A stretch of 62,936 bases of DNA, filler included, from Rhabdomonas costata (Eukaryota): NCBI GenBank assembly GCA_019059605.1. It is 41 parts of 41 records of this genome, joined end to end, with 100 filler letters (N's around TTAATTAATTAA, not from the genome) between each part and the next. Parts side by side here need not be neighbours in the genome. Positions count along the whole stretch, not along the records: positions 1,538 to 2,975 come from JAHMHO010015950.1; positions 3,076 to 4,513 come from JAHMHO010015951.1; positions 4,614 to 6,051 come from JAHMHO010015952.1; 38 more parts are not named here. The stretch is one strand, 5' to 3'. Positions 1 to 62,936 of the stretch are shown here, piece after piece (position 1 is the stretch's first letter; each line of letters opens with the position of its first letter). Made by a program: the position numbers and the translations under genes. The notes below the pieces were generated by a model that worked only from the letters and a program-made list of their open reading frames with translations, had not been told where the DNA came from and ran no database searches.

Positions 1-465
1 TTTTGTGTTTCACTGTGAAAGTGTACGGTTTGTGATCTTGCCTATCTCTGCCTGTATGTAGCACTCTGCCTTGCGTTCCCGACTTTTTTTTTGCCCCCTT
101 TTGTATCTACAACAGACCGTATCAAAAACCGAGGGATTGGATGATCCGTGCGAAAAAAGACACACTACCCAGTTCCGCAACCAGCGGCAAAAACAGGGAA
201 AAGCTAAGCTCAAAATAAACTTTTCTTTTTGAGGATGCAACGGACCAATTTCTGAGTTTGGGGTGTAACTATGCATTTTTGGCTTCAGGTTCGTAGGCGA
301 AATTCAAACACAGCTGACAAATCCCAAACAAAAACATGAAAGAGAGAAACGCTGGTGTGTATTGGGAATGCCTTGTTAGACGCTGGACTTCGGTGTTGTA
401 GCACTGCCACGTTACCTTCCCACCCACCCTGCTTGCCCTCCCTTTGCACGAACGCACGTTTGCAG

Positions 466-1045
466 GTGATTGCTGCGATAGAGGTGATTGTGAACGGCCC
501 TAACAAGGCTCTGACAATGAAGGACTGCTTCAAGCTCTTCGATCCCTCGGACTGCGGGTACATCATCCAGGTCTGCGCGCGGTTCCCGGGAGCTTAGTCC
601 TCTGTGCTGTGCCTGGTGAAACGTAACCTTTCGCGTTTTTATGCCAAGGGATTGGGCAGGTGGAGCGGGCATTAGCGCATTTCAAACGTGCCTCTGATTG
701 AAAGCCTATTTGGTCCATATGTTTTATTTCCGCCCACGATGACGCCTCGCGGCTGCCTCTCTGGACTTTGCTGTGTGCTGAGGCTGTGTTGGAGGAAAAA
801 GAAGTGAAGATGGTGTTGAAGTTTCGAACGGTCAACGGGAACCGAGGAGAAAGTACAGGAAGCGTGTTCGAAACTTCGTCTGAGTGAGTACCGCTGTAAG
901 GTAACTCGCTGGTATATGGTGAGATCGCTCTTCGAAGCGAGTACAGATATATTCCAATGACTCAATCCCTCCTTCTCAGCCGGGACTGCGGGAGCTCAAG
1001 GTGCAGCGCCTGGAGACCGATGGGATAAACCACATGATGGTGAAG
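466..1045 (+). CDS. EF-hand calcium-binding protein, two internal exons (466-570, 980-1045)
   Basis: AG/GT-bounded, phase-compatible exons giving ALTMKDCFKLFDPSDCGYIIQ|PGLRELK, an EF-hand loop (DxxxxGYI). Confidence 0.7.
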
Positions 1046-1437
1046 GTTGTGGGGGGGGCTACCTCTCTCTCACACTCCGCTGCTCTGCAATGTCTTTTTT
1101 TGCTTTTGTCACGCGCTTCTTCAATCTTCAATTCACCATTCTGCGATCTGAAGTCATGCGGCCCACTGGCACTTCGGTACAGTAATGTTCAGAGGGCTTG
1201 AATGCCTCTGCCGTTTTTATTGGCATTGTTCTGGAAAACTGTGTCTCCTGTGTTCCACGACTTTGGATGGTAGGTGTGACAAGATTTGAGTGGCCCCGTG
1301 AATTCACTGCATCGCAAACGCATTTCGAAATCACATTTTGGATCTCATTTTCCGTTCCCTCCCATCCTTCCATTTCTCCTTCACTTCATGTTCTCCCATC
1401 TTTTCGTTCGGCGGAAATTTGAGGCCGCGCGACTTAA

Positions 1438-1537
1438 NNNNNNNNNNNNNNNNNNNNNNNNNNNNNNNNNNNNNNNNNNNNTTAATTAATTAANNNNNNN
1501 NNNNNNNNNNNNNNNNNNNNNNNNNNNNNNNNNNNNN
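1438..1537. other. Artificial contig linker (first of 40; recurs about every 1.54 kb up to ~61.4 kb)
   Basis: 44 N + TTAATTAATTAA (stop in all six frames) + 44 N; the contigs between linkers are all about 1.44 kb. Confidence 0.98.
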
Positions 1538-2011
1538 GGGTGGGTGGCTGTTTTGTGTTTGTGTGAATTTATTAAAAGGGAAGCCCACCTGGCGCAGGTG
1601 TTGGGTTGACGCTGTCATTACGACGCTATCATTACCTTTTAATAAATTCACACAAACACAAAACAGTCACCCTCAAGGGAACCATCCCAACTTTGCGCGG
1701 TGCGGGGCTAGAAAAAATTGCATGGTAGCAGCGCTGCATCCCGCAAAATGTTTCGGAAGAAGAACGGATGAAGAACACATGAAATTAAAATTGACAGATT
1801 CTGCTAAATTCACCGTTTACCTGGCAATAATATTGCTACAGAAAAAAGTGAACTGTTGCAGAACCAGCAGAAATTGCGTCACAGTGTATCAAATTTGGAC
1901 AGAGAGTCGAATCGTCTCCACGCAGACCGTCCATAATCACACACGGCGATGGATCCACGAAGCAAACGCCGCTGGAGTCAGACCGGGGCAGGCGTCGTTG
2001 CCACTCCTGGG

Positions 2012-2146
2012 TTACCGAGTGGTGGTCACGGCATCATGGATCGCGTCGGCCAGAATTCCGCAGTTTTGGCTGGTCAACCCCGCGATGGATACACGACCAT
2101 CTTTTGGGAAGGCGTAGACGTGGTACTTCTGGATCATTCGCTCACA
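2012..2146 (-). CDS. Aspartate aminotransferase, terminal exon
   Basis: CERMIQKYHVYAFPKDGRVSIAGLTSQNCGILADAIHDAV* matches the AAT C-terminal HxY..DGRIS.AGL motif; CAG acceptor, TAA stop. Confidence 0.85.
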   Translation of the reverse strand, partial: CERMIQKYHVYAFPKDGRVSIAGLTSQNCGILADAIHDAVTTTR

Positions 2147-2595
2147 CTGTGCGAGGAAACACGACCACCAGAACGAGTCGTGACACCATGGCACCGAACC
2201 CGTGTGTGTGTGTGCGGACATTTGTGCCCAAACCATGGATGTGTGTGTGCACGCACTTGTTTATATTCTGCGGGACAATGGTCAGCTTCTCATTTTACTG
2301 TTATCTTGCGAATCATACAAAACACAGGAATGCCAGCAGCAAAAAACAAAGAGCCCATAATGAAAACACAAAGCTTTCTGGGCATAATTATATTTAGCGC
2401 ACCCCCCCGCCTTGGAACCCACAAGTAAGTGTCCACAGCAAAGCCACAGAAAAGTAACGGAAGATTTCCCCAGATACTAGAGGAAAACTCTCAAACAGGG
2501 GCCGTGAAAATTTTGAGAAGCTCATCAAGATACAAGTCCATTCACGTACCCGCGGAACTAGGCCCCCCGGACACCGATCTGCTCCTGCCAATAGT

Positions 2596-2797
2596 CTATC
2601 GGGATCCCAGGGAACACGTGCATCGCTCCCTAACTCCCACAGACCTTCTATTGGGATCCCAGGGGACACATTCATCGCTCCCTAACTCTCTGCAAGTGTT
2701 CTGCTGGGATCCCAGGGAACACTTGCATCGCTCCCTAACCCCCCTACAAACCTTCTATTGGGATCTCAGGGAACACTTGCATCTCCCTCTAACCCCC
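2596..2797. repeat. ~53-bp minisatellite, 4 copies
   Basis: Units beginning GGGATC(C/T)CAGGG at 2601, 2653, 2706 and 2760. Confidence 0.9.
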
Positions 2798-3274
2798 TTA
2801 GAGTCTTCTACCTTCTACTTTGCAGAACGAGCCGGCGGCTCGACTGCTGCGGGGGGGGGGGAGCGCTGAGTATAGTGGTAGGGGGGATACGCTATGTATA
2901 TTAGTACCGCTTTCTGCCAGGGGCTGAGACCATGGGGGAAAGCGGTACTAATATACATAGCGTATCCCCCCAACCNNNNNNNNNNNNNNNNNNNNNNNNN
3001 NNNNNNNNNNNNNNNNNNNTTAATTAATTAANNNNNNNNNNNNNNNNNNNNNNNNNNNNNNNNNNNNNNNNNNNNGGTTTTTGTTTTTTTAATGTAAAGC
3101 CATGATCTATAAATCATTGTTCGTCATTTCCTTCATCATATTTGAAATCAGATATATTTTTATGAAATGTTATTCTTTTTTCAAAGAAATAATAGGCATC
3201 CAAATCTATATAATCTCGAAATGAAATTGCACAATATGGTATACTTGCCGGTATATTTACAATTATTACAGAAA

Positions 3275-3664
3275 CTAATGTTTTCTCTTCTCTTCTCTTC
3301 TCTTTGTTTCATTGAATTTTGTTATTATTTCACCAAATATACGTTCATAAAAATTCTTTTTGTTTTGTATAAATAAATTAACGTCATCTTCTGTTATAAT
3401 GTATGTATTAAATTTAATTGGATGAAAAATATATGCAGATATATTGTTGTAATCAATTAATGCGAATGTTACACATTTCTTTTTATATTGTTTATAAAAT
3501 TTGTGACATGCACAAGGTAATACTGTATTTGATTTTTGACGTTCAACTATTTTGTTAAAATCATAAAATAAATTTGTAACAAATAATTCATTGTTTTTAT
3601 TACATCTATTTATTTTTTTATTATCTAAAAAAGATAATATAATTGATGAATGATCAATATCCAT
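3275..3664 (-). CDS. AT-rich intronless hypothetical protein, giant-virus-like
   Basis: 129-aa ORF rich in N/K/I/Y; AAAATTGA on the same strand 60 nt upstream; same contig as the RPB5 fragment. Confidence 0.45.
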   Translation of the reverse strand: MDIDHSSIILSFLDNKKINRCNKNNELFVTNLFYDFNKIVERQKSNTVLPCACHKFYKQYKKKCVTFALIDYNNISAYIFHPIKFNTYIITEDDVNLFIQNKKNFYERIFGEIITKFNETKRREEKRKH

Positions 3665-3723
3665 TTTTATTTATTTACTTTATTTGTTTTGTGTTATTTG
3701 TATATCTTGTAACAATATTATTT

Positions 3724-3731
3724 TCAATTTT
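3724..3731 (-). promoter_or_regulatory. AAAATTGA Mimiviridae-type early promoter motif
   Basis: Exact motif upstream of the ATG at 3664. Confidence 0.5.
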
Positions 3732-4143
3732 TATTCAAAAATATAAAATTAAATATTTTATATTTTTATTCTCCATATACATTTATATTATTTTGTCTTG
3801 CTAATTCTCTTATCCTAATAAAACAATCAGAACAATGAGGTAAACTATGTCGTCCTACAATGTACAGTATATTTCTAAAATATATAATTTAATATTTTAT
3901 ATTTTTATTCTCCATATACACCTATATCATTCTGCAAGAAAGTAAGAATACATGCCTCAGGCACTACAGTGATACACCCAATAATATATATTAATGATAT
4001 ATTGATATGATATATGATATCAATATATTATTATATTATATTATTATTATATTTATTATTATATTTATTTAAATAAATATAAATTTAATAAATATTTAAT
4101 AAATATTAATTGATATACTATAAATAAATAGCTGATTCAATAA

Positions 4144-4413
4144 GAGAAAAATTTCAATAATATTGAAATATTTTTAGAAAGAGAATTTACGATAAATTTT
4201 GTAGATCATGTACTTGTACCTCAACATACTGTATTATCAGATAAAGAAAGTCAACAAATAATGAAAGAATACAATATTGAAAAAAAACAAATGCCTAAAA
4301 TATTTAGAAGTGATCCTGTCGCAAGATGTAATAATATGAAAGAAGGTTCTGTATGTAGAATAATACGAAATAGTAGTTTATCAGGTCATTCTATATATTA
4401 CAGACGTGTTGTT
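4144..4413 (+). pseudogene. rpb5: RNA polymerase subunit RPB5 C-terminal domain, 5'-truncated, NCLDV-like
   Basis: IEIFLEREFTINFVDHVLVPQHTVLS...MPKIFRSDPVARC...GSVCRIIRNSSLSGHSIYYRRVV; in-frame TAA at 4141, no N-terminal domain, no stop after YRRVV, very AT-rich. Confidence 0.85.
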
Positions 4414-4431
4414 TTTAAATTATTTATCGTA

Positions 4432-4439
4432 AAAATTGA
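4432..4439 (+). promoter_or_regulatory. AAAATTGA motif, likely promoter of the next viral-type gene
   Basis: Exact motif immediately after the RPB5 homology. Confidence 0.45.
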
Positions 4440-4964
4440 AAAATATATTAATTACATATCTCATTGTATATCAAATAATCGTCTTCCACCCAACACCAAA
4501 CTCACCTAACACANNNNNNNNNNNNNNNNNNNNNNNNNNNNNNNNNNNNNNNNNNNNTTAATTAATTAANNNNNNNNNNNNNNNNNNNNNNNNNNNNNNN
4601 NNNNNNNNNNNNNCGAACGCACACTATATGCACGTCAAAAAGCTCGTGTGGCCACCGGCGCAGACTGTTTTTAGGCAAGTTTTACGGAAAGCTGTCACCC
4701 TGCAAATCGCCTCCAAACCATAAATGCACACAAAAAAACACATAAATTGGGGAGCAGAGGCGACTCCAGATATACGATGTGCAAGGAGAGAAGGGTAAAA
4801 GTGGGCGAGAAAGCCGACGATACTGACGTTTCCCTAGATAAAATAAGGATTGGAAAGAGAAAGGGCCCACTTGTGCACGTGAACATGCCCAGAAAACATA
4901 CCCGTTGACCCGGTTGGGTAAAGACAGGGTGGGGGGCGGCAGAAAAAGGTGCCATTGCACTCAC

Positions 4965-5838
4965 CAAATGCTGATGTTGGTGCGGCACATGGTGCCGGAG
5001 GAGATGAACTGGCATGTGGAATTGCAGCAGTCATTGGGAGGGTCACAGGATTCCCCTCGCGCGGGCTCGACAAGACCGTTTCCACAGAAGCCTGCACCCA
5101 CGAACACTGGTACACTTCCCAACCGTTCCTTTCCTACCAAAAAGGTTCGCGCGCCCGCACGACTCTCACACCAGCACCACGACGCAATGGGCCCGCACAC
5201 ATACCCACGAAAGAGAGCAAGGGGGATGTGATTCCAACCATATCGTTGACCGTTCTCTCCCTTGAACACTTGAGCAGATGATGGCTTCCTGTTTTTCAAA
5301 CGATGTGGGCACAACAGTGGGAAAGTTCGCGAGCGGCCGTCAACAGAGGACGATCCAGAAGCGAGGAAGGACCGTAACAGCTGTGATCCGCAATCAACCA
5401 CGGAAATATGAAATGGCACATGACCAGGGCGCTTTGGAGAAATTCGCGGAAACACACACGCACCGCACAGAAGAGACTCGTAGGAAACCGTGAAGGCCCG
5501 GCAGGGCGGGTTCAACAGATACCTTCCCCAAGGCACTCTCCTCCGACACACTGGTCGCCGGCTGTGTAAGGGTTGTGGTCGTCGCACAGCCACCCGTCGG
5601 GGCGGCTGCGGGTGCTGGGGCAGTTCTCCCCAGTTCCAGTGCAGAACGTGGGGCTGTCGCAGGGCCGCGTAGTGTCGGGCAGTCGGCACAGCTGGGAGTA
5701 GGGGGCGTAGCCATCTATAGGGCAGTCCGGGTTGACCCCGTCGCAGGTCTCCGCTACATCGCAGTCCCCAAACTTGGGTCGACATTCCTTGGTCAGCATT
5801 AGGTCCTGAGGGCAGTCAGCGCTGCTCCCGGTGCAGAC
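4965..5838 (-). CDS. Disintegrin (ADAM-like) repeat protein, exons 5838-5523 and 5091-4965
   Basis: CRPKFGDCDVAETCDGVNPDCPID, CDSPTFCTGTGENCP and FCGNGLVEPARGESCD...CCNSTCQF; phase-1 GT-AG junction. Confidence 0.85.
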
Positions 5839-6789
5839 CTGGAGTAGAACAAAAATGTGAACAAGAACGCATGCGCGACTGCTGCAATCAAACACAGTCG
5901 CATATCAGTCGTCGAGCCCGATTGCAATGGTGCGATGTAACCAACACAAGCTGAGAGTCGGGGGGGGGGGATGAGCACTTCCCACCCCTTCTCTCACATG
6001 ACAGTCATCTCAAGTAGACGCCGGTGAAGCACTACCCTCCCACAAACCCCCNNNNNNNNNNNNNNNNNNNNNNNNNNNNNNNNNNNNNNNNNNNNTTAAT
6101 TAATTAANNNNNNNNNNNNNNNNNNNNNNNNNNNNNNNNNNNNNNNNNNNNTGTTGTGTGTTTTGCATCACAGTAGTCGTATGTGCTTTGAATGTGTGGT
6201 GCTCTCCAAAGCCGGGGGCACGAGCGCGGACCATTTTCTCGGCTTTGCTGTGTACGAACAGGTGTCTGGTTGACCTTAGTCTGTTTTGTTACAGAGGGTT
6301 GCAATTTTGGCGATCTCCATGCTTAACGAAAACCCCCACTGGGAGCTTCGTGCTAAGCACGGGAAAATGCCTTTTCGTTTGAAAACAAAATGGTCGCAGG
6401 GAGTTTATGGAAAAGAAAATCGGTTTGCATGGAGTTGACCGAAGTGACCTCAGTGCGGATGAGCCCATGGCATACACAAATCGAGGAGCTTTATGCAGCT
6501 ATGTTCGTTTTCGCTGATCTTAATCTTTTTGCCACTTTTTTGCCACCCGATAAATGGCTGCTTTTTTTTTGCCTCTCTCATCCCAACACACCGGTACTTC
6601 CTAGAGGACGCCCGGGTAGCACGTTGGGCGTAAAGAGGACAGCAGCAAGGCAAATGTCAAAAATTGCCGCTCTCTGGGCATGCTACGTCGTGCTGGTTCA
6701 CGAGGCGGGGTTCTGGGCATCCTCTGTTTTGTCCTTTTCAAGTATTAGTTTGCCCATTTTCTGATTCTTTTGGAAGAGTTTTCCCTGAG

Positions 6790-7590
6790 ATGATGGTCCA
6801 CCTTCCCGAGGTCGCATTGGTTTGCATCTTTCGTATCCTTCCCCATGCTACACAACTCAGCCTCAGGCTGGTGTGCCGTCAGTTTCAATCCTCGTGGATG
6901 AGGTCCTCGCTTCCACGTGGAAAATTGTTCTGGACCTCTCCGAAACGGACGATGTTCAAACCTTGCGTCAGGGCCTGCGGCTGCGTTGCTGTGCTGCCCA
7001 AATCTCTGGGGAAGACGTGAAGTTCCTTCGGTTCCTCTACAAATCCATAGCTGCGGGGATAGGCACTGACTGTTCATAGTGCCTGTTTCCCAATCTGACT
7101 TCCCTCGATGTCAGCAACTCGTGGGCGGGTGACGACGGGATGAACATGCTTGCTGCCGTTTTATTTCCAAACCTCACGTCATTGAGTGTGTGGCGCAACG
7201 GCTTCGGAGACAAGGGCATGCAGGTCCTCGCGTCTTCTTTCTTTTCCCAATTTGGAATCCCTAAATATAGGACAAAACTGTATCCAGGCTGCGGGAGTGT
7301 CTTCCTTGATTGAAGTTGATGTCTTTGGACGTGAGCGGCAACGACGTTGCTCTCAACTCCGGTGCTCCTCCTCTTCCTCCAGGAGACGGTGAGCGGCCTC
7401 CCTCGCATGTGGGCCCTGCGCTCCCTGGTGTTCTCACCTAGCGCCGGCTGCCTCCGGGTTCCGGGATACACGCTTCGGCGATCCCCTAAAGGAACCCAGG
7501 GCTTCCTGGCCCTTAACACCGAGCACACGCACACACACACATACACGAGATGGGTGACGATGGGTTGAAAGCCCTTGCCTCTTCCACCTC
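6790..7590 (+). pseudogene. F-box/leucine-rich-repeat protein, disrupted
   Basis: F-box LPEVALVCIFRILPHATQLSLRLVCRQF; LRRs FPNLTSLDVSNSWAGDDG, FPNLTSLSVWRNGFGDKG, FPNLESLNIGQNCI; frameshifts near 6888 and 7245, TAG at 7077. Confidence 0.8.
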
Positions 7591-9489
7591 NNNNNNNNNN
7601 NNNNNNNNNNNNNNNNNNNNNNNNNNNNNNNNNNTTAATTAATTAANNNNNNNNNNNNNNNNNNNNNNNNNNNNNNNNNNNNNNNNNNNNGTGTTGGGTG
7701 TGGTTGGTTTGGTTTTTGTCTGTATCTTTTTCGAATACATTCAAAAATCCGGCGGTAAATATAATACATTTGAGTAAATAATTATGTCATCGTGATGGTG
7801 GATAAATGCCAGCCATGATGTGTAAGTTAAAGTTTGTAAATTTTCGATCATGAGGTTATGGATTATATTCCCGTCAAAATTAAAAGGGTACTGCTGCTTA
7901 ATAGGGGACATTGCTTTCATGCAAAAAGCGCGCGTTCGTATAACTAGTTTTGCGGCGTTTAAAATGGAGTGTTGGATAAACTTTTTTTGGGGGTGAGGAG
8001 TACATCGACCTGGTTGCTACACCAAAAAAGTTGTGGCGCTGTTTTCCGGATGATTTGGTTGTAAAATGCCGTCAAGCTCTCTCGGTATGTTTCGCCGAAC
8101 TATTGTTGAAAACACACGCTGGCGGCCATTTGGAAGGAAAAAGTATGGCGGGCGATTGCGCACAACAAGGGCCCCTGAATATATGTGTTGGTTTTTGCGC
8201 CCTTTCTTCGTTCTCTGCATGGGACAAATGTTTTTGGTGGTCGATAAACGTGTAGCCGTATCTGAACGTTAATTGCTATTTATTATTTTTTTCCAAGTGT
8301 TAACGTTTAGCAGTGCGTGACGACCGAGCCTATTTTGGCCACGTTAACCCCGGTGTGTCAACTCTCTCAAAGCATTTATGTTAGCAGAATGGGGTTAGGC
8401 GTCTTTTTACCGCTCCCAGTGATCCCAATAATCCCAGTGCTTTTCAATGCGAATATGTAACTTCCCACGTGCCCACCGCACCACGTTGACGGCGCTGCGC
8501 AGGTGCGACCATACCTTTTTCATGTACAGTCCTACTACGTCCCCATCCCCGCTGTCTTGCTATTTCCACAGGGGTTTTGGAAGAAGAAGAAGCTCAACAA
8601 AGTCTTCCTCAATCTGGAATATGATTTGACCACGCGAAAGCCTGCGACCATTGCCGCGGGTTCCTTTTCACGCGCACGCAGTCGCACAGCCCACCTTTAG
8701 CACTTCCCGACTACATACCCAATAGTTTTTTATCCCTCCCCACAACTAAGAATAAAGATGCAGCCACCCCGCTGATTTCAGCTCAGGAGTGCCGTTACAA
8801 AGAACGGGCGGTGACCAACTGGCGTGACCTGTTTGGGAGATCTTCCTACTATTGTCTGCTTTACCTCAAAAGGTCACAACAAAAAGTGCGCTGTAAATCA
8901 GGCATTTTCGGAAGCTTAAAAAGAGGGGTGAGAAAAATCTGGTCTTAACCTTCTGGTGTTATTTCCTCTTTTCGGCCTTTCACTGTGTGTCTTCGCTTTG
9001 TGTCTTCGCCGACCACATACTTTTGAATTGGCCCGGCTCATATGTTGAAAGGATGTTGCTCTGTTTTGCAATGTCCACACACACACGCACACTTACGCAC
9101 ATGCAGTGCGTGTTTCTCCCCAACACCNNNNNNNNNNNNNNNNNNNNNNNNNNNNNNNNNNNNNNNNNNNNTTAATTAATTAANNNNNNNNNNNNNNNNN
9201 NNNNNNNNNNNNNNNNNNNNNNNNNNNGGTTTTTTGGCCACACCCACTTGTTTTTTCGCCCCCCACTGTGCTCGTTGCCACATCCCAGACCCCAGTCAGT
9301 CTGATGCACCCCCGAGAAGCGAAGTGGTCAGGAAGCGGGGAGCCTTCCCTTTCTGCTATCCCGCTGGACACAGACGAGAGCTCCCCCACAGATGTGTGGC
9401 CGTAGTAATTGTAGTATGTGTGTATGTGTTGCGTGTATGTGTTGTCGACTTCGTGTGCACGGGCCCCTACCCATCTTTTTCTTTTGCAG

Positions 9490-9704
9490 GGGAGGCCACG
9501 TTGCACCAGCACACCCTGACCTCACTGTGTGGGGGCAGCGTGGGCTCGGTGGCGTCGCCCCCGTTCATCCCGAGCACCTCTAGCCCCTTCACCGCGCCGT
9601 CCTACTCCTCGCCGCCCCAGTACACCCCGCAGGCCATGTACTGCTCCCCCTCGCGGCTGCGGGGGCAGCGCGAGGGCAGCGAGGGGCCGGTCTCCGCGAT
9701 TGAG
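9490..9704 (+). CDS. Ser/Pro-rich exon of an unknown protein
   Basis: GC3-rich open segment bounded by ttttgcag and gag|gtgtgc. Confidence 0.6.
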
Positions 9705-11603
9705 GTGTGCCTGTGGTAAATGCATTTGTGGCGAGGCGGGCCCAGTGAAAAGCGGTTGTGCGGGGTGTTCTGTTGAGAATGAGGCAATACATTTTTGGGA
9801 TTACTCACGTTGAACACATTGTTTTGGAACGGCCGCACGTCATTGAATATTCCTGGGCTCGGAATTGGGGTTCGCGTTTGCATGCAAAAGAAAAGCAGTT
9901 TGCCTCAGTTTCTCCAGAAACAGGAGACGTGTCACTTTATCTCTGTGAAGAAATACTACAACAAGCAATTCAGCACTCGGGAGGTACTTGGAGGACACGT
10001 CAAACATGGTTTTTTGGTTTGTAATTTCAGACTTATTTCCCAGCCGTCATTCAAGGTTCAGAAGATTGTCTTGGCGCTGGCCCCCGCAGTGGTTGAGAAA
10101 CACATCCGCTGCAGAAGCTGAATGTGCACAGGGTGCACCACGGACACGTCCACGTGCTCAGGGGCCAGCCGAAAGAAGCAGAGGTGGGCAGCGAAGCTTA
10201 TCCCACCGTCGTGCTCAAGGGGTAGGTTCGTATCAGCGCAGAGATTACGGAGACGCTCAAACCGGTCAGAAGCATCACGATCAAATTGACATGTTATGGC
10301 CTCTTGCACGACAGAGAGCTTCTGATCTGTCCAGGTAGGGCCATCATGGAGCAGTGAGTTTGGCATTTATACTCATTGTGGACTCATAGTGGAGTATGCG
10401 ACCTAGTGAAGGAAGAGGCCCCATGGTTGTAGCAACGCGGAGACCATGGGGAGTAGGGATAGTAGGGATTCCAACGGCGTAGCGAACGTCATTCCTGAGC
10501 GCAGCGACATGTCGGGATTGTGGCTATCCTTCTAGCATGCTTGCAACCTTCCCCTCGGTCTTGCGTGGTGGCCGAAGCATCGCGGAGGTCACCACGCAAA
10601 GAGGGTTGGAAATTACTAGCGTTGCCGAACGATGGGCAGCGAGACCCCTGGCAGCCACCACCACANNNNNNNNNNNNNNNNNNNNNNNNNNNNNNNNNNN
10701 NNNNNNNNNTTAATTAATTAANNNNNNNNNNNNNNNNNNNNNNNNNNNNNNNNNNNNNNNNNNNNTTGGTGAAGCGCCTGACGATCGACAAGCAGGCTGA
10801 GCTCAGGTTTGATTCGCTTTGGCTTACTTTACCGAGTTTCTGTTTTACCGAGGAAATTATAAGCGGGAGTTTTTTTTGGTGGACCTTTTTCTTTGCTGGA
10901 ACCTTGCTGAGTTTTCTCGCTTTGTTTTGGTTAGGAGGGGCTCCGGCATCCTCGTAATAGTGCCGCAGTAATTTTTCGTGTAGTTGTGTCATGCCACTGT
11001 TCTATGTGTGGGCCTCTATATGACTGGGGCTGCTGCTGCTGCTGCTGCTGTCTTCGCCGCCGTCGCCGCTGGTGTGTCGGCGTATGTATAAAGCCTGTTG
11101 AGCAAGTCGGATGCTATCGCACCATCGGAACCCTTCCTCCCTAACTTCTCTGTGCCTTGCAGGCTTGCTCACCTGAGAAAGGGTTTGGGTGCAATAATGG
11201 CCGTGAGGTATGCCCGCAGCAAAGCTCTGAATGGCAACTTTTCTCAGATCAGCCCGCGCTCTGTCTTTATTAACGGCGCTAAGCACGTTATGCAGTCTTT
11301 GGCTTTGCTGTTTGTAGTGCAGTGACTTCTTCCTAGAAATGCGTAATATCACAATCAATATATCAGCATTGGCGTTTCTGCCAATTATCGCGTCGTGGTC
11401 TCAGTGTCTTTGTATATGGCCCGAGCCCTGGGCTTCGACACTCGGGTGGTTCTCTCCGGGCGCCTGGTGCATTCAGAGTTTGCTTGTTTACTCTGGTGCA
11501 AATTCTTGATGCGCGCTTGCGCTGACGAGTCTTTCCTGCTCCGTTTCTGTCTTGCCTTCTCGCTCTGCATGGGTTCCTCTTTTTTTTTTTTGCTCTTTGT
11601 TAG

Positions 11604-11677
11604 GGTCTGGCAAAACCTTGGCCTATCTGATCCCTGCTATGGTCCATATCAGCGCCCAACCCGAGTTGCGGGGTGAG
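11604..11677 (+). CDS. DEAD-box RNA helicase (DDX5/Dbp2-like), motif I exon
   Basis: GSGKTLAYLIPAMVHISAQPELRGE; polypyrimidine-TAG acceptor, GTATGT donor. Confidence 0.85.
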
Positions 11678-13175
11678 GTATGTATGAGCCATTATCACGT
11701 AGAAAATTGCTCTGAGCTATGTTTCGGGCCAGGTGGGGGCTAGTGCTGGGCTGTGTGGTGAAGAGAAGCGCTTTGTACGCCTTGAGCAAACTGAGAAGCT
11801 TAAGTGTGTGTCGACGCAACTAATTCCAGGAACTTCGATGGGAAAGAAAAGAAGATTTTCTGGGGTCGTGTGGTCGTCGACCCTCGGGGCAGGGGAGGGT
11901 GCCATTTGCTGTTTTTCTAGCATGATTTTGAACACAAAAAAGGAGCACAGCACGCCTCCCCTAAGGGTTCTGTTTGCTCCGCCTGGGCCTGGATCGCCAA
12001 CTATGTATAAACTGAGTGAGCCACCACCACCACTACCACCAGTCATTGTCCCCCTCCACGTATTTGGAAAGTTGCTTCAAAGCGCTTTAGTTCATTTCAA
12101 GCCCAGCGGAAACTCATTATGAAACGCACAGGGCTTGCCTCTTTTCCACCCCTTCCCAAGATTCGGAGTCCTAGGAACACGAAATATCGGCTCCCACACC
12201 CCCNNNNNNNNNNNNNNNNNNNNNNNNNNNNNNNNNNNNNNNNNNNNTTAATTAATTAANNNNNNNNNNNNNNNNNNNNNNNNNNNNNNNNNNNNNNNNN
12301 NNNAAGAAGACGCGTACACAATACAACGAAAAGGAGCCGGAAAATGGGTATACTTCATGTTCATGAAAGTGAAAGCGGAGTTCCGGCTGTAACCAAGAAG
12401 CTTGTTGCAATGGCCTCCAACCGGCACTAACTATCCCAAGAATCAGCCAGAGATGAGAGAACTCACCACCAGTATACAAGCACGCAAGCAAGCGAACAAG
12501 TCGGCAACCACACCGGATGATCCAGTCCTGACGAGTGCCCAAGCGATTGTTGCTGCAGCTGTGAAAAAAATTGAGAGAGAGAGAGAGAGCGTAAATGAAC
12601 CTCTCTCCAAAACATATCGCGGGCACTGCGAACATGAAAAGTTCTTTGCAAAGATCAACAACCCTGACGGCACCACGTAGCCTTGCTTCGCTGTACTCTT
12701 GCGAAATAAACACACACGTGAGTGTGCACCTGTCGTGGGTCGTGGGACTTGGTGGGGCGCTAGAAAGGGTTTCAACCCGAAATTCAGTGAATGGTTTACC
12801 ACCTTTCCCCGCCTTTTCTTGACCTGTGGTGCCCTTTCCCACAACCGCATACTTCACACAGGCCGTTCCAAATATTTAGCAGATGACTGAAATAGGCTGT
12901 ACAGAAAACGGCTGATGCTCTTTTGGCTAACCCAAGAGACCATCGCAAATAATGCGAGACCAATGTATTTTGTTTTTCACAGCCTTTCTATGAAGCTGCA
13001 CCAGATACCAAACACGACAGCTCTGATCGCATTCGAAATGCCAAAACAATAAAAAAAACCACACACACTTTGTGCTTTAGGACAGTGACACTTCTTCTAC
13101 CGCTTCTCTTCTCCCCTGGGCTCACACCCTCCGTGGTGAGGATCACGCGCACAATCAAAAGCAAGCAAACAACCA

Positions 13176-13740
13176 CTAGAACTCTCCGCTGTTGGGGTAG
13201 CACAGCGTCACCGCAGAGCTGAAGTTCCCGTTGCGGCCGCAGTACACCAAGGGAAGGCTCATGTCCGAGCTGAAGGCGTCGGCACAGGTCTGGTTCAGCG
13301 CAGTGCAGTTCACCCACTCCGGCTCGGCTGAAAATACACGTTTAATTAATTTACATATTTAAACCGATACAAGTCCTGATCCAGGGCATCCTAGAACTTC
13401 AAAAGAAAGGAGGCCAATAAACCACTCACTGCATTTACATTCCACAACGAAACGCAATCATCTCTTTCATAGGTAACCGGATCAACCACTTCCTGCAACG
13501 TAGGCACATAGACGAGTCATGACAACACCCAGGTGGAGCTGCCAACCGCGTAGAAAAACGAGCACCCGCGAGAGGTTGGGGGTGCTGTGACAGCGCAAAA
13601 ACCAAAAATAAAATCGTTCGGGCCGACAAACACACATTCCCAGGGCAAGAAAGAATGTACACCAGAAAGAGAGAAAACTCCGCGTGCACACACCACACTG
13701 CCCGAAGACGAGGAACTCGGACTTCGCGCAGCGCATGCTG
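13176..13740 (-). CDS. Cys-rich protein, last two exons (13740-13694, 13327-13176)
   Basis: MRCAKSEFLVFGQC|AEPEWVNCTALNQTCADAFSS...VYCGRNGNFSSAVTLCYPNSGEF*; phase-1 GT-AG junction, N-glycosylation sequons. Confidence 0.6.
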
Positions 13741-15826
13741 NNNNNNNNNNNNNNNNNNNNNNNNNNNNNNNNNNNNNNNNNNNNTTAATTAATTAANNNN
13801 NNNNNNNNNNNNNNNNNNNNNNNNNNNNNNNNNNNNNNNNGGGGGTGTTTGTGTGTGCGTGCGCAGTGAGGGTCGATGGGGAAAGGAGGAGTGTTTTGGA
13901 GCGAAGAAACGAGGAATGCACTGCAAACAGAGGTGCAAGGAAAGAGAAGGAGACACGGAAAAGCAAGAAGTCGAAGGAGAGGGTACCGCATAAGAGGCAC
14001 CACAGGTGACCACCTTTTGTAGACTACCTTCCAAACAGCTCGCGAGTGCACGCACGCCCACGAGATGATCATACTTAAGGGCGCGCGTGTGAGGCCACAG
14101 TGGAGAAAGAGGTGGGAAGAGGGAAGGGTGTGCCGCGGTCAGCGAAAGCCGAAGGGTCATTCAGAGAGGCGGTCCAGGCGGCGCACCTTGCAAAAAGTGC
14201 AGGCGCAAGAAGTAGGCACCACAAGGTGACCTCACTTCGGTGTGTGTATGGTGGAATGATGTGTGTATGCTGAGAATGAACGAGAACGGAGGACGGAGGG
14301 TGGAGAGCGCCTTTTGACTGGCGGAGAAGCAAAGGGACTGGGAGGGTGGAGGCAACGTACCTTGCTAGCTGAGCCGGCAAAGAAGTGACTTCCACGGCGA
14401 GCTCACTTCAAGGCCTGAACTTGCACAAGAGCGAGATCCAGAGAAGCTGCCGCATCACCGTTTACACATGACCAGCAGCAATATTCCACAATGCGTCGGA
14501 AACATTTGTGGGCTTCAGAAGGTAGATCAGCAAGACGCCCCTGTTCCTGGATAAAATCACCTGAACGCTGCACATCAACGAGAGATTCCCCTGCGTTAAA
14601 ATCACCGAATTCTGAATTTGCGAGGAAAGCTGTACTAAAGCTTCTCTGAGTCTGCGAAGGGAGATACGAGCCTTACCAACCTTACTGCTTCTCGAAGTGC
14701 AGCACTACTGTTGCGAACACTCCTTCAGAGGTTTGCACACCTTGGGCTCGTTGTAGGGGATTTTGGGCAAAGAAGACTTTGAGTCTTCTGCCTGCACTCC
14801 GCACCAAAATGCTTTCTGCTTCCTGGGCTTCCTGCTAAACCACCGATCGCACAGCTTGCTTTTGTTGGATATGCTGGGCAGAACTTCCTGCATTACCACC
14901 CAGACCAGCACCCTGAGCTCTGCCGCTGTTTAGTGGGAGAGCTGCAGCGCCCCCAGCTGTCTTTCTCGCTTGTAATAACATGTTATATCAAAATCGTGAC
15001 GCAGTTGTCTTGAAACGCTGCTATGCAGCAGACAAGCGGGCATCTATTCAGGGACAAGACATGACACGGCAAATCCAGATGGCCTCTGCAAGGGCCTCAA
15101 AAGCACCCGAAATGGCCCTTAAATGGCTTGTAGGGTAGCTCTAAACAGAGGCATTCCTCCAGTGCCAGTATGAAGTACTCCTTGGCTCTACCCTGGTATG
15201 CTAATCAAGCCCATTTCGAATTCGAAAATGTCCTTGAATAGGGTGAGGATAGGGGCCGAAATAAGTGCCCAACCCAACNNNNNNNNNNNNNNNNNNNNNN
15301 NNNNNNNNNNNNNNNNNNNNNNTTAATTAATTAANNNNNNNNNNNNNNNNNNNNNNNNNNNNNNNNNNNNNNNNNNNNGGGGGGTGTGGTTTTTGCCATC
15401 ATGTTTGCACTCAAGTGCGCGCAGGTGAAGAACAGAGAGCAAAAGGGGACGTCCTCCCGTTTCGTCGAATCAATATGCACATGACCACAGCAGCAAAGTG
15501 GGTCATCAGCAGTTAGGTTTGTCCCCACGGCGGGTTTTGTAAAGGAGGACTGGTTGGGGTCATGCATGCTGCCGCGCAGTGACTGCTGTTGCCAGTTTTG
15601 CTCGCACACATGCTTTTTCAGTTGCAACTTTTCCTGTGAATTATTGCCTTTCCCCTGGTCCAAGTGTAAAATATTGCTGGATCTGGTGGATCTAATGTTG
15701 TACAGAAGTGGCTGCTTAATCACCCCACAGGCTGATGCCAAACATGAGGCCGTAGCTTTTGTTTTTCGTGTTCACAGGCACAAATGAATGCGCGTGTGCA
15801 CCACTTGGCGAAGCAACGGATCATAC

Positions 15827-16526
15827 CTGCCCTCCGGACTCGGCGTAGAACCCGGTGTTGTCCAGGACAATCCCGACGTCCTCCGAGGTAGACTCCGTGG
15901 AGGCCACAAACTGCTGCGTGCTGGGGAGGTAGATCGCCAGCACAGAGCCCTGGCTTTCGTTCCATACGTACTTGAAGCTATCCTGAACCCCCCCCCCCCT
16001 ACACACGCACACGACTGCTTTTGGTAGAGAGAGCGTGCAGTTCCTCGGTGCTGCGGGGAGGGAATGTCGGTTCAGGGCTCGGCAGGCGCAATTGAAAATA
16101 TGAGCTGACCCCTGAATAATGTTTGCGGCCGCAGCAGAGGCAAGGGGTGTGTAAGTGCGGGGTGAAGTGACTGAACTGTGAGCTGACTGATATCATGCGG
16201 TATCAGTACGGTACAAGGCACGGCGTTTCAACCCTCGGCCGAGTGGTTGGTCCGCCTTCCTTGGATGCTCTTCGGCGGGTTCTTCCTCTGAAATCGGATG
16301 TTAGTCGGGTTTACAGGGCTCTGGAATGACGGGAATAAGGGCTGTAGTTGAGAGAGAGAGAGAGAGAGAGAGACGGGGAAGGAGAGATGGCTCACACGTT
16401 GGTGGGGGGAATCTTAGCGACGGACTCCAGGTGGTGGGTCTGGTCCGTGCCCAGGAATCCCTTGCGGGCCACCATGGTGTCCCCACCGCTCTTGGTCCTC
16501 TGCTCCTCCATCAGCTTCTCAAAGCC
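15827..16526 (-). CDS. AARS: Alanyl-tRNA synthetase, exons 16526-16398 and 15982-15827
   Basis: GFEKLMEEQR...PTN|DSFKY...VGIVLDNTGFYAESGGQ is the AlaRS signature; phase-0 junction. Confidence 0.92.
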
Positions 16527-18582
16527 CTGCCACCAGACACACCCGTCCCATTCCCAACTCCAAAACATTTTCATTGTTTCCATGGGGCAGGAGAGAGGGA
16601 AAAACCATCCGTTGAACGGCCGCACGGTCACACCGAATGCACTGGTCGCACCCCACACTTCGTGGAGGGGGCTCGTCCAGGAGCCTTTTCTGAGGAGTGT
16701 CAAAGGTGCCTTTTGGCCATAATGCTCCTTTTATACATTTTGGCCCGCTAGCCCATTTATTTTCTTTCATCCCCATTCAAAGCCAAAAGCCTAGTTCCTC
16801 CGCACCACAACCACCCNNNNNNNNNNNNNNNNNNNNNNNNNNNNNNNNNNNNNNNNNNNNTTAATTAATTAANNNNNNNNNNNNNNNNNNNNNNNNNNNN
16901 NNNNNNNNNNNNNNNNCGGCTCCTAGGGCTTGCAACCGTGGTTGTTGGATGCTATGGAAACACCTATTTCGGCACGGATGTGTGCAGAGGTTGGAGTATG
17001 TGTGGGTGTGAGTTGCTTGGCATTTGGTGCCGGGGTGTGTGTCAGTATTTATCCCTCTTGCCTTCGTTGTGTACGTGGTCTTTCTTGCGTGTGTCTGCGG
17101 CTTCATCTGTGTGTGTTAGCACTGTGTTGGTGCTTTAGGGGGTCAGTGTGGTTTTTTTGGTATGCGCGGTGACCTTGGCCTTCGGTCCTTCCGCTTATGG
17201 TAATTACGCAAGCGTTGGGTGGGTGGCTTTCGGTGTTCTTGCTGGTTCTGTTGTTGCTTGTGGTTATCTCGCTGTGTGTGTGACTGCTACTATTGGTGTG
17301 GATTTGAATGTGGTGCTTTCGTGTGTTGCTGGTGGTTGCGTGGTTGTGTTGGGACTGCTTTTGGGTGTCAGGCTTTGCGTTGGCTGTGCTGGGATGGACT
17401 GTTTTGTGTGCGATGTGTCCGAGGGCGTACAGTATGTTGTGATGGATACTATGTGTTTGTGGGTGCAGGTTTTCGTGGACACGTTCTGGTGCTGACGGTG
17501 CGTTGGTGGCTAGGGTCAATGTTTGTTTATGCGGTAACGGCTTTGCGTGGTTTGTGTTCTCTTCGATTTCCGGCTCCTAGGGCTTGCAACCGTGGTTGTT
17601 GGATGCTATGGAAACACCTATTTCGGCACGGATGTGTGCAGAGGTTGGAGTATGTGTGGGTGTGAGTTGCTTGGCATTTGGTGCCGGGGTGTGTGTCGGT
17701 TTTTCTTCGGGTTTTTTCGCTACGTGTATGCCTTTTTGTCATGTTGTCGATTGCTGTGGTGTGCTGGTGATGTCATTGGTGTTAGGTTTCGGTCCTTCCT
17801 CATATATCGTTTTCAGTGGTTCTCTGTGTGCACTATCGTTGGAATCGTTGGCAGTTTCAAGCGCTTCTCCGCTCAGAAAAATCATATGAATAAATAAAAA
17901 TAAAAATGGTATGCTGAGAGGTATCGAGGCATCCCGACCCACCATCAACACCCTTTTACTCCCCTGAGGTATCGGGGTAAGGCATCAGCGATAGGGATAG
18001 GCATTCGGTCTCTACCATAAGGCTCTTACACCCTAGGCATCTACCTTAGCGTTACCATTACGCTTCAACCTTAGGCTTAGCGTAAGATTCAACCCTGAGC
18101 ATCTGTCCCAGGCATTACCACTCCACTTAGCATCAAGGCATCAAGGCATCAACGCATCCATCAGTACTCAGCTTGGCATCGCGGTTCTGTCCCTGCGGGG
18201 CCCTAACCCTACCACGCTATCCCTTACACCTTCAGAGTGTGGACGTGATGCTTTACCTTGATGCTGATGCGGTGTTGTCGGGGTGTTGGACTGCGCAAGG
18301 ACTGACACACCGGTAAGAGTGATGCCCTGACACCGTACCACCACCACCAACGCTNNNNNNNNNNNNNNNNNNNNNNNNNNNNNNNNNNNNNNNNNNNNTT
18401 AATTAATTAANNNNNNNNNNNNNNNNNNNNNNNNNNNNNNNNNNNNNNNNNNNNGCAGGAAGTAAGATCTCGTCTCAAAAACCTGGGGCCATGTAGCTGT
18501 TGGGTTTCCCCTGTTCTTTTAAGCTTTTCTCCTGAGGGTTGGAGTAACTGTTGGTTATTTTCCCCGTGTTCATTCTTTCGCA

Positions 18583-19890
18583 GCAGCCCGAGCACGGAGC
18601 AGTGGGCTTCCGGGTGGGGATGCGGGTGAGTGCGGTGCCCCGGCCTGTGCGCCGGGAGGACGATCAGGGGCCCCACCAGTGGCTGGGGCAGGCCCAGGTC
18701 CACTCCGTGCTGCGGACCTCCGCCATTCGGGGGCTGCGGCAGTGCGACCCAGATCCGGCGTACATGAAGCTGTGCGTGTGCCGCTGAGAGCTTGGCCCAC
18801 TCTATGGACCACTCTGTGGACCACTCTGTGGACCCTAACCCCCCGTGCAGGGAAGTGCACGCGGTGGTAATGCGGGATTGTGATAAGGAGCTGGGCCCCA
18901 GTGCTTCTGTTGCTTGCCAGCGGCAGGATGTTGGCAAGCTGGTGCGGTGAGAGCTGGTCGGCTCTCTGGCAGGCAAGCGGGCAGGCATATGAACCTTGCT
19001 GGGGTGCGTTGTGACGATGTGGTTTCTGGACAATGGCGATGGACACCACTGTTTGGTTCCATGTGGGAATCGGCGTATTTCGGTAACCTTCATTTGCTTG
19101 GTTGCCATTTCGAACTCGAAGACGGTGTCGTTCACATGTCTCATGGAGTGAGGATGTTTTGGTTGTGGGGGAGGGATGTGTCTGAAGCTGACGGATTATG
19201 CTGCTCTTGATGTGAATCCAACGGCACTTCGATGCCAGACATTCGCTGTTCACCGCTCTAATATCCCCTTGCTTCTTGTCTATCCATTTGCCGACCATCG
19301 TTTTCTCATCTTTATGTCTTTTCAGTCTCTGCTTTGTTTGGCTGGATGGGTTATGGTCAAGTTTCTGGGCGCCCCATAGTCTCTCTCCTCTGATGGTCTT
19401 CCCTCGAGGGAGGTGGTCCTGGGCTCAGCTCACCGCCCCAGTTTTAGGAGGCTGGTCGCTGTGCTACCTCACCACCCTCTCCCTCTTTTCCGATACGACG
19501 GTCACCTTTCCTCAGGCCACACAAGCGCCCACAACCGCCCCCAGACCCACCCTGGGGCCCCAGCCATGCCCGTGCAACTGCAGTAGTAGTAGTAGCGGCG
19601 GCAGCGGCAGTGCCTCGCATCCTCTTCCCCCTGTGCTGCTGTGCGCAGATGAGTTTGCAGGGCGGTGGGCGAAGAAGGCCCTTCGCTCCGCCAACGCCAT
19701 CCTGGGGCGATGTGCGCTGAATTGGATGGCCTCCCACCTTCCTGAGGTTATCCCGGACATTACCCTGGGGCAGTCCGTGTTTGACCTGGGCTACGATGGG
19801 GAGCTGTACCCGCTGCCCTCCGTGACGCACTCGAAGTGGCTGTATCTCACTCCATACCTCCCGCACACCGGGCTGGCCCCTCCCCCCAAA
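18583..19890 (+). CDS. Unknown protein, probable exons ~18583-18771 and ~19448-19890
   Basis: GC3-rich open segments with candidate splice sites; no recognised domain; boundaries uncertain. Confidence 0.45.
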
Positions 19891-20213
19891 CANNNNNNNN
19901 NNNNNNNNNNNNNNNNNNNNNNNNNNNNNNNNNNNNTTAATTAATTAANNNNNNNNNNNNNNNNNNNNNNNNNNNNNNNNNNNNNNNNNNNNTTGAAGGC
20001 GAGGTTGTTTCAGTCTTGACCTCAACGGGATTTTGGGGCAAGGTAAGTTACATCCCGAAACTCAGAATTTAGTATGTTACGAGTTTCCAGTTGAAGTCCT
20101 GGGAACACTATAACATGCCGCTGGGCTGGTGTGTATGCATACGATATGTTTTAAACGTTATCACAATAGTGAGGCTAAAAAGCACGTGTTCTGAGTTTAC
20201 GGTGTAACGTGCT

Positions 20214-20354
20214 ATGATTAAAATATATAATACGGTTGATCAAAATACTCTATTACTAGTGTTATTTGGTGCATCTATGTTGTATGGCATTATAATATCT
20301 CAGATATATGTTGTTAGATACTATCAAAATAAAATAAATCCAGTTGAGATATAA
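20214..20354 (+). CDS. Small AT-rich single-TM protein, virus-like
   Basis: MIKIYNTVDQNTLLLVLFGASMLYGIIISQIYVVRYYQNKINPVEI*; followed directly by AAAATTGA at 20356-20363. Confidence 0.4.
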   Translation: MIKIYNTVDQNTLLLVLFGASMLYGIIISQIYVVRYYQNKINPVEI

Positions 20355-21187
20355 CAAAATTGATATTTAATCATAATATAAACTTCAAAGTGTATATATA
20401 CATTGTTTACTTCAGTTAATAACTTATCAAACTTCAAACTGACCAGTCCCAGCACAATGTATTACGTTTAGCCGATCGATTTTGCTGTTGAGGTGTCTTC
20501 TCACACACGGCGTCTTCCCGTGTTCTCAGCAATCCGTGAGGACTCGTCCGCATCCTCTTCTTCTTGTGATCCTTCTGCTCCCTCTGCTTCGCCGAATGTA
20601 AAGTTCGGACTGGTTCGAGTCTTTCTTGGGCCTGAAGTTGAGATCACGGCCTACAACACCTGAGCTCTGACAACAACGCATCAGAGGATTTTGAGAGAGA
20701 GAGAGAGCATCATGACCTCGGGGAAGCTATTCTGTCAACGACATTGGACTTACTAACATATATATAGGCGCACGCAGAACGGTTGCTACCCTCTGTATCT
20801 CCAGCGCGGAGATTTAATGAAAAATTTTCGCCTGATGGGGTTCATGGCATTTAAGTACACGTCGGGGGATTTTTATAATTACTTTGTGTTCAGTTCGAAT
20901 GCGAACACCCCCGAACGAACGTCATGTACGACGGCCTTATGTGGACGTTGTGTTGAACACGACTTCGCGCGGCAATACTTTGCGTTGAAATTCTAAGTCT
21001 TATGCGCGGCACTTCTTAGCGTTGCACTGCTTTGCACTGTGTTGCCTTTGATTGCTTTTACTGAATTAATTCAGTAAGTCAAAGGACAATTAAAATAAAA
21101 TATATTGTAGTAAAATCATATAATAAGTAATACTTGCATTTGTAAAAAGAACAAATACAAGTGAAAATTAATTATACGATGCAGGAT

Positions 21188-21421
21188 TTAGTAAAAGCTT
21201 TTTTCATAGGTTTCAAATAATTTAACATGATTATGAACACCTTTGTCGATAAGTTTTACGACAACAAACATATCATCTACTACAGAATATTTTACTGCAT
21301 TATCTCTCTTATCTTTTGCTCCTAAATCAGGACCTTTTATATTAACTTCCATTAACTATTAACAATTAACTATTTTATTAACTTCTATTAGCTGAGCAGA
21401 TAAATCATCATTAATGGCAAA
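21188..21421 (-). pseudogene. Tubulin-tyrosine-ligase-family C-terminal fragment, AT-rich, NCLDV-like
   Basis: FAINDDLSAQLIEVNK[IVNC**LMEVNIK]GPDLGAKDKRDNAVKYSVVDDMF; LIEVNxxP motif broken by a local duplication and two stops. Confidence 0.65.
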
Positions 21422-24085
21422 ACCACACACNNNNNNNNNNNNNNNNNNNNNNNNNNNNNNNNNNNNNNNNNNNNTTAATTAATTAANNNNNNNNNNNNNN
21501 NNNNNNNNNNNNNNNNNNNNNNNNNNNNNNTGTTGTTGTTGTGTACTGCTTTATTGCTATGTGTGTGTGTGGATATCTTGATGTGTCTGTTGGTTCTAGT
21601 GCTTTGTTAGTGCATGATGTTGTTGTTGGCGTTACGGTGTTGTTGTGTACTGCTTTAGTGCTATGTGCGTTTGATTCTGAGGGGTTCATGTGTCTAAGGC
21701 ATTCTTTTACGTGTAGTGATGCTGGAGGCCTTCTTTCTGCGATGCCCTTCACTAATCGGTCATGCCTCCGTACCTAATACAGCCATCAACCTCTAAAGCG
21801 TAGTCTCTTGTTATTCCATGTGGCTAAACCCGGACGGAACGAATATGATGGAACATGACGAAGGAAGGGGCCATCATGAGAGTGAAGTGAAACGTAGGTA
21901 AGATGCTTGTATTCTTGTTTCGCTACGCTCATGAACATCCTTCCACTCTTACATGCTTGATACCCCATGCCATCTCCTTGCGTCGATGTCATGGGGCCCC
22001 CAAGAAGTCGTCGTCACTTTGTTCCTCCTCCCCTACTTTCTGTTGATCACAGTTCTCATTTGCGTTGCTCGTTAGTACTCATGTTCACTCTGTCACTCCG
22101 TTCGCTACGCTCACTTCGTTCCTGTGTCGACTCTCAAAATATTTAATTTGACTGGAGCACGACGCTTCGCTGTTTGCCACATATCCAGCGGCTTGGAGAA
22201 CCACACCCCGCCAGCGACATCGTTTTCTTCCTGTGTTTGGCTAACGCCTTGCACTTGGAAAAAACGTGGCTTCCTCCGATTCAACGTCTTGGCGAGCGAC
22301 GCCGTGCACCAGAAAATCGCCTGCACGCCAGTAGAGCTGGAAGGGCGCAGGTCGTAACTGTTTATCCTGCTACCAGATGTGACTTTTTATAAACTTGGCT
22401 GGTGAACGAAACACAGTAGAGGTTACCAAAAGTACTAACATTCAAAATATGTAATTGGATTTATGAAGAAATCAAAACAGACTCATCTGTTGAGATCGAA
22501 CATTAATAACGTTATATATAATAATATAATGAATCTGTACTATGGATTGTAAACCGCTCATAGCCACCGATAGTTGGACAGCAGAGTGACGTCACACACT
22601 TGGCGCGCACGCGGTGATATATTCTCTGAACATCTAAAAGTCATATTTTAACCCGCGAGTCGCAACCACGAAATAGGACCATAGGTCGTGTCATAGTGGT
22701 GTTCGTTGCCACCGTTGTACAAAGTAACAAGGGCTGTTCCATTGATTACATTAGTTCATTACCACGACGGCTTCAAGAGGAAAATCCGGAACAAGAGGCC
22801 CAAGAAGACCATGGAATAAGAATCAGGAGAAGCAGCACAAGTCAGAAAAAACAGGGACGTGTAGTACTGGGACCAAGTCCATCAACGGGGTTAAACACTG
22901 CATGCAGGGAGTATGTGAGCATGATACATGCAAACATGCGACTAGCAAACATGGGGGACACAGCCACCNNNNNNNNNNNNNNNNNNNNNNNNNNNNNNNN
23001 NNNNNNNNNNNNTTAATTAATTAANNNNNNNNNNNNNNNNNNNNNNNNNNNNNNNNNNNNNNNNNNNNAGGAAAAAGGGAGGAGGGGGGTGCCGATGAGG
23101 CAATAAGTTAAGCCTGGGTACGCGCATCTTCTGGGCTCAATTCGAGCAATTTCAGTGTCCTCTCGCTGTATCGCTCCCCTCTGTATAGCATGACTGGGGA
23201 AATGATCCTTGAGGGGGGGGTCTCATGACTCAACTTTAGTTTTTCATGCCTCTGGGTGGCTGCTGCCTCCTGCGATTGCAGTCTCTAAGCTCTGAGCCTC
23301 TTATCGGATTCACCGAAATGTTGGGAGGGGGGGGGGCTTGGCCCACTCCCAGGTATGGTCTTGGGTTCGGCGCGTAATTCACGAACATCTGGCATCGGGA
23401 TTTGGCGTGGTCCTTTTCCCAGATCCTTTTCTATCTGCAGACGACTTCCTCCTGACTGGGCAGCAACCGCGAGTCATGGAAATGATGTCCTAATCAAGAG
23501 CAAGCATCCGCCCGACAGCGGCAACCAAAAACTGGCGACTGGGGTGAGGGAGGGGGGCGTACTCGTCCATCACGGGGAGCTGCCCCAGCACGGAGAGGTC
23601 GGGAGTATCGCTGGTGAGGTCCAGCCGAGGGAACCCCCGAAGTGGCTCTAGCCGCGCCGGCTTCTGAGAGAAGTGCACCCCAAAAATACAGAATGTAGGA
23701 TGGATGGATGCGTGTTCATCTAAAGAAAGTTTGTATTTCAGTGTAACGGCCATTCATTCATCCGTCGACATGACGACGGGTCTGTGTCCTTGGCTGAAGA
23801 AGTGGCTCTAGGCATAGAACGTCCCTCGATGTGGACACACGATTTTTCACGGTCAGCAAAAAATAGTCGGGTACCAAAGAGAAACCCCTTGTACCAAAAC
23901 CGGGTGTGCAAGTTAAAACAAGAACAAAAATATTTTAGAAACATTTTTTTAGAAATTTTTTTAGAAATAGATTTCTTAGATTTCTTAGATTTTTTTAGAA
24001 ATATTTTTAGATAAGTTTTCTGTTACCACTGGTAACCATTACCACTCCCCTCCCCCCCAACTTCCGTTGGGCCATAGGTGGTGGG

Positions 24086-24133
24086 TTAGGGTTAGGGTTA
24101 GGGTTAGGGTTAGGGTTAGGGTTAGGGTTAGGG
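24086..24133 (+). repeat. Interstitial telomeric repeat (TTAGGG)8
   Basis: Eight perfect copies plus a TTCGGG variant, 61 nt upstream of an exon. Confidence 0.95.
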
Positions 24134-24194
24134 TTCGGGTTTGCAAGAATTGACAGGGCTCTGGCGTGGTTCCTTGTTGACAATTTTATCGCAG

Positions 24195-24280
24195 GTGGAC
24201 CCCTCGGGGTCGTATTGGGCATGGAAGGCTTCGGCCATCGGGAAGAATATGGTGAATGCCAAGACCTTTCTGGAAAAACG
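24195..24280 (+). CDS. PSMA2: 20S proteasome subunit alpha-2, internal exon
   Basis: [33 protein letters not shown] bounded. Confidence 0.92.
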
Positions 24281-24869
24281 GTGTGTGTGTGCTTACTCTG
24301 CACCTCTCGACCTCTCGGATGGACCTGGACCTCTTGGATCTCACAGCGGGTCCAGAATTGTTCCTTCTGAGAGATGGGGGACACGGGCGTTCTGATGTAG
24401 TGCAATCTGACGTTCGATCTTGGTGTCTGTGAACGGTTTGAATATTGGAAAACAAAAATGGTGATCCTCACGAGCATGCCCCCCCACCCACCCCCAAACA
24501 CACCCACCACNNNNNNNNNNNNNNNNNNNNNNNNNNNNNNNNNNNNNNNNNNNNTTAATTAATTAANNNNNNNNNNNNNNNNNNNNNNNNNNNNNNNNNN
24601 NNNNNNNNNNGTTGGTTTGGAAGGCACAGCAGCACAGATCACTCCAGACGGAGCAGACACTATCGAAAAAGAAGCTATTCAGGATCGAACAAATGGGCAG
24701 CTGTGCAGTACTGCGGTTGTGAATAGCTTCTTTTTCGATAGTGTCTGCTCCGTCTGGAGTGATCTGTGCTGCTGTGCCTTCCAAGGTGCACTGCTGTCGC
24801 TCATCGGAATGGGTGCCCGTTCACAGCCCTCGTCCTCCTTTGCCCTCCTTTGTTTTGGTGGATGCACAG

Positions 24870-25979
24870 GCCACGGGGACGCCCTGCCGAATCCACTGCA
24901 GCGAGGGGGTGTACCGCGACATCAGTACTTTGCCCGACAGCCCCTTTGTGTGGGAGAAGCCCCACAGCACCTTCGCGAAGGGGTTCGGCAACGTGCAGAC
25001 CTACTTCGTGCGCGGAACGCACGCCCCGGTGCCGAAGGACCTGCTGAACAACCTGATGCTAGAGCCTCACCTGGTACGCTTTCGACTCTTGCGTCTGCTC
25101 AACTGGGCCCTCATTTTTACGCACCTTGTTGCACCAAGCGGCGAACGGCACTCCTCTGTCCTGGACCACGCCTCCTTCGGGTCCTTCCTGTGGAAGTTGG
25201 GATGAGCAAGACGGAGAGGGAGAGAGTAGACCTTCCCCTTCCCGGCATCCGATGTCTCCGCGGGAGAGTCTTAGTAGTCACTAGACTTATTGGTTGTGTC
25301 ATGTGCGAATAGGACCTGTAGGGGTTCCGTACTGGGCCCCACGGGGAAATCGAGCCTAGGAGGGATCCCCGCCACATTTCCGCCTTTCCACCTGCTGTAC
25401 CTCCGGTTCGTGTTGGCTGTGGTTTACACTTTACCCAAGGCAGTGTGCAGAGTGAAGAAGTTCGTTTTTGCCTGTGTGGTGCTGGTGTGTTGCTAGTATG
25501 TCTGGCTAGGATTACGCTCGAACCGCAACCACAGCTCAAACAAGTTGGCATACATTAGGCCTTCGGCCATCCCGTAAAGAAAACGCCTGTCTAATTTCTA
25601 AGTGGAGGGCTTCCCCGCACCGTTGGACAGCATGGGGATTCCTGTCTATAGCCAGCCCACCGGGCCTTAAGGGGTTCCGCGAATTCGCAGTGCTGCAGCT
25701 GTACCCCCTTACCATCAACAAGCGTATGTGGTTCAACAACCAAGGCAACACACACATGTGCCCCTTGGCAGCAGGCGAGTGCAGGAGGTCACTGTTCCAC
25801 ACCAGCCAACGCTATACGCAATAGACACGCACAAACATGCAACTGAAAGACTCGCCCATACATCAAAGGGGTATTTCAGCTTTGAGGCGGGCGCCTCGAA
25901 GGCACCCGCGGGAGCCCCGCGCGGGGGTGGGGCGGACCGCCCTACCATCGTAGATGCCCTCCTGCCCTCGGAGTCCAAG
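24870..25979 (+). CDS. Class III adenylate/guanylate cyclase, C-terminal catalytic part (exons 24870-25073, 25869-25979)
   Basis: ATGTPCRIHCSEGVY...FAKGFGNVQTYFV resembles the cyclase GxPGRIHxSE...KGKGxxxTYF motif. Confidence 0.8.
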
Positions 25980-26162
25980 GTTCACCACAACCGCCCCACC
26001 ACCGCGGGCAGCGCTGCAGCCCACCACCCACCCAAACACACCCACACNNNNNNNNNNNNNNNNNNNNNNNNNNNNNNNNNNNNNNNNNNNNTTAATTAAT
26101 TAANNNNNNNNNNNNNNNNNNNNNNNNNNNNNNNNNNNNNNNNNNNNTGTGCATTTGCATAC

Positions 26163-27285
26163 CGCGTGGAATCGCTGGAACAGCTCTCTGAAGCAGATTG
26201 TCACCTTGGACTTGGGAACGGCATCTCTGCCCTCCATATAAAAGTCGAGGCTGGGCACGCCCTCCAGCTCGCACATGATACGCTCCACACGCCGGAGGAA
26301 GCGGTCGAACTGGTCAAGGTCCTGGAAAGAACACAACCAAGGTAAAGGGCACCGACACCTTGCGAGATGTACTGTCACATCGAACTGTATCACGCCATGC
26401 CCTGCAACATCATACCACAATGGATGCAATGCCACACCATGCCGTTTCATGACACCACACCAGATTTCTCCATGCGGCACAGCTAGCCAGACATGAAATA
26501 AGAGCGCAAGAAGGGGTGCTGGGAAGGTCGCTTGAAGACACCGTCCATGACTCCTTGTAGTTCAACCCGTTGAACTTCTGCACGTCGTCCTGAGAGGTGC
26601 TGTGGTGATAGTCGTACACGTGCGCGTTGAGCTGCACCACGCCTTCGGACGCCAGCGAGGTGTCCATGGTCTCCAGGGTGGGGATCATCCCGGAGTCTAG
26701 GAAGATCCCCTGGCACACCGACTGCAGAAGCTCCGCCTGTCATAAAGAAAGGAGAATCGAAGGACAGGCACGGAGGGAACGGGGCAACCCAAGCTGTGAA
26801 GCCTCCTCATACGACGCTTTGCCCCATCTGTCTCCGTTCTCTTTGCCACTTTGCCACATGTGGATGTGGACCAAACCTCTTGGAAGCGGATGATGCATCG
26901 CTGAGGTTAAGACAGCAACCCCCAGACAATGCATTTACGGGACTCTTTTCGCAGAAGTTAGACATTGCCCGTTTCACCTCAAAACGGCGAGGTGGAGGAA
27001 TGTTCCAACAAAGGAGACATTTCGGACATACAGAGGTTTAGAGAGGGGAAATTTTTTCGAACCACAATACAGATCCGAAAGCATCTCAGAGGACTGCCAA
27101 ATCGACAATTCGACCCTCCGCGCTTCGCACCATGCTCATAGAACACAGAACACAGAGGTGTGGCTCCACCTGGGTGCTGTAGTCATCCCCTCGGCCGTTA
27201 ACCGCCGCAAAGGGAGAGCGGGACTCGTACCGCAGGGCCGCCTTCTCGAGGTCGTGCAAAAAGGGAGCCGCCCCTTCGCCCTCTC
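26163..27285 (-). CDS. DDX60-like Ski2-family helicase, C-terminal exons (27285-27170, 26736-26542, 26321-26163)
   Basis: RSPFAAVNGRGDDYSTQ|AELLQSVCQGIFLDSGMIP...LNAHVYDY...NGLNYKESWT|DLDQF...KVTICFRELFQRF resembles the DDX60-family C-terminus; phase-0 junctions. Confidence 0.75.
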
Positions 27286-27988
27286 CTGCACACAGGAATC
27301 GAATTCGAAAAGCTTCCCCATGCTTCTTAAACTTCACTCTTTCTTTAATATATCATCAACCAAATACATTACAGACTCGTGCACCCCAGAGAGTGGGGCG
27401 AGGCTGCATTCGATTGATATGGACACTGAGGTGGGGCAGGCGGCAAGAGGCCAGGGAGCATTAAACGCTGCATAAACGTAAACAAAAACATAATATTTTC
27501 GGTGTTCGTTTTCGCCCGGGTTCATGTTTAGGTATCCCTCCCAGTGGAGGTTTGGAACCAGCTCTTCTGCCTGCGGGTTCGGGGNNNNNNNNNNNNNNNN
27601 NNNNNNNNNNNNNNNNNNNNNNNNNNNNTTAATTAATTAANNNNNNNNNNNNNNNNNNNNNNNNNNNNNNNNNNNNNNNNNNNNGGGTTGTGTGAACAAC
27701 CGTTTGTGGGGGGTTGCCTGCTGTTTGCCGAGGATGGTTTTTATTTGATTTAAAAAATTTAATAGAAGCGTCCAATTCCGCCCCGAAAAAATCAGGGAAA
27801 AGATTACAGTTAACACCGAAAATAAGTCGATAAGACAGAATACACAGTCGTCTTTTTCACCTCACTTTAACCAGGGAGGGAGGTAAACACGGCCGAGGGC
27901 AGGTGTGCAACTCTGCACCCGCCAGATCTGTTGTGAAGGACGTGCTCCTATACCCCTGTTACCCCAGGTATATATTTGTATACCCCAG

Positions 27989-28778
27989 GTCCGCACCCCT
28001 CTCAACGCCCTGCTGGCGTGCTGCACCCTTCTCAACGACACCAACCTCAGCGCGGATCAGAGCGAACTCGTTCGGCTGATGCTCTCCAGTGGCTCTCAAA
28101 TCACCAATAACATCGACTACGTCCTGGTATGCCTCTGCGTGTTCTCGTGGCTTTTGCCGCTTTTGACAAAACGTGAAATTTCAGCAGATCTGACCCAGTT
28201 TTGTCCGAAGGTTCGCAGAGGTGCTTGGAGAAGATTTTATGAGGTTACTGGGATGGATTTGTGTTCCCCACAGGCTCGCCCCTGCCCATGTGGATCAAAA
28301 AAGAGCTTCCATCTCCTGTCTCTTACATTCTCTGGAGAGCAGGGGATGCGAATGCGTTTGTACCGATACGGGGGGAAACTCGGGGGTGCAAGCTTCATTT
28401 AAGCTTAATTTTTACAACGTGGAGGTTGCGAAGCATTTCGTAGATGGATACTGACGGTTCGATAAAGATGCAATTTTCAAACACACATCCTTTCGCTGCG
28501 GTTAGGGGTTATCGATGAATTTTTGAGAAGCAGATTTTGGTACCGCGAATACGGACAGAAGGGTGCCCCCCCCCCAAAAAAAAGGAGCTGGCCCGGCTGG
28601 AGGCCAACAGCGTAGCACTGCAGAACAAGCCCTTCAGCATGGCCGAGGTGTGCCAGGCCGCGCTGGACATGGTGCGGCACCAAGCCACCGCGAAGGGGGT
28701 GCAGCTGGTGCTGGCAGGCGGGGAGGACCTTCCCTTGCTGCTGGGCGACGAGAGCAGGCTGCGGCAAGTTCTGATGAA
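27989..28778 (+). CDS. Sensor histidine kinase, HisKA and start of HATPase (exons 27989-28126, 28585-28778)
   Basis: VRTPLNALL...IDYVL|ELARLEA...LLGDESRLRQVLM: H-box tail and N-box. Confidence 0.9.
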
Positions 28779-28929
28779 GTGCGTTCTCAGTTTCTGTTAG
28801 TGTGCATGGCGAGGATTCTGTTTTGTACCATCCGGAGTGACGCCGGCCCCCTGGTGACGATATGAGTTTTGTGGGGTTCTGGCGATCGGAAGCAATTTTC
28901 GGCATATCATCATCAAAATTAGGCATACC

Positions 28930-29108
28930 TTCCTTTTGTACTCCCCCCGTGTGCATGGCTCCCTAACCCGTGTAAATTGCGGGGGGGGGGGGCGTACCCC
29001 CGCAGATGTACCACTGGGGAGCGTGTATGGCGACCTAACCCTGTGCAAATCTTCTATCATCATAAAGCGTCAACATCCTCCAAAATTTCTGGGGGAGTAC
29101 AAAAGGAA
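28930..29108. mobile_element. Putative ~180-bp MITE with 18-bp TIR
   Basis: TTCCTTTTGTACTCCCCC ... GGGGGAGTACAAAAGGAA; close to the contig end, so an artefact is possible. Confidence 0.4.
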
Positions 29109-29756
29109 AGCTGTGCAAACANNNNNNNNNNNNNNNNNNNNNNNNNNNNNNNNNNNNNNNNNNNNTTAATTAATTAANNNNNNNNNNNNNNNNNNNNNNN
29201 NNNNNNNNNNNNNNNNNNNNNGGGGGTGTGGGTGAGGGAGGGTTGGCCCTGCACCCCCTCCTAATGAATTACATCGATCATCTTTCGCGGCGATTCTGAG
29301 GAGGCTTATATAAATTCGGGTGGAGGGTTGTCCAGCTGGTTATGAATATTCCGGCTCTTGTAATCGGGGAGTTCAGTATCGTGACACTTGCCGACTTTCT
29401 TGTGTATCGCCCTTGTTTGACCACTTGTCCTATTGATTGAGTCGGGATCCTGTTGCCTGTCATTTTGATATGTTCATCAACGATCGCCTGAAAATTAACT
29501 CCTTTCCGGCGTCAGCCTTCTTGCCCCTAATCAGCGGTGCCAGTAAAAGTGGACTTGAAGATAGGGTTGCGTTTTTTGAGGTAATGAGTCTGAGTGAGAA
29601 GACCTCCATCCAGCTAATCACAAATGTCAGTGAGGCACAAAAAACAGGGGTACTCAGCATAGAAGCTCAGGTGCGCACGCAAAAGCGCGGCGCTGTTGTT
29701 TTTCGTAGCTGCACTGGTGCGTTGAAGGCGGCGTGGGGACGGGGACTGTCTCTCAG

Positions 29757-30634
29757 GTCAACCGGGCGCCCTGCCTGGACATCTGCTGCCCCATGGATGC
29801 GCAGATCAACCATGGCGCAATGACGGAGGCCCTGAGGCTGGTTGCCGAGCACCGCCAGTCACTTCTGCGGCGGCCCAAAGACCCTCTTGGAAGCAGCATC
29901 GACTATGGTGAAGGTGGGGGGTTTGGTGCCCCTTCTGGCAACTCCCCTGGTACTTGTTTATGCAAACTCACGCCTTTTATAGACCTTTTGTATGCACCCA
30001 GCTTGAAGTTGCTCCACTGTGATACTTCCCTCGAAACGTGTTTCGAAACACCGAAGCTTCAGAGATCCGCTTTTCACATGATTTTGGGTTTGAAGTTTCG
30101 ATCGTTGACCAATCGGTAGCCGTGTGTCAGCCAAAGGCCAAATGTGGCCCATTTTAGATCACAAGTGAAAGACCAAAAGCTACAAACCCCCAGCACATCC
30201 GGGAAACCTCGACCTATCCCCTGAAAAAGAAACCCGAGCTCAGGAGCTTCCAGACCCACAAGAACCAAGTATTCGGATAGGCAACGTGAGACTTCTGTTT
30301 CATCGCTGTTGACGATTTGGTACTCTGCTTCGCATTCGTGTTGGCACATGCAATATTAGTCCTCTTGTACCGCTTGTCAGCGGGTGATTAACATTACCCT
30401 ATTGAGGAGTGCCCATGTTGATGGAGTAGAGTCTGGAGGGCTTTATTCTAGAGATACCACCTAACTCAAGAATTCATTCAGAGTAGGGTTCTGAGATTTA
30501 CATCCAACGGGGTTTCTTGGGGCGGTTCTTAATTGTTCGGACTCACTACAAAACTTTTGCTGTGTGTGTATGTGTGTAGATTCCGGCTCAGCGAGCCCTA
30601 CCTCTCCCGCGGTGCCCCTGGCCACTGTCCTACC
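29757..30634 (+). CDS. Tubulin-tyrosine-ligase-like (TTLL) protein, exons 29757-29913 and 30580 onward
   Basis: VNRAPCLDICCPMDAQINHGAMTEALRLV fits the (E)VNxxP..D..I...D.L.LV end of the TTL domain; phase-1 junction. Confidence 0.65.
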
Positions 30635-30942
30635 CCCCCAACCACACCCAACACNNNNNNNNNNNNNNNNNNNNNNNNNNNNNNNNNNNNNNNNNNNNTT
30701 AATTAATTAANNNNNNNNNNNNNNNNNNNNNNNNNNNNNNNNNNNNNNNNNNNNTGTTTTTTGTAGTATAGCATGGGTATTTGGACCGTGTTTTCTTCTT
30801 CTGTCACTGCTTCATTGGCCAAGTAATAATCATGTGGGGCCATTTTTACAATAACTAAAGATAACATCCGATTAGACTTGTACTTCTCTTGTTCCTCGGG
30901 TGTCCCATCCTCTTGCCCGTGTCTCTGTTGACAATTCTACAG

Positions 30943-32130
30943 AGCCCTGCCCCCTCTCATACCGCGGCCGCTGCCGCTTCTGCCGCCCACCACTTCACCG
31001 TCGACCTGGGATCCTTTCAGCAGTCCGTGGTCCTTCCCGGGGGCCTCGCGGACAGCATCACAGTGGACATGTCCGCGCTGGCGCCCCCAGAGCAGGTGCC
31101 CGCCCCAATCGCCGCGCTGGGGCGGTCCATGGAGGGCTCGCAGACCGACGTCACCAATCTAACGGCGCTGCTGGCCCACCCCGCGGGGGAGGCCTCGTCG
31201 TCCTCTGTTGTCATTCCCGCGCGGCGGGCGCTGAGAGCGCTAAGCACGGTGCGGACGCTGGCGAACCGGCGAGCCATGTCCCTTGGAAGGCCCGGGTTGT
31301 TTAGCAGTAACTGACACTGGCATCCAATCCCTTTACTTCCGCAGGGGGTTGCGCTTCAGCCACCCACCTCGACTTAAAAGAGCCGACATGTTGGGACGAG
31401 ACAAGTTTGTGCACATGCAGAATGCACACCCGGATCGGAGGTAACTCTCGCAAAAGAGGGTTTTTTGTACTTAATTCTGCTCTTGATGTACAGTTGCTTT
31501 ACACCTGCATGAATAGTTTGTCGTTAGGTTGTGGTGCGATTTTGGAACTGGGTTCGTGAATGGTGGGTATGCGGTGGGGATCTTCGTTCAGTCAAACTGA
31601 AGTCGCGTGAGTCGCTTGCGGGGAGCGATTCCTCAATCGAAACAAAGATAGGATTCGACATGACTGGGTCTCTCCAGACATCACGTCAGCTGTCCCAGGA
31701 AATCGACAGGCCAATCCGAACGCGTGGCTGATCTATATAGTCCAATTGCCTGCGTCCGTTGCTTGATTTTTGAGCTCACCCACTCATTTTGTTAATTTGA
31801 TATGCCATTCTATCTCCTCACTGAGCTGCTATCGTTTACCCGTCATCATCATCCCTGCGATCACCTTTTTTCCAACTCTGGTGCGCATTGCCCCTGTGGC
31901 TGTGCTTGAACAGCGTGCTCTTATTTTTTCCTCTGCTTTGCCCGTTCACTGGTGCTCTTTCCCGCTACAACTCATTGAGAATGTCAGTTCCTCTCCCCAC
32001 GCGGAAGCTGCGGCATCACGAGAAGTCGCTGAGCAATTATGACATCTTTTGGTACCGCAATGACGCCAAGGACAACCAGATGGTGATCAACTTTGTGTAC
32101 TACCTGGACAAGAACGTGGGCCTGAAGGGG
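30943..32130 (+). CDS. Unknown protein, exons ~30943-31295 and ~31980-32130
   Basis: GC3-rich open segments with splice sites; LSNYDIFWYRNDAKDNQMVINFVYYLDKNVGLKG not recognised. Confidence 0.55.
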
Positions 32131-32291
32131 GTACTCTTTTCTCATCCGTTTCCCTCCCTCCCTCTTTCGCCTTTTCCGTGTCACCACAACANNNNNNNNN
32201 NNNNNNNNNNNNNNNNNNNNNNNNNNNNNNNNNNNTTAATTAATTAANNNNNNNNNNNNNNNNNNNNNNNNNNNNNNNNNNNNNNNNNNNN

Positions 32292-32350
32292 GAGCTAAGC
32301 CGAAGGAGGCCTGGGGTCTTTTGTATATACAGCAGGCCTCCCGAAACGCT
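32292..32350 (+). mobile_element. Second copy of the MITE terminus seen at 34349-34652
   Basis: CTAAGCCGAAGGAGGCCTGGGGTCTTTTGTATATACAGCAGGCCTCCCGAAACGCTG closely matches both arms on a different contig. Confidence 0.75.
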
Positions 32351-32992
32351 GAGAGGAGAAATACATAAAGAGACGGAAAGCATGATACTGAGAAGACCAG
32401 AGGTCTACTGAACCACGCAACCACAAAAGGTTCCAAACGATCAATGAAGCAAAACGAATTCGCGCAGCAAGAGCCGCACCGTCAGCCAAGCAAGTTGGCT
32501 CCAGACTCTCCGTGCACTCTGACAAATTTATTTGCGAAATTCCATTCATGGGTCTACAAGGAAGCCGAGCCGCGAACAAATTGCCAGAGCTGTCCCATAG
32601 TTCGGCTTTGGCTAAGCCCTCGTCGACCACTCCTTCCAATTTCGTAAAATACTACACTTTATACTTTATGCAACCTATCTCGGGTAGAAAGCAAAGCCAA
32701 AGCAGACCTGAGGTTTTTTTTGTTTATAGCATGCCTCCTGAAACGCTGCTTTGTCCTTGGGTCAGAGGATTCTCGTTCTTTCACCCTCCGCCGGGGGTGG
32801 TGCCCCGTGGCGGCTCTTTCGCATCTATGTTGTGCCGATTCATGCCCTCACGCAGCGGGGGGTTTACGACAGCACCCACAACGAACTTCATAAAAAACCA
32901 ACCACGACAAAAGGGCTCAGTAACTGGCTCTTGGCCGCCTGCAGGCCCCCAATTTTTGTAATCTGTAATGAAAAAAGCTCAAACCTGTGCAC

Positions 32993-33300
32993 CGAATCCC
33001 TTCCGCGGTGGGTTCGCCCTCGTCGATGTCCTTGGTGTACTTCTTCAGCAGGTCCTCCATGAGGGAGACGTCCTCTGAGGTGAAGTGCAGCCCCAGTACC
33101 GGCGGGGTGGCCTCCTTGGGGGCGCGGACCCGCTCTGTGGCAAACGGAGTCTTGGAGACGCTCACCAGGTCATCGCCGTGCATCACAAACACGCCAAGGC
33201 TCTCGCAGAGCTTGTCCACGGCCTCGCGGTGGGAGACCACGAGGGAAGGCCGGAACTCAATCGTGGTTTGGTTCTCATTGAACAAAAAGTCCGCCAACAC
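32993..33300 (-). CDS. R3H-like domain exon (possibly a DEAH/YTHDC2-like helicase N-terminus)
   Basis: LADFLFNENQTTIEFRPSLVVSHREAVDKLCESLGV follows the R3H pattern, but the His is replaced; AG/GT bounded. Confidence 0.55.
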
Positions 33301-33828
33301 CTGCGCACAGCGCCATAACAAGAGCAACGGCGAGTACTTGTTAGTGGTGTGATGAGAGACGATGGAGGTCTACACTCGAAATAATTACGTAGCTTATTGG
33401 TCAAATGAGCCGTTTTTGACAACTCAAGAATTACCTAAATTGCCTGCTTCGGCATGCTCGTTCCTCTTGAGCAGATATTTCCTCCAATGGGATTGATGTT
33501 CAGCGTTCAGCACTCACAAGCATCCAGTTTCCGCCAAAAAAATCACTGGATATCACGTCTTAACCCCTATCATCCCCATCACCACCCCAATAATCTCCGG
33601 CGGCTGAGCAGGGCGGGGGGCTACGCCCCATCTACACTACCCGTCGAACAAAAAACGGCCTGCAGGAGAATTCCTCCCAAAATAGACATCCTACGCGCCA
33701 ACCCGTTGGACCCCCCCCACCCAACACCNNNNNNNNNNNNNNNNNNNNNNNNNNNNNNNNNNNNNNNNNNNNTTAATTAATTAANNNNNNNNNNNNNNNN
33801 NNNNNNNNNNNNNNNNNNNNNNNNNNNN

Positions 33829-35046
33829 AGCTCGATTATGAACCGGTGATCACGGCGTTTCAAGAGTCCGTTAATGGCTGTGCTGAGGAGACGGGGGAGA
33901 AAGTTGTTATGCTGTTTGAAAGCGGAGACCTGGGCATCTCTGCAAGGCAAGCTCGCTCTTCCCCCTTGCTCGCTCTTCTTTGCTCTGGGCCTGCTGCTGT
34001 GAGTTTCCATGCATTGGTATGGTATTGCCTCTAGCCACGAATGCAATTTTGGCATCTGGCGTCTGCTGTTTCTCGGTCTGGCTGTCCTGCGGAAGCAGGC
34101 CGAAAAATGTGTGGAAATGAGTGTCTTCCAAATCTTTGTGAAACAAAAATTTGGGATGACTGTCAACCGTGACGATTAAGTTTAAATGGCCCCCCTTTCA
34201 TAGCAGCGCAAACATTTAGCTATATTTTTTTAAATATATTTCGAAAATGCAACTTATCGGTGTTGTAAAATTTTCATAGTGGTGATATAGAAATTTCCAA
34301 ATTTACATGGCGGTGTTGTAGAATTATTTTTTGTAATGAAAGGTTGACGAGGGCTAAGCCGAAGCAGGCCTGGGGTCTTTTGTATATACAGTAGGCCTGT
34401 GCCCACAAAACTCACTGTGCTGCCTCCACTATAACGAAAAAGGTCCCCGAGGTGAGCTCAGTTGGTCTCGCAGGGGTTACGGGACGGTGCACGTGTTTCG
34501 GCACCACATTCTTTTTGAAATGCTATGAAATTTTCATTAATTTTTCTATTTGAAAAATTTCACATCTCCTGACCCCAAGGACCGGCCACGCAGCGTTTCG
34601 GGAGGCCTGCTGTATATACAAAAGATACCAGGCCTGCTTCGGCTTAGTCCTCTTCTCTCCCCATTCCACATCTGTGCCACAAAGTATTGAATTTTATAGC
34701 ATCGCCACAGAATTTAAGGGAAAATTCTTATGTCACCGCTATGAAGAGGGGGGGATCCTGTTGACAAACCAAACCCCAACTGTGAATCAGTGACAATTAT
34801 TCCGTTTCACCATTCCGTTTGGCCGTCCATTGGCCGCACGACTCTTTTGTTCCCTGGTCTCGTTGGTACAGGGCTGTTGCCGCCGAGTTTGCGCGGCTCG
34901 TGCGGTGCTGCAGAGACCAGAGTTCCCAACCTGAGGAACTTTTTGAGACGGATCTTTTGACATCGACCCACGTGCTGCTACCAGAGCTAGTGGTGCACTG
35001 GGTGGTCTTGTACTGGCGCTGCCTTCGCTCCTGCATGACCACAAAA
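33829..35046 (+). CDS. Unknown protein, exons to 33946 and 34872-~35046, joined by a probable GC-AG intron
   Basis: LFESGDLGISA(R)|AVAAEFARLVRCC; AAG|GCAAGC donor and CAG acceptor are both phase 2. Confidence 0.55.
34349..34652. mobile_element. ~300-bp MITE with ~50-bp TIRs
   Basis: GAGGGCTAAGCCGAAGCAGGCCTGGGGTCTTTTGTATATACAG...CTGTATATACAAAAGATACCAGGCCTGCTTCGGCTTAGTCCTC; imperfect, mid-contig, with a second copy at 32292. Confidence 0.8.
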
Positions 35047-35577
35047 GTATTGCCCGCGCCAGCGATGTTTCCTTGGGGAAATCTGCTGTGAAATATTGGG
35101 TTTCGGCAGCTAGTGACATGGCATTCTCTCGAGACACACGACTTAAAGGAGGGGGGAGGTTCAGGAAACTTTCCGCCCTTTTCCGACATTAAAACAACTA
35201 GTGTAGCGCTACATCTCGCCTTTGAAGTTCCTCAGGTTGGGAACTCTGGTCTCTGCAACACCACACNNNNNNNNNNNNNNNNNNNNNNNNNNNNNNNNNN
35301 NNNNNNNNNNTTAATTAATTAANNNNNNNNNNNNNNNNNNNNNNNNNNNNNNNNNNNNNNNNNNNNTTTTTGGTGGACAAAGTGTGTTGGCTGCGTCTTC
35401 AATACAACACGAGCCATCACCGTTGAGGACTGAGCTTGTGATAAACCAGAAATCTTCAACGGGAGTACAGTAGTCTACAATACATCTGTCCACGTCTGCG
35501 GCGGAAAGGGTTCGGCAGTTCGTTGTTGGGTTGCAATGTCGGTCCTGGAAGGAGGGATCGGGGGAGGGAAAACACAC

Positions 35578-36525
35578 CTCAAAGACTTGGATGCACTTGA
35601 ACAGGAATGCCTCGACGGGCTGCAGCTTCAGCGCGGCGGCCTGATTGCGGAGGGCACTCATGAGGCTGCCGTAGTCCACGGCCGGGATCACAACCTTGGG
35701 GAAAAGATCAGAAATGATGCCGTTGAACAGCTCAATATCGTCGCGGAGGAACTTCGGGACGTTGGAGTCGCGCAGGGCGCGCAGCAGCAGCACGTCCTCG
35801 CTCTCGTCGGGGTAGTCCCTCTTCATCAGTCCCGCCGCGGAGATAACTGAAAGAGACACACGGCAACAAGCCTACCCACCCACCCAACATGCCAACCATG
35901 AAAGTAAGTAAGTAAAAAATCCCTCGAAGTCTCGACACGTGTGCAGAGTCCGTTGTTGTCCGTTGTTGTCCGTTGTTGTCACTCCTGGAAGAGGTGAAAC
36001 TCACAGAAAGGACGAACAAAATATCAGAATATTATTTCAAACGAGCTTCCGTTTTCGATTCAAAAGGCTGCATAAAAATAGCCACACCGGAGCTTTCACA
36101 TAAAGAAGGGAAACTGAGCATAATCTAAAACCTGCTGATGAGAACTTCACTTGAGAGACTATTTAAGGGTTCTTCTTGGAACAGGGTCCCCCCAAAAAAA
36201 GGGCGCGGCATTCAAAAAAAGCTGGAGCGAAAAGGAGGCAGTTCCAACCCTTCACGGACAGTGAGGGGGGTGCAGGAAGGTCGCTCCCTCCGCACTGGAA
36301 GGATTAGCTCATAAAGAAAATACACACCAGTGTTCACAGCGCGCATCCCGAAGTCGTAGTGGTCCTGCGACGAGAGCTGCTCGGAGCTCAGCCGGAACGT
36401 CGCCACCATCTTCTTCGCCAGCTGGCGGCTGTTGGAGTACCCAAAACTGAACAGGCGGATCTCCCCGATCATCGCGTAGTCCGGCACCATGCACGCCACG
36501 GGGCGGAACAGCGCCTTCAGGTTGT
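35578..36525 (-). CDS. DNAH: Axonemal dynein heavy chain, AAA1 region (exons 36525-36328, 35846-35578)
   Basis: DNLKALFRPVACMVPDYAMIGEI...LSSEQLSSQDHYDFGMRAV...LLLRALRDSNVPKFLRDDIELFNGIISDLFP. Confidence 0.97.
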
Positions 36526-37258
36526 CTGCCGCATAGGACACCCACACCCACTTACTTGTCATGACCACAGACTTGCACCAATTACTCGGCCAGTCTACGT
36601 GGGCACACCGGCAGATGCCAACCGTGACAGCAAGTTGAACGACAACCACGACGGACCAGGTGGCAACTCGTGACAGGAGTGGATGGGACAGGACTTTAAT
36701 TGAGATGGAATTCCGTCACAGTGCAAGTGAAAAACAGCTTCGGGTTTCCACTTAGCCTCCCTCTCAGGATCTGAACGGACAACCCCAAAACGCCACCACA
36801 ACCNNNNNNNNNNNNNNNNNNNNNNNNNNNNNNNNNNNNNNNNNNNNTTAATTAATTAANNNNNNNNNNNNNNNNNNNNNNNNNNNNNNNNNNNNNNNNN
36901 NNNGGGGGGGGGGGGAAGGCTGAGGTCGGCTTTTCGCCTTTTCTGGGAGGCTTGCCATGTGAACTCGAATGTGGATGAGTTGGGGTTGTACGGGTTTAAG
37001 AGCTGGAAAAGGGCATTCTAGAGGAAAATTTCTCCCAAAGAGGTCGAAACCGCTACACACAGTACTCAAATGGACGTCGAAACTCGATAATACGTACCCC
37101 CGACCTGAAAAAAAAAACATAGAGTTAGGCCGATTTCCGGGAGGTGGAGTTTTTCACCCCTCTGAGATGGGGATGCACGTGAGCGCGGGGTGAGGAGGCA
37201 GAAGGATAGTGAATGAACGGGAAAAAGCGATAGAGTATAGCGGCTGCATTTTGGGAAC

Positions 37259-38075
37259 CGGCTTGAGATTGGTTCGGCGGTGCAGGACGCCCAGCAGGGT
37301 GTGCATCCTCTCAAAGACCCGGGGGTCAGCACACCGCAGAGCCCCACTGATGTACCCCTGCAGCAGCTCCGTCACCACGAGAAGCTTGGCTCCGCAGCAC
37401 TCCTGGAGCACCCAACCGCAACCCATCACCTGGTTCTGCGGAGGCATGCCCATTTTCGAGGCAGAGATCATGGCCGATTTTTCCGATCAATCAATGAGCA
37501 ATCAGTATCTTTAGGTTTGCGAGTTTTGGTATGAATCGGTGACGCGGGGCCGATACTCCCCCCCCCACCCTTCTCTTCATGAGCACCCATCTCTCCTTTT
37601 CAGTTTTCGTTTATATGTGAACCTCGCAGCATGGAGTCATTCTGACTCGCATTAGGGTGACCTTGGGGAGGGGGGCACTCCTGCAGAGCGCGGAGGTAGA
37701 CATCCCCGACAGCCTCCCAGATGGACTTCCGTTGGTGGTCCAGCAGGCACCGCCTCAAGCACTGAAATACCAACCCAGGAGAAACACAACGAGGAGTCGC
37801 AAGGCCCCCATGTACGAAGAAAAAGGGAAAAGGGAAAAGGCAAACGGGCAAAGACAGCGGGGGGTCTGCTGAAGAGCGCCAGTTGGAAGTGCACGAATTT
37901 GTAAAGTGAGCGAGGGAGTTTTGCGGTTCCCGTTTCATCAGAGCGTACCAGGTGTACATCGCGGGCCATCTCCGCAGAGAGCGTGAACAGGAAGGCCAGC
38001 AGCCGTCGGCCCTCCTCCAGGCCCAACACCTCTGCGGAGCATAGCGCCAGCACGGCCTGGTAGAACTCCCGCGAG
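37259..38075 (-). CDS. NCAPG2: Condensin II subunit CAP-G2 (exons 38075-37949, 37761-37681, 37402-37259)
   Basis: EEGRRLLAFLFTLS...VH|...IWEAVGDVYLRALQ|ECCGAKLL...LLQGYI parallels the CAP-G2 EEGRRFL..LF...IH...EIYFRAW..A.G...IQDF region. Confidence 0.75.
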
Positions 38076-41000
38076 CTGGCAACCAAACAAGAAAAAAACA
38101 GCGCACCACCCTCACCACTGAAAACAACCGTCAGGAAAAGACTCACACCCACCTTACTGTGATGGAAGTGATGGAATTGGGGGATGTATAAGCTTCTAGT
38201 TTGGGTGACCGAGACAGTGTATAAATTGAAGTTGTGCAGTTGATGCATAAGCCAGTGCCAGTGATAAGCCAGCGGAAATGACCAACTTCAATTTATACAC
38301 TGTCTCGGTCACCCAAACTAGAAGCTTATACATCCCCCAANNNNNNNNNNNNNNNNNNNNNNNNNNNNNNNNNNNNNNNNNNNNTTAATTAATTAANNNN
38401 NNNNNNNNNNNNNNNNNNNNNNNNNNNNNNNNNNNNNNNNGGTTTGTGGTCCACTGCCATGAGTACGGAGCGTTTACACACACGCTTACGCTTTTTTGGA
38501 CAGCGGAAGGACAACTGCGCACTCCCCCCGATCCCGCGGTCCAAAAAAGCGTAAGCGTGTGTGTAAACGCTCCGTACTCATGGCAGTGGACCACGAACCG
38601 TACATCCCCAAATACTTCTTGAACGCAGACTGAGGGGAAGATATAAATTGGACATCAGAGCAAGCAGACAACGATGCATGGCAGGCGCCAGACGATCGAG
38701 TAATGGGGGCGAAGATAAAGAACAATAAGCGTCAGCGTAGGTAAGTGCATGGGATGGCGCTCCACAGAGAGCCTGACAAGTGGGTACCACACAGGGGGGG
38801 GGGCTTGACCTGGCTCCGGTTTCCGCTTCTTTTGGGGCTGAGCCATTTCCTCAAGACAGAACAGAACTCCCACACAGACCCCTTCCCTCTCCTCTTAAAA
38901 AAGGCTTACTGTGCAAGTGGAGCCACAGGGTCCTCATAAACTCTTTTCAAATTGGCGACCTTGCCCACCCGTGCCATTCGCTGGTCCCCCAACACTATTT
39001 CTTGGAAACATTGGACAGAGTTACAATTGGCGCTGCGCCAGGTAGCTTTTGGCGCTCACCAAGTTCGCAGTTCGCAGCGGTTAAAGAACAGGCAAGCACG
39101 CATCCAGAAAGCACGCATCCGGCCAATGAAAAATGATGCGCGTACCACCCCATTACTTTTTGTACAGGTTAATGCTGATGCTGATGAAAACAAAATTCTG
39201 GTGCATGAAAATCATGTTGAGCGAAAAATCTGGCATGCATACAAATTGATTGACTGACTTGAAATTCTCGGAAATTTCTCGCCCTCGTTTTGTTCGGAAC
39301 AAACGAGAGAGCTAGAGTGCCTTTTCCTGGCCAGCCTATTCAGGTGAAATACGAGAATGACGGGAGTTCCAGTCCCAGAAAGTCACGGTCTCAGCGCAGG
39401 ATGCTCCAGCTGCGCACTGGCCCAAGGGGAAACACAACAGGGCACAGCTCCCTATCTCTCTCTGTCTCACTCACAGTACATAGCAGAAGTGATCAAACAA
39501 AGGCCGCGGCGGGCGGGGGGAGGTGCGCACGCGCACGCGCACGGCAAATCTTGAGCCGACGAAAAAAAGCAAGGGCTGGGGGTTCGAGTTGTCAAGCGGA
39601 GGGACCAGGGAACTATTCGTTAAAGCCTCCCTCCGGGTTTCATTCCCTTACCACTGTCCATGCACCACATACTGCTTAGCAATCATCACGGCAAGAAGTG
39701 GGTTCAGTGAAAAAAGTACCAACACGCACTACGCATAACCACACCAACCTGCACTGTCATGGACACACCGTTTCAGACGGAAAAAAATACAGGAGCCCAC
39801 CTCCGGGGAAACCATGCGTGGGGACTCCAGATGTATGTACAGGGGACAAATCAATCATAAAGATAACAAAAAACAANNNNNNNNNNNNNNNNNNNNNNNN
39901 NNNNNNNNNNNNNNNNNNNNTTAATTAATTAANNNNNNNNNNNNNNNNNNNNNNNNNNNNNNNNNNNNNNNNNNNNTTTTTGTTGTCACCCCTCTCTCAC
40001 TCACGTGTTTTTTTTTGCCCCCAAGTGTTGCTTCGAGTTAGGGTTGCAGCTTTTCGGGACACTTTCAGCTTTGCGGGCAGTTCTCAGAATGCAACTAATG
40101 AGGTCCTTCGACGCTGTCCTTGCTGCCTCAGCTTCGTTTTCTGCTTTAAGCATCTTGCAAGTTTTCTTGTTATGGAGTGGTTGGGTAGGATGCAATGTCG
40201 AACGAAATAACTTAAGGTTAGCGTAGCCTGCAGGTGACGTTTTCACTGCACTTCTCCAGGCCAGTATTGCCAGAGGATGCGCCCCTGACCTTGTCTTGTT
40301 TGTTTTGTCTTGTTTGTCATAGGGCGACCAGATCATGTTTTGGACTCGGAGACGCAACGACTACACTGCCTTGTATGGTCCAAAGTTTGGCGCGGTGGTC
40401 TTGCAGCACGTTCGAGTGGGCAGTTGCATTTTAGACGGTGCTGTTGCGACTGGGAATGGGAGGAGGATGGAGAGTTCCTTCGTTCTTCAAGGTTGTAGTT
40501 CGATCGATGAAGGGAAAAGGGTTGCCGCGAGTTATGCCCATGCATTGGGGCCTTCTGTGGTTGCCATGGGGACTTCGTGTGTCACATGAGGCAGGTTTCT
40601 CAGGGCCTAACTTTTGGAAACCGCTTCTCTCTCTGTCCTACTTTTCAACGAACACGGGGCGCTATCTGGGCACACTTTCGATTAAGGATTCCCAATGGAT
40701 CTCCCCCGTTCTGGTCCACAGTCTCTTCCTCTCTTTCGGGAGGTAACTTGCCAGCAGGGTCATTTTCTCTCTTACCGAGGTTTTGCCATATTTCCAGCCT
40801 CGCAGCCACAGAGGCCAAAGCGTTTTCGGGCGCATAAGGGTTTGCCCACGTACAGGCCACACCCGTGGAGAAATTTGCATGACGTGTTTTGTGATGTATG
40901 TTTGACGCGAGGCCAATAGGCATGACAGGAGGCAAAAAAAACGCTCCTCGAAAGTCCAGTCATTGTGTGACAATGAACACGTTATTTTTGTTTATTTGTA

Positions 41001-41930
41001 AACCCAAAAAAAACGTGACCAGGCAAATATGGCGCGCGTCGTGTGATAAGTGAGAGTTACTCTTCTTCTTAAAAGCCGAGATGTGATGAAACTCATCAGG
41101 TCGTCACCACACAAAGTCGCGTGCCATGACAGAAAACCATGTGACTATGTAGCCTTTTCAGTGCGCCGTTTGCGAAGATACCTATTTCCACCAACCAAGC
41201 TATTCAAATGCAACATTGCAACAGAAGTTCCACAGCAGTTTTCGTAGTAAATATCACTTGCAAAAACACCTCCTTTGGATTTCATCTCAAAAACCCTCAC
41301 TTTTATGGTGGCACGTACAATATTAACATTAGAATCCCGGAAACAAAAATAAAGGGGAGGGATGGGCGAATTGTGGAGGCGCCAAAAAGCACATCAGAGA
41401 AAAGTGCATTTATGNNNNNNNNNNNNNNNNNNNNNNNNNNNNNNNNNNNNNNNNNNNNTTAATTAATTAANNNNNNNNNNNNNNNNNNNNNNNNNNNNNN
41501 NNNNNNNNNNNNNNTGGTGGGGGGTGTAGGGCAGGCGGAGGGTGCCTGAGCTTGAAGCACACAAACAAAAGCAAAGAAAAGGAAGCACAAAAAGGGGCGA
41601 GTAGAATTACAACACGAATAAAACACTGCGGAGCGGAGAAGGATCCAGAAGTTTCTTTCAGTTCCTTCCGAGGACCCCCAACCACAGCCCATCACACCTA
41701 CCAAAGTCCTCCCTTGTAAACGCTCAGCGCAAAACAGCAGTTGCTGAAACACAGTACTTTTCTTCTTTGCAGTGACTGCATCGTAACGACTCTGCAGGAA
41801 GAGATTTCATCCAAGTAAGGTAACTCGCTATCGCATTTGAGCACCGACATCTTAGCCCTTAAAGGAGGGATTAAGGAACAAAATACTTATTGATAAAAAT
41901 CTTCTGACAAGACCGCCTTAATCAAACCTT

Positions 41931-42703
41931 TCACCACTGCGCGATCACCGCGAAAAAAAAAGCAGCAAAAAAACCAGCCAAAACATCCATGTAACTCGGG
42001 TTCTCAAACCACATCTTCTGAGAAGAAGGGTGGTGGGCGGGGTGGACCGCAAAGTGGACAAAAGGTGACAAGGGAAAACACAAAGGTTGCCAGTTTGTAC
42101 AACACCCACACACCCCTACACCCAAAATAGCTGCCCCTCGACGTTGGGGATTGCTCAACACATCTATGGACAAAATGGTGTTGCAAAGGGGTGAGTCCTT
42201 TTGCAGGGAGGAAGGGTGATCAAATACAGCCTCTCAGTGCGCCCAGCCTGGCGGCCGCAAAGGGGTCTCGTCCGTCACCTTCTGCCTCCTGCAAAAAAAG
42301 GAAAGCAAGAAAACTGGTGTGACCCAAAAAAGCCAGGCAGGAAATCCCGGACAATCCAACATGATGTCACTATCCCCCACCTTCTCCCTTTGGTTTCAAG
42401 TTTGCCTTCGTGGCACCTTGTGAGATTTTTGGATGTTCAGGGAGGCTTTTGGGGATGAATCCAACGTCCGATGTGGAACGTACATCCCAACGTCAAAATC
42501 AGCACTGTGAGAACTACAGCTCCCGAGGCAAAAAGTAAAGACACCTGTTGAAGGGGTTGTCTGCGCTGAGTTCTCCGTGGCTCATCTCGGCCATTGCGGG
42601 CTTCTTCCGGGGCACAGTGGAAGACACAGTGCCGCTATGCAGACCACCGAAGTTTCGGTTCGGCAGGGTGGTGGAGCCCATGAGCTGCGCTTGCTCGGCT
42701 TCC
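41931..42703 (-). CDS. Possible tail-anchored protein, last exons (~42703-42545, ~42017-41931)
   Basis: ADNPFN(R)|RCGLRTRVTWMFWLVFLLLFF hydrophobic C-terminus; the end depends on the length of a T homopolymer. Confidence 0.35.
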
Positions 42704-43178
42704 CTTCATTTTATTTCAGAAAATAGCACACGGATGGAATGGTTCCGTCCCTTTCCCCTGAATTTGGCTGTACCCTCCATCGTTCACTCCGGAGTCTGTT
42801 GAAACAACCTGAGCACCTTGTGCCGGTAAATGTGTTATTGGCCAAAGCCAACAAACCCACACCAAGGATACCCGCGCGAAATCCTCCGCAACGGTTCTCA
42901 CGGCCATTCAATATCCATTCGATCTCCTGCTTCCGAGGAAACCACCCACCCNNNNNNNNNNNNNNNNNNNNNNNNNNNNNNNNNNNNNNNNNNNNTTAAT
43001 TAATTAANNNNNNNNNNNNNNNNNNNNNNNNNNNNNNNNNNNNNNNNNNNNGTTGTCGTTGACGCTGTTGTCTTTTTTGGTGGTGTTTTTCTATTTTGGA
43101 GCCCTCCCCGTACAAGTGTAGGTGTGCCATGCAGAGCGTCCGCCAACACTTCCAACAACTTTTTTCCCATGCTGATCG

Positions 43179-43755
43179 GAAGATTCTACAGGCTTTAGGG
43201 AGCGGTACTGCGCTCTCTCCGTCTCTTTCGCAATGCGGAGAAGAGAAGAGAAGAGAAGAGATTCTTTCGGACGGGTGCGCGTTTCGGGGGTTGGGTGATG
43301 GCAGGGCACTACGTGATACTTGTGAATATTGTGGGGGTCACCAAGCCCCTTGTTTCCAATTTGCGTCTCTCGCGTTGTGCCACCCCTCTTACTAGCGTAG
43401 GTGTGTTGTGCTTTGCAGAGCGGCGGCAACACCCTCTGTTTTCCTGTGGCTGGAGGGCGAAGGAAGATTCTGCAGGCTTTAGGTGAGCGGTATTGCACAA
43501 TCTCTGCTTCTTCTTTTGCAGTGCGGAGAAGAGAAGACGTCCTTCCGCACGCGTGCATTTTTGAGGGCTGGAGGGTGGTAGGGTTATAACGAGGCGTGCT
43601 TGTGGGCATTGTGTGCTGTACCTCCGTGACCCTGGCCCCCATCGTGAAGGGGGAAGGGGTCCTCACGTGGTGTTTTTTTGTGTGTTTTTGAACTTCTTGT
43701 GGGTCGTATTGTCCTCCCTCTTTCTCTGCTTTTTGAAGTGCGGACGAGAGAAGAG
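43179..43755. repeat. Degenerate direct repeats, ~280-bp spacing
   Basis: AAGATTCTRCAGGCTTTAGG..AGCGGTA...GCGGAGAAGAGAAGA at ~43179 and ~43464, partial at ~43735. Confidence 0.6.
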
Positions 43756-45207
43756 GTGCTTTTGGATGGGCGCACGTTGAGACGGCGACAAGGTTCGCTG
43801 GTTCCCTAACCCCGCCCTAAAAAAACGGTGGGGACCTCGGAAAGCGTACATCACCACCCAACCCTAGGCTTCTTGCTGGCTGCTCCACTGAGGCCGTTAA
43901 CGAACAGTATTCCTTCCCTTTTTTCTCGGTGTGTGTGTGGGGGGGGGGCGATAGCTGGAGTCCTCATTAGATGGGGGAGGTAATAGCCCAAGTGTTGCTA
44001 TTACCGCTAAACGTATAACGCCCCGCCCCCCTGAGTGCCGATGCCGAAGGTGAACACGCAGCGGAGTCAGGGTCGTCGGGCCCAAGTGCGAAACACCACC
44101 CTGGTGGCCTACCGCAATACTGACAACACCGTGTAGCCCAGTCCACCCGCACTGCATTACCTTCCAACGCACCGAGAAACGAAACGCTAACATGAAGCCA
44201 GGCGAAGCCTCCTAAGGCGACGTGGAACGATAAGAGCGGTCATGATGCTCGAGTGAGTTGCAGGTATGAAAGCAATTATGCAATGGAGGGAGGAAGTGCA
44301 GAGCGACAGGAGGGGGCACCCTGCAGGCGGTCATCGAAACTGGAGTTGAATGCCCTTATTTTACTGTGGACAAACCTGAGAAACGAACCCCAAGCGCTAT
44401 CCCCACCTTTCCGCATTGCTAAGAAGCAGAATAACAACCAAAGCCAGCGGAGATAAAGAACAACTATTCCCTACAGATCAGTGGAATNNNNNNNNNNNNN
44501 NNNNNNNNNNNNNNNNNNNNNNNNNNNNNNNTTAATTAATTAANNNNNNNNNNNNNNNNNNNNNNNNNNNNNNNNNNNNNNNNNNNNGGGTTTGGGGTGG
44601 ACTTTGGCCCGTGCGTGGGTATGTGTGGATTTTTTTTAGAATGCCCTTTTCAGATTGGGTGGTTGGAATTCCATTTTTCATCTTAAAGCATTTGTAAGCG
44701 TTTTTTGTCCTGATACGGAATTTTACATGCTGCGGGATATGGCGCAGATCCTTCACCCGGGTCGAGAGGTGCTGGTTGCATGGGCTCTGGGTTGGTTGAG
44801 CAAGCATCCTGCGGGTATTCTTTTTCCATTTCTTTATGCAGTTCTTCTGGAGGTTCGTAACAAGCCCCATCCAATGTGGAAAGCTCCACCCGAGAGTTCA
44901 CAGCCAAGCCCCCGGATTCACAATGTTCGCATTGTGTGGTCGCTTTATTGGATAGAGTAGTTGCTCTGCCCGCGCAGACGCATCGTGCCACAGTGGTTTA
45001 CCGGAGTGTCAGTACATGCCCCACATTGCTAGCTACGCACTCCGCTGTTGGTATCGGCGACGCGTCCGTTTCCACTCCCCAAGACGCTCGATTCGTTGCC
45101 CAGCGTCATTCTGCGTTGACGGCCATTGATATGTGAACTTCGAGATGGATGAAACATTGCAGAGACCGGTTACTCTTTCTATATCTCTCGCGCGGCTCCG
45201 CCTGCAG

Positions 45208-46005
45208 CGCGATGGACTGTGGAGTACCTCTGTGAGAAGGAGGACAAGCTCGTCTCGGTCCACGAGTGCGCCACCTCAGGTGGCGCGCTGGACTTCGTGG
45301 ACAAGAACTTCACCTTCACCGTGATGCCCTTTGCGGAGCTCGTCCGACGCACCCTTAGCCCAGACGCTACCCCAGGGCAGCTCTACTTCCGCTCCATGGG
45401 GGCGAACATGCGGAAGGAGCCCTCGGACATTTGGAAGAACTTCGCCATCGCGGCGGACTTTCATGTCCCGGAGTTTATGCGGAGCAGCGTGGAGTCGCGG
45501 TGTGCTTTTGTCTAATTGAACTCCATGACTCCATTTTTGTTTTCTTTGAAGAAATTGTTTCAATAATTGCGCGCTCTGAACTTGACGAGAAGAGCCTTGG
45601 AGGCGAGCTACATATATATGTATATGGCTGAGTTCCCTGGGATGGGCTGTCTGCAAGATGTTGATTGTGGAGAGGCGTGCCTTTTCAAGATCGAAAATTA
45701 CTGACTGCCAGCCTGCCCTGCTTAATTCACGGAGTGGGTGGAACTTCGCTGATTCGATCGGGCAATGAAATGTCATCAACCCAGGACATGCTGGTGGACA
45801 AATTCACAAAAAAAAAAGTGCCAGTTTTTTGCTTCTTCCTGTTTCTATTGGGTTCATTTGGGGAGGGCTCTTTGGACAGCGTACCACTTGTTGTTTGGTT
45901 CACGCTTCCTCGATAAAAAGGATTTTTCAGAGTGTCCTGCGGATCGGGTCTCCTGCGCTGCAAGTCTTCACCCACTACAACATCATGGACACCATCCTGT
46001 TCCAG
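45208..46005 (+). CDS. TYW5-like JmjC (cupin) domain protein, exons 45208-45499 and 45921-46005
   Basis: RWTVEYL...VSVH...LDFVDKNF...MPFAELV...YFRSMGANMRKEPSDI...|IFQSVLRIGSPALQVFTHYNIMD. Confidence 0.85.
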
Positions 46006-49000
46006 GTCTTTGCTGTGCTGGGANNNNNNNNNNNNNNNNNNNNNNNNNNNNNNNNNNNNNNNNNNNNTTAATTAATTAANNNNNNNNNNNNNNNNNNNNN
46101 NNNNNNNNNNNNNNNNNNNNNNNGAGCGGTTGAGGCCGCTGGAGTTCTGCTGACACTGGTGGAGGTGGAGGGGAGGACTTGCAATGGGGAGGATGTGAAA
46201 GCTGTTGTTGGTGACAGGGAGTGTGCTCTGTGAATAAAGCTGGAAAGCATTTGCAGTTTGGTTTGGTTCGGCTTATTTGTCGCGTTTTCGGCACACCGCG
46301 CCAGAGCAAAAAACCAAGCCAGCACAGCTAGACCAGAAACCATTCACGTTGAAGAGGTGCAACTCGACCAAAAAAAATCACACGAAAAATCACATACATG
46401 TCAGGGTCGGACAGAACTGTCCGTTTTTGGCCACTGCAGTTTTCATTTTTCTCTGTGTTTCTATCCGCGTTTTTTGTTTCCTTCAATGGAAGTGGGGAAA
46501 GAAAATGTGCGGGACATTCTCCGAAGATTTCGATAAGACATCGTACGGTACATTATTGCGAACAATGCCATCACGAACTTGATGGAACAGGGCCACAGAC
46601 CTTCATGAATGGTTTCACAGAATATTTGCCCAAGGGCCACTGCTGACAGCATAGCAACCCCCCGGAAAACAACTGTACGTTAGCACAAGTGAAAAGGAGA
46701 GGACAGGATGGCAAGTGCAATCCCTCCCCAACCACACGTACCGGCGCAGAGTCCGCCAGCATTGGAGCAAATTATAGCACACTCAACAGGCAAATTACAT
46801 TTCTCAAGTCACTTGTGACAACACACAGAACGCGCGAAAAACATGCCAGAAAAAAAGAAACCTGAAACCAAAATGCAGCGCAAGAAGTCGTTGGTAATTC
46901 CCAGGGGACAACAAATTTTACTATTCTAGGGGACAACAAAGAATTGTGCACAATGCAATCTCTTGCCTATTTTACCTGACAACGGAGAGATGGGAAAACT
47001 TTCTCTTTTTTAAAGGGAGGTGTTTTATATAAGGCACATGGCTGGGGAATGAATTTCGTTTTATCTTTTCTGTGAGTGAAGTTGTTAATTTGCGTAAGTG
47101 GATTGGTTGTCCTCCCCTTTATTTGCCTAAAACATCAGGGCTCGAGAGAATTTCCCTACATTTTGCTGATATTGCTCAATTGCTTAAAGACAATTGACAA
47201 AAAAGGTGACGTGACGCTTCTTTAGCTGTTCGTTGCAGATCTGGCTGATGTCATCCATGAAGAAATCGAACTTTTGCCTTAGCATCTAACACTCTTATTC
47301 TTGAAATGAACCACGCCTTACAATGGTGTTTGCCTTATGATAAAAAAATGTTCTTACAAGTCGTGGAACGGGATCAAGAAGACAGGGACCGTGGCTGCTG
47401 CTTTTCCGGTGTTTCCCGGTGGAACGGCTGCAGCATTTTAGTTAAAATCTGTGGTGTTTGCGCTTGAGTTGATCTTCAACACCTCTAACCACCCACAAAG
47501 GTCATCACATCATCTTTACCATAGAACAGCAATCCTTGTCTTATGAAAGGAAACCAAACCNNNNNNNNNNNNNNNNNNNNNNNNNNNNNNNNNNNNNNNN
47601 NNNNTTAATTAATTAANNNNNNNNNNNNNNNNNNNNNNNNNNNNNNNNNNNNNNNNNNNNGTGGGTGGGTAATGTAAGGTAAGTAATGTTAGGGAGGAAA
47701 GGAAATCTGGGGGGCAATTATCTTTTTTCGGGTGGGTGGTCAGAGCCCCGCAAATCACGGACGAATAGGTGTGGTACGGTACGGAAGCCGTTAGCATATC
47801 CCACTTGGAGTCCGGATTTCGCCCATGGGGATCTGGAGCAGTGCTTTACCGATCCAAGTGAAAACAACGGTAGTTCAGGTGATATGTGGGCCACCAAAGC
47901 TGCTCCCACAGGTCCAAACTGGCACCAAACGGGAACCTTTCCCAGACTACAGGCAGTGGACTCAACAGATGTTCAGTGAAAAACAGGACTGGAAGCAGAC
48001 TGGAGCACTGCATGCCCGCCAGTTCTGAAACAAAAATGCACGTGCTGAAGTCGTACAAAACAAAGTTGTCGGAAGGATTCGTGCTCCTTCTTCAAGGCTA
48101 TGTACAATCAAAAGATCAATGGATCAAAAGAAACCCCCAAAATAGGAGATGGGATTCCTGAACAAAAAGGTACGCACAGGGAACTTTACCACCACAACGG
48201 TGGTGGGGTTGTGAGGTTGGGGAACCACTACCGGCCGAGGAAAGAAAAGCCAACAAAGTACCGCACACAACGTGCTAGGGTTACACATGGGCTCCATTTT
48301 TGGGTAGATTTTCCCCAAAAGAGGCCTAGGAAAAAAGAGCCTCCGGGGGACAAGAAGAGAGGCAGGAGCGAAAGTTACAGCTCGGGAAGGTTGCGGGGCA
48401 GGCGGTCGAGGTATCGTTTCAGGCGATCAGGAAGGTCTGTGAACAAGCATGGTGCCCGCAAAGTACCCATTTGCGTGTTCAGGCAATTTGAGCGCAAGCT
48501 GGATGAGCTCTCTGACATTTGCGCGGCAGCGGGAGGGAGACAGGTAGCTATGCACTGTGCCACGTGGTGCCCCTCACCTGATACCTGGCAGTGAGGTGTA
48601 GAAAACTGTCGTAGCGAAGCGAAAGTTTTTCGGAGAAAACTGCCATTTCTGCACATTGGGCCTTCATAATGGGTGCCTTCATTAATGACGTTATGTAAAA
48701 CCGGTAATCATGCCAAGTTAAGATGCTACTTTGGAACCATCGAATAAAAATTCATCAAAGGCCACTGTGATGAAGCGAGTTAATATGTCATGTTGATCAG
48801 GTCACGGAAGGTTGATAAAACTACCCGTTCGCAGGTGTTCGAGCGACACTGGCATCTCGACAAAGCATCTCCTTCGCGCACTGGTGCACATAAGGGATTA
48901 CAAAAGGGGGCAAGGATTCTTACTCCCCAGGCGATGGTGCACCACAATGTTGGGAGGGGGGGGTTACCCAGTGCTGCTTCATGACAGCACACTCAGACCA

Positions 49001-50103
49001 GGCTCCCGTATCAACACGCTGGCTTCTGGCCACCCCAAGAAACTGCCCTCCCCTCCTTGACTACATGGCGTCCCACTCGTCCATTAAAACCAACCACNNN
49101 NNNNNNNNNNNNNNNNNNNNNNNNNNNNNNNNNNNNNNNNNTTAATTAATTAANNNNNNNNNNNNNNNNNNNNNNNNNNNNNNNNNNNNNNNNNNNNGTT
49201 GTTGTTGCTAAACCCTTCTTGGAAAAACTTGTTTCTCCGATTCGGCGGACAGAAATATGCCAATACACGCGAAGCTGGTGAAACTCGCATGATGTACCAA
49301 TCATGTTTCAGAACTCTTTCGCGCGCTATTTTGAGTGTTTCTTTTTTTTGCTCCGCCGAAGTTTTCTTCTTGCAATTATCACAAATACACCAGACTCTGA
49401 CATTGGTGCCAGGACAGGTCGCGTAAAGCAATCCTCTGTGCTCATAGTTCAAGGCTCCCTCAAAGCAAACCTCGCAGAAAAGTACACTTGCGCTGTGGCG
49501 AAGGCCACCGCGCACCAGAAAGTAACATGAGAAACAGTAAAAAGCATTGTACATCCAGCCAGGGTATCAGCGCATCTCCTGAAACTCGTGCTTGCGCTCA
49601 TCCGGGTGGTACAGCACAATCGTCCCTGCCGTAGGAATAAAAAATCACTGCATCCGCTCTTCTTCGCTTTCTGCAGCCTGAGTTCTAACTTGACCAATGC
49701 GACAACCTCCTCACCCAAATCTTCTGCATCGCAGCGACTGCTGCTGATAAAAACGAGACAAACGCGCTCACTCTCGCGGTGCGTGAGCACACCGTTGGCT
49801 GCAAAGCTTCCCGGGTTGGCAAATCTGCAGTCCATGTACTCAGCTTCCCAGACCTCACCAGGCTCGCATACAAAAACCTGTGCGCGTTTTGTGTGTTGTC
49901 CAGATGACCTACTGCCCACCCCAAACCTCCCATTCAACGAAAGAGGTTGCAGGATTCCCTGCGGCTTCGGGAAAAAGGCAGACAACACTACGAAGCCGTA
50001 TTTGGGTTCTCTACCGATTCGGCCTTGTGCACAGCTTGATGGGAGGGGGGAGGGCTGGGGCGCGCGATAGGAGAAACCGGACTGTAGTCCAAGGCAAACA
50101 CAC

Positions 50104-50237
50104 CGTATCAGGCAAGGGAAACAGACGCAAGGAGTGGTCATGGGCCCAAAACACCGGTGTCACCGTGAAGGGCACGCAGCTCAGGTGGGCCTGATCCACC
50201 AATGTCTTCATCAAATGCTGCGAGGTGTCACACACAG
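50104..50237 (-). CDS. POLE2: DNA polymerase epsilon subunit 2, internal exon
   Basis: HLMKTLVDQAHLSCVPFTVTPVFWAHDHSLRLFPLPDT; AG/GT bounded. Confidence 0.9.
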
Positions 50238-51657
50238 CTGTACTGACTTGATGGTCAATAATTACGACTAGCAGTTAAGGACAACAGCAAAAAAAGACAA
50301 CCCTTTGAAAGTTATACCGGTCGAGCTTCTTCCAAAAAAAAAAAGAAGCACTTGCTAATACGCGGAACCAAAGCATCGTACACCATGTGAGCTCCTTACA
50401 CCACAGGTTTCCTGTCACCCCCAACGCAACTATCTACCTGCACCTCACTGATCGGATTCGGAGGCATCATACGGAAGAACAGAGCTTAGAGAATGCTGGG
50501 GGATAGGAACCCACCCAACCTGCCAACATGCTTTGTTTCTTGACTTTATGTTGCCGACAGAATCATGATAATGTGTGCACCACCCGCCCACGATGCCTTC
50601 CCTTAACGTCCCTCCCGTGGCACACCACAAACCANNNNNNNNNNNNNNNNNNNNNNNNNNNNNNNNNNNNNNNNNNNNTTAATTAATTAANNNNNNNNNN
50701 NNNNNNNNNNNNNNNNNNNNNNNNNNNNNNNNNNGTGTGTGTCTTCCAGTCCAGGGGTCATCACAGTGAGCATTCCCTTATATAGCCATTATATGGATTT
50801 GTGAGGTCCATACTAAACACAGCCACTCAAGCGGATAAGGGTGAAACTGAGATTGCTGGGCGGAGATTTCTTGCGGAATACTGGGGGTTCTGTGGGAAAG
50901 GGACCTATGTTTCTTGGGTACGGCAGCCAAGGGTTTCTTTTCTCTGGGAACCATTGTACCAGGTGGTACTGAAATATCAACCGCATGAGAGACGCAAAAC
51001 AGGATGATAAGGGTTCGAGAGAATGGGAAGTGGCTTGTGGAGCTCGCCAAAAGAGCGTTTTTCGCAACTTTGGAGAAGGAGATCGGGAGCAGAACTACGT
51101 AGTTGGACTACTTTGCTGACGGTTTGTCCAATGATGGCTGGGGGTGGGTGTAAAGGTCGAGCCATTTTCGGAGTATGCAGGGTGTAGCCTCTCAGTTAGG
51201 AACAGTGAAAATTGAAGCCGGTTTATTATCAAAAGGGTAACTGTTTGTTTCGGAGTGGTTACCGAATTTGATGATATTGGGCGTTGCATTCGCTAGATCA
51301 GTGGAGCTGGTACTCCTAGCCTCCTGCTTGTATGCTCCTCATCTTCAACCTCGAATCAACAACACTCCCTGCGTCCAGCCGGGAATGTTTCACTCTTTGA
51401 ACGTGGGGAAGCAGATTTGCACTATCCCCTGGGAAAGAGGAAGAGTCAGACGAAGGACGTCAGTGGACCATCCGTGGTAGTTGCATGTGAGGATACCACC
51501 ATTCTATCTCTCATGGTCTTGGATGTTTGATGGAGGGGTGGTCTTCGAGGGTGCCTTGGAGTGTAAGGTGGTGAGTGGTGAGGTGGAGGGTGTCGAGCGG
51601 TAGGGTGGAAGTTGGGCCCTGCATCTGGGTGTCAAGGTGAGGGTGGTTCCTGCGTCG

Positions 51658-52115
51658 GTACAGGGCAGGGCCGAGAGGATCACCTTGCTGGACCCCTTGT
51701 GTTGACCACAGCACGCCATCGGGAGAGAAGAGGGGAGTTGGCCTTAGCACCACGCCGCCCACCCCGCGCCACCTGGCAAGATCAGGAGCCCTGCGAGCCA
51801 CCTGGGCAAGCATGTGGTCTCGATGGAGCGAGTTAAAGGCATTGCGAAAGTTAGTTGCACCACATACTCGCCCTCCTGGGCCTGCGCGTGCCATTCCCGA
51901 ACGGTGTGAACGAGCAGTTCACAGGCACCAGGGACCCCTACTCCCAATTGCAGCGGGGTAAGGGTATCGATGAGTTGGCATAGGCGACTTGACACAATGC
52001 ATTTGCCGACCAACCGCCCAAGGGCCTCACCGATGGCGATGGGGCGGAGACCTCCGTCGGGCTTGCGCAGTGCCAACAGTCGTGCCCCAGCCAGATACGG
52101 AGCCAAGTCCAGCGT
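51658..52115 (-). mobile_element. CRE/SLACS-type non-LTR retrotransposon reverse transcriptase relic
   Basis: GARLLALRKPDGGLRPIAIGE..RLVGK...PLQLGVGVPGACE (frameshift) FRNAFNSL...GVQQGDPLGPALY; homology ends before the YxDD motif. Confidence 0.88.
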
Positions 52116-52366
52116 ATGGTCCCATTGGCGGTTGGTCGGCAAATGCTTTGTGTCAAGTCGCCTATGCCAACNNNNNNNNNNNNNNNNNNNNNNNNNNNNN
52201 NNNNNNNNNNNNNNNTTAATTAATTAANNNNNNNNNNNNNNNNNNNNNNNNNNNNNNNNNNNNNNNNNNNNGGGGTGATTTGGGTTGGGCTCAAGAAATG
52301 GCAGCAGGTACATTTCACCCACTTTGAGCAATCTCACAGAAAAGATACTAAGTGGGTGAAATGTAC

Positions 52367-53700
52367 CTGCTGCCATTTCTTGAGCCCAACCCAAATCATG
52401 CCCCCGTAGTAATAATACAACAGAAAGCTGCGCGGAGTAAGGCCCGTTAGCTTGGGATTGACCTCGAACACGGTGTTGTCCAAGACTTTCCTGGCAACCT
52501 GTCGAGAAGCAAGCAAGTTGAACTTCAAGCGGTGCAGGGTCATTGGACTGACGGACGCAACCCACTCCTTTGACCTTATAGTTCTTGGCCAGCAGACATA
52601 GAAGGGCGAATTCTGCGTGAGCTGGGCAGATGTCGTCCACCGTCGGGCATAGTTTTGGAATCAGTCTGAGTAAAACCGGTATTCCCCGCTGAGGCTGCCG
52701 CTCCCGGCGCAAGGCTTCCGCATACTTTTGAACCAATGTCGCAAACTTGTCCAGGCAATGTTCTCGGATGTGCCCAGGAACAAACCTGAATCAGCGCACG
52801 ACGAACTTGTAAATGGCAAAACTCAAAATAAGAAGGATTCTAAAAAGGCAAAAAATTCTGCATTCTTTATTCCCTCTTCCCCTCGTGGGACAATGTTGGG
52901 CAAACTGTGCACAAACCGTATGTCTATTTCAATATTGCCTTTTCGGGGGATAGGGGGACAAATTCGACGGCACATGACTATATTATGCTATTTTATGAGC
53001 AAAATTCAGTTCTTGGTGAAAGAAGGAATTTCAGGGGGAGGACTATGCCTTGGGGTCCTCGGGCAAGGAGTGCCAGATTTCTTTTACTTTGGAGAGGATC
53101 CTTTTAAAATTGAGTTTTTGTCACAATTTTGTCAAAACACGTAAAAAACATTTTATCTCGGCTTTTTTATACGGAGGCTTCTTTCTTTTATAATAATGCA
53201 TGAAACTGAATCGGAACGTTGTTGTTTTAACGTGTTCTAAATTGGAGGAAAAACTCCTCCTCCCGAAATGCTGTGGCCTGAACGGCACCGATCCACGAGT
53301 GAAGCAAGACTGATTCACTGACAAACAAACAAAAGAAGAAGGAAAAAAGAAAGAACTAACCCATCAAATAGAGTCTCACAGGCTGCAGCAAAATGAATGT
53401 CCACGGCGTTCTGCGACCTGACCCACAGCAGATAGCATATCGCAAAATCGTGGCGCGCAGGATCAAGGGCACCGACAGCAGAAAGAAGATGAGCAGAATT
53501 GGCCTTGATAAGCGCCGCGTTCTGGTCAAAAAACTTCTTCAACCTGCAAAAAAGAACGACATCAACAAAGAAAGATGAACAAGAAAAGAAATAGCACGTG
53601 AGAAATCAGGGAACCCACCCAGGTTGCGGCTCAGTTTTCATGCCCTGAGGCTCTTTCGCGCTGATGAGCCTCGAGTGTACATACCGCAAGATGTCGGAAC
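52367..53700 (-). CDS. COPS3: COP9 signalosome subunit 3, exons ~53700-53619, 53543-53361, 52785-52575, 52498-52367
   Basis: ALDPARHD...PQRGIPVL...ICPAHAEFALLCLLAKNYK|...FLLYYYYGGMIWVGLKKW; all junctions phase-compatible. Confidence 0.92.
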
Positions 53701-53809
53701 CACCCACANNNNNNNNNNNNNNNNNNNNNNNNNNNNNNNNNNNNNNNNNNNNTTAATTAATTAANNNNNNNNNNNNNNNNNNNNNNNNNNNNNNNNNNNN
53801 NNNNNNNNG

Positions 53810-54054
53810 GTGGGGGTGGCTTCCAAAGGTGGTTCCTACACTGATCACGATTTGGGATACCTGAAGGAGTTCCAGTGGCGGTGTAATATTGGTAATGCGG
53901 ACCCCTTTGTGAAGCTTTGTGAGCACATCCGAGACGGCTACTTTCAGTGATTCTGGGGAGCTTTTCTCTTCTTGTCTTGCTCTGGAGTTCCTTTAATTTA
54001 GTTTAAGGGGGTTAGGGAGCGATTGCCAGGAGGGGGGGACCGAGTACTCATACC
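53810..54054 (+). mobile_element. Merlin/IS1595 (ISXO2-like) transposon 3' end
   Basis: LGYLKEFQWRCNIGNADPFVKLCEHIRDGYFQ* (stop at 53948-53950); candidate right terminus ...GGGGACCGAGTACTCATACC. Confidence 0.75.
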
Positions 54055-54200
54055 TATACCTGGATACACAACACACAAGTCAAGTTATGCCATATGTATA
54101 GTGCCCTCGCAACCGTGGTGCACGGGGCATTGGGTAGATGTGCATTCGGTGCACTATGCGGGAGGGTGTCTGCGCTGCCCCTGGTATCCTTCCCAAACAG

Positions 54201-54884
54201 ACGGAGTTCGTCGCCTCCTCGGGACTCTCCCGAGATTACAGCTACGACCGCAGTCTGACGAGAGGCCTCCCCGCGGGTGGGTCGTCATACGCGTCCCCAA
54301 CCAAGCCTGCCACAGGCGGAAGCTACGTGGGAACCAGTGGGGCCTACCCCCTCACAGGTCTTTGCGAACCCTATCCCCAACTCAGTTCAACACCCTCAGT
54401 CTTTGCGGTCTTTTCTGTTCACGACTTGGAATGACGATTTTGTACCGGAAATCGGTTTCCGGAGCTTTGAATCTTGTGTTCCTGCGGTGTGATTGATTTT
54501 CAGTCGATGTCCAAGTGGTGCAGGATAAGAGCATCATCGGGGTTCCTGTGGAGCATTTTTATCCTTCGGATTGGCCCCGAGAATTTTTTTTCGTTTTCCC
54601 TTCCGTTTCGTTCGCACTGTTGCCGCTTATGAAGGCATTCTAATGCGAATGATGTGAGTTTTTCTTCACAACCTGCTGAGGCGTGGTGTGGGGGAATACC
54701 CTTAGGCTCCCCGAGCACCTCCCTCCGCGGGATCTACCCTGCAGGCACCGCCGCGATCATGGGCACCAGCTCCAGCAGCCTGGCTGGGGTGGTCAGCGTG
54801 TCTAGCCTGGCCGGGTCCTACAGCAACGCACCGCTGAGCCCCACAGTCACCACCCCCACCGCACCCAAGCCTCGGGGATTCTAA
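54201..54884 (+). CDS. Ser/Gly/Thr-rich C-terminus of an unknown protein (exons 54201-54357, 54706-54884)
   Basis: Phase-1 GT-AG junction, GC3-rich, ends in TAA. Confidence 0.65.
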
Positions 54885-57436
54885 GGGCTGGATTGCCCCA
54901 TTCCTTGCCCGTCCGCCTGCCTCTCTCTTTCCTCGTCTGTGTGTGCCTCCACGTCTTCCTCCACTTGCACCTCCACCGCTATTCCATCCCCTCTCCCATA
55001 CCCACATCGCCCCGTCGGAGACTGTGCCCTTTTCTCGAGGAGGCATATCACCGCAGTTTATAACACTTTCTAACACTTTCTAACCACGCTTTCTAAATGG
55101 GCTGGTCTAATGCTCCTTATTCAGCTTCGAGGCTCAATTACTGACTGAAAGAATGGTCCATTGCAGACGCGGCTTCATTCGTTCCATACTCGGCCTCCTG
55201 CCCTGACTGGCATCAATACCCTCCCCCCCTCCAGCACCAACCCACNNNNNNNNNNNNNNNNNNNNNNNNNNNNNNNNNNNNNNNNNNNNTTAATTAATTA
55301 ANNNNNNNNNNNNNNNNNNNNNNNNNNNNNNNNNNNNNNNNNNNNGGTGTTTGGGGTGAGCGATCCCGGGCCACCAGGAGGTGGCAGATTTCGAAAGTAC
55401 TAGGAACAACGCTTGATATTCAGGAATATGCGGAAAGCATTCCATTCCACCCTTTTTCTTGCTGCAGTCATTTTTCTGGAACTTACATTTGAGAAGGGCA
55501 TATCAGCCTGCGGAGGTATAACCGAGGTGCTGCGTCCCACGAAAAAGACGAAATGACGAAATGGGGAGCAGCATATGATCCGAGTCGAAAGCTGAGCTGC
55601 ACCGGGAACTGTGACAGCTCACCTTTCGGTCAAGGAGGGGCTTTCTATCAAGTTCCACCAACAGCCATTGAAAAGAACAGAAAACAATCACGTAACAAAA
55701 CGCTTAGGAACACGCAGTCCACCAGTTGAGACCTGATTCCGGTCACAGAACTCAGATTCAAGGGACGACGTTTCCGTACGCTTCGGAAGAACAGGAGAGC
55801 CAACAAATCCGCAACCGGAAACTCTTCTTCATTCACACAAACACGCAACACGGGCGCGCCCTGAACCCAGTGGTGGTTGGGGAAGGGTGGCCAGAGATGC
55901 ATGGCGGAAGACGATTTAGGGACAGTCAATGTGGGTGGTACCCGTGCATGAGAGGGGGGGGAGGCATATGAACAGCAAAGCCCAACCGGAGTCCACGCAC
56001 ATCACGATTGCAACACAATTTTCCTACCAACCAGTGAACAAACGAAACCACTAATTCAACGGAACGCTCGCAAGTGGGTGAAGCTTTGTCGGCCTGTCTG
56101 GTGGCTTCGAGCCCCAAACCATCACAGAAAAAAAAGGAAGAGGAATACGTATACCCACGCGTACCTAAGGCAAACGCACACACAGCAACAGAAAAAGCTA
56201 TGAGGTTCTGTGGAAGAGAAGCTCCCACCAAACGCGGAAAGGGGAGAGTTCCCATGTCGCCCCAGTTGCTGAGCCCCGGGGGAGGGAAGACAGGCGGTGG
56301 AGGCCGCCACAATGAGATGCTAAATGCCAAGTGAGAAAGAAAGGCACGAGAAGCGAGAAAGAAAGGCAAGCAAGATAGCAGAGTCGCATTCAGGACGGCT
56401 GTCGTGCCGAACACCAGAGTGGCCGTGCTACTCGGAGCAAGGCAAGGCAAGGCAAGGCAAACTTTGTCGGAGGTGTCGGGACAGTGGCTAATGGGATACA
56501 CAGAGCGGGCCAAGTGTGAAGCTGCTGGGCCCTCGATTTCCCACACACCAATGGATAAGATGCACAATACAGTAATGAATTGAAATATAATAAATTCCTA
56601 ACACCTCGTCTCTGTGAATATTCTTTTCAGGCGCGTGCGTGCCAGTGAAGAGTGGCCGCACCACGTTCAAGAAAACCAAGAAGACACACGGGAGAGGAGA
56701 TGGGCAGCAGACACACACGGCACGCGGTTTATCGTGAAACGATATTGGGGAAGAATGCCCTCTTTCCCCAAAAACACCACCCNNNNNNNNNNNNNNNNNN
56801 NNNNNNNNNNNNNNNNNNNNNNNNNNTTAATTAATTAANNNNNNNNNNNNNNNNNNNNNNNNNNNNNNNNNNNNNNNNNNNNGGGGGGGGTGTTGTCAGG
56901 GCGTGGCCTCAACTTTTTGCGACGTGGTGCGAATTCTGGCATATCCCGCATGCACAGTTCTTTCGCAGCTCTGCCGGGAAGCTCCTCCATCCAACGTCCG
57001 CAGTGGTTTGCTGCTCACCTCCCATGCTTTTAACCCGAAACTTGAAAGGGGCGATAAAAGCTTCGAAGTACCCACGGTATCGACGCATAAGAAGATAAAG
57101 ACAGAGAAGGCAAGCGGGAGAAAAGTTTGTGGGGAATAAGCACTAAGTGCTGTGCAACCCCAACGGCCGTGACAGGATTTGCGAGAGACTGAGCTATCTG
57201 AAAAGAAACAGTCACCCCGTGCATCCGATGGGGAAGGGAGTTGCCCCGAAGGTAAGCGCGTTAACAAGGCTCCTTGAGCTGCCGCTCAGCTTTGAGTTCA
57301 GACAGGGTATTGACATGGCAAAGTGCGGCCATTTCAAGCCAGTAGCGCAGGGCGAATCTGCGATGTTGACAGACTCTTGGAATGCAGCTCCCCAGCCTGC
57401 CAGCCTTCGCCCTACACGGCTACATCTCGCCCACAC

Positions 57437-57789
57437 CTTGTCCAGAACACCTCCTGTGAAGACGATCTCCTCGCACATGCTGTGAAAGTAGTCCGCCATC
57501 AGCCTCACCAGGTCCTCCGCGGGAATCGTCTCACAAATCGACGTGAACCCTTTGCAACAATGGAGCGGCAGTTACATTCGCCAACATTATTCACGCGAAA
57601 AGGGTAAGCAGGGAGCAGCGTAAACGTCAGAGCCATGCGCATGAGCACGTGGACAGGGACCAACCTACGATGTCGGTGAACATCACGGTAAGCTTCCTCC
57701 ACGTCATCGCGCTGTCCCGGCTCATCGCCCCGCTAAGCATCATCTTCACGACATCCCGGGGCACAAACTTTGCGAAGGCCTCCAGGCCA
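57437..57789 (-). CDS. Class III adenylate cyclase (exons 57789-57665, 57549-57437)
   Basis: GLEAFAKFVPRDVV...LTVMFTDIV|GFTSICE...YFHSMCEEIVFTGGVLDK. Confidence 0.92.
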
Positions 57790-59161
57790 CTGGAAATTGG
57801 GGTAACGTGGGGTAGTAGGGGTGCGATTCTACATGCAAAACAGAGCTGAGGAAGATGCCACTGACACAAAGCATTCTCAAATGGAACATGCCCTATTCAC
57901 ACCCCCGAGAAAACAAGATCACGAACAAAACCTTTAACACAGCTAATGAGCAGCCTTTTCAAAGCGCAAAAACAACTTTGCAAACCAGACAATCGCCTCG
58001 AAAAGAATACGCTATTAGAGCAACGCGTGTGAAGAAAAAACAACTAATGCCGCTCATGCAGACAGCAGTTGGGTCAGCGCAAAAAGCATCAGCCAAAGGA
58101 ACAAGTCATGACCCCAACACACACACACCCTCCATCGCAAGGAACGAGGCACAAAGCCTTCTTGAAACCAATTTAAATTCACACTTGGGTTGCACAGAAA
58201 TCAAAACCGCGTCTGACCGGGAAAGCTGAAACATCGCGCGCACACAAACAAACCCACAACAAAAACGCTCTCACACACATGCAAACAAGCACACCGCTCC
58301 ATCGCAAGGAACAACACCCNNNNNNNNNNNNNNNNNNNNNNNNNNNNNNNNNNNNNNNNNNNNTTAATTAATTAANNNNNNNNNNNNNNNNNNNNNNNNN
58401 NNNNNNNNNNNNNNNNNNNTTTTGTTTGGATACGTTTACGGGCGAAATTTGAGGGTAGTTCTACTGCTGTTTCGTTCTGTAGCAGAGGTTCGTTAAACGG
58501 TAAAAGACTAATCTGCGGACCACGATGCGGAATAAAGCATTGACAGGATTTTTCAGTTCCTTGGCCTAACATTCTCTTAGCTGGCCGAACGAAGGCTTTG
58601 TTTACATTGGTGTTGAGGTGAACTGCGATCTGTGTGTTTCGCTTTATGCGCGGCCTCCATCCGTCGCAGTGGTCTCTTCCCTTCCGGCGCCCATGTTTAG
58701 CTTTTCAATGTTTAGCTTTCTTTTTGTGTGTTATTGGGTGCGGAAACAGAGACCGCCTTGGCGGGTTCCTCACCTTTTCTGCTACGGTTAATTCGTTTTC
58801 GACGATCTCGCAGTAATGAAGGGCCCGGGTTGCGATGACCCAAAGGGAGCTTTCAAAAAAAGTAATGCCCCGATAAAAAAGTTGAACATTAAAACTCTAA
58901 AAGGATTTCAAGCGAGTCAAGGTGACCTGTGGAGGTCTGTCTTCTTGCTAAATTTCCGCTGGGACAGCTCAGCGTACCTGTCGTGCTGGAACCGGAGTGT
59001 GCCCAATTACTCTGGTTTATAGAAGCGCTTTAGGTCATGCGCTGCCCGGTTTTCTCGTCGGTGTCTCGTGGCGATTTTTGCGTTGTTGTTTTTTTTACCA
59101 CAGTTGGCAATGTCAGAATCTCCTTTTGTTTTGTGTGAGAAGCCATTTCTTTGTTTTACAG

Positions 59162-59776
59162 ACGCGCTACAGCATAAAGTATCGCCACTGTTCGGGTGTG
59201 GTGGTGCTGAAGGTGACGGACAACGCCACGGTGGGCGCTGTTGCCCTTGCGCAAACCTTCTCTCTCCTACCTCCTGATGATGAGATGCACTGCACTTAGT
59301 TAACGAGAAGTAAACGTTGGCTTGGATGGATTGGTTTCTTTTCTACCCCGGCAACCGGTAATTGAATTCATTACTACATGTGCATTCTTGAGTTTCTTGG
59401 GGACCCTGTATTTCCTGTGTGTATGTGCCATTTTCGCGCTCTGGTCCGTCCTGGGAAATGTTTTGCATCCGTCCGCACTCTGCCGAGGGACGGACGCTAC
59501 AAGGCGATGCTATCGTCAGAGCTAACATTTGCATTGGTGCATAGCCCTCGGAGAGGTTACATGCATCTTCGTCGCTACTCCACATGTTGCGCACGCCCCC
59601 ACGTTAGCGCCTTGCGATCGTTTTGGTTGATTTCATGCACTCCAACGCAGGTGATCGGCTACAAAACCCGGGAGCTCAGCGATCTGCAGAAGATCGAAAA
59701 GCTCAGCAACGCCTTCCTTCACAAGTGTGCATCTGCCGTTCACAGGGGATTACAGTTTTGCTTTCTTACCCCTTGA
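59162..59776 (+). CDS. SRP9: Signal recognition particle subunit SRP9 (exons 59162-59230 and 59651 onward; 3' end uncertain)
   Basis: TRYSIKYRHCSGVVVLKVTDNAT|VIGYKTRELSDLQKIEKLSNAF. Confidence 0.9.
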
Positions 59777-61113
59777 GGGTAATTGAAGAAACTTGTCTGT
59801 AAAGGGCTTTAAAGGTCTTTGATCGGTTACGTAGCGATCGGTTGCAACACAACCACNNNNNNNNNNNNNNNNNNNNNNNNNNNNNNNNNNNNNNNNNNNN
59901 TTAATTAATTAANNNNNNNNNNNNNNNNNNNNNNNNNNNNNNNNNNNNNNNNNNNNGAACCACAAAGAATCAAGAAAACCCAGGATAAGGGCCCACTCCG
60001 AGGAGGGATGCACACCCCAACACTGGTGTGAAGGGTGTGCAGGAGGTCCTCAGTTCAGGGCGACAGCCGAAAACGAAGAAATCCTTCCCTGTACTCTCGC
60101 TGACAGCGGCATATATGAGCTTCAAATCTCACTTTGAGACGAAGCCCGCGACGCAACCAACGGGGACAAGCGGGAAAAAAATACTTCGAACACGACTGGA
60201 GAAAGCGCAATCTCACCGCCACAAAACCGACACCCCACCGACGCTGATCATGTGTCCCCAAGGCCGCATCGGCCCACGCACAGAAATAAAACCCCCCAAG
60301 ACAATCCAAAAAGGAAAACCTCATGGCAAGCTGCCAATGGCTGGTGGAAGGGAGTCACATTGGCGGGTGAAATCGAAGAGATCACAAAAAGAGCGATGAA
60401 GAAAGGGTCACACAGCAAAAGCAAAGAAACAATCGGGAGCGAAAAGAGCCTTCATGAAGAAAGGCGTTTGCTTTTCGATCGGGGGCACAGAAGGGAAGCG
60501 GCCAACAACAACAGATTCAAGAGTGTCCCATGCAGCCCACCAAGGGCACTCACGTCAAAACACACAAGAACACAAAAGCTTATTTTCTACACCGAGACGC
60601 CAGGCGCTCGCTCTTTGGAGTGCCATCGAAAACGTGCCAGAGCTCATCACGACGCGAGCTATGTATGTCAGCCGAGGGCGAAATCATAAAAATGGGGGAA
60701 GGAGAAGAATTCCAGGGACGGGGAAGGGGGAGAGGCAAACAGACGGCTAAGGGCATCGGCACATTGGGGGCTGCTGGGAGGGCCCCCGTTGGGCAAAGCC
60801 CCGCAAGGTGATAAGGAATCCCAGCACATCCTACAAATACGAACGACACCGGAAGGCTTCGAAAGCGCAAAAGTAGATATCAAGCGAAGAAAGTTTTGTG
60901 TTTCCGTTGGGCACGTGTGCAAAGGTAGGATCCATTACCCGATCTTGGTTTTGATATCAGAGCAGCAGCGACCGCAGTATGGACAAAGGTTCCCTCAAGA
61001 CCTCCACTGCTGACGCCCTAAAACCGTCACATCAACATACTAACAAAAAGAAAAAATCGCACCCTAACCCACAACCGCATGAAGACCAAAAACCAAAGGC
61101 CTCACCTGCACAG

Positions 61114-61393
61114 CTTTGACCACAAGGCTCGGCCTCCGCCCAGACTCCACAGGGCCGGGCAATGGGCTCACAGGCTCCATCTCCGCGCACACCTCAACGC
61201 TCTCCAGCCAAAGCCAGATCCGGCTGCTACACACCAAGTCTGCCTCTTGCCCACCGCACGGGTACAGGCTGCTGACCACGGGGAGCAGCGGCGGCGGCGT
61301 ATCCCGGGATGGTGCAGGGAAGTCGGGGAAGCACTCCTCCATGGGGTCGTGGGTGGCCAGAAGGGCCGCGCACAGCCGACGGTGGGAGTCTTC
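61114..61393 (+). CDS. Ser/Gly-rich exon of an unknown protein
   Basis: GC-rich open frame after a CAG acceptor, running to the contig end. Confidence 0.4.
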
Positions 61394-61760
61394 NNNNNNN
61401 NNNNNNNNNNNNNNNNNNNNNNNNNNNNNNNNNNNNNTTAATTAATTAANNNNNNNNNNNNNNNNNNNNNNNNNNNNNNNNNNNNNNNNNNNNAACAGTA
61501 CGTGCGCCAGTCAGTCCCCAGTGGTCACCACCAACCGGTCAACCAGGCAACAGCCAGCGCGCAATGCGCCCAACACACACACACACTACCGGGAAGTTGA
61601 TTTGTAATTTTTGCCGTATTGGCTGTTCACCGGGGATTGTGGCGAAATTCCCTCCTGTGGGTGTGTGGTGCCGGGTGCCAACCTTGAGGCACATCCTCTG
61701 TGGTTTCAACCGAAGTCACAGTGGGTTCTTTCTTTGCTTTTTTTCTTTTGGGTTTTGAAG

Positions 61761-61901
61761 GTTTTTTGGCGGCACCTGCGAGCCGGTGTCGTGCCAACTA
61801 CGGACGGGGATTTGCCTGGCCGACTCCTGCTTCGGGGTTCGCGGCAACGGGCATTGCACGCTGTGCAAGATGATGTACTACGGCCCTGACTGTGTGTCCC
61901 G
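61761..61901 (+). CDS. EGF/laminin-like Cys-rich exon
   Basis: FFGGTCEPVSCQLRTGICLADSCFGVRGNGHCTLCKMMYYGPDCVS; 141-nt symmetric phase-2 exon (not the frame in the ORF track). Confidence 0.6.
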
Positions 61902-62311
61902 GTGTGCTGTCTCAACAGGGCAGGGGTATTGAGGGACCTGAAACAAGGCGTTCTTTATTGAAAAGAAATAGAATGTATGCTGAAATGGTTGAGGTTGTTT
62001 TCTCAGAATAACTGCCAGAATCGACATTCATAAGAAATTTGAAATTACTAGTGCGTTGGTCAACGTTCACTTTTAGGTGAGGCTGCTGCTATTTGCTTTG
62101 ATTTGAGACTCAGCAATATTAAAAGGTAGCAAAAACCAAACGGGTGTTTACCTAAAGTTACGAAAACACTCACTGAGCACACACACAACACTGACACGAG
62201 ATAGGCACACGTTCACTTAACGATCATCATACATCGACGCTGGCTGTGTAGCTGCATTGGAGCTTTTGGGCTGCAGTGTTTGCTAGACTTTCACGGCCTG
62301 GTTAGGGTGCT

Positions 62312-62670
62312 GTGATGATGATGATGATGATGTATTACCTCAAGCTACGTCTCTCTCTGTCCCTCTCTCTCTCTCTCTCGCTCTCTCTCTCATCGACAAT
62401 GTCAACAGTCTGCTCGTGCATTTCACGAGGCACTGCAAGATTGACGGACCCTCCCAAATCGTCTCCCTCGAGGGACTCCACGCCTTCGCAGACAATGACT
62501 CAGAAATCGAGGAGTTCACCGAATGATCCGCACCTCAAACCCGGGAGACAAGCGAGGAGGACGAGGAGAAGGGTAACCAATTCCGGCCAGGCCACTGGCA
62601 AAGAGCAAGTCCCACAAAGTGGCTAGGGCGACTAAAGCCCGACTAAGGGGACGCTCTCTCTTAATACTCG

Positions 62671-62715
<45 letters not shown>
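62312..62715. repeat. Microsatellite cluster: (GAT)n and two (CT)n tracts
   Basis: Directly visible. Confidence 0.9.
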
Positions 62716-62721
<6 letters not shown>

Positions 62722-62936
62722 TACTCTCGCACATAACCCCCCACCTCAACCCCAGCCCAGTGCATCCATCATCCCGTCACACAGTACCTCGCACACCCAG
62801 AGCCCAACCCATCCTCCGATTTCAAATGCGAAGCATCCCACAATAAGACGACCTCCACCCCACAGTCGCAAAGAACCCGACAAAGAGCGTCCAAGGCAGG
62901 CGGAGATGGTGCCTTGCTGATGATGACCCAACCCCC

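Follow-up and report, generated by a model that had tools for sequence, protein, structure and literature searches.

A giant-virus-like RPB5 fragment on an AT-rich contig of the Rhabdomonas costata genome assembly

A short contig in the genome assembly of Rhabdomonas costata (GCA_019059605.1) carries the rear part of a gene for the RNA polymerase subunit RPB5, and it raises the question of whether this DNA stems from a giant virus and, if so, whether it is integrated in a protist nuclear genome or accompanied the cells in some other form. A first-pass annotation had taken it for a decayed endogenous element. The window, that is the whole stretch of DNA analysed (62,936 nucleotides), is made up of 41 unrelated contigs of about 1438 bp each, with spacers of the form N...TTAATTAATTAA...N between them. 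The contig in question (positions 3076-4513, 1438 bp) has 21.1% GC as against 37.6-59.0% in the remaining 40, which bears out its description as extremely AT-rich; the neighbours of roughly 50% GC with which it had been compared are separate contigs joined by spacers and not adjoining DNA. It stands alone at 1.4 kb, and no match of more than 12 nt links its ends to the other contigs of the window. It contains an ORFan gene, a spacer rich in AT that holds two copies of a 62-nt element as well as a strong hairpin, and the rear 45% of an RPB5 gene (Table 1).

Table 1. Features of the contig, in window coordinates
Feature	Coordinates	Strand	Basis
Primer-derived 5' end: final GG of the constant part, G/T-only 10-mer (K10 10/10), 2 bases	3076..3089		Primer comparison
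Open frame of 64 codons, probably the ORFan rear part in a shifted frame; no Pfam family	3114..3308	-	Open by chance P ~0.003
ORFan front part, 129 aa from ATG at 3664	3278..3664	-	Open by chance P <1e-5
(TTCTC)4 pentanucleotide repeat	3283..3304		Sequence; the two ORFan frames overlap at 3275-3308
TAAAAATTGAAAA with AAAATTGA at 3724-3731, early-promoter-like, 59 nt to the ORFan ATG	3721..3733	-	Repeat search, simulation
Direct repeat copy 1, 62 nt, contains an AT palindrome	3734..3795		Hairpin -7.9 kcal/mol, z -2.2
Direct repeat copy 2, 89% identical to copy 1	3873..3934		Fold no better than shuffles
Imperfect palindrome, 66 nt, arms 85% complementary, strong hairpin	3980..4045		-23.5 kcal/mol, z -4.6, 0/200 shuffles fold as well
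AT-only low-complexity tract directly upstream of the RPB5 fragment; 0-4% GC in the 50-nt windows starting at 4026 and 4076	4046..4143		Sequence
RPB5 fragment, linker and complete C-terminal domain; about positions 117-207 of the 211-position viral-relative profile	4144..4413	+	Pfam, structure and profile matches
Frame open for ~23 codons beyond the end point of relatives	4414..4483	+	Chance P ~0.12 in the contig base make-up
Second TAAAAATTGAAAA, AAAATTGA at 4432-4439, 16 nt after the last domain-aligned codon	4430..4442	+	Repeat search, simulation
Primer-derived 3' end: reverse complement is the 18-nt constant part (2 mismatches), G/T-only 10-mer, 2 bases	4484..4513		Primer comparison

The RPB5 fragment and its limits

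The open reading frame at 4144-4509 (+) encodes the whole RNA_pol_Rpb5_C domain (PF01191, E 2.7e-26; 91.6 bits, the cut-off being 23.5), with profile positions 2-73 of 73 covered by residues 18-89, and 20 solved RPB5/RpoH chains match the fragment at E <= 0.001. About 115 N-terminal residues and a start codon are missing, the first in-frame ATG being codon 40, and a profile of 16 full-length relatives found no match to the N-terminal part in any of the six frames of the contig; the initial report of a C-terminal domain without its N-terminus thus stands. The same report had noted the lack of a normal stop. No stop follows the domain ahead of the last 30 bases of the contig, and the frame, open well past the end point of relatives, runs into the amplification primer; such an extension is, however, within the reach of chance at this base composition, and the TAA at 4507 falls inside primer-derived sequence. 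An intact gene would begin with a start codon, include an N-terminal domain in the eukaryotic and viral forms, and close with a stop shortly after the C-terminal domain; the fragment has none of these as assembled. Judging from its sequence the piece in this form cannot make a working subunit, because it has neither start codon nor N-terminal domain.

The retained part gives a different picture of its condition. Its 90 codons are free of stops and frameshifts, and the domain misses only one of 15 highly conserved columns, which is typical of the family (121 of 178 other rows lack at least that many); residue 62 is a Cys in place of a Tyr that is nearly invariant in relatives. The retained domain is as well conserved as in intact relatives, and no decay is seen in it. 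Upstream of the fragment, three in-frame stops (TGA 4111, TAG 4129 and TAA 4141) all lie in the AT-only tract. The suggestion from tblastn and profile alignment that RPB5 homology continues across these stops was rejected, as inclusion of 4066-4143 raised the score only from 141.0 to 141.3 bits, a gain equalled by 246 of 1000 shuffles and by 682 of the 1824 other 78-nt windows of the contig. A genetic code with all three stops reassigned was likewise dropped, because the stretch upstream of the fragment is not demonstrably coding.

Relatives of the RPB5 fragment

The best relatives of the fragment are full-length proteins of giant-virus metagenome bins, which are 53-55% identical to it. Among 1.84 billion representatives, 26 of the 27 best matches possess PF01191 without the eukaryote-type N domain PF03871, and the top identity is 55% as against 42% for the best single-domain PF03871-positive match. 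IMG/VR yielded 31 loci encoding relatives at up to 53% identity, 17 of them on contigs named GVMAG, a set that leans towards the query since its rows were retrieved by a pattern from the query's own alignment. All 31 are ORFs of at least 177 aa. Contigs with members of the family measure 650 kb, 802 kb and 1.3 Mb, one member being named RPB5 [uncultured virus], and the loci of the relatives have 15-38% GC, matching the base make-up of the contig, and are gene-dense, with genes such as RPB2 and DUF5847. Near-identical copies of the piece were found neither in IMG/VR and the JGI metagenomes nor in a single-sequence word-index protein search; as for phages, tblastn returned no match among 50,697 phage records and PHROGs gave nothing below E 0.07.

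The first-pass annotation had proposed a comparison of the peptide with RPB5 of NCLDVs and eukaryotes, and the outcome is divided. In the first free tree the query falls in a clade of 94 leaves (SH-aLRT 89) that includes none of the 41 PF03871-positive rows and 14 of the 31 IMG/VR rows, and in a second free tree the clade holding it is again devoid of PF03871-positive rows (SH-aLRT 82). Profile scores point the same way, with 120.8 bits for the viral-type profile and 103.6 for the eukaryote-type one, and leave-one-out controls placed 26 of 26 sequences on their own side; the margin of 17.2 bits for the query falls slightly short of the 17.9-40.4 bits spanned by the viral controls. An Asn at residue 64 of the query is common to all 11 viral rows, while all 15 eukaryote-type rows have a Gly there. 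An AU test, on the other hand, does not reject the grouping of the query with the 15 eukaryote-type sequences (p 0.52; 64 rows by 93 columns); a eukaryotic grouping of RPB5 is what the first-pass annotation had named as refuting its reading.

When set beside giant-virus RPB5 (RPABC1; L001 of GVMAG-M-3300013133-4 at 53%, P0001/P0002 at 55%), query residues 3-90 align over the linker and the C-terminal domain, the YNM and ICK/VCR signature of the viral clade is present, and the genomic make-up is alike in being AT-rich and intron-free. The viral relatives are 177-259 aa long and possess both a start codon and an N-terminal domain, and 26 of the 31 end within 11 residues of the match; the query, unlike them, begins at about profile position 117 with no ATG, has about 23 extra codons and shows the Cys described above. 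The archaeal RpoH/Rpo5 (for example 1hmj_A, E 2.3e-17) consists of the same C-terminal domain alone, of about 80 aa, and shows that in the archaeal polymerase the domain can work without an N-terminal part. The query does not read as such a designed short form, because its residues 3-17 retain a linker of the eukaryote/virus type, a start codon is missing and the sequences nearest to it come from viruses. The proposal of a giant-virus (mimivirid-like) origin gains support from the viral-type best relatives, both in giant-virus bins and on contigs of up to 1.3 Mb, and from their low GC, and by these sequence comparisons it is likely that the contig derives from a giant virus. Of the hallmark genes by which Mimiviridae and Imitervirales are placed, such as those for the major capsid protein, PolB and the A32 ATPase, the contig carries none.

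The ORFan, the spacer and the contig ends

The ORFan has no relatives in Pfam, PHROGs, the 31 viral loci (best E 0.61), a 5.8-billion protein index, IMG/VR or the JGI metagenomes, and its best score in the Atlas, 0.79, is below the meaningful level. The two frames over which it appears to be split overlap at the (TTCTC)4 repeat, which is the likely site of a frameshift, either real or due to polymerase slippage. The direct duplication in the spacer is present as initially reported, though it is larger than the roughly 40 bp given. Two start-less frames of 40 codons, both ending in VYGE, sit inside the duplicated element. RNA genes were sought in the spacer, with no tRNA found and a sole Rfam match of 16 bits against a threshold of 70. 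Hairpin-forming motifs at the 3' ends of genes are among the criteria given for Mimiviridae in PMC6163669 and the spacer palindrome may play such a role, but it does not follow any recognizable gene.

The first-pass annotation had also placed AAAATTGA twice in promoter position. Both sites exist. The position of the minus-strand one can be checked and is 59 nt from the ORFan ATG; the plus-strand site points off the contig and would serve a gene beyond its end. Chance alone could give two copies of this 8-mer in 1438 bp (P 0.12). The 9-mer AAAAATTGA fares somewhat better (P 0.02), and the exact 13-mer TAAAAATTGAAAA that both sites share exceeds chance (0 of 2000 simulations). By analogy with the Mimiviridae literature (PMC5294985, PMC6163669), the minus-strand AAAAATTGA/TAAAAATTGAAAA element may be a promoter. 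The latter paper gives as a criterion that AAAATTGA is highly prevalent upstream of genes, and the contig offers one checkable gene, too few for prevalence. Taken together, the 11 viral loci closest to the query show no significant enrichment of AAAATTGA (43 sites, expectation 36.4, with 28 of 200 simulations reaching 43), and a scan for bacterial-type promoters and terminators gave counts near the shuffled expectation.

The last 30 bases of the contig are not host DNA, as they correspond to a whole-genome-amplification primer of the form TGTGTTGGGTGTGTTTGG-K10-NN, a structure given in PMC10781638 in the context of single-cell or small-input amplification. Among the 41 contigs of the window the G/T run of this primer is seen at 25 of the 5' ends and 25 of the 3' ends, and its presence suggests that the assembly was made from single cells. 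The GC-richer 3' tail, which might be read as a host-virus junction, was ruled out as such, for it is the primer. In the interior, 50-nt windows range over 0-40% GC up to the primer with no internal shift to a host make-up. There is no host junction in the contig; both of its ends are amplification primer.

Viral DNA, integration and artefact

The endogenous reading holds that the contig is a decaying Imitervirales fragment in a protist nuclear genome, where RPB5 lost its front half and stop after integration and the neighbouring gene was frameshifted. In its favor are the missing start and N-terminal residues of RPB5, which no frame of the contig holds, the ORFan split over two frames at a microsatellite, the start-less VYGE frames in the duplicated element, and the consideration that a broken essential polymerase subunit is not expected in a replicating virus. 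Against these features, the retained domain shows neither excess loss of conserved residues nor any interruption, the sequence that holds the upstream stops has no demonstrable homology to RPB5, the base composition is still that of free viral relatives, and the breaks in both genes occur at error-prone sequence. By definition a GEVE is physically continuous with a host chromosome, and here such continuity is not seen, as primer-derived sequence bounds the contig on both sides. The contig does resemble the GEVEs of PMC12455990, which documents eroded giant endogenous viral elements in protists, in that giant-virus genes, perhaps eroded, turn up in the assembly of a eukaryote; unlike them it is a stand-alone, primer-ended piece of 1.4 kb. 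Integration as initially claimed hence finds no evidence here, and of the claimed decay the truncation and frameshift hold as assembled, while the near-complete conservation of the domain, the chance-level upstream stops and the position of the breaks speak against it. We consider an endogenous, decayed status less likely than not, and its more specific form, a mimivirid-like piece that recently entered the nuclear genome of a dynein-bearing, uncultivated protist and has barely begun to erode, unlikely.

Two further explanations bear on the RPB5 fragment itself. It could be an internal or last exon of a nuclear RPB5 gene from some AT-rich eukaryote, be it a contaminant, prey, a symbiont or a nucleomorph, with the AT-only tract as an intron ending in the AG at 4143-4144: the frame begins in an exon-like manner right after a stop without ATG, the alignment to solved eukaryotic structures extends into the linker (query residues 6-90, Arabidopsis 7eu0_E, E 2.6e-17), and the AU test leaves the eukaryote-type grouping standing. 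The preponderance of viral-type proteins among the best matches, the lead of the viral profile and the shared Asn all run counter to this; moreover, a search of 3671-4143 in every frame turned up no N-terminal exon, the query frame stays open past the end point of every eukaryotic RPB5 in the structure matches, and a relative-less ORFan lies in opposite orientation 480 bp upstream. We regard such an exon as very improbable. Slightly less remote, though still improbable, is a natural partial copy in a functional free giant-virus genome with an intact RPB5 elsewhere, which would account for a domain that is well conserved yet start-less; the adjoining local duplication shows that the stretch was rearranged, and the bin GVMAG-M-3300001351-8 in IMG/VR has two different RPB5 loci, L016 and L019. 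Neither IMG/VR nor the JGI metagenomes, though, supplies a close relative of the sequence for comparison.

PCR-based amplification and short-read assembly err in low-complexity and microsatellite DNA, and both breaks lie in sequence of this kind, that of RPB5 at the AT-only tract and that of the ORFan at the pentanucleotide repeat. Because the domain is conserved and both breaks are so placed, the most likely reading, which we hold with middling confidence, is that of cell-associated mimivirid-like viral DNA with partly artefactual breaks. DNA from a mimivirid-type giant virus (Imitervirales, taking the order broadly) would then have been present in a protist sample that underwent amplification with GenomePlex-type primers ahead of assembly, and the contig would be a piece of it. 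RPB5 would belong to the multi-subunit RNA polymerase that the virus encodes for itself, the viral DNA may have been infecting, ingested or co-sorted with the cell rather than integrated, and the gene breaks would at least in part have arisen in amplification or assembly. The truncated RPB5, the frameshifted ORFan and the two VYGE frames fit real decay equally well, and no internal primer remnant (with 5 or fewer mismatches within the contig) marks a chimeric joint. A comparable situation is known from single amplified cells of uncultivated protists, in which viral contigs occur beside host contigs after whole-genome amplification (PMC12644861, PMC6792452); unlike in those studies, we infer the single-cell source here from the primer alone.

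A more useful practical result than the fragment itself is that the assembly retains amplification primers at contig ends, so that nothing in the last 12-30 bases of its contigs, be it terminal sequence, an apparent junction or a stop codon, should be taken for biology. As it stands, the contig adds one divergent RPB5 piece and one ORFan. Links between giant-virus lineages and particular protists are scarce, and if the association of virus and protist is real, by infection or integration, it would tie a metagenome-only giant-virus lineage to a particular protist. Were recent integration true, the contig would provide a host-virus link for a lineage so far seen only in metagenomes, with nearest relatives at most 55% identical.

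A probable giant-virus RPB5 domain

The focal contig (3076-4513), one entire contig of 1438 bp, carries a fragment of the RNA polymerase subunit RPB5 that matches 20 solved RPB5/RpoH chains and includes the complete C-terminal domain. Alignments to eukaryotic RPB5 take in part of the linker as well (query residues 6-90), which identifies the fragment as the rear of a long-form RPB5 and not as a short gene of the archaeal type. When 1.84 billion representative proteins were searched in full with HMMER, 3284 matched at E <= 0.001, the best of which are Asn/Lys/Ile-rich proteins of ~200-220 aa, 48-55% identical, with query residues 3-90 aligned to their final 90 residues. The eukaryote-type N-terminal domain PF03871 is also present in 43 of the best 150 of these matches, and in just one of the best 27, a protein of Vicia faba whose C domain is doubled.

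A profile-guided scan of IMG/VR yielded 31 loci, at most 53% identical to the fragment, 17 of them on contigs named as giant-virus metagenome bins (GVMAGs) and the remainder on viral contigs as long as 1.15 Mb. All 31 encode RPB5 ORFs of 177-259 aa, plus one 567-aa fusion, and in 26 the ORF ends within 11 residues of the match. The family is also represented on a 650-kb contig, where the member is named RPB5 [uncultured virus], and on two others of 802 kb and 1.3 Mb. The viral loci have 15-38% GC (17-18% in the closest) and are gene-dense, with RPB2, peptidase M16 and DUF5847 among the neighbours. In two of the closest loci RPB5 is followed, 2-3 kb further downstream and on its own strand, by a DUF5847 (PF19165) gene (L001:6033-7250, L004:7306-8268), an order that may be conserved in their clade. 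The bin GVMAG-M-3300001351-8 contains two different RPB5 loci, L016 and L019, on 155-kb and 62-kb contigs; either one virus has both copies or the bin is mixed.

In a 180-row tree (93 columns; P0004 and P0137 excluded as doubled or fused proteins) the query falls within a 94-leaf clade (SH-aLRT 89) that includes 14 of 31 IMG/VR rows and none of the 41 PF03871-positive rows. A 64-row tree recovers a 32-row clade of 12 IMG/VR and 20 unlabelled rows (SH-aLRT 82), and groups PF03871-positive P0028, P0053, P0060, P0067, P0092, P0096 and P0097 with IMG/VR loci L015, L019, L020, L023, L027 and L028 (SH-aLRT 96). Hence the PF03871 label is not purely eukaryotic, and some giant-virus lineages keep a recognizable N domain, whereas the query's clade does not. 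The query scores 120.8 bits against a viral-type profile versus 103.6 against a eukaryote-type one. The margin, 17.2 bits, falls just short of the range of the viral controls: on leave-one-out, 11/11 viral (17.9-40.4 bits) and 15/15 eukaryote-type rows (12.5-51.7 bits) fell on their own side. The query is viral-type at two of three discriminating columns; its Asn64 is found in 11/11 viral rows, with Gly in 15/15 eukaryote-type rows.

The first-pass annotation had described this gene as broken, and the missing N-terminus is borne out: there is no ATG in frame from the stop at 4141 to codon 40, and with a search profile built from 16 full-length relatives, positions 92-207 were found in the ORF frame of the focal contig and positions 1-91 in none of its six frames. 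An alignment continuing upstream of 4144 crosses TGA 4111, TAG 4129 and TAA 4141, but was rejected as proof of a pseudogene because its gain of 0.3 bits is at chance level, being equaled in 246/1000 shuffles and 682/1824 other windows of the contig. Homology is thus demonstrable only from 4144, which adjoins a tract of 0-4% GC. The domain that is present shows no degradation: among 15 columns with >=85% conservation across 179 other sequences it departs at one (Tyr to Cys, residue 62), and 121 of 178 other rows depart at as many or more.

The remaining features of the contig

Features of the focal contig
Feature	Position	Strand	Description
RPB5 ORF	4144-4509	+	PF01191 (Rpb5 C-terminal domain), complete, at residues 18-89; E 2.7e-26
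ORFan front part	start 3664	-	129 aa ORF
Second open frame	overlaps ORFan end	-	64 codons, chance P about 0.003
(TTCTC)4 repeat	3283-3302		where the two ORFan frames overlap
AAAATTGA	3724-3731	-	motif scan
AAAATTGA	4432-4439	+	motif scan
Direct repeat			62 nt, 89% identity, copies 139 nt apart; repeat search
Imperfect palindrome	3980-4045		66 nt, fold -23.5 kcal/mol, z -4.6, 0/200 shuffles

The minus strand holds two open frames, probably parts of one ORFan, which would join with one (TTCTC) unit gained or lost; a pentanucleotide repeat is a classic slippage site, natural or PCR. Neither part has relatives or families in Pfam, PHROGs, the 31 viral loci, a 5.8-billion protein index, Atlas, IMG/VR or JGI metagenomes. 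Each copy of the direct repeat, previously noted as a ~40-bp duplication and in fact longer, closes a start-less 40-codon minus-strand frame ending VYGE.

Both AAAATTGA sites, earlier placed in promoter position, are present as the identical 13-mer TAAAAATTGAAAA inside 18/20 common bases (0/2000 simulations), but their number does not exceed what chance would give (P 0.12; 9-mer P 0.02), and no enrichment was found in the relatives' viral loci as a whole. The minus-strand site, 59 nt from the ORFan ATG, falls within the 150 nt upstream that PMC5294985 describes for early genes of mimivirus; the other, 16 nt past the last domain-aligned RPB5 codon (4413), is directed off the contig. PMC6163669 counts hairpin terminators and AAAATTGA among the marks of Mimiviridae. 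The one testable gene of this contig allows no claim of prevalence for either, and the 66-nt palindrome does not follow a recognizable gene.

Amplification primer and the accompanying contigs

The window (62,936 bases) comprises 41 distinct contigs of 1433-1443 bp joined by 40 spacers, N runs flanking TTAATTAATTAA, and is not a single genomic stretch. The focal contig has 21.1% GC versus 37.6-59.0% in the other 40, so that its earlier description as AT-rich among 50% GC neighbors holds for the assembly but carries no information on physical linkage. The others have the look of eukaryotic DNA that is largely non-coding. One encodes part of a dynein heavy-chain motor (35371-35871, minus strand; Pfam AAA_6, E 8.6e-24), which indicates that the main organism is a dynein-bearing eukaryote; a further 12 long open frames, from other contigs, gave no Pfam family. 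The contig at 1538-2975 has ~4 tandem copies of a ~60-nt unit (…gggatcccagggaacac…catcgctccctaac…) at 2560-2800 and, towards the 3' end, an inverted repeat (2860-2975; …gtatagtggtagggggg… / …ccccccaacc). The contig at 19993-21430, second-lowest in GC (37.6%), has a longest stop-free frame of just 79 codons.

Many contigs open with G/T-only and close with C/A-only runs; a G/T run (>=9/10 in the expected place) marks 25/41 5' ends and 25/41 3' ends. The universal primer TGTGTTGGGTGTGTTTGG occurs in published papers: in PMC10781638, primer 5'-TGTGTTGGGTGTGTTTGGKKKKKKKKKKNN-3' tags fragmented single-cell DNA ahead of whole-genome amplification, and PMC6961581 applies to single-cell DNA a closely related primer whose G/T tail is longer. 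The last 30 bases of the focal contig are, in reverse complement, the 18-nt constant part (2 mismatches), ten G/T and two more bases, and its first 14 are that primer in trimmed form; three other contig ends (7691, 24510, 30654) still have 17 nt of the constant part, with a single mismatch. The assembly retains remnants of TGTGTTGGGTGTGTTTGG-K10-NN, and the terminal 12-30 bases of its contigs are unreliable as genome sequence. With primer at both ends, template sequence in the focal contig spans only ~3090 to 4483; no primer-like stretch (<=5 mismatches) occurs inside the contig. The GC-richer 3' tail (45% in the last window), considered as a host junction, is primer and was discarded as such, and so is the TAA at 4507 closing the RPB5 frame. 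The claim that the gene lacks its normal stop is hence only partly sustained: the frame stays open ~23 template codons past the relatives' end, which has a chance of ~1 in 8 in this base make-up.

Origin and state of the contig

The first-pass observations were largely real, with corrections to the GC neighbors, stop, motif count and repeat length. Placement, base make-up and neighbors together make a viral origin likely, and we regard giant-virus origin, with good confidence, as the best reading. Phylogeny alone is no proof: free trees and profiles favor the viral type, but in an AU test (64 rows) a constraint that places the query among 15 core rows of eukaryote type was not rejected (p 0.52), the constrained tree being 0.65 log units better than the free one. 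That the fragment is an exon of an AT-rich eukaryote nevertheless appears very improbable.

Giant-virus origin does not carry with it the earlier proposal of an endogenous, decayed element. A truly endogenous, eroding element would account for both the RPB5 truncation and the ORFan frameshift, but both breaks fall where sequence is prone to error, in an assembly made from primer-amplified DNA and left untrimmed, the domain beside them shows no decay and the contig is without any flank; we consider it possible, though rather doubtful. A spare RPB5 fragment inside a free viral genome seems unlikely. There is about an even chance that the contig represents non-integrated viral DNA whose breaks are partly artefactual.

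What the first reader, a model, noticed from the sequence alone, without database searches (positions are those of the whole stretch)
37403..37680. Probable GA-AG intron in NCAPG2 bounded by a 9-nt direct repeat and a terminal stem
Seen: CAGGAGTGC (minus strand) occurs at both junctions (37683-37675 and 37405-37397). Joining there gives VYLRALQ|ECCGAKLL, collinear with CAP-G2 IYFRAWKKASG as I recall it. No register within the repeat gives GT-AG; the best is GA...AG. The downstream GT (37661) is out of phase with the acceptors. The intron's first 8 nt GAGUGCCC pair fully with GGGUGCUC just before the final CAG. Inference: a non-canonical, structure-closed intron, possibly created by an insertion with a 9-bp target duplication that supplied the AG. 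An alternative is a GC donor at aat|gcgagt, which adds 10 aa.
Basis: partly seen in the sequence, partly recalled or inferred. Interest (0 to 1): 0.72.

Follow-up and report, generated by a model that had tools for sequence, protein, structure and literature searches.

The report
Stem-closed non-canonical intron, euglenozoan type
A 278-base interruption in a condensin-like gene lacks normal splice signals, is flanked by a 9-base repeat and folds its two ends together, which matches the odd "nonconventional" introns already known from Euglena and its relatives rather than something new.

Summary
The sequence facts hold. CAGGAGTGC sits at both junctions (11 of 12 bases when extended). Deleting 278 nt joins two open frames as ...VYLRALQ|ECCGAK.... 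None of the 10 possible registers is GT-AG or GC-AG. The intron ends pair: the first 8 pairs have probability 0.97-0.98, and 20 of the first 25 nt are paired.

One claim is wrong. The GT at 37661 is in phase with an AG at 37391-37390, so a canonical but poor GT-AG alternative exists.

The window is 41 unrelated 1.4-kb contigs joined by linkers. Its dynein fragments match trypanosomatid chains best. Every intron I could map by homology is G|GT...CAG. So the host is probably a euglenozoan with mostly conventional introns.

No GT-AG, junction repeats and a terminal stem together define the published euglenid/diplonemid nonconventional introns, for which a MITE-like origin has been proposed. I file this as a probable new member of that known kind, or an "intermediate" intron (GAGTG resembles the GTGTG donor). 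Confidence is about 0.55.

No RNA data, no homologue and no second copy could be obtained. Splicing and exact borders remain inferred. Interest is modest.

The parts
37949..38116 (-). Exon 1 of the CAP-G2-like gene fragment (GEGG...ARDVHL). It is preceded by a CAG acceptor at 38120-38118.
   Evidence: Open frame and translation. Pfam Condensin2nSMC, residues 25-55 to profile positions 3-33, E=0.019. GC by codon position 0.70/0.45/0.75.
37762..37948 (-). Conventional GT-AG intron 1, 187 nt (CCTG|gtacgc...tatttcag|TGC).
   Evidence: Sequence. Junction repeat of 1 nt and end duplex of -10.6 kcal/mol. 10+U7+10 energy 0.0. Borders are inferred from the frames, not from homology.
37681..37761 (-). 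Exon 2 (CLRRCLLDHQRKSIWEAVGDVYLRALQ).
   Evidence: Translation. GC3 0.85.
37675..37683 (-). 5' copy of the 9-nt direct repeat CAGGAGTGC. It extends to 37686 as CTG CAG GAG TGC.
   Evidence: D10; junction repeat 3+6=9.
37403..37680 (-). The 278-nt putative nonconventional or intermediate intron, shown in the GA-AG register. The equivalent registers run from 37683..37406 to 37674..37397. The register 37682..37405 (AG-CC) has a pyrimidine|purine pattern at both junctions.
   Evidence: Read-through hits a stop after 26 codons.
37656..37680 (-). 5' arm of the terminal helix (GAGUGCCCCCCUCCCCAAGGUCACC, C-rich).
   Evidence: 20 of the first 25 nt are paired in the MFE fold. Pair probabilities are 0.81-0.98, except one pair at 0.53.
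37406..37430 (-). 3' arm of the terminal helix (GGUGAUGGGUUGCGGUUGGGUGCUC, G-rich), followed by an unpaired CAG.
   Evidence: 25x25-nt duplex of -21.2 kcal/mol.
37397..37405 (-). 3' copy of the direct repeat CAGGAGTGC. It extends to 37408 as CTC CAG GAG TGC.
37219..37402 (-). Exon 3 (ECCGAKLLVVTELLQGYISGALRCADPRVFERMHTLLGVLHRRTNLKPVPKMQPLYSIAFS...). Its 3' end is uncertain.
   Evidence: Translation. GC3 0.78. No database homologue was found.
37660..37661 (-). Alternative GT donor (CAAG|GTCACC). It is the best conventional donor nearby and sits in phase 1.
   Evidence: G at -1, as in 6 of 6 mapped donors.
37390..37391 (-). Alternative AG acceptor (GCGGAG|CC). It is the only acceptor in phase with the GT at 37661.
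   Evidence: G at -3, against CAG in 6 of 6 mapped acceptors. Four AGs (37437-36, 37431-30, 37404-03, 37401-00) lie within 47 nt upstream; the first three are CAG.
37649..37650 (-). Alternative GC donor (TAAT|GCGAGT). Used with the acceptor at 37403 it adds 10 aa.
   Evidence: T at -1.
37105..37218 (-). Possible GT-AG intron 3, 114 nt (TCCC|gttcat...tttttttcag|GT), leading to a further open frame at 36905-37104.
   Evidence: Frames and sequence only. Not supported by any search.

Best explanation
The segment 37680..37403 (minus strand, 278 nt) is most likely a euglenozoan-type nonconventional intron, or an "intermediate" one, in a CAP-G2-like gene.

Anatomy:
- No register gives GT-AG or GC-AG borders.
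- The same 9 nt (CAGGAGTGC) stands at both junctions, so the exact cut sites are undefined. Every register gives the same mRNA, ...RALQECCGAK....
- The C-rich 5' end and the G-rich 3' end form a helix of about 20 bp. It starts within 0-3 nt of each junction and brings the two exons side by side.

Inferred mechanism, by analogy with Euglena. It is not shown here and is unknown even there. The stem presents both junctions to a machinery that removes the segment precisely, probably after the conventional introns and possibly as a circle.

Inferred origin: an insertion into an intact exon (...CTG CAG GAG TGC TGC...) that duplicated 9 bp of target. The source would be a MITE-like element or filler DNA from staggered-break repair.

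Shown here: the repeat, the frames, the lack of canonical borders within the repeat, the pairing, and the contrast with the conventional introns of the same data set.

Inferred: that it is spliced at all, where it is cut, by what, and how it arose.
For: 1. Frames. Read-through stops after 26 codons. The 278-nt deletion joins two frames with coding-like GC3 of 0.85 and 0.78, against 0.47-0.59 for the intron's three codon positions.

2. Borders. 0 of 10 registers is GT-AG or GC-AG.

3. Junction repeat. It is 9 nt here, against 1, 1, 4 and 3 nt in four conventional introns of the window and 2 in a putative fifth.

4. Terminal pairing.
- The first 8 pairs have p=0.97-0.98, and 20 pairs fall within 25 nt.
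- The 25x25-nt duplex is -21.2 kcal/mol, against -5.0 to -13.8 for the four conventional introns. 0.83% of 13,614 pseudo-introns reach it.
- By the published 10+U7+10 measure it scores -15.9 and -16.1 kcal/mol in two registers, against 0, 0, -4.4 and -3.0 for the conventional introns. In E. gracilis most nonconventional introns lie between -10 and -2 (PMC11170887, section read).

5. Conventional routes are poor. All 6 mapped donors have G at -1 and all 6 mapped acceptors are CAG. The only good donor (37661) is out of phase with all three CAG acceptors. Its one in-phase partner is a GAG that lies behind four AGs, three of them CAG.

6. Host.
- The dynein fragments score best against chains of 9e5c and 9y6s: 122/121 and 114/111 bits, against 100-105 and 89-103 for Chlamydomonas and mammalian chains.
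- Two of the 6 donors are GTGTGT, which fits the E. gracilis GTGTG consensus (passage seen).

7. Literature. [quoted passage not shown]
Against: - No transcript evidence.
- No homologue crosses the junction.
  - Exon 3 found nothing real among 1.84 billion representatives. The single hit, P0004, is a tandem-repeat artefact.
  - Nothing came from the word-indexed searches, from the PDB, from metagenome contigs (only a chance 27-aa hit) or from the Atlas.
- Collinearity with human NCAPG2 rests on my own recollection of that protein. On that recollection the spacing fits this join (-1 aa) about as well as the GT37661/AG37390 join (+1 aa).
- The tested Euglena splicing code (5'-N3-CDG ... CH'G-N5-6|R; PMC12501133 abstract) is not met. 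CAG falls at +4..+6 only in the synonymous register that starts at 37686, and no CTG falls at -8..-6 or -9..-7 (my reading).
- The pairing strength is largely compositional: 27% of end shuffles match it.
- The 9-nt repeat has an in-frame chance of about 3%.
- Every intron mapped by homology in the window is conventional, so the prior for a nonconventional one in this host is low.
- The last 84 nt of the segment are open in the exon-3 frame with GC3 of 0.75. This could mean that exon 3 starts further upstream.
Confidence: 0.55

Rival explanations
1. The mRNA is the same, but the spliceosome makes it. This would be a U2-type intron with a GA donor (CAG|GAGTGC ... CTCCAG|G). The stem only helps to bring weak sites together. 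In euglenid terms this is an "intermediate" intron.
For: - GAGTG differs from the GTGTG donor consensus of E. gracilis (PMC11170887 passage), and from the two GTGTGT donors of the window's dynein gene, only at +2.
- G at -1 and a CAG acceptor match 6 of 6 mapped sites.
- A possible branch A (gtgAtgg) lies about 22 nt upstream with no AG in between (my reading).
- Intermediate introns that combine conventional borders with a stem are described (PMC3935182 passages).
Against: - +2 is the most invariant donor position.
- There is no pyrimidine tract: 0.50 pyrimidines at -23..-4, against a median near 0.7 in the mapped acceptors (range 0.45-0.75).
- Two CAGs upstream (37436, 37430) would compete.
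- The better donor at 37661 would give an out-of-frame product.
Confidence: 0.15
2. It is a conventional GC-AG intron, 37650..37403 (248 nt). The mRNA keeps ECPPPQGHPN, and the repeat and stem are coincidences.
For: It is stop-free and in phase. GCGAGT is a good +1..+6 match to common GC donors (general knowledge). The acceptor is a CAG.
Against: - T at -1, against G in 6 of 6 mapped donors.
- It adds 10 residues. By my recollection of human NCAPG2 that makes the spacing about 9 too long.
- It leaves the 9-nt repeat (about 3% in frame) and the -21.2 kcal/mol pairing (0.83%) unexplained. The ends of this version pair at only -11.8.
Confidence: 0.08
3. It is a canonical GT-AG intron, 37661..37390 (272 nt: CAAG|GTCACC ... 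GCGGAG|CC), giving ...ALQECPPPQAKLLVV....
For: - It is stop-free and in phase.
- The donor has G at -1 and starts GTCA, like two CSN3 donors of the window (GTCAAA, GTCAGG).
- By my recollection the spacing to human NCAPG2 would be +1.
Against: - The acceptor has G at -3, against CAG in 6 of 6.
- Four AGs, three of them CAG, lie 9-46 nt upstream of it. A scanning spliceosome would stop earlier and shift the frame.
- The ends do not pair: -10.2 kcal/mol, and 0.0 by the 10+U7+10 measure.
- The repeat is left as chance.
Confidence: 0.07
4. It is not an intron. It is an unspliced insertion that disrupts the gene (a pseudogene or a deleterious allele), or an artefact of amplification and assembly.
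For: - An intact 9-bp duplication suggests a young insertion.
- The data come from amplified DNA with clear chimeras. The same contig ends in a 65-nt palindrome that is 95% complementary (I1).
- No RNA evidence exists.
Against: - The flanking exons keep open frames and coding-like GC3.
- An artefactual insertion would need two template switches at the same 9-mer.
- The ends are built like known excisable introns.
Confidence: 0.1

Closest known systems
Nonconventional (noncanonical) introns of euglenids and diplonemids, including "intermediate" introns
   Same: - The borders are not GT/GC-AG.
- Short direct repeats at the junctions make the borders ambiguous. This is the "ss-variant" class, 11,653 introns in the E. 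gracilis set (PMC11170887).
- Terminal inverted sequences bring the ends together.
- There is no clear pyrimidine tract.
- They co-exist with conventional introns in the same gene.
- The termini are G/C-rich, as in hemistasiid diplonemids (PMC12621601).
- A MITE-like origin has been proposed (PMC3935182).
   Different: - The Euglena CAG/CTG code and its spacing (+4..+6 with -8..-6) are not met.
- The helix here starts at +1 to +3 and is longer (about 20 bp).
- The repeat (9 nt) seems longer than those mentioned in the passages I read (for example CAG). I did not see a length distribution, and supplements were not opened.
- Splicing is not shown here.
Non-canonical introner elements of Amoebophrya (Syndiniales)
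   Same: Direct repeats overlap the exon/intron borders, 8-20 nt inverted repeats form a hairpin that joins the exon ends, and the terminal dinucleotides vary (PMC7789003 passages).
   Different: - Their direct repeats are 3-5 nt.
- Many belong to repeated families.
- The host is an alveolate, whereas the window's dynein is closest to trypanosomatid chains.
- No family was found here.
Transposon-derived introners of Micromonas, Aureococcus and Polarella (TSD co-opted as splice site)
   Same: The proposed origin is the same: insertion with a target-site duplication, so that excising the element plus one duplicate restores the exon (PMC11282704 passages).
   Different: - Those carry or co-opt GT/GC-AG and are spliceosomal.
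- Their TSDs are 3 nt in Micromonas.
- They occur in thousands of similar copies.
- Here there are no canonical borders and only a single copy in 59 kb.
GA-AG and GC-AG introns of dinoflagellates
   Same: A GA donor with an AG|G acceptor is one of the possible registers.
   Different: - All six mapped donors in this window are GT.
- The acceptors are followed by T, T, A, G, G and G.
- The host looks euglenozoan.
- Those introns are not defined by a stem or by a 9-nt repeat.

Membership tests
Euglenozoan nonconventional intron | The host is a euglenid or diplonemid. | tested here: inconclusive
   - Two dynein fragments score highest against chains of 9e5c and 9y6s.
- 9Y6S occurs in the text of the Leishmania tarentolae preprint, but the passage holding the code was not shown, so the link is inferred. 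That 9e5c is T. brucei is only recalled.
- The genome has introns and GTGTGT donors, unlike kinetoplastids.
- No rRNA or SL RNA lies in the window.
Euglenozoan nonconventional intron | Borders are neither GT-AG nor GC-AG. | tested here: met
   0 of 10 registers that give this mRNA has such borders. Canonical pairs exist only for other mRNAs.
Euglenozoan nonconventional intron | A stable terminal pairing brings both junctions together. | tested here: met
   The pairs have p=0.97-0.98. The duplex is -21.2 kcal/mol, against -5.0 to -13.8 in 4 conventional introns. The 10+U7+10 measure reaches -16.1. The strength is partly compositional.
Euglenozoan nonconventional intron | Direct repeats at the exon/intron junctions. 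| tested here: met
   9 nt exact, 11 of 12 when extended.
Euglenozoan nonconventional intron | Pyrimidine|purine at both junctions. | tested here: met
   2 of 10 registers meet it: 37682..37405 (C|A, C|A) and 37676..37399 (U|G, U|G).
Euglenozoan nonconventional intron | The Euglena code: 5'-N3-CDG ... CH'G-N5-6 | purine exon start. | tested here: not met
   CAG falls at +4..+6 only in the synonymous register 37686..37409. There is no CTG at -8..-6 or -9..-7 in any register (my reading; the code is from the PMC12501133 abstract). This code is defined for Euglena, not for all euglenozoans.
Euglenozoan nonconventional intron | It is removed from the mRNA, after the conventional introns, as a circle. 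| not testable with these tools
   No runs were offered.
U2-type spliceosomal intron | GT (or GC) at +1,+2 and AG at -2,-1, in phase, with sites like the host's. | tested here: not met
   For this mRNA there is none. For other mRNAs, 13 GT-AG and 17 GC-AG stop-free pairs exist. Only the donors at 37661 and 37622 have G at -1, and both need the GAG acceptor at 37390.
Introner / MITE-derived intron | Target-site duplication flanking the element. | tested here: met
   A 9-nt direct repeat is present as a pattern. Its origin by transposition is inferred.
Introner / MITE-derived intron | Terminal inverted repeats at the very ends of the element. | tested here: inconclusive
   The complementary arms are imperfect. 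The last 6 nt before the 3' repeat copy pair with the 5' repeat copy, not with the element's own 5' end.
Introner / MITE-derived intron | Many similar copies in the genome. | tested here: inconclusive
   There is no second copy of the 278 nt or of either terminus in the other 40 contigs. Only 59 kb were available.
Condensin II subunit G2 (CAP-G2/NCAPG2) | A Condensin2nSMC domain (PF12422) above the curated cut-off. | tested here: inconclusive
   Exon 1 scores E=0.019 and 15.5 bits against a 27-bit cut-off, at profile positions 3-33. It is the only family at E<=10. Exons 2, 3 and 4 give no hit. Exon 3 gives weak AP5Z1 hints instead (E=0.2 and 0.12).

The most novel reading that the evidence does not exclude
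This is a freshly gained intron caught close to its birth. A mobile or repair-derived 269-bp insert with an intact 9-bp target duplication landed in a conserved exon of CAP-G2. It is tolerated because its C-rich and G-rich ends fold into the stem that the euglenozoan nonconventional excision system recognises. If so, it would be direct single-locus evidence for the long-proposed insertion origin of nonconventional introns, which is not yet established. The longer helix and the missing CAG/CTG code would mean that the system reads structure rather than the Euglena motif.
Probability: 0.25. Interest if true: 0.6.

Novelty: new member of a known kind. Interest (0 to 1): 0.3.

Why it matters
How euglenozoans remove nonconventional introns, and whether those introns come from transposons, are both open questions (PMC6221363, PMC12621601, PMC11282704).

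This locus combines a perfect 9-nt duplication, a long terminal helix and no Euglena CAG/CTG code. It sits in a host whose other mapped introns are conventional. That makes it a useful test case:
- If it is spliced, recognition does not need the Euglena motif.
- The intact duplication would point to insertion as the origin.

If it is not spliced, it is just an insertion in a gene. On present evidence it adds one probable example to a known class.

Tried and rejected
- Own genome: none is held. Earlier findings: none by place, words or sequence.
- Homologues to test the junction all failed:
  - The search for homologous proteins with exon 3 in "longer" mode: 89 candidates, none scored.
  - The same tool with exon 1 in "longer" mode at E<=10: 563 candidates, none scored.
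  - The exhaustive representative search with exon 3: one hit, a 1037-aa tandem-repeat protein matched in 17 stretches, rejected as spurious.
  - PDB with exon 1: 0 hits at E<=10. PDB with exon 3: 3 hits at E 0.12-1, none condensin.
  - Metagenome loci: 1 locus, matched only through the exact word NLKPVPKM, 36% GC, no other exon. Rejected.
  - Protein Atlas: best score 0.84 with kinase-like bacterial clusters for exon 3, and no usable hit for exon 1.
  - Pfam on exon 4, on exon 2 plus read-through, and on the long ORF: nothing at E<=10.
- Taxonomy through an Rpb5 fragment: only 3 candidates, none scored.
- Rfam: nothing at gathering score in the window. On the contig at E<=1 there were only sub-threshold miRNA-like hits on the terminal palindrome and two weak hits. 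One of these, SrbA at 37609-37697 on the plus strand (16.1 bits against a gathering score of 69), overlaps the intron's 5' part on the opposite strand. None is credible.
- A window-wide scan for "repeat of 8 nt or more plus paired ends" gave 1,134 repeat pairs. At least 25 pair better than the candidate, so that pattern alone does not pick out introns.
- Pfam on 300 ORFs of 79 aa or more, to find further introns, gave few genes. The sample of homology-mapped introns stays very small.
- Upstream-donor models (GT at 37710 or 37701) are rejected. They lack G at -1, and they would remove VYLRALQ, the stretch that by recollection matches the CAP-G2 motif.
- A joined exon protein could not be handed to any search, so no profile coordinates across the junction were obtained.
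Full report
What the window is.
The 62,936 bases are not one locus. They are 41 pieces of 1,433-1,443 nt joined by N44-TTAATTAATTAA-N44 linkers. Neighbouring genes therefore say nothing about each other. The finding lies on the piece 36904-38340, and the gene is on the minus strand. The piece ends in a 65-nt palindrome that is 95% complementary (I1). That is an amplification chimera and not part of the gene.

The observation.
- CAGGAGTGC stands at 37683-37675 and at 37405-37397. It extends to 11 of 12 bases (D10).
- Exon 2 (37761-37681) reads CLRR...VYLRALQ. Read-through continues as ECPPPQGHPNASQNDSMLRGSHINEN and then stops.
- The frame ECCGAKLLVV... opens downstream.
- Deleting 278 nt in any of the 10 registers inside the repeat gives ...RALQECCGAK.... 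Three further registers to the left give the same protein, because CTG and CTC both encode Leu.
- None of the 10 registers is GT-AG or GC-AG.
- The first 8 nt pair with GGGUGCUC just before the final CAG.
- The GC donor at 37650 would add 10 aa.
- One statement is wrong. GT37661 (CAAG|GTCACC) is out of phase with the three CAG acceptors, but it is in phase with the AG at 37391-37390. That gives a stop-free GT-AG intron of 272 nt.

Is it more than chance?
Each feature alone is only moderately unusual.
- An exact repeat of 9 nt or more between window pairs of this size and spacing occurs in 483 of 5,986 pairs elsewhere in the data (8.1%). That is roughly 3% once the frame is required.
- The 25x25-nt end duplex of -21.2 kcal/mol is matched by 113 of 13,614 same-length pseudo-introns (0.83%). 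It is also matched by 27% of shuffles of the two ends, so it comes from a C-rich 5' end facing a G-rich 3' end.
- The fold of the whole segment is ordinary (z = -0.21).
- A window-wide scan shows that "repeat plus pairing" alone turns up often.
The weight comes from all three features meeting exactly where two coding frames must be joined, and from the contrast with real introns of the same data set, described next.

The host and its normal introns.
- Two dynein heavy-chain fragments on piece 35367-36803 match chains of 9e5c and 9y6s best. They score 122/121 and 114/111 bits, against 100-105 and 89-103 bits for Chlamydomonas and mammalian chains.
- 9Y6S occurs in the text of the preprint on the Leishmania tarentolae 96-nm repeat. 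That 9e5c is Trypanosoma brucei I only recall.
- Alignment to those chains and to human CSN3 maps introns precisely:
  - dynein, ACTG|GTGTGT...TTTCAG|TT (36327..35847), plus one further donor (GAG|GTGTGT) and one further acceptor (GGCAG|AC);
  - CSN3, TAAG|GTCAAA...GACAG|GT (52574..52499), CAG|GTACAT, and probably GTGG|GTCAGG...ATTCAG|GT.
- With intron 1 of the gene in question, all 6 donors have G at -1 and GT, and all 6 acceptors are CAG.
- So the host is an intron-bearing relative of the trypanosomatids, a euglenid or a diplonemid, with mainly conventional introns.
- GTGTG is the E. gracilis donor consensus (PMC11170887, passage seen). This hints at a euglenid. I leave the host at "euglenozoan".

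Contrast with those introns.

| Measure | Candidate | Conventional introns (n=4) |
|---|---|---|
| Junction repeat | 9 nt | 1, 1, 4, 3 nt |
| 25x25-nt end duplex | -21.2 kcal/mol | -10.6, -5.0, -13.8, -13.7 |
| 10+U7+10 energy | -10.0, -15.9, -16.1, -7.6 in the four left registers | 0, 0, -4.4, -3.0 |

- The 10+U7+10 measure is the one used for E. gracilis. There most nonconventional introns fall between -10 and -2, and 35% of GT-AG introns score 0 (PMC11170887, section read).
- In the partition function the first 8 pairs have p=0.97-0.98, and 20 of the first 25 nt are paired.
- When 15 nt of exon are added on each side, the helix runs on into the exons. The same has been noted for hemistasiid diplonemids (PMC12621601).

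Conventional ways out are all poor.
- Enumerating every donor/acceptor pair that keeps the frame open gave 13 GT-AG and 17 GC-AG pairs.
- Only the donors at 37661 and 37622 have G at -1.
- Both need the acceptor GCGGAG|CC. It has G at -3 and lies behind four AGs, three of them CAG, within 47 nt. It would not be expected to be chosen.
- The GC donor at 37650 has T at -1.
- The donors at 37710 and 37701 lack G at -1 and would remove VYLRALQ.
- The ends of these alternative introns pair no better than ordinary introns (-10.2 to -11.8).

What it is.
Published work defines euglenid nonconventional introns by four features:
- variable borders that are not GT-AG;
- direct repeats at the junctions, which make the borders ambiguous;
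- inverted sequences near the ends that bring the junctions together;
- no pyrimidine tract.
These introns are often gained at new positions, are removed after the conventional introns, appear as circles, and are excised by an unknown machinery. A MITE-like origin has been proposed (PMC3935182 passages; PMC6221363 passages; PMC11282704 passages; PMC11170887).

Diplonemids of one family have about 97% such introns, with G/C-rich pairing ends. Other families have 2-3% (PMC12621601). In one heterotrophic euglenid, 29 of 29 introns in six genes were conventional and seven nonconventional ones were confirmed (PMC8219788, section read).

The present segment meets the border, repeat and stem criteria. 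It meets the pyrimidine|purine rule in 2 of 10 registers. The register 37682..37405 also has near-maximal terminal pairing. It does not meet the genetically defined Euglena code, N3-CDG...CH'G-N5-6|R (PMC12501133 abstract). Because GAGTG is one base away from GTGTG and the 3' end is CAG, it could equally be an "intermediate" intron that the spliceosome handles.

Origin.
The simplest history is an insertion into ...CTG CAG GAG TGC TGC... that duplicated 9 bp. Two points weaken a plain MITE reading:
- The last 6 nt before the 3' repeat copy pair with the 5' repeat copy rather than with the insert's own end.
- No second copy of the insert or of its termini occurs in the other 40 pieces. That is only 59 kb, so this test is weak.
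Filler DNA from staggered-break repair is an alternative.

Gene identity.
- The only Pfam family that touches exon 1 at E<=10 is Condensin2nSMC (E=0.019, profile positions 3-33, below the cut-off).
- Exons 2-4 hit nothing. Exon 3 gives only weak AP5Z1 hints.
- From my own recollection of human NCAPG2, exons 1-4 look collinear with it. This was not tested. On the same recollection the repeat join is 1 residue short, the GT37661 join 1 long and the GC join about 9 long. It argues against the GC model but does not separate the first two.

What remains open.
- No transcript, homologue or second copy could be obtained.
- The last 84 nt of the segment are open in the exon-3 frame with GC3 of 0.75, which I cannot explain.
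- Gawryluk et al. 2016 on diplonemid single-cell genomes is not held. I know it only as cited by others.
- No supplements were opened.

Verdict.
This is probably a real, stem-closed, non-GT-AG intron of the euglenozoan nonconventional or intermediate kind. It is a new member of a known kind.

| Reading | Confidence |
|---|---|
| Nonconventional excision at the repeat (best explanation) | 0.55 |
| Same mRNA made by the spliceosome (GA-AG, "intermediate") | 0.15 |
| Unspliced insertion or artefact | 0.10 |
| GC-AG, 37650..37403 | 0.08 |
| GT-AG, 37661..37390 | 0.07 |

The remaining 0.05 covers other combinations, such as the upstream acceptors at 37436 and 37430.

Noticed in passing
whole window (for example 1438-1537, 36804-36903, 38341-38440): The window is 41 pieces of about 1,437 nt joined by N44-TTAATTAATTAA-N44 linkers. 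The pieces look sorted by length and are not neighbours in a genome.
   Followed up: yes
ends of most pieces (for example 7691-7710, 13841-13860, 36785-36803): On the + strand the pieces tend to begin with G/T-only runs and end with C/A-only runs. These look like remnants of degenerate-primer whole-genome amplification (the interpretation comes from general knowledge).
   Followed up: no
38177-38241 / 38276-38340 and 52272-52400: Terminal palindromes on two pieces: 65-nt arms at 95% on the first, and an inverted copy of the CSN3 exon end on the second. They are probably amplification chimeras. The first draws sub-threshold miRNA-precursor hits in Rfam.
   Followed up: partly
35367-36803 (-): An inner-arm-type dynein heavy-chain fragment (AAA1 region) with a 481-nt GT-AG intron. 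Over 66 residues of the first fragment I count 62 identical to the best chain. GC3 is very high (0.86-0.94, read from columns of mis-framed rows).
   Followed up: yes
52272-53708 (-): A CSN3 (COP9 signalosome subunit 3) fragment with a 76-nt and a probable 637-nt GT-AG intron.
   Followed up: yes
37671-37691 and 37859-37879 (-): The exon 2/intron junction sequence (GCGCTCTGCAGGAGTGCCCCC) has a 17 of 21 look-alike inside conventional intron 1 (D1). It may be chance.
   Followed up: no
37403-37486 (-): The last 84 nt of the putative intron are open in the exon-3 frame, with GC by codon position of 0.50/0.46/0.75, which looks coding-like. This could mean an upstream acceptor (CAG at 37436 or 37430) or a coding-derived insert. 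Unexplained.
   Followed up: partly
34254-34700: An inverted duplication on piece 33829-35266. Similar peptides occur on both strands, and CAGGCCTG and TGTATATACA are repeated with strongly pairing ends (-34 kcal/mol). It is either a foldback element or another chimera.
   Followed up: no
51744-52223 (-), 27887-28399 (+), 31020-31355 (-): An ORF that looks like a reverse transcriptase by eye, with no Pfam hit at 0.01. There are also weak HisKA (E=7e-5) and TetR_C_14 (E=5e-5) hits, which could be bacterial contamination among the pieces.
   Followed up: no
4144-4506 (+), 15824-16192 (-), 24132-24392 (+), 50014-50274 (-), 6634-7017 (+), 4964-5904 (-): Other gene fragments: Rpb5 C-terminal domain (E=2.7e-26), alanyl-tRNA synthetase, a proteasome subunit, DNA polymerase epsilon subunit B, an F-box and disintegrin-like repeats. 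Coding density is low overall.
   Followed up: no
37105-37218 (-): A possible third intron of the same gene (TCCC|GTTCAT...TTTTTTTCAG|GT, 114 nt) leads to an open frame at 36905-37104. By my recollection only, that frame resembles the next CAP-G2 segment. The donor lacks G at -1.
   Followed up: partly
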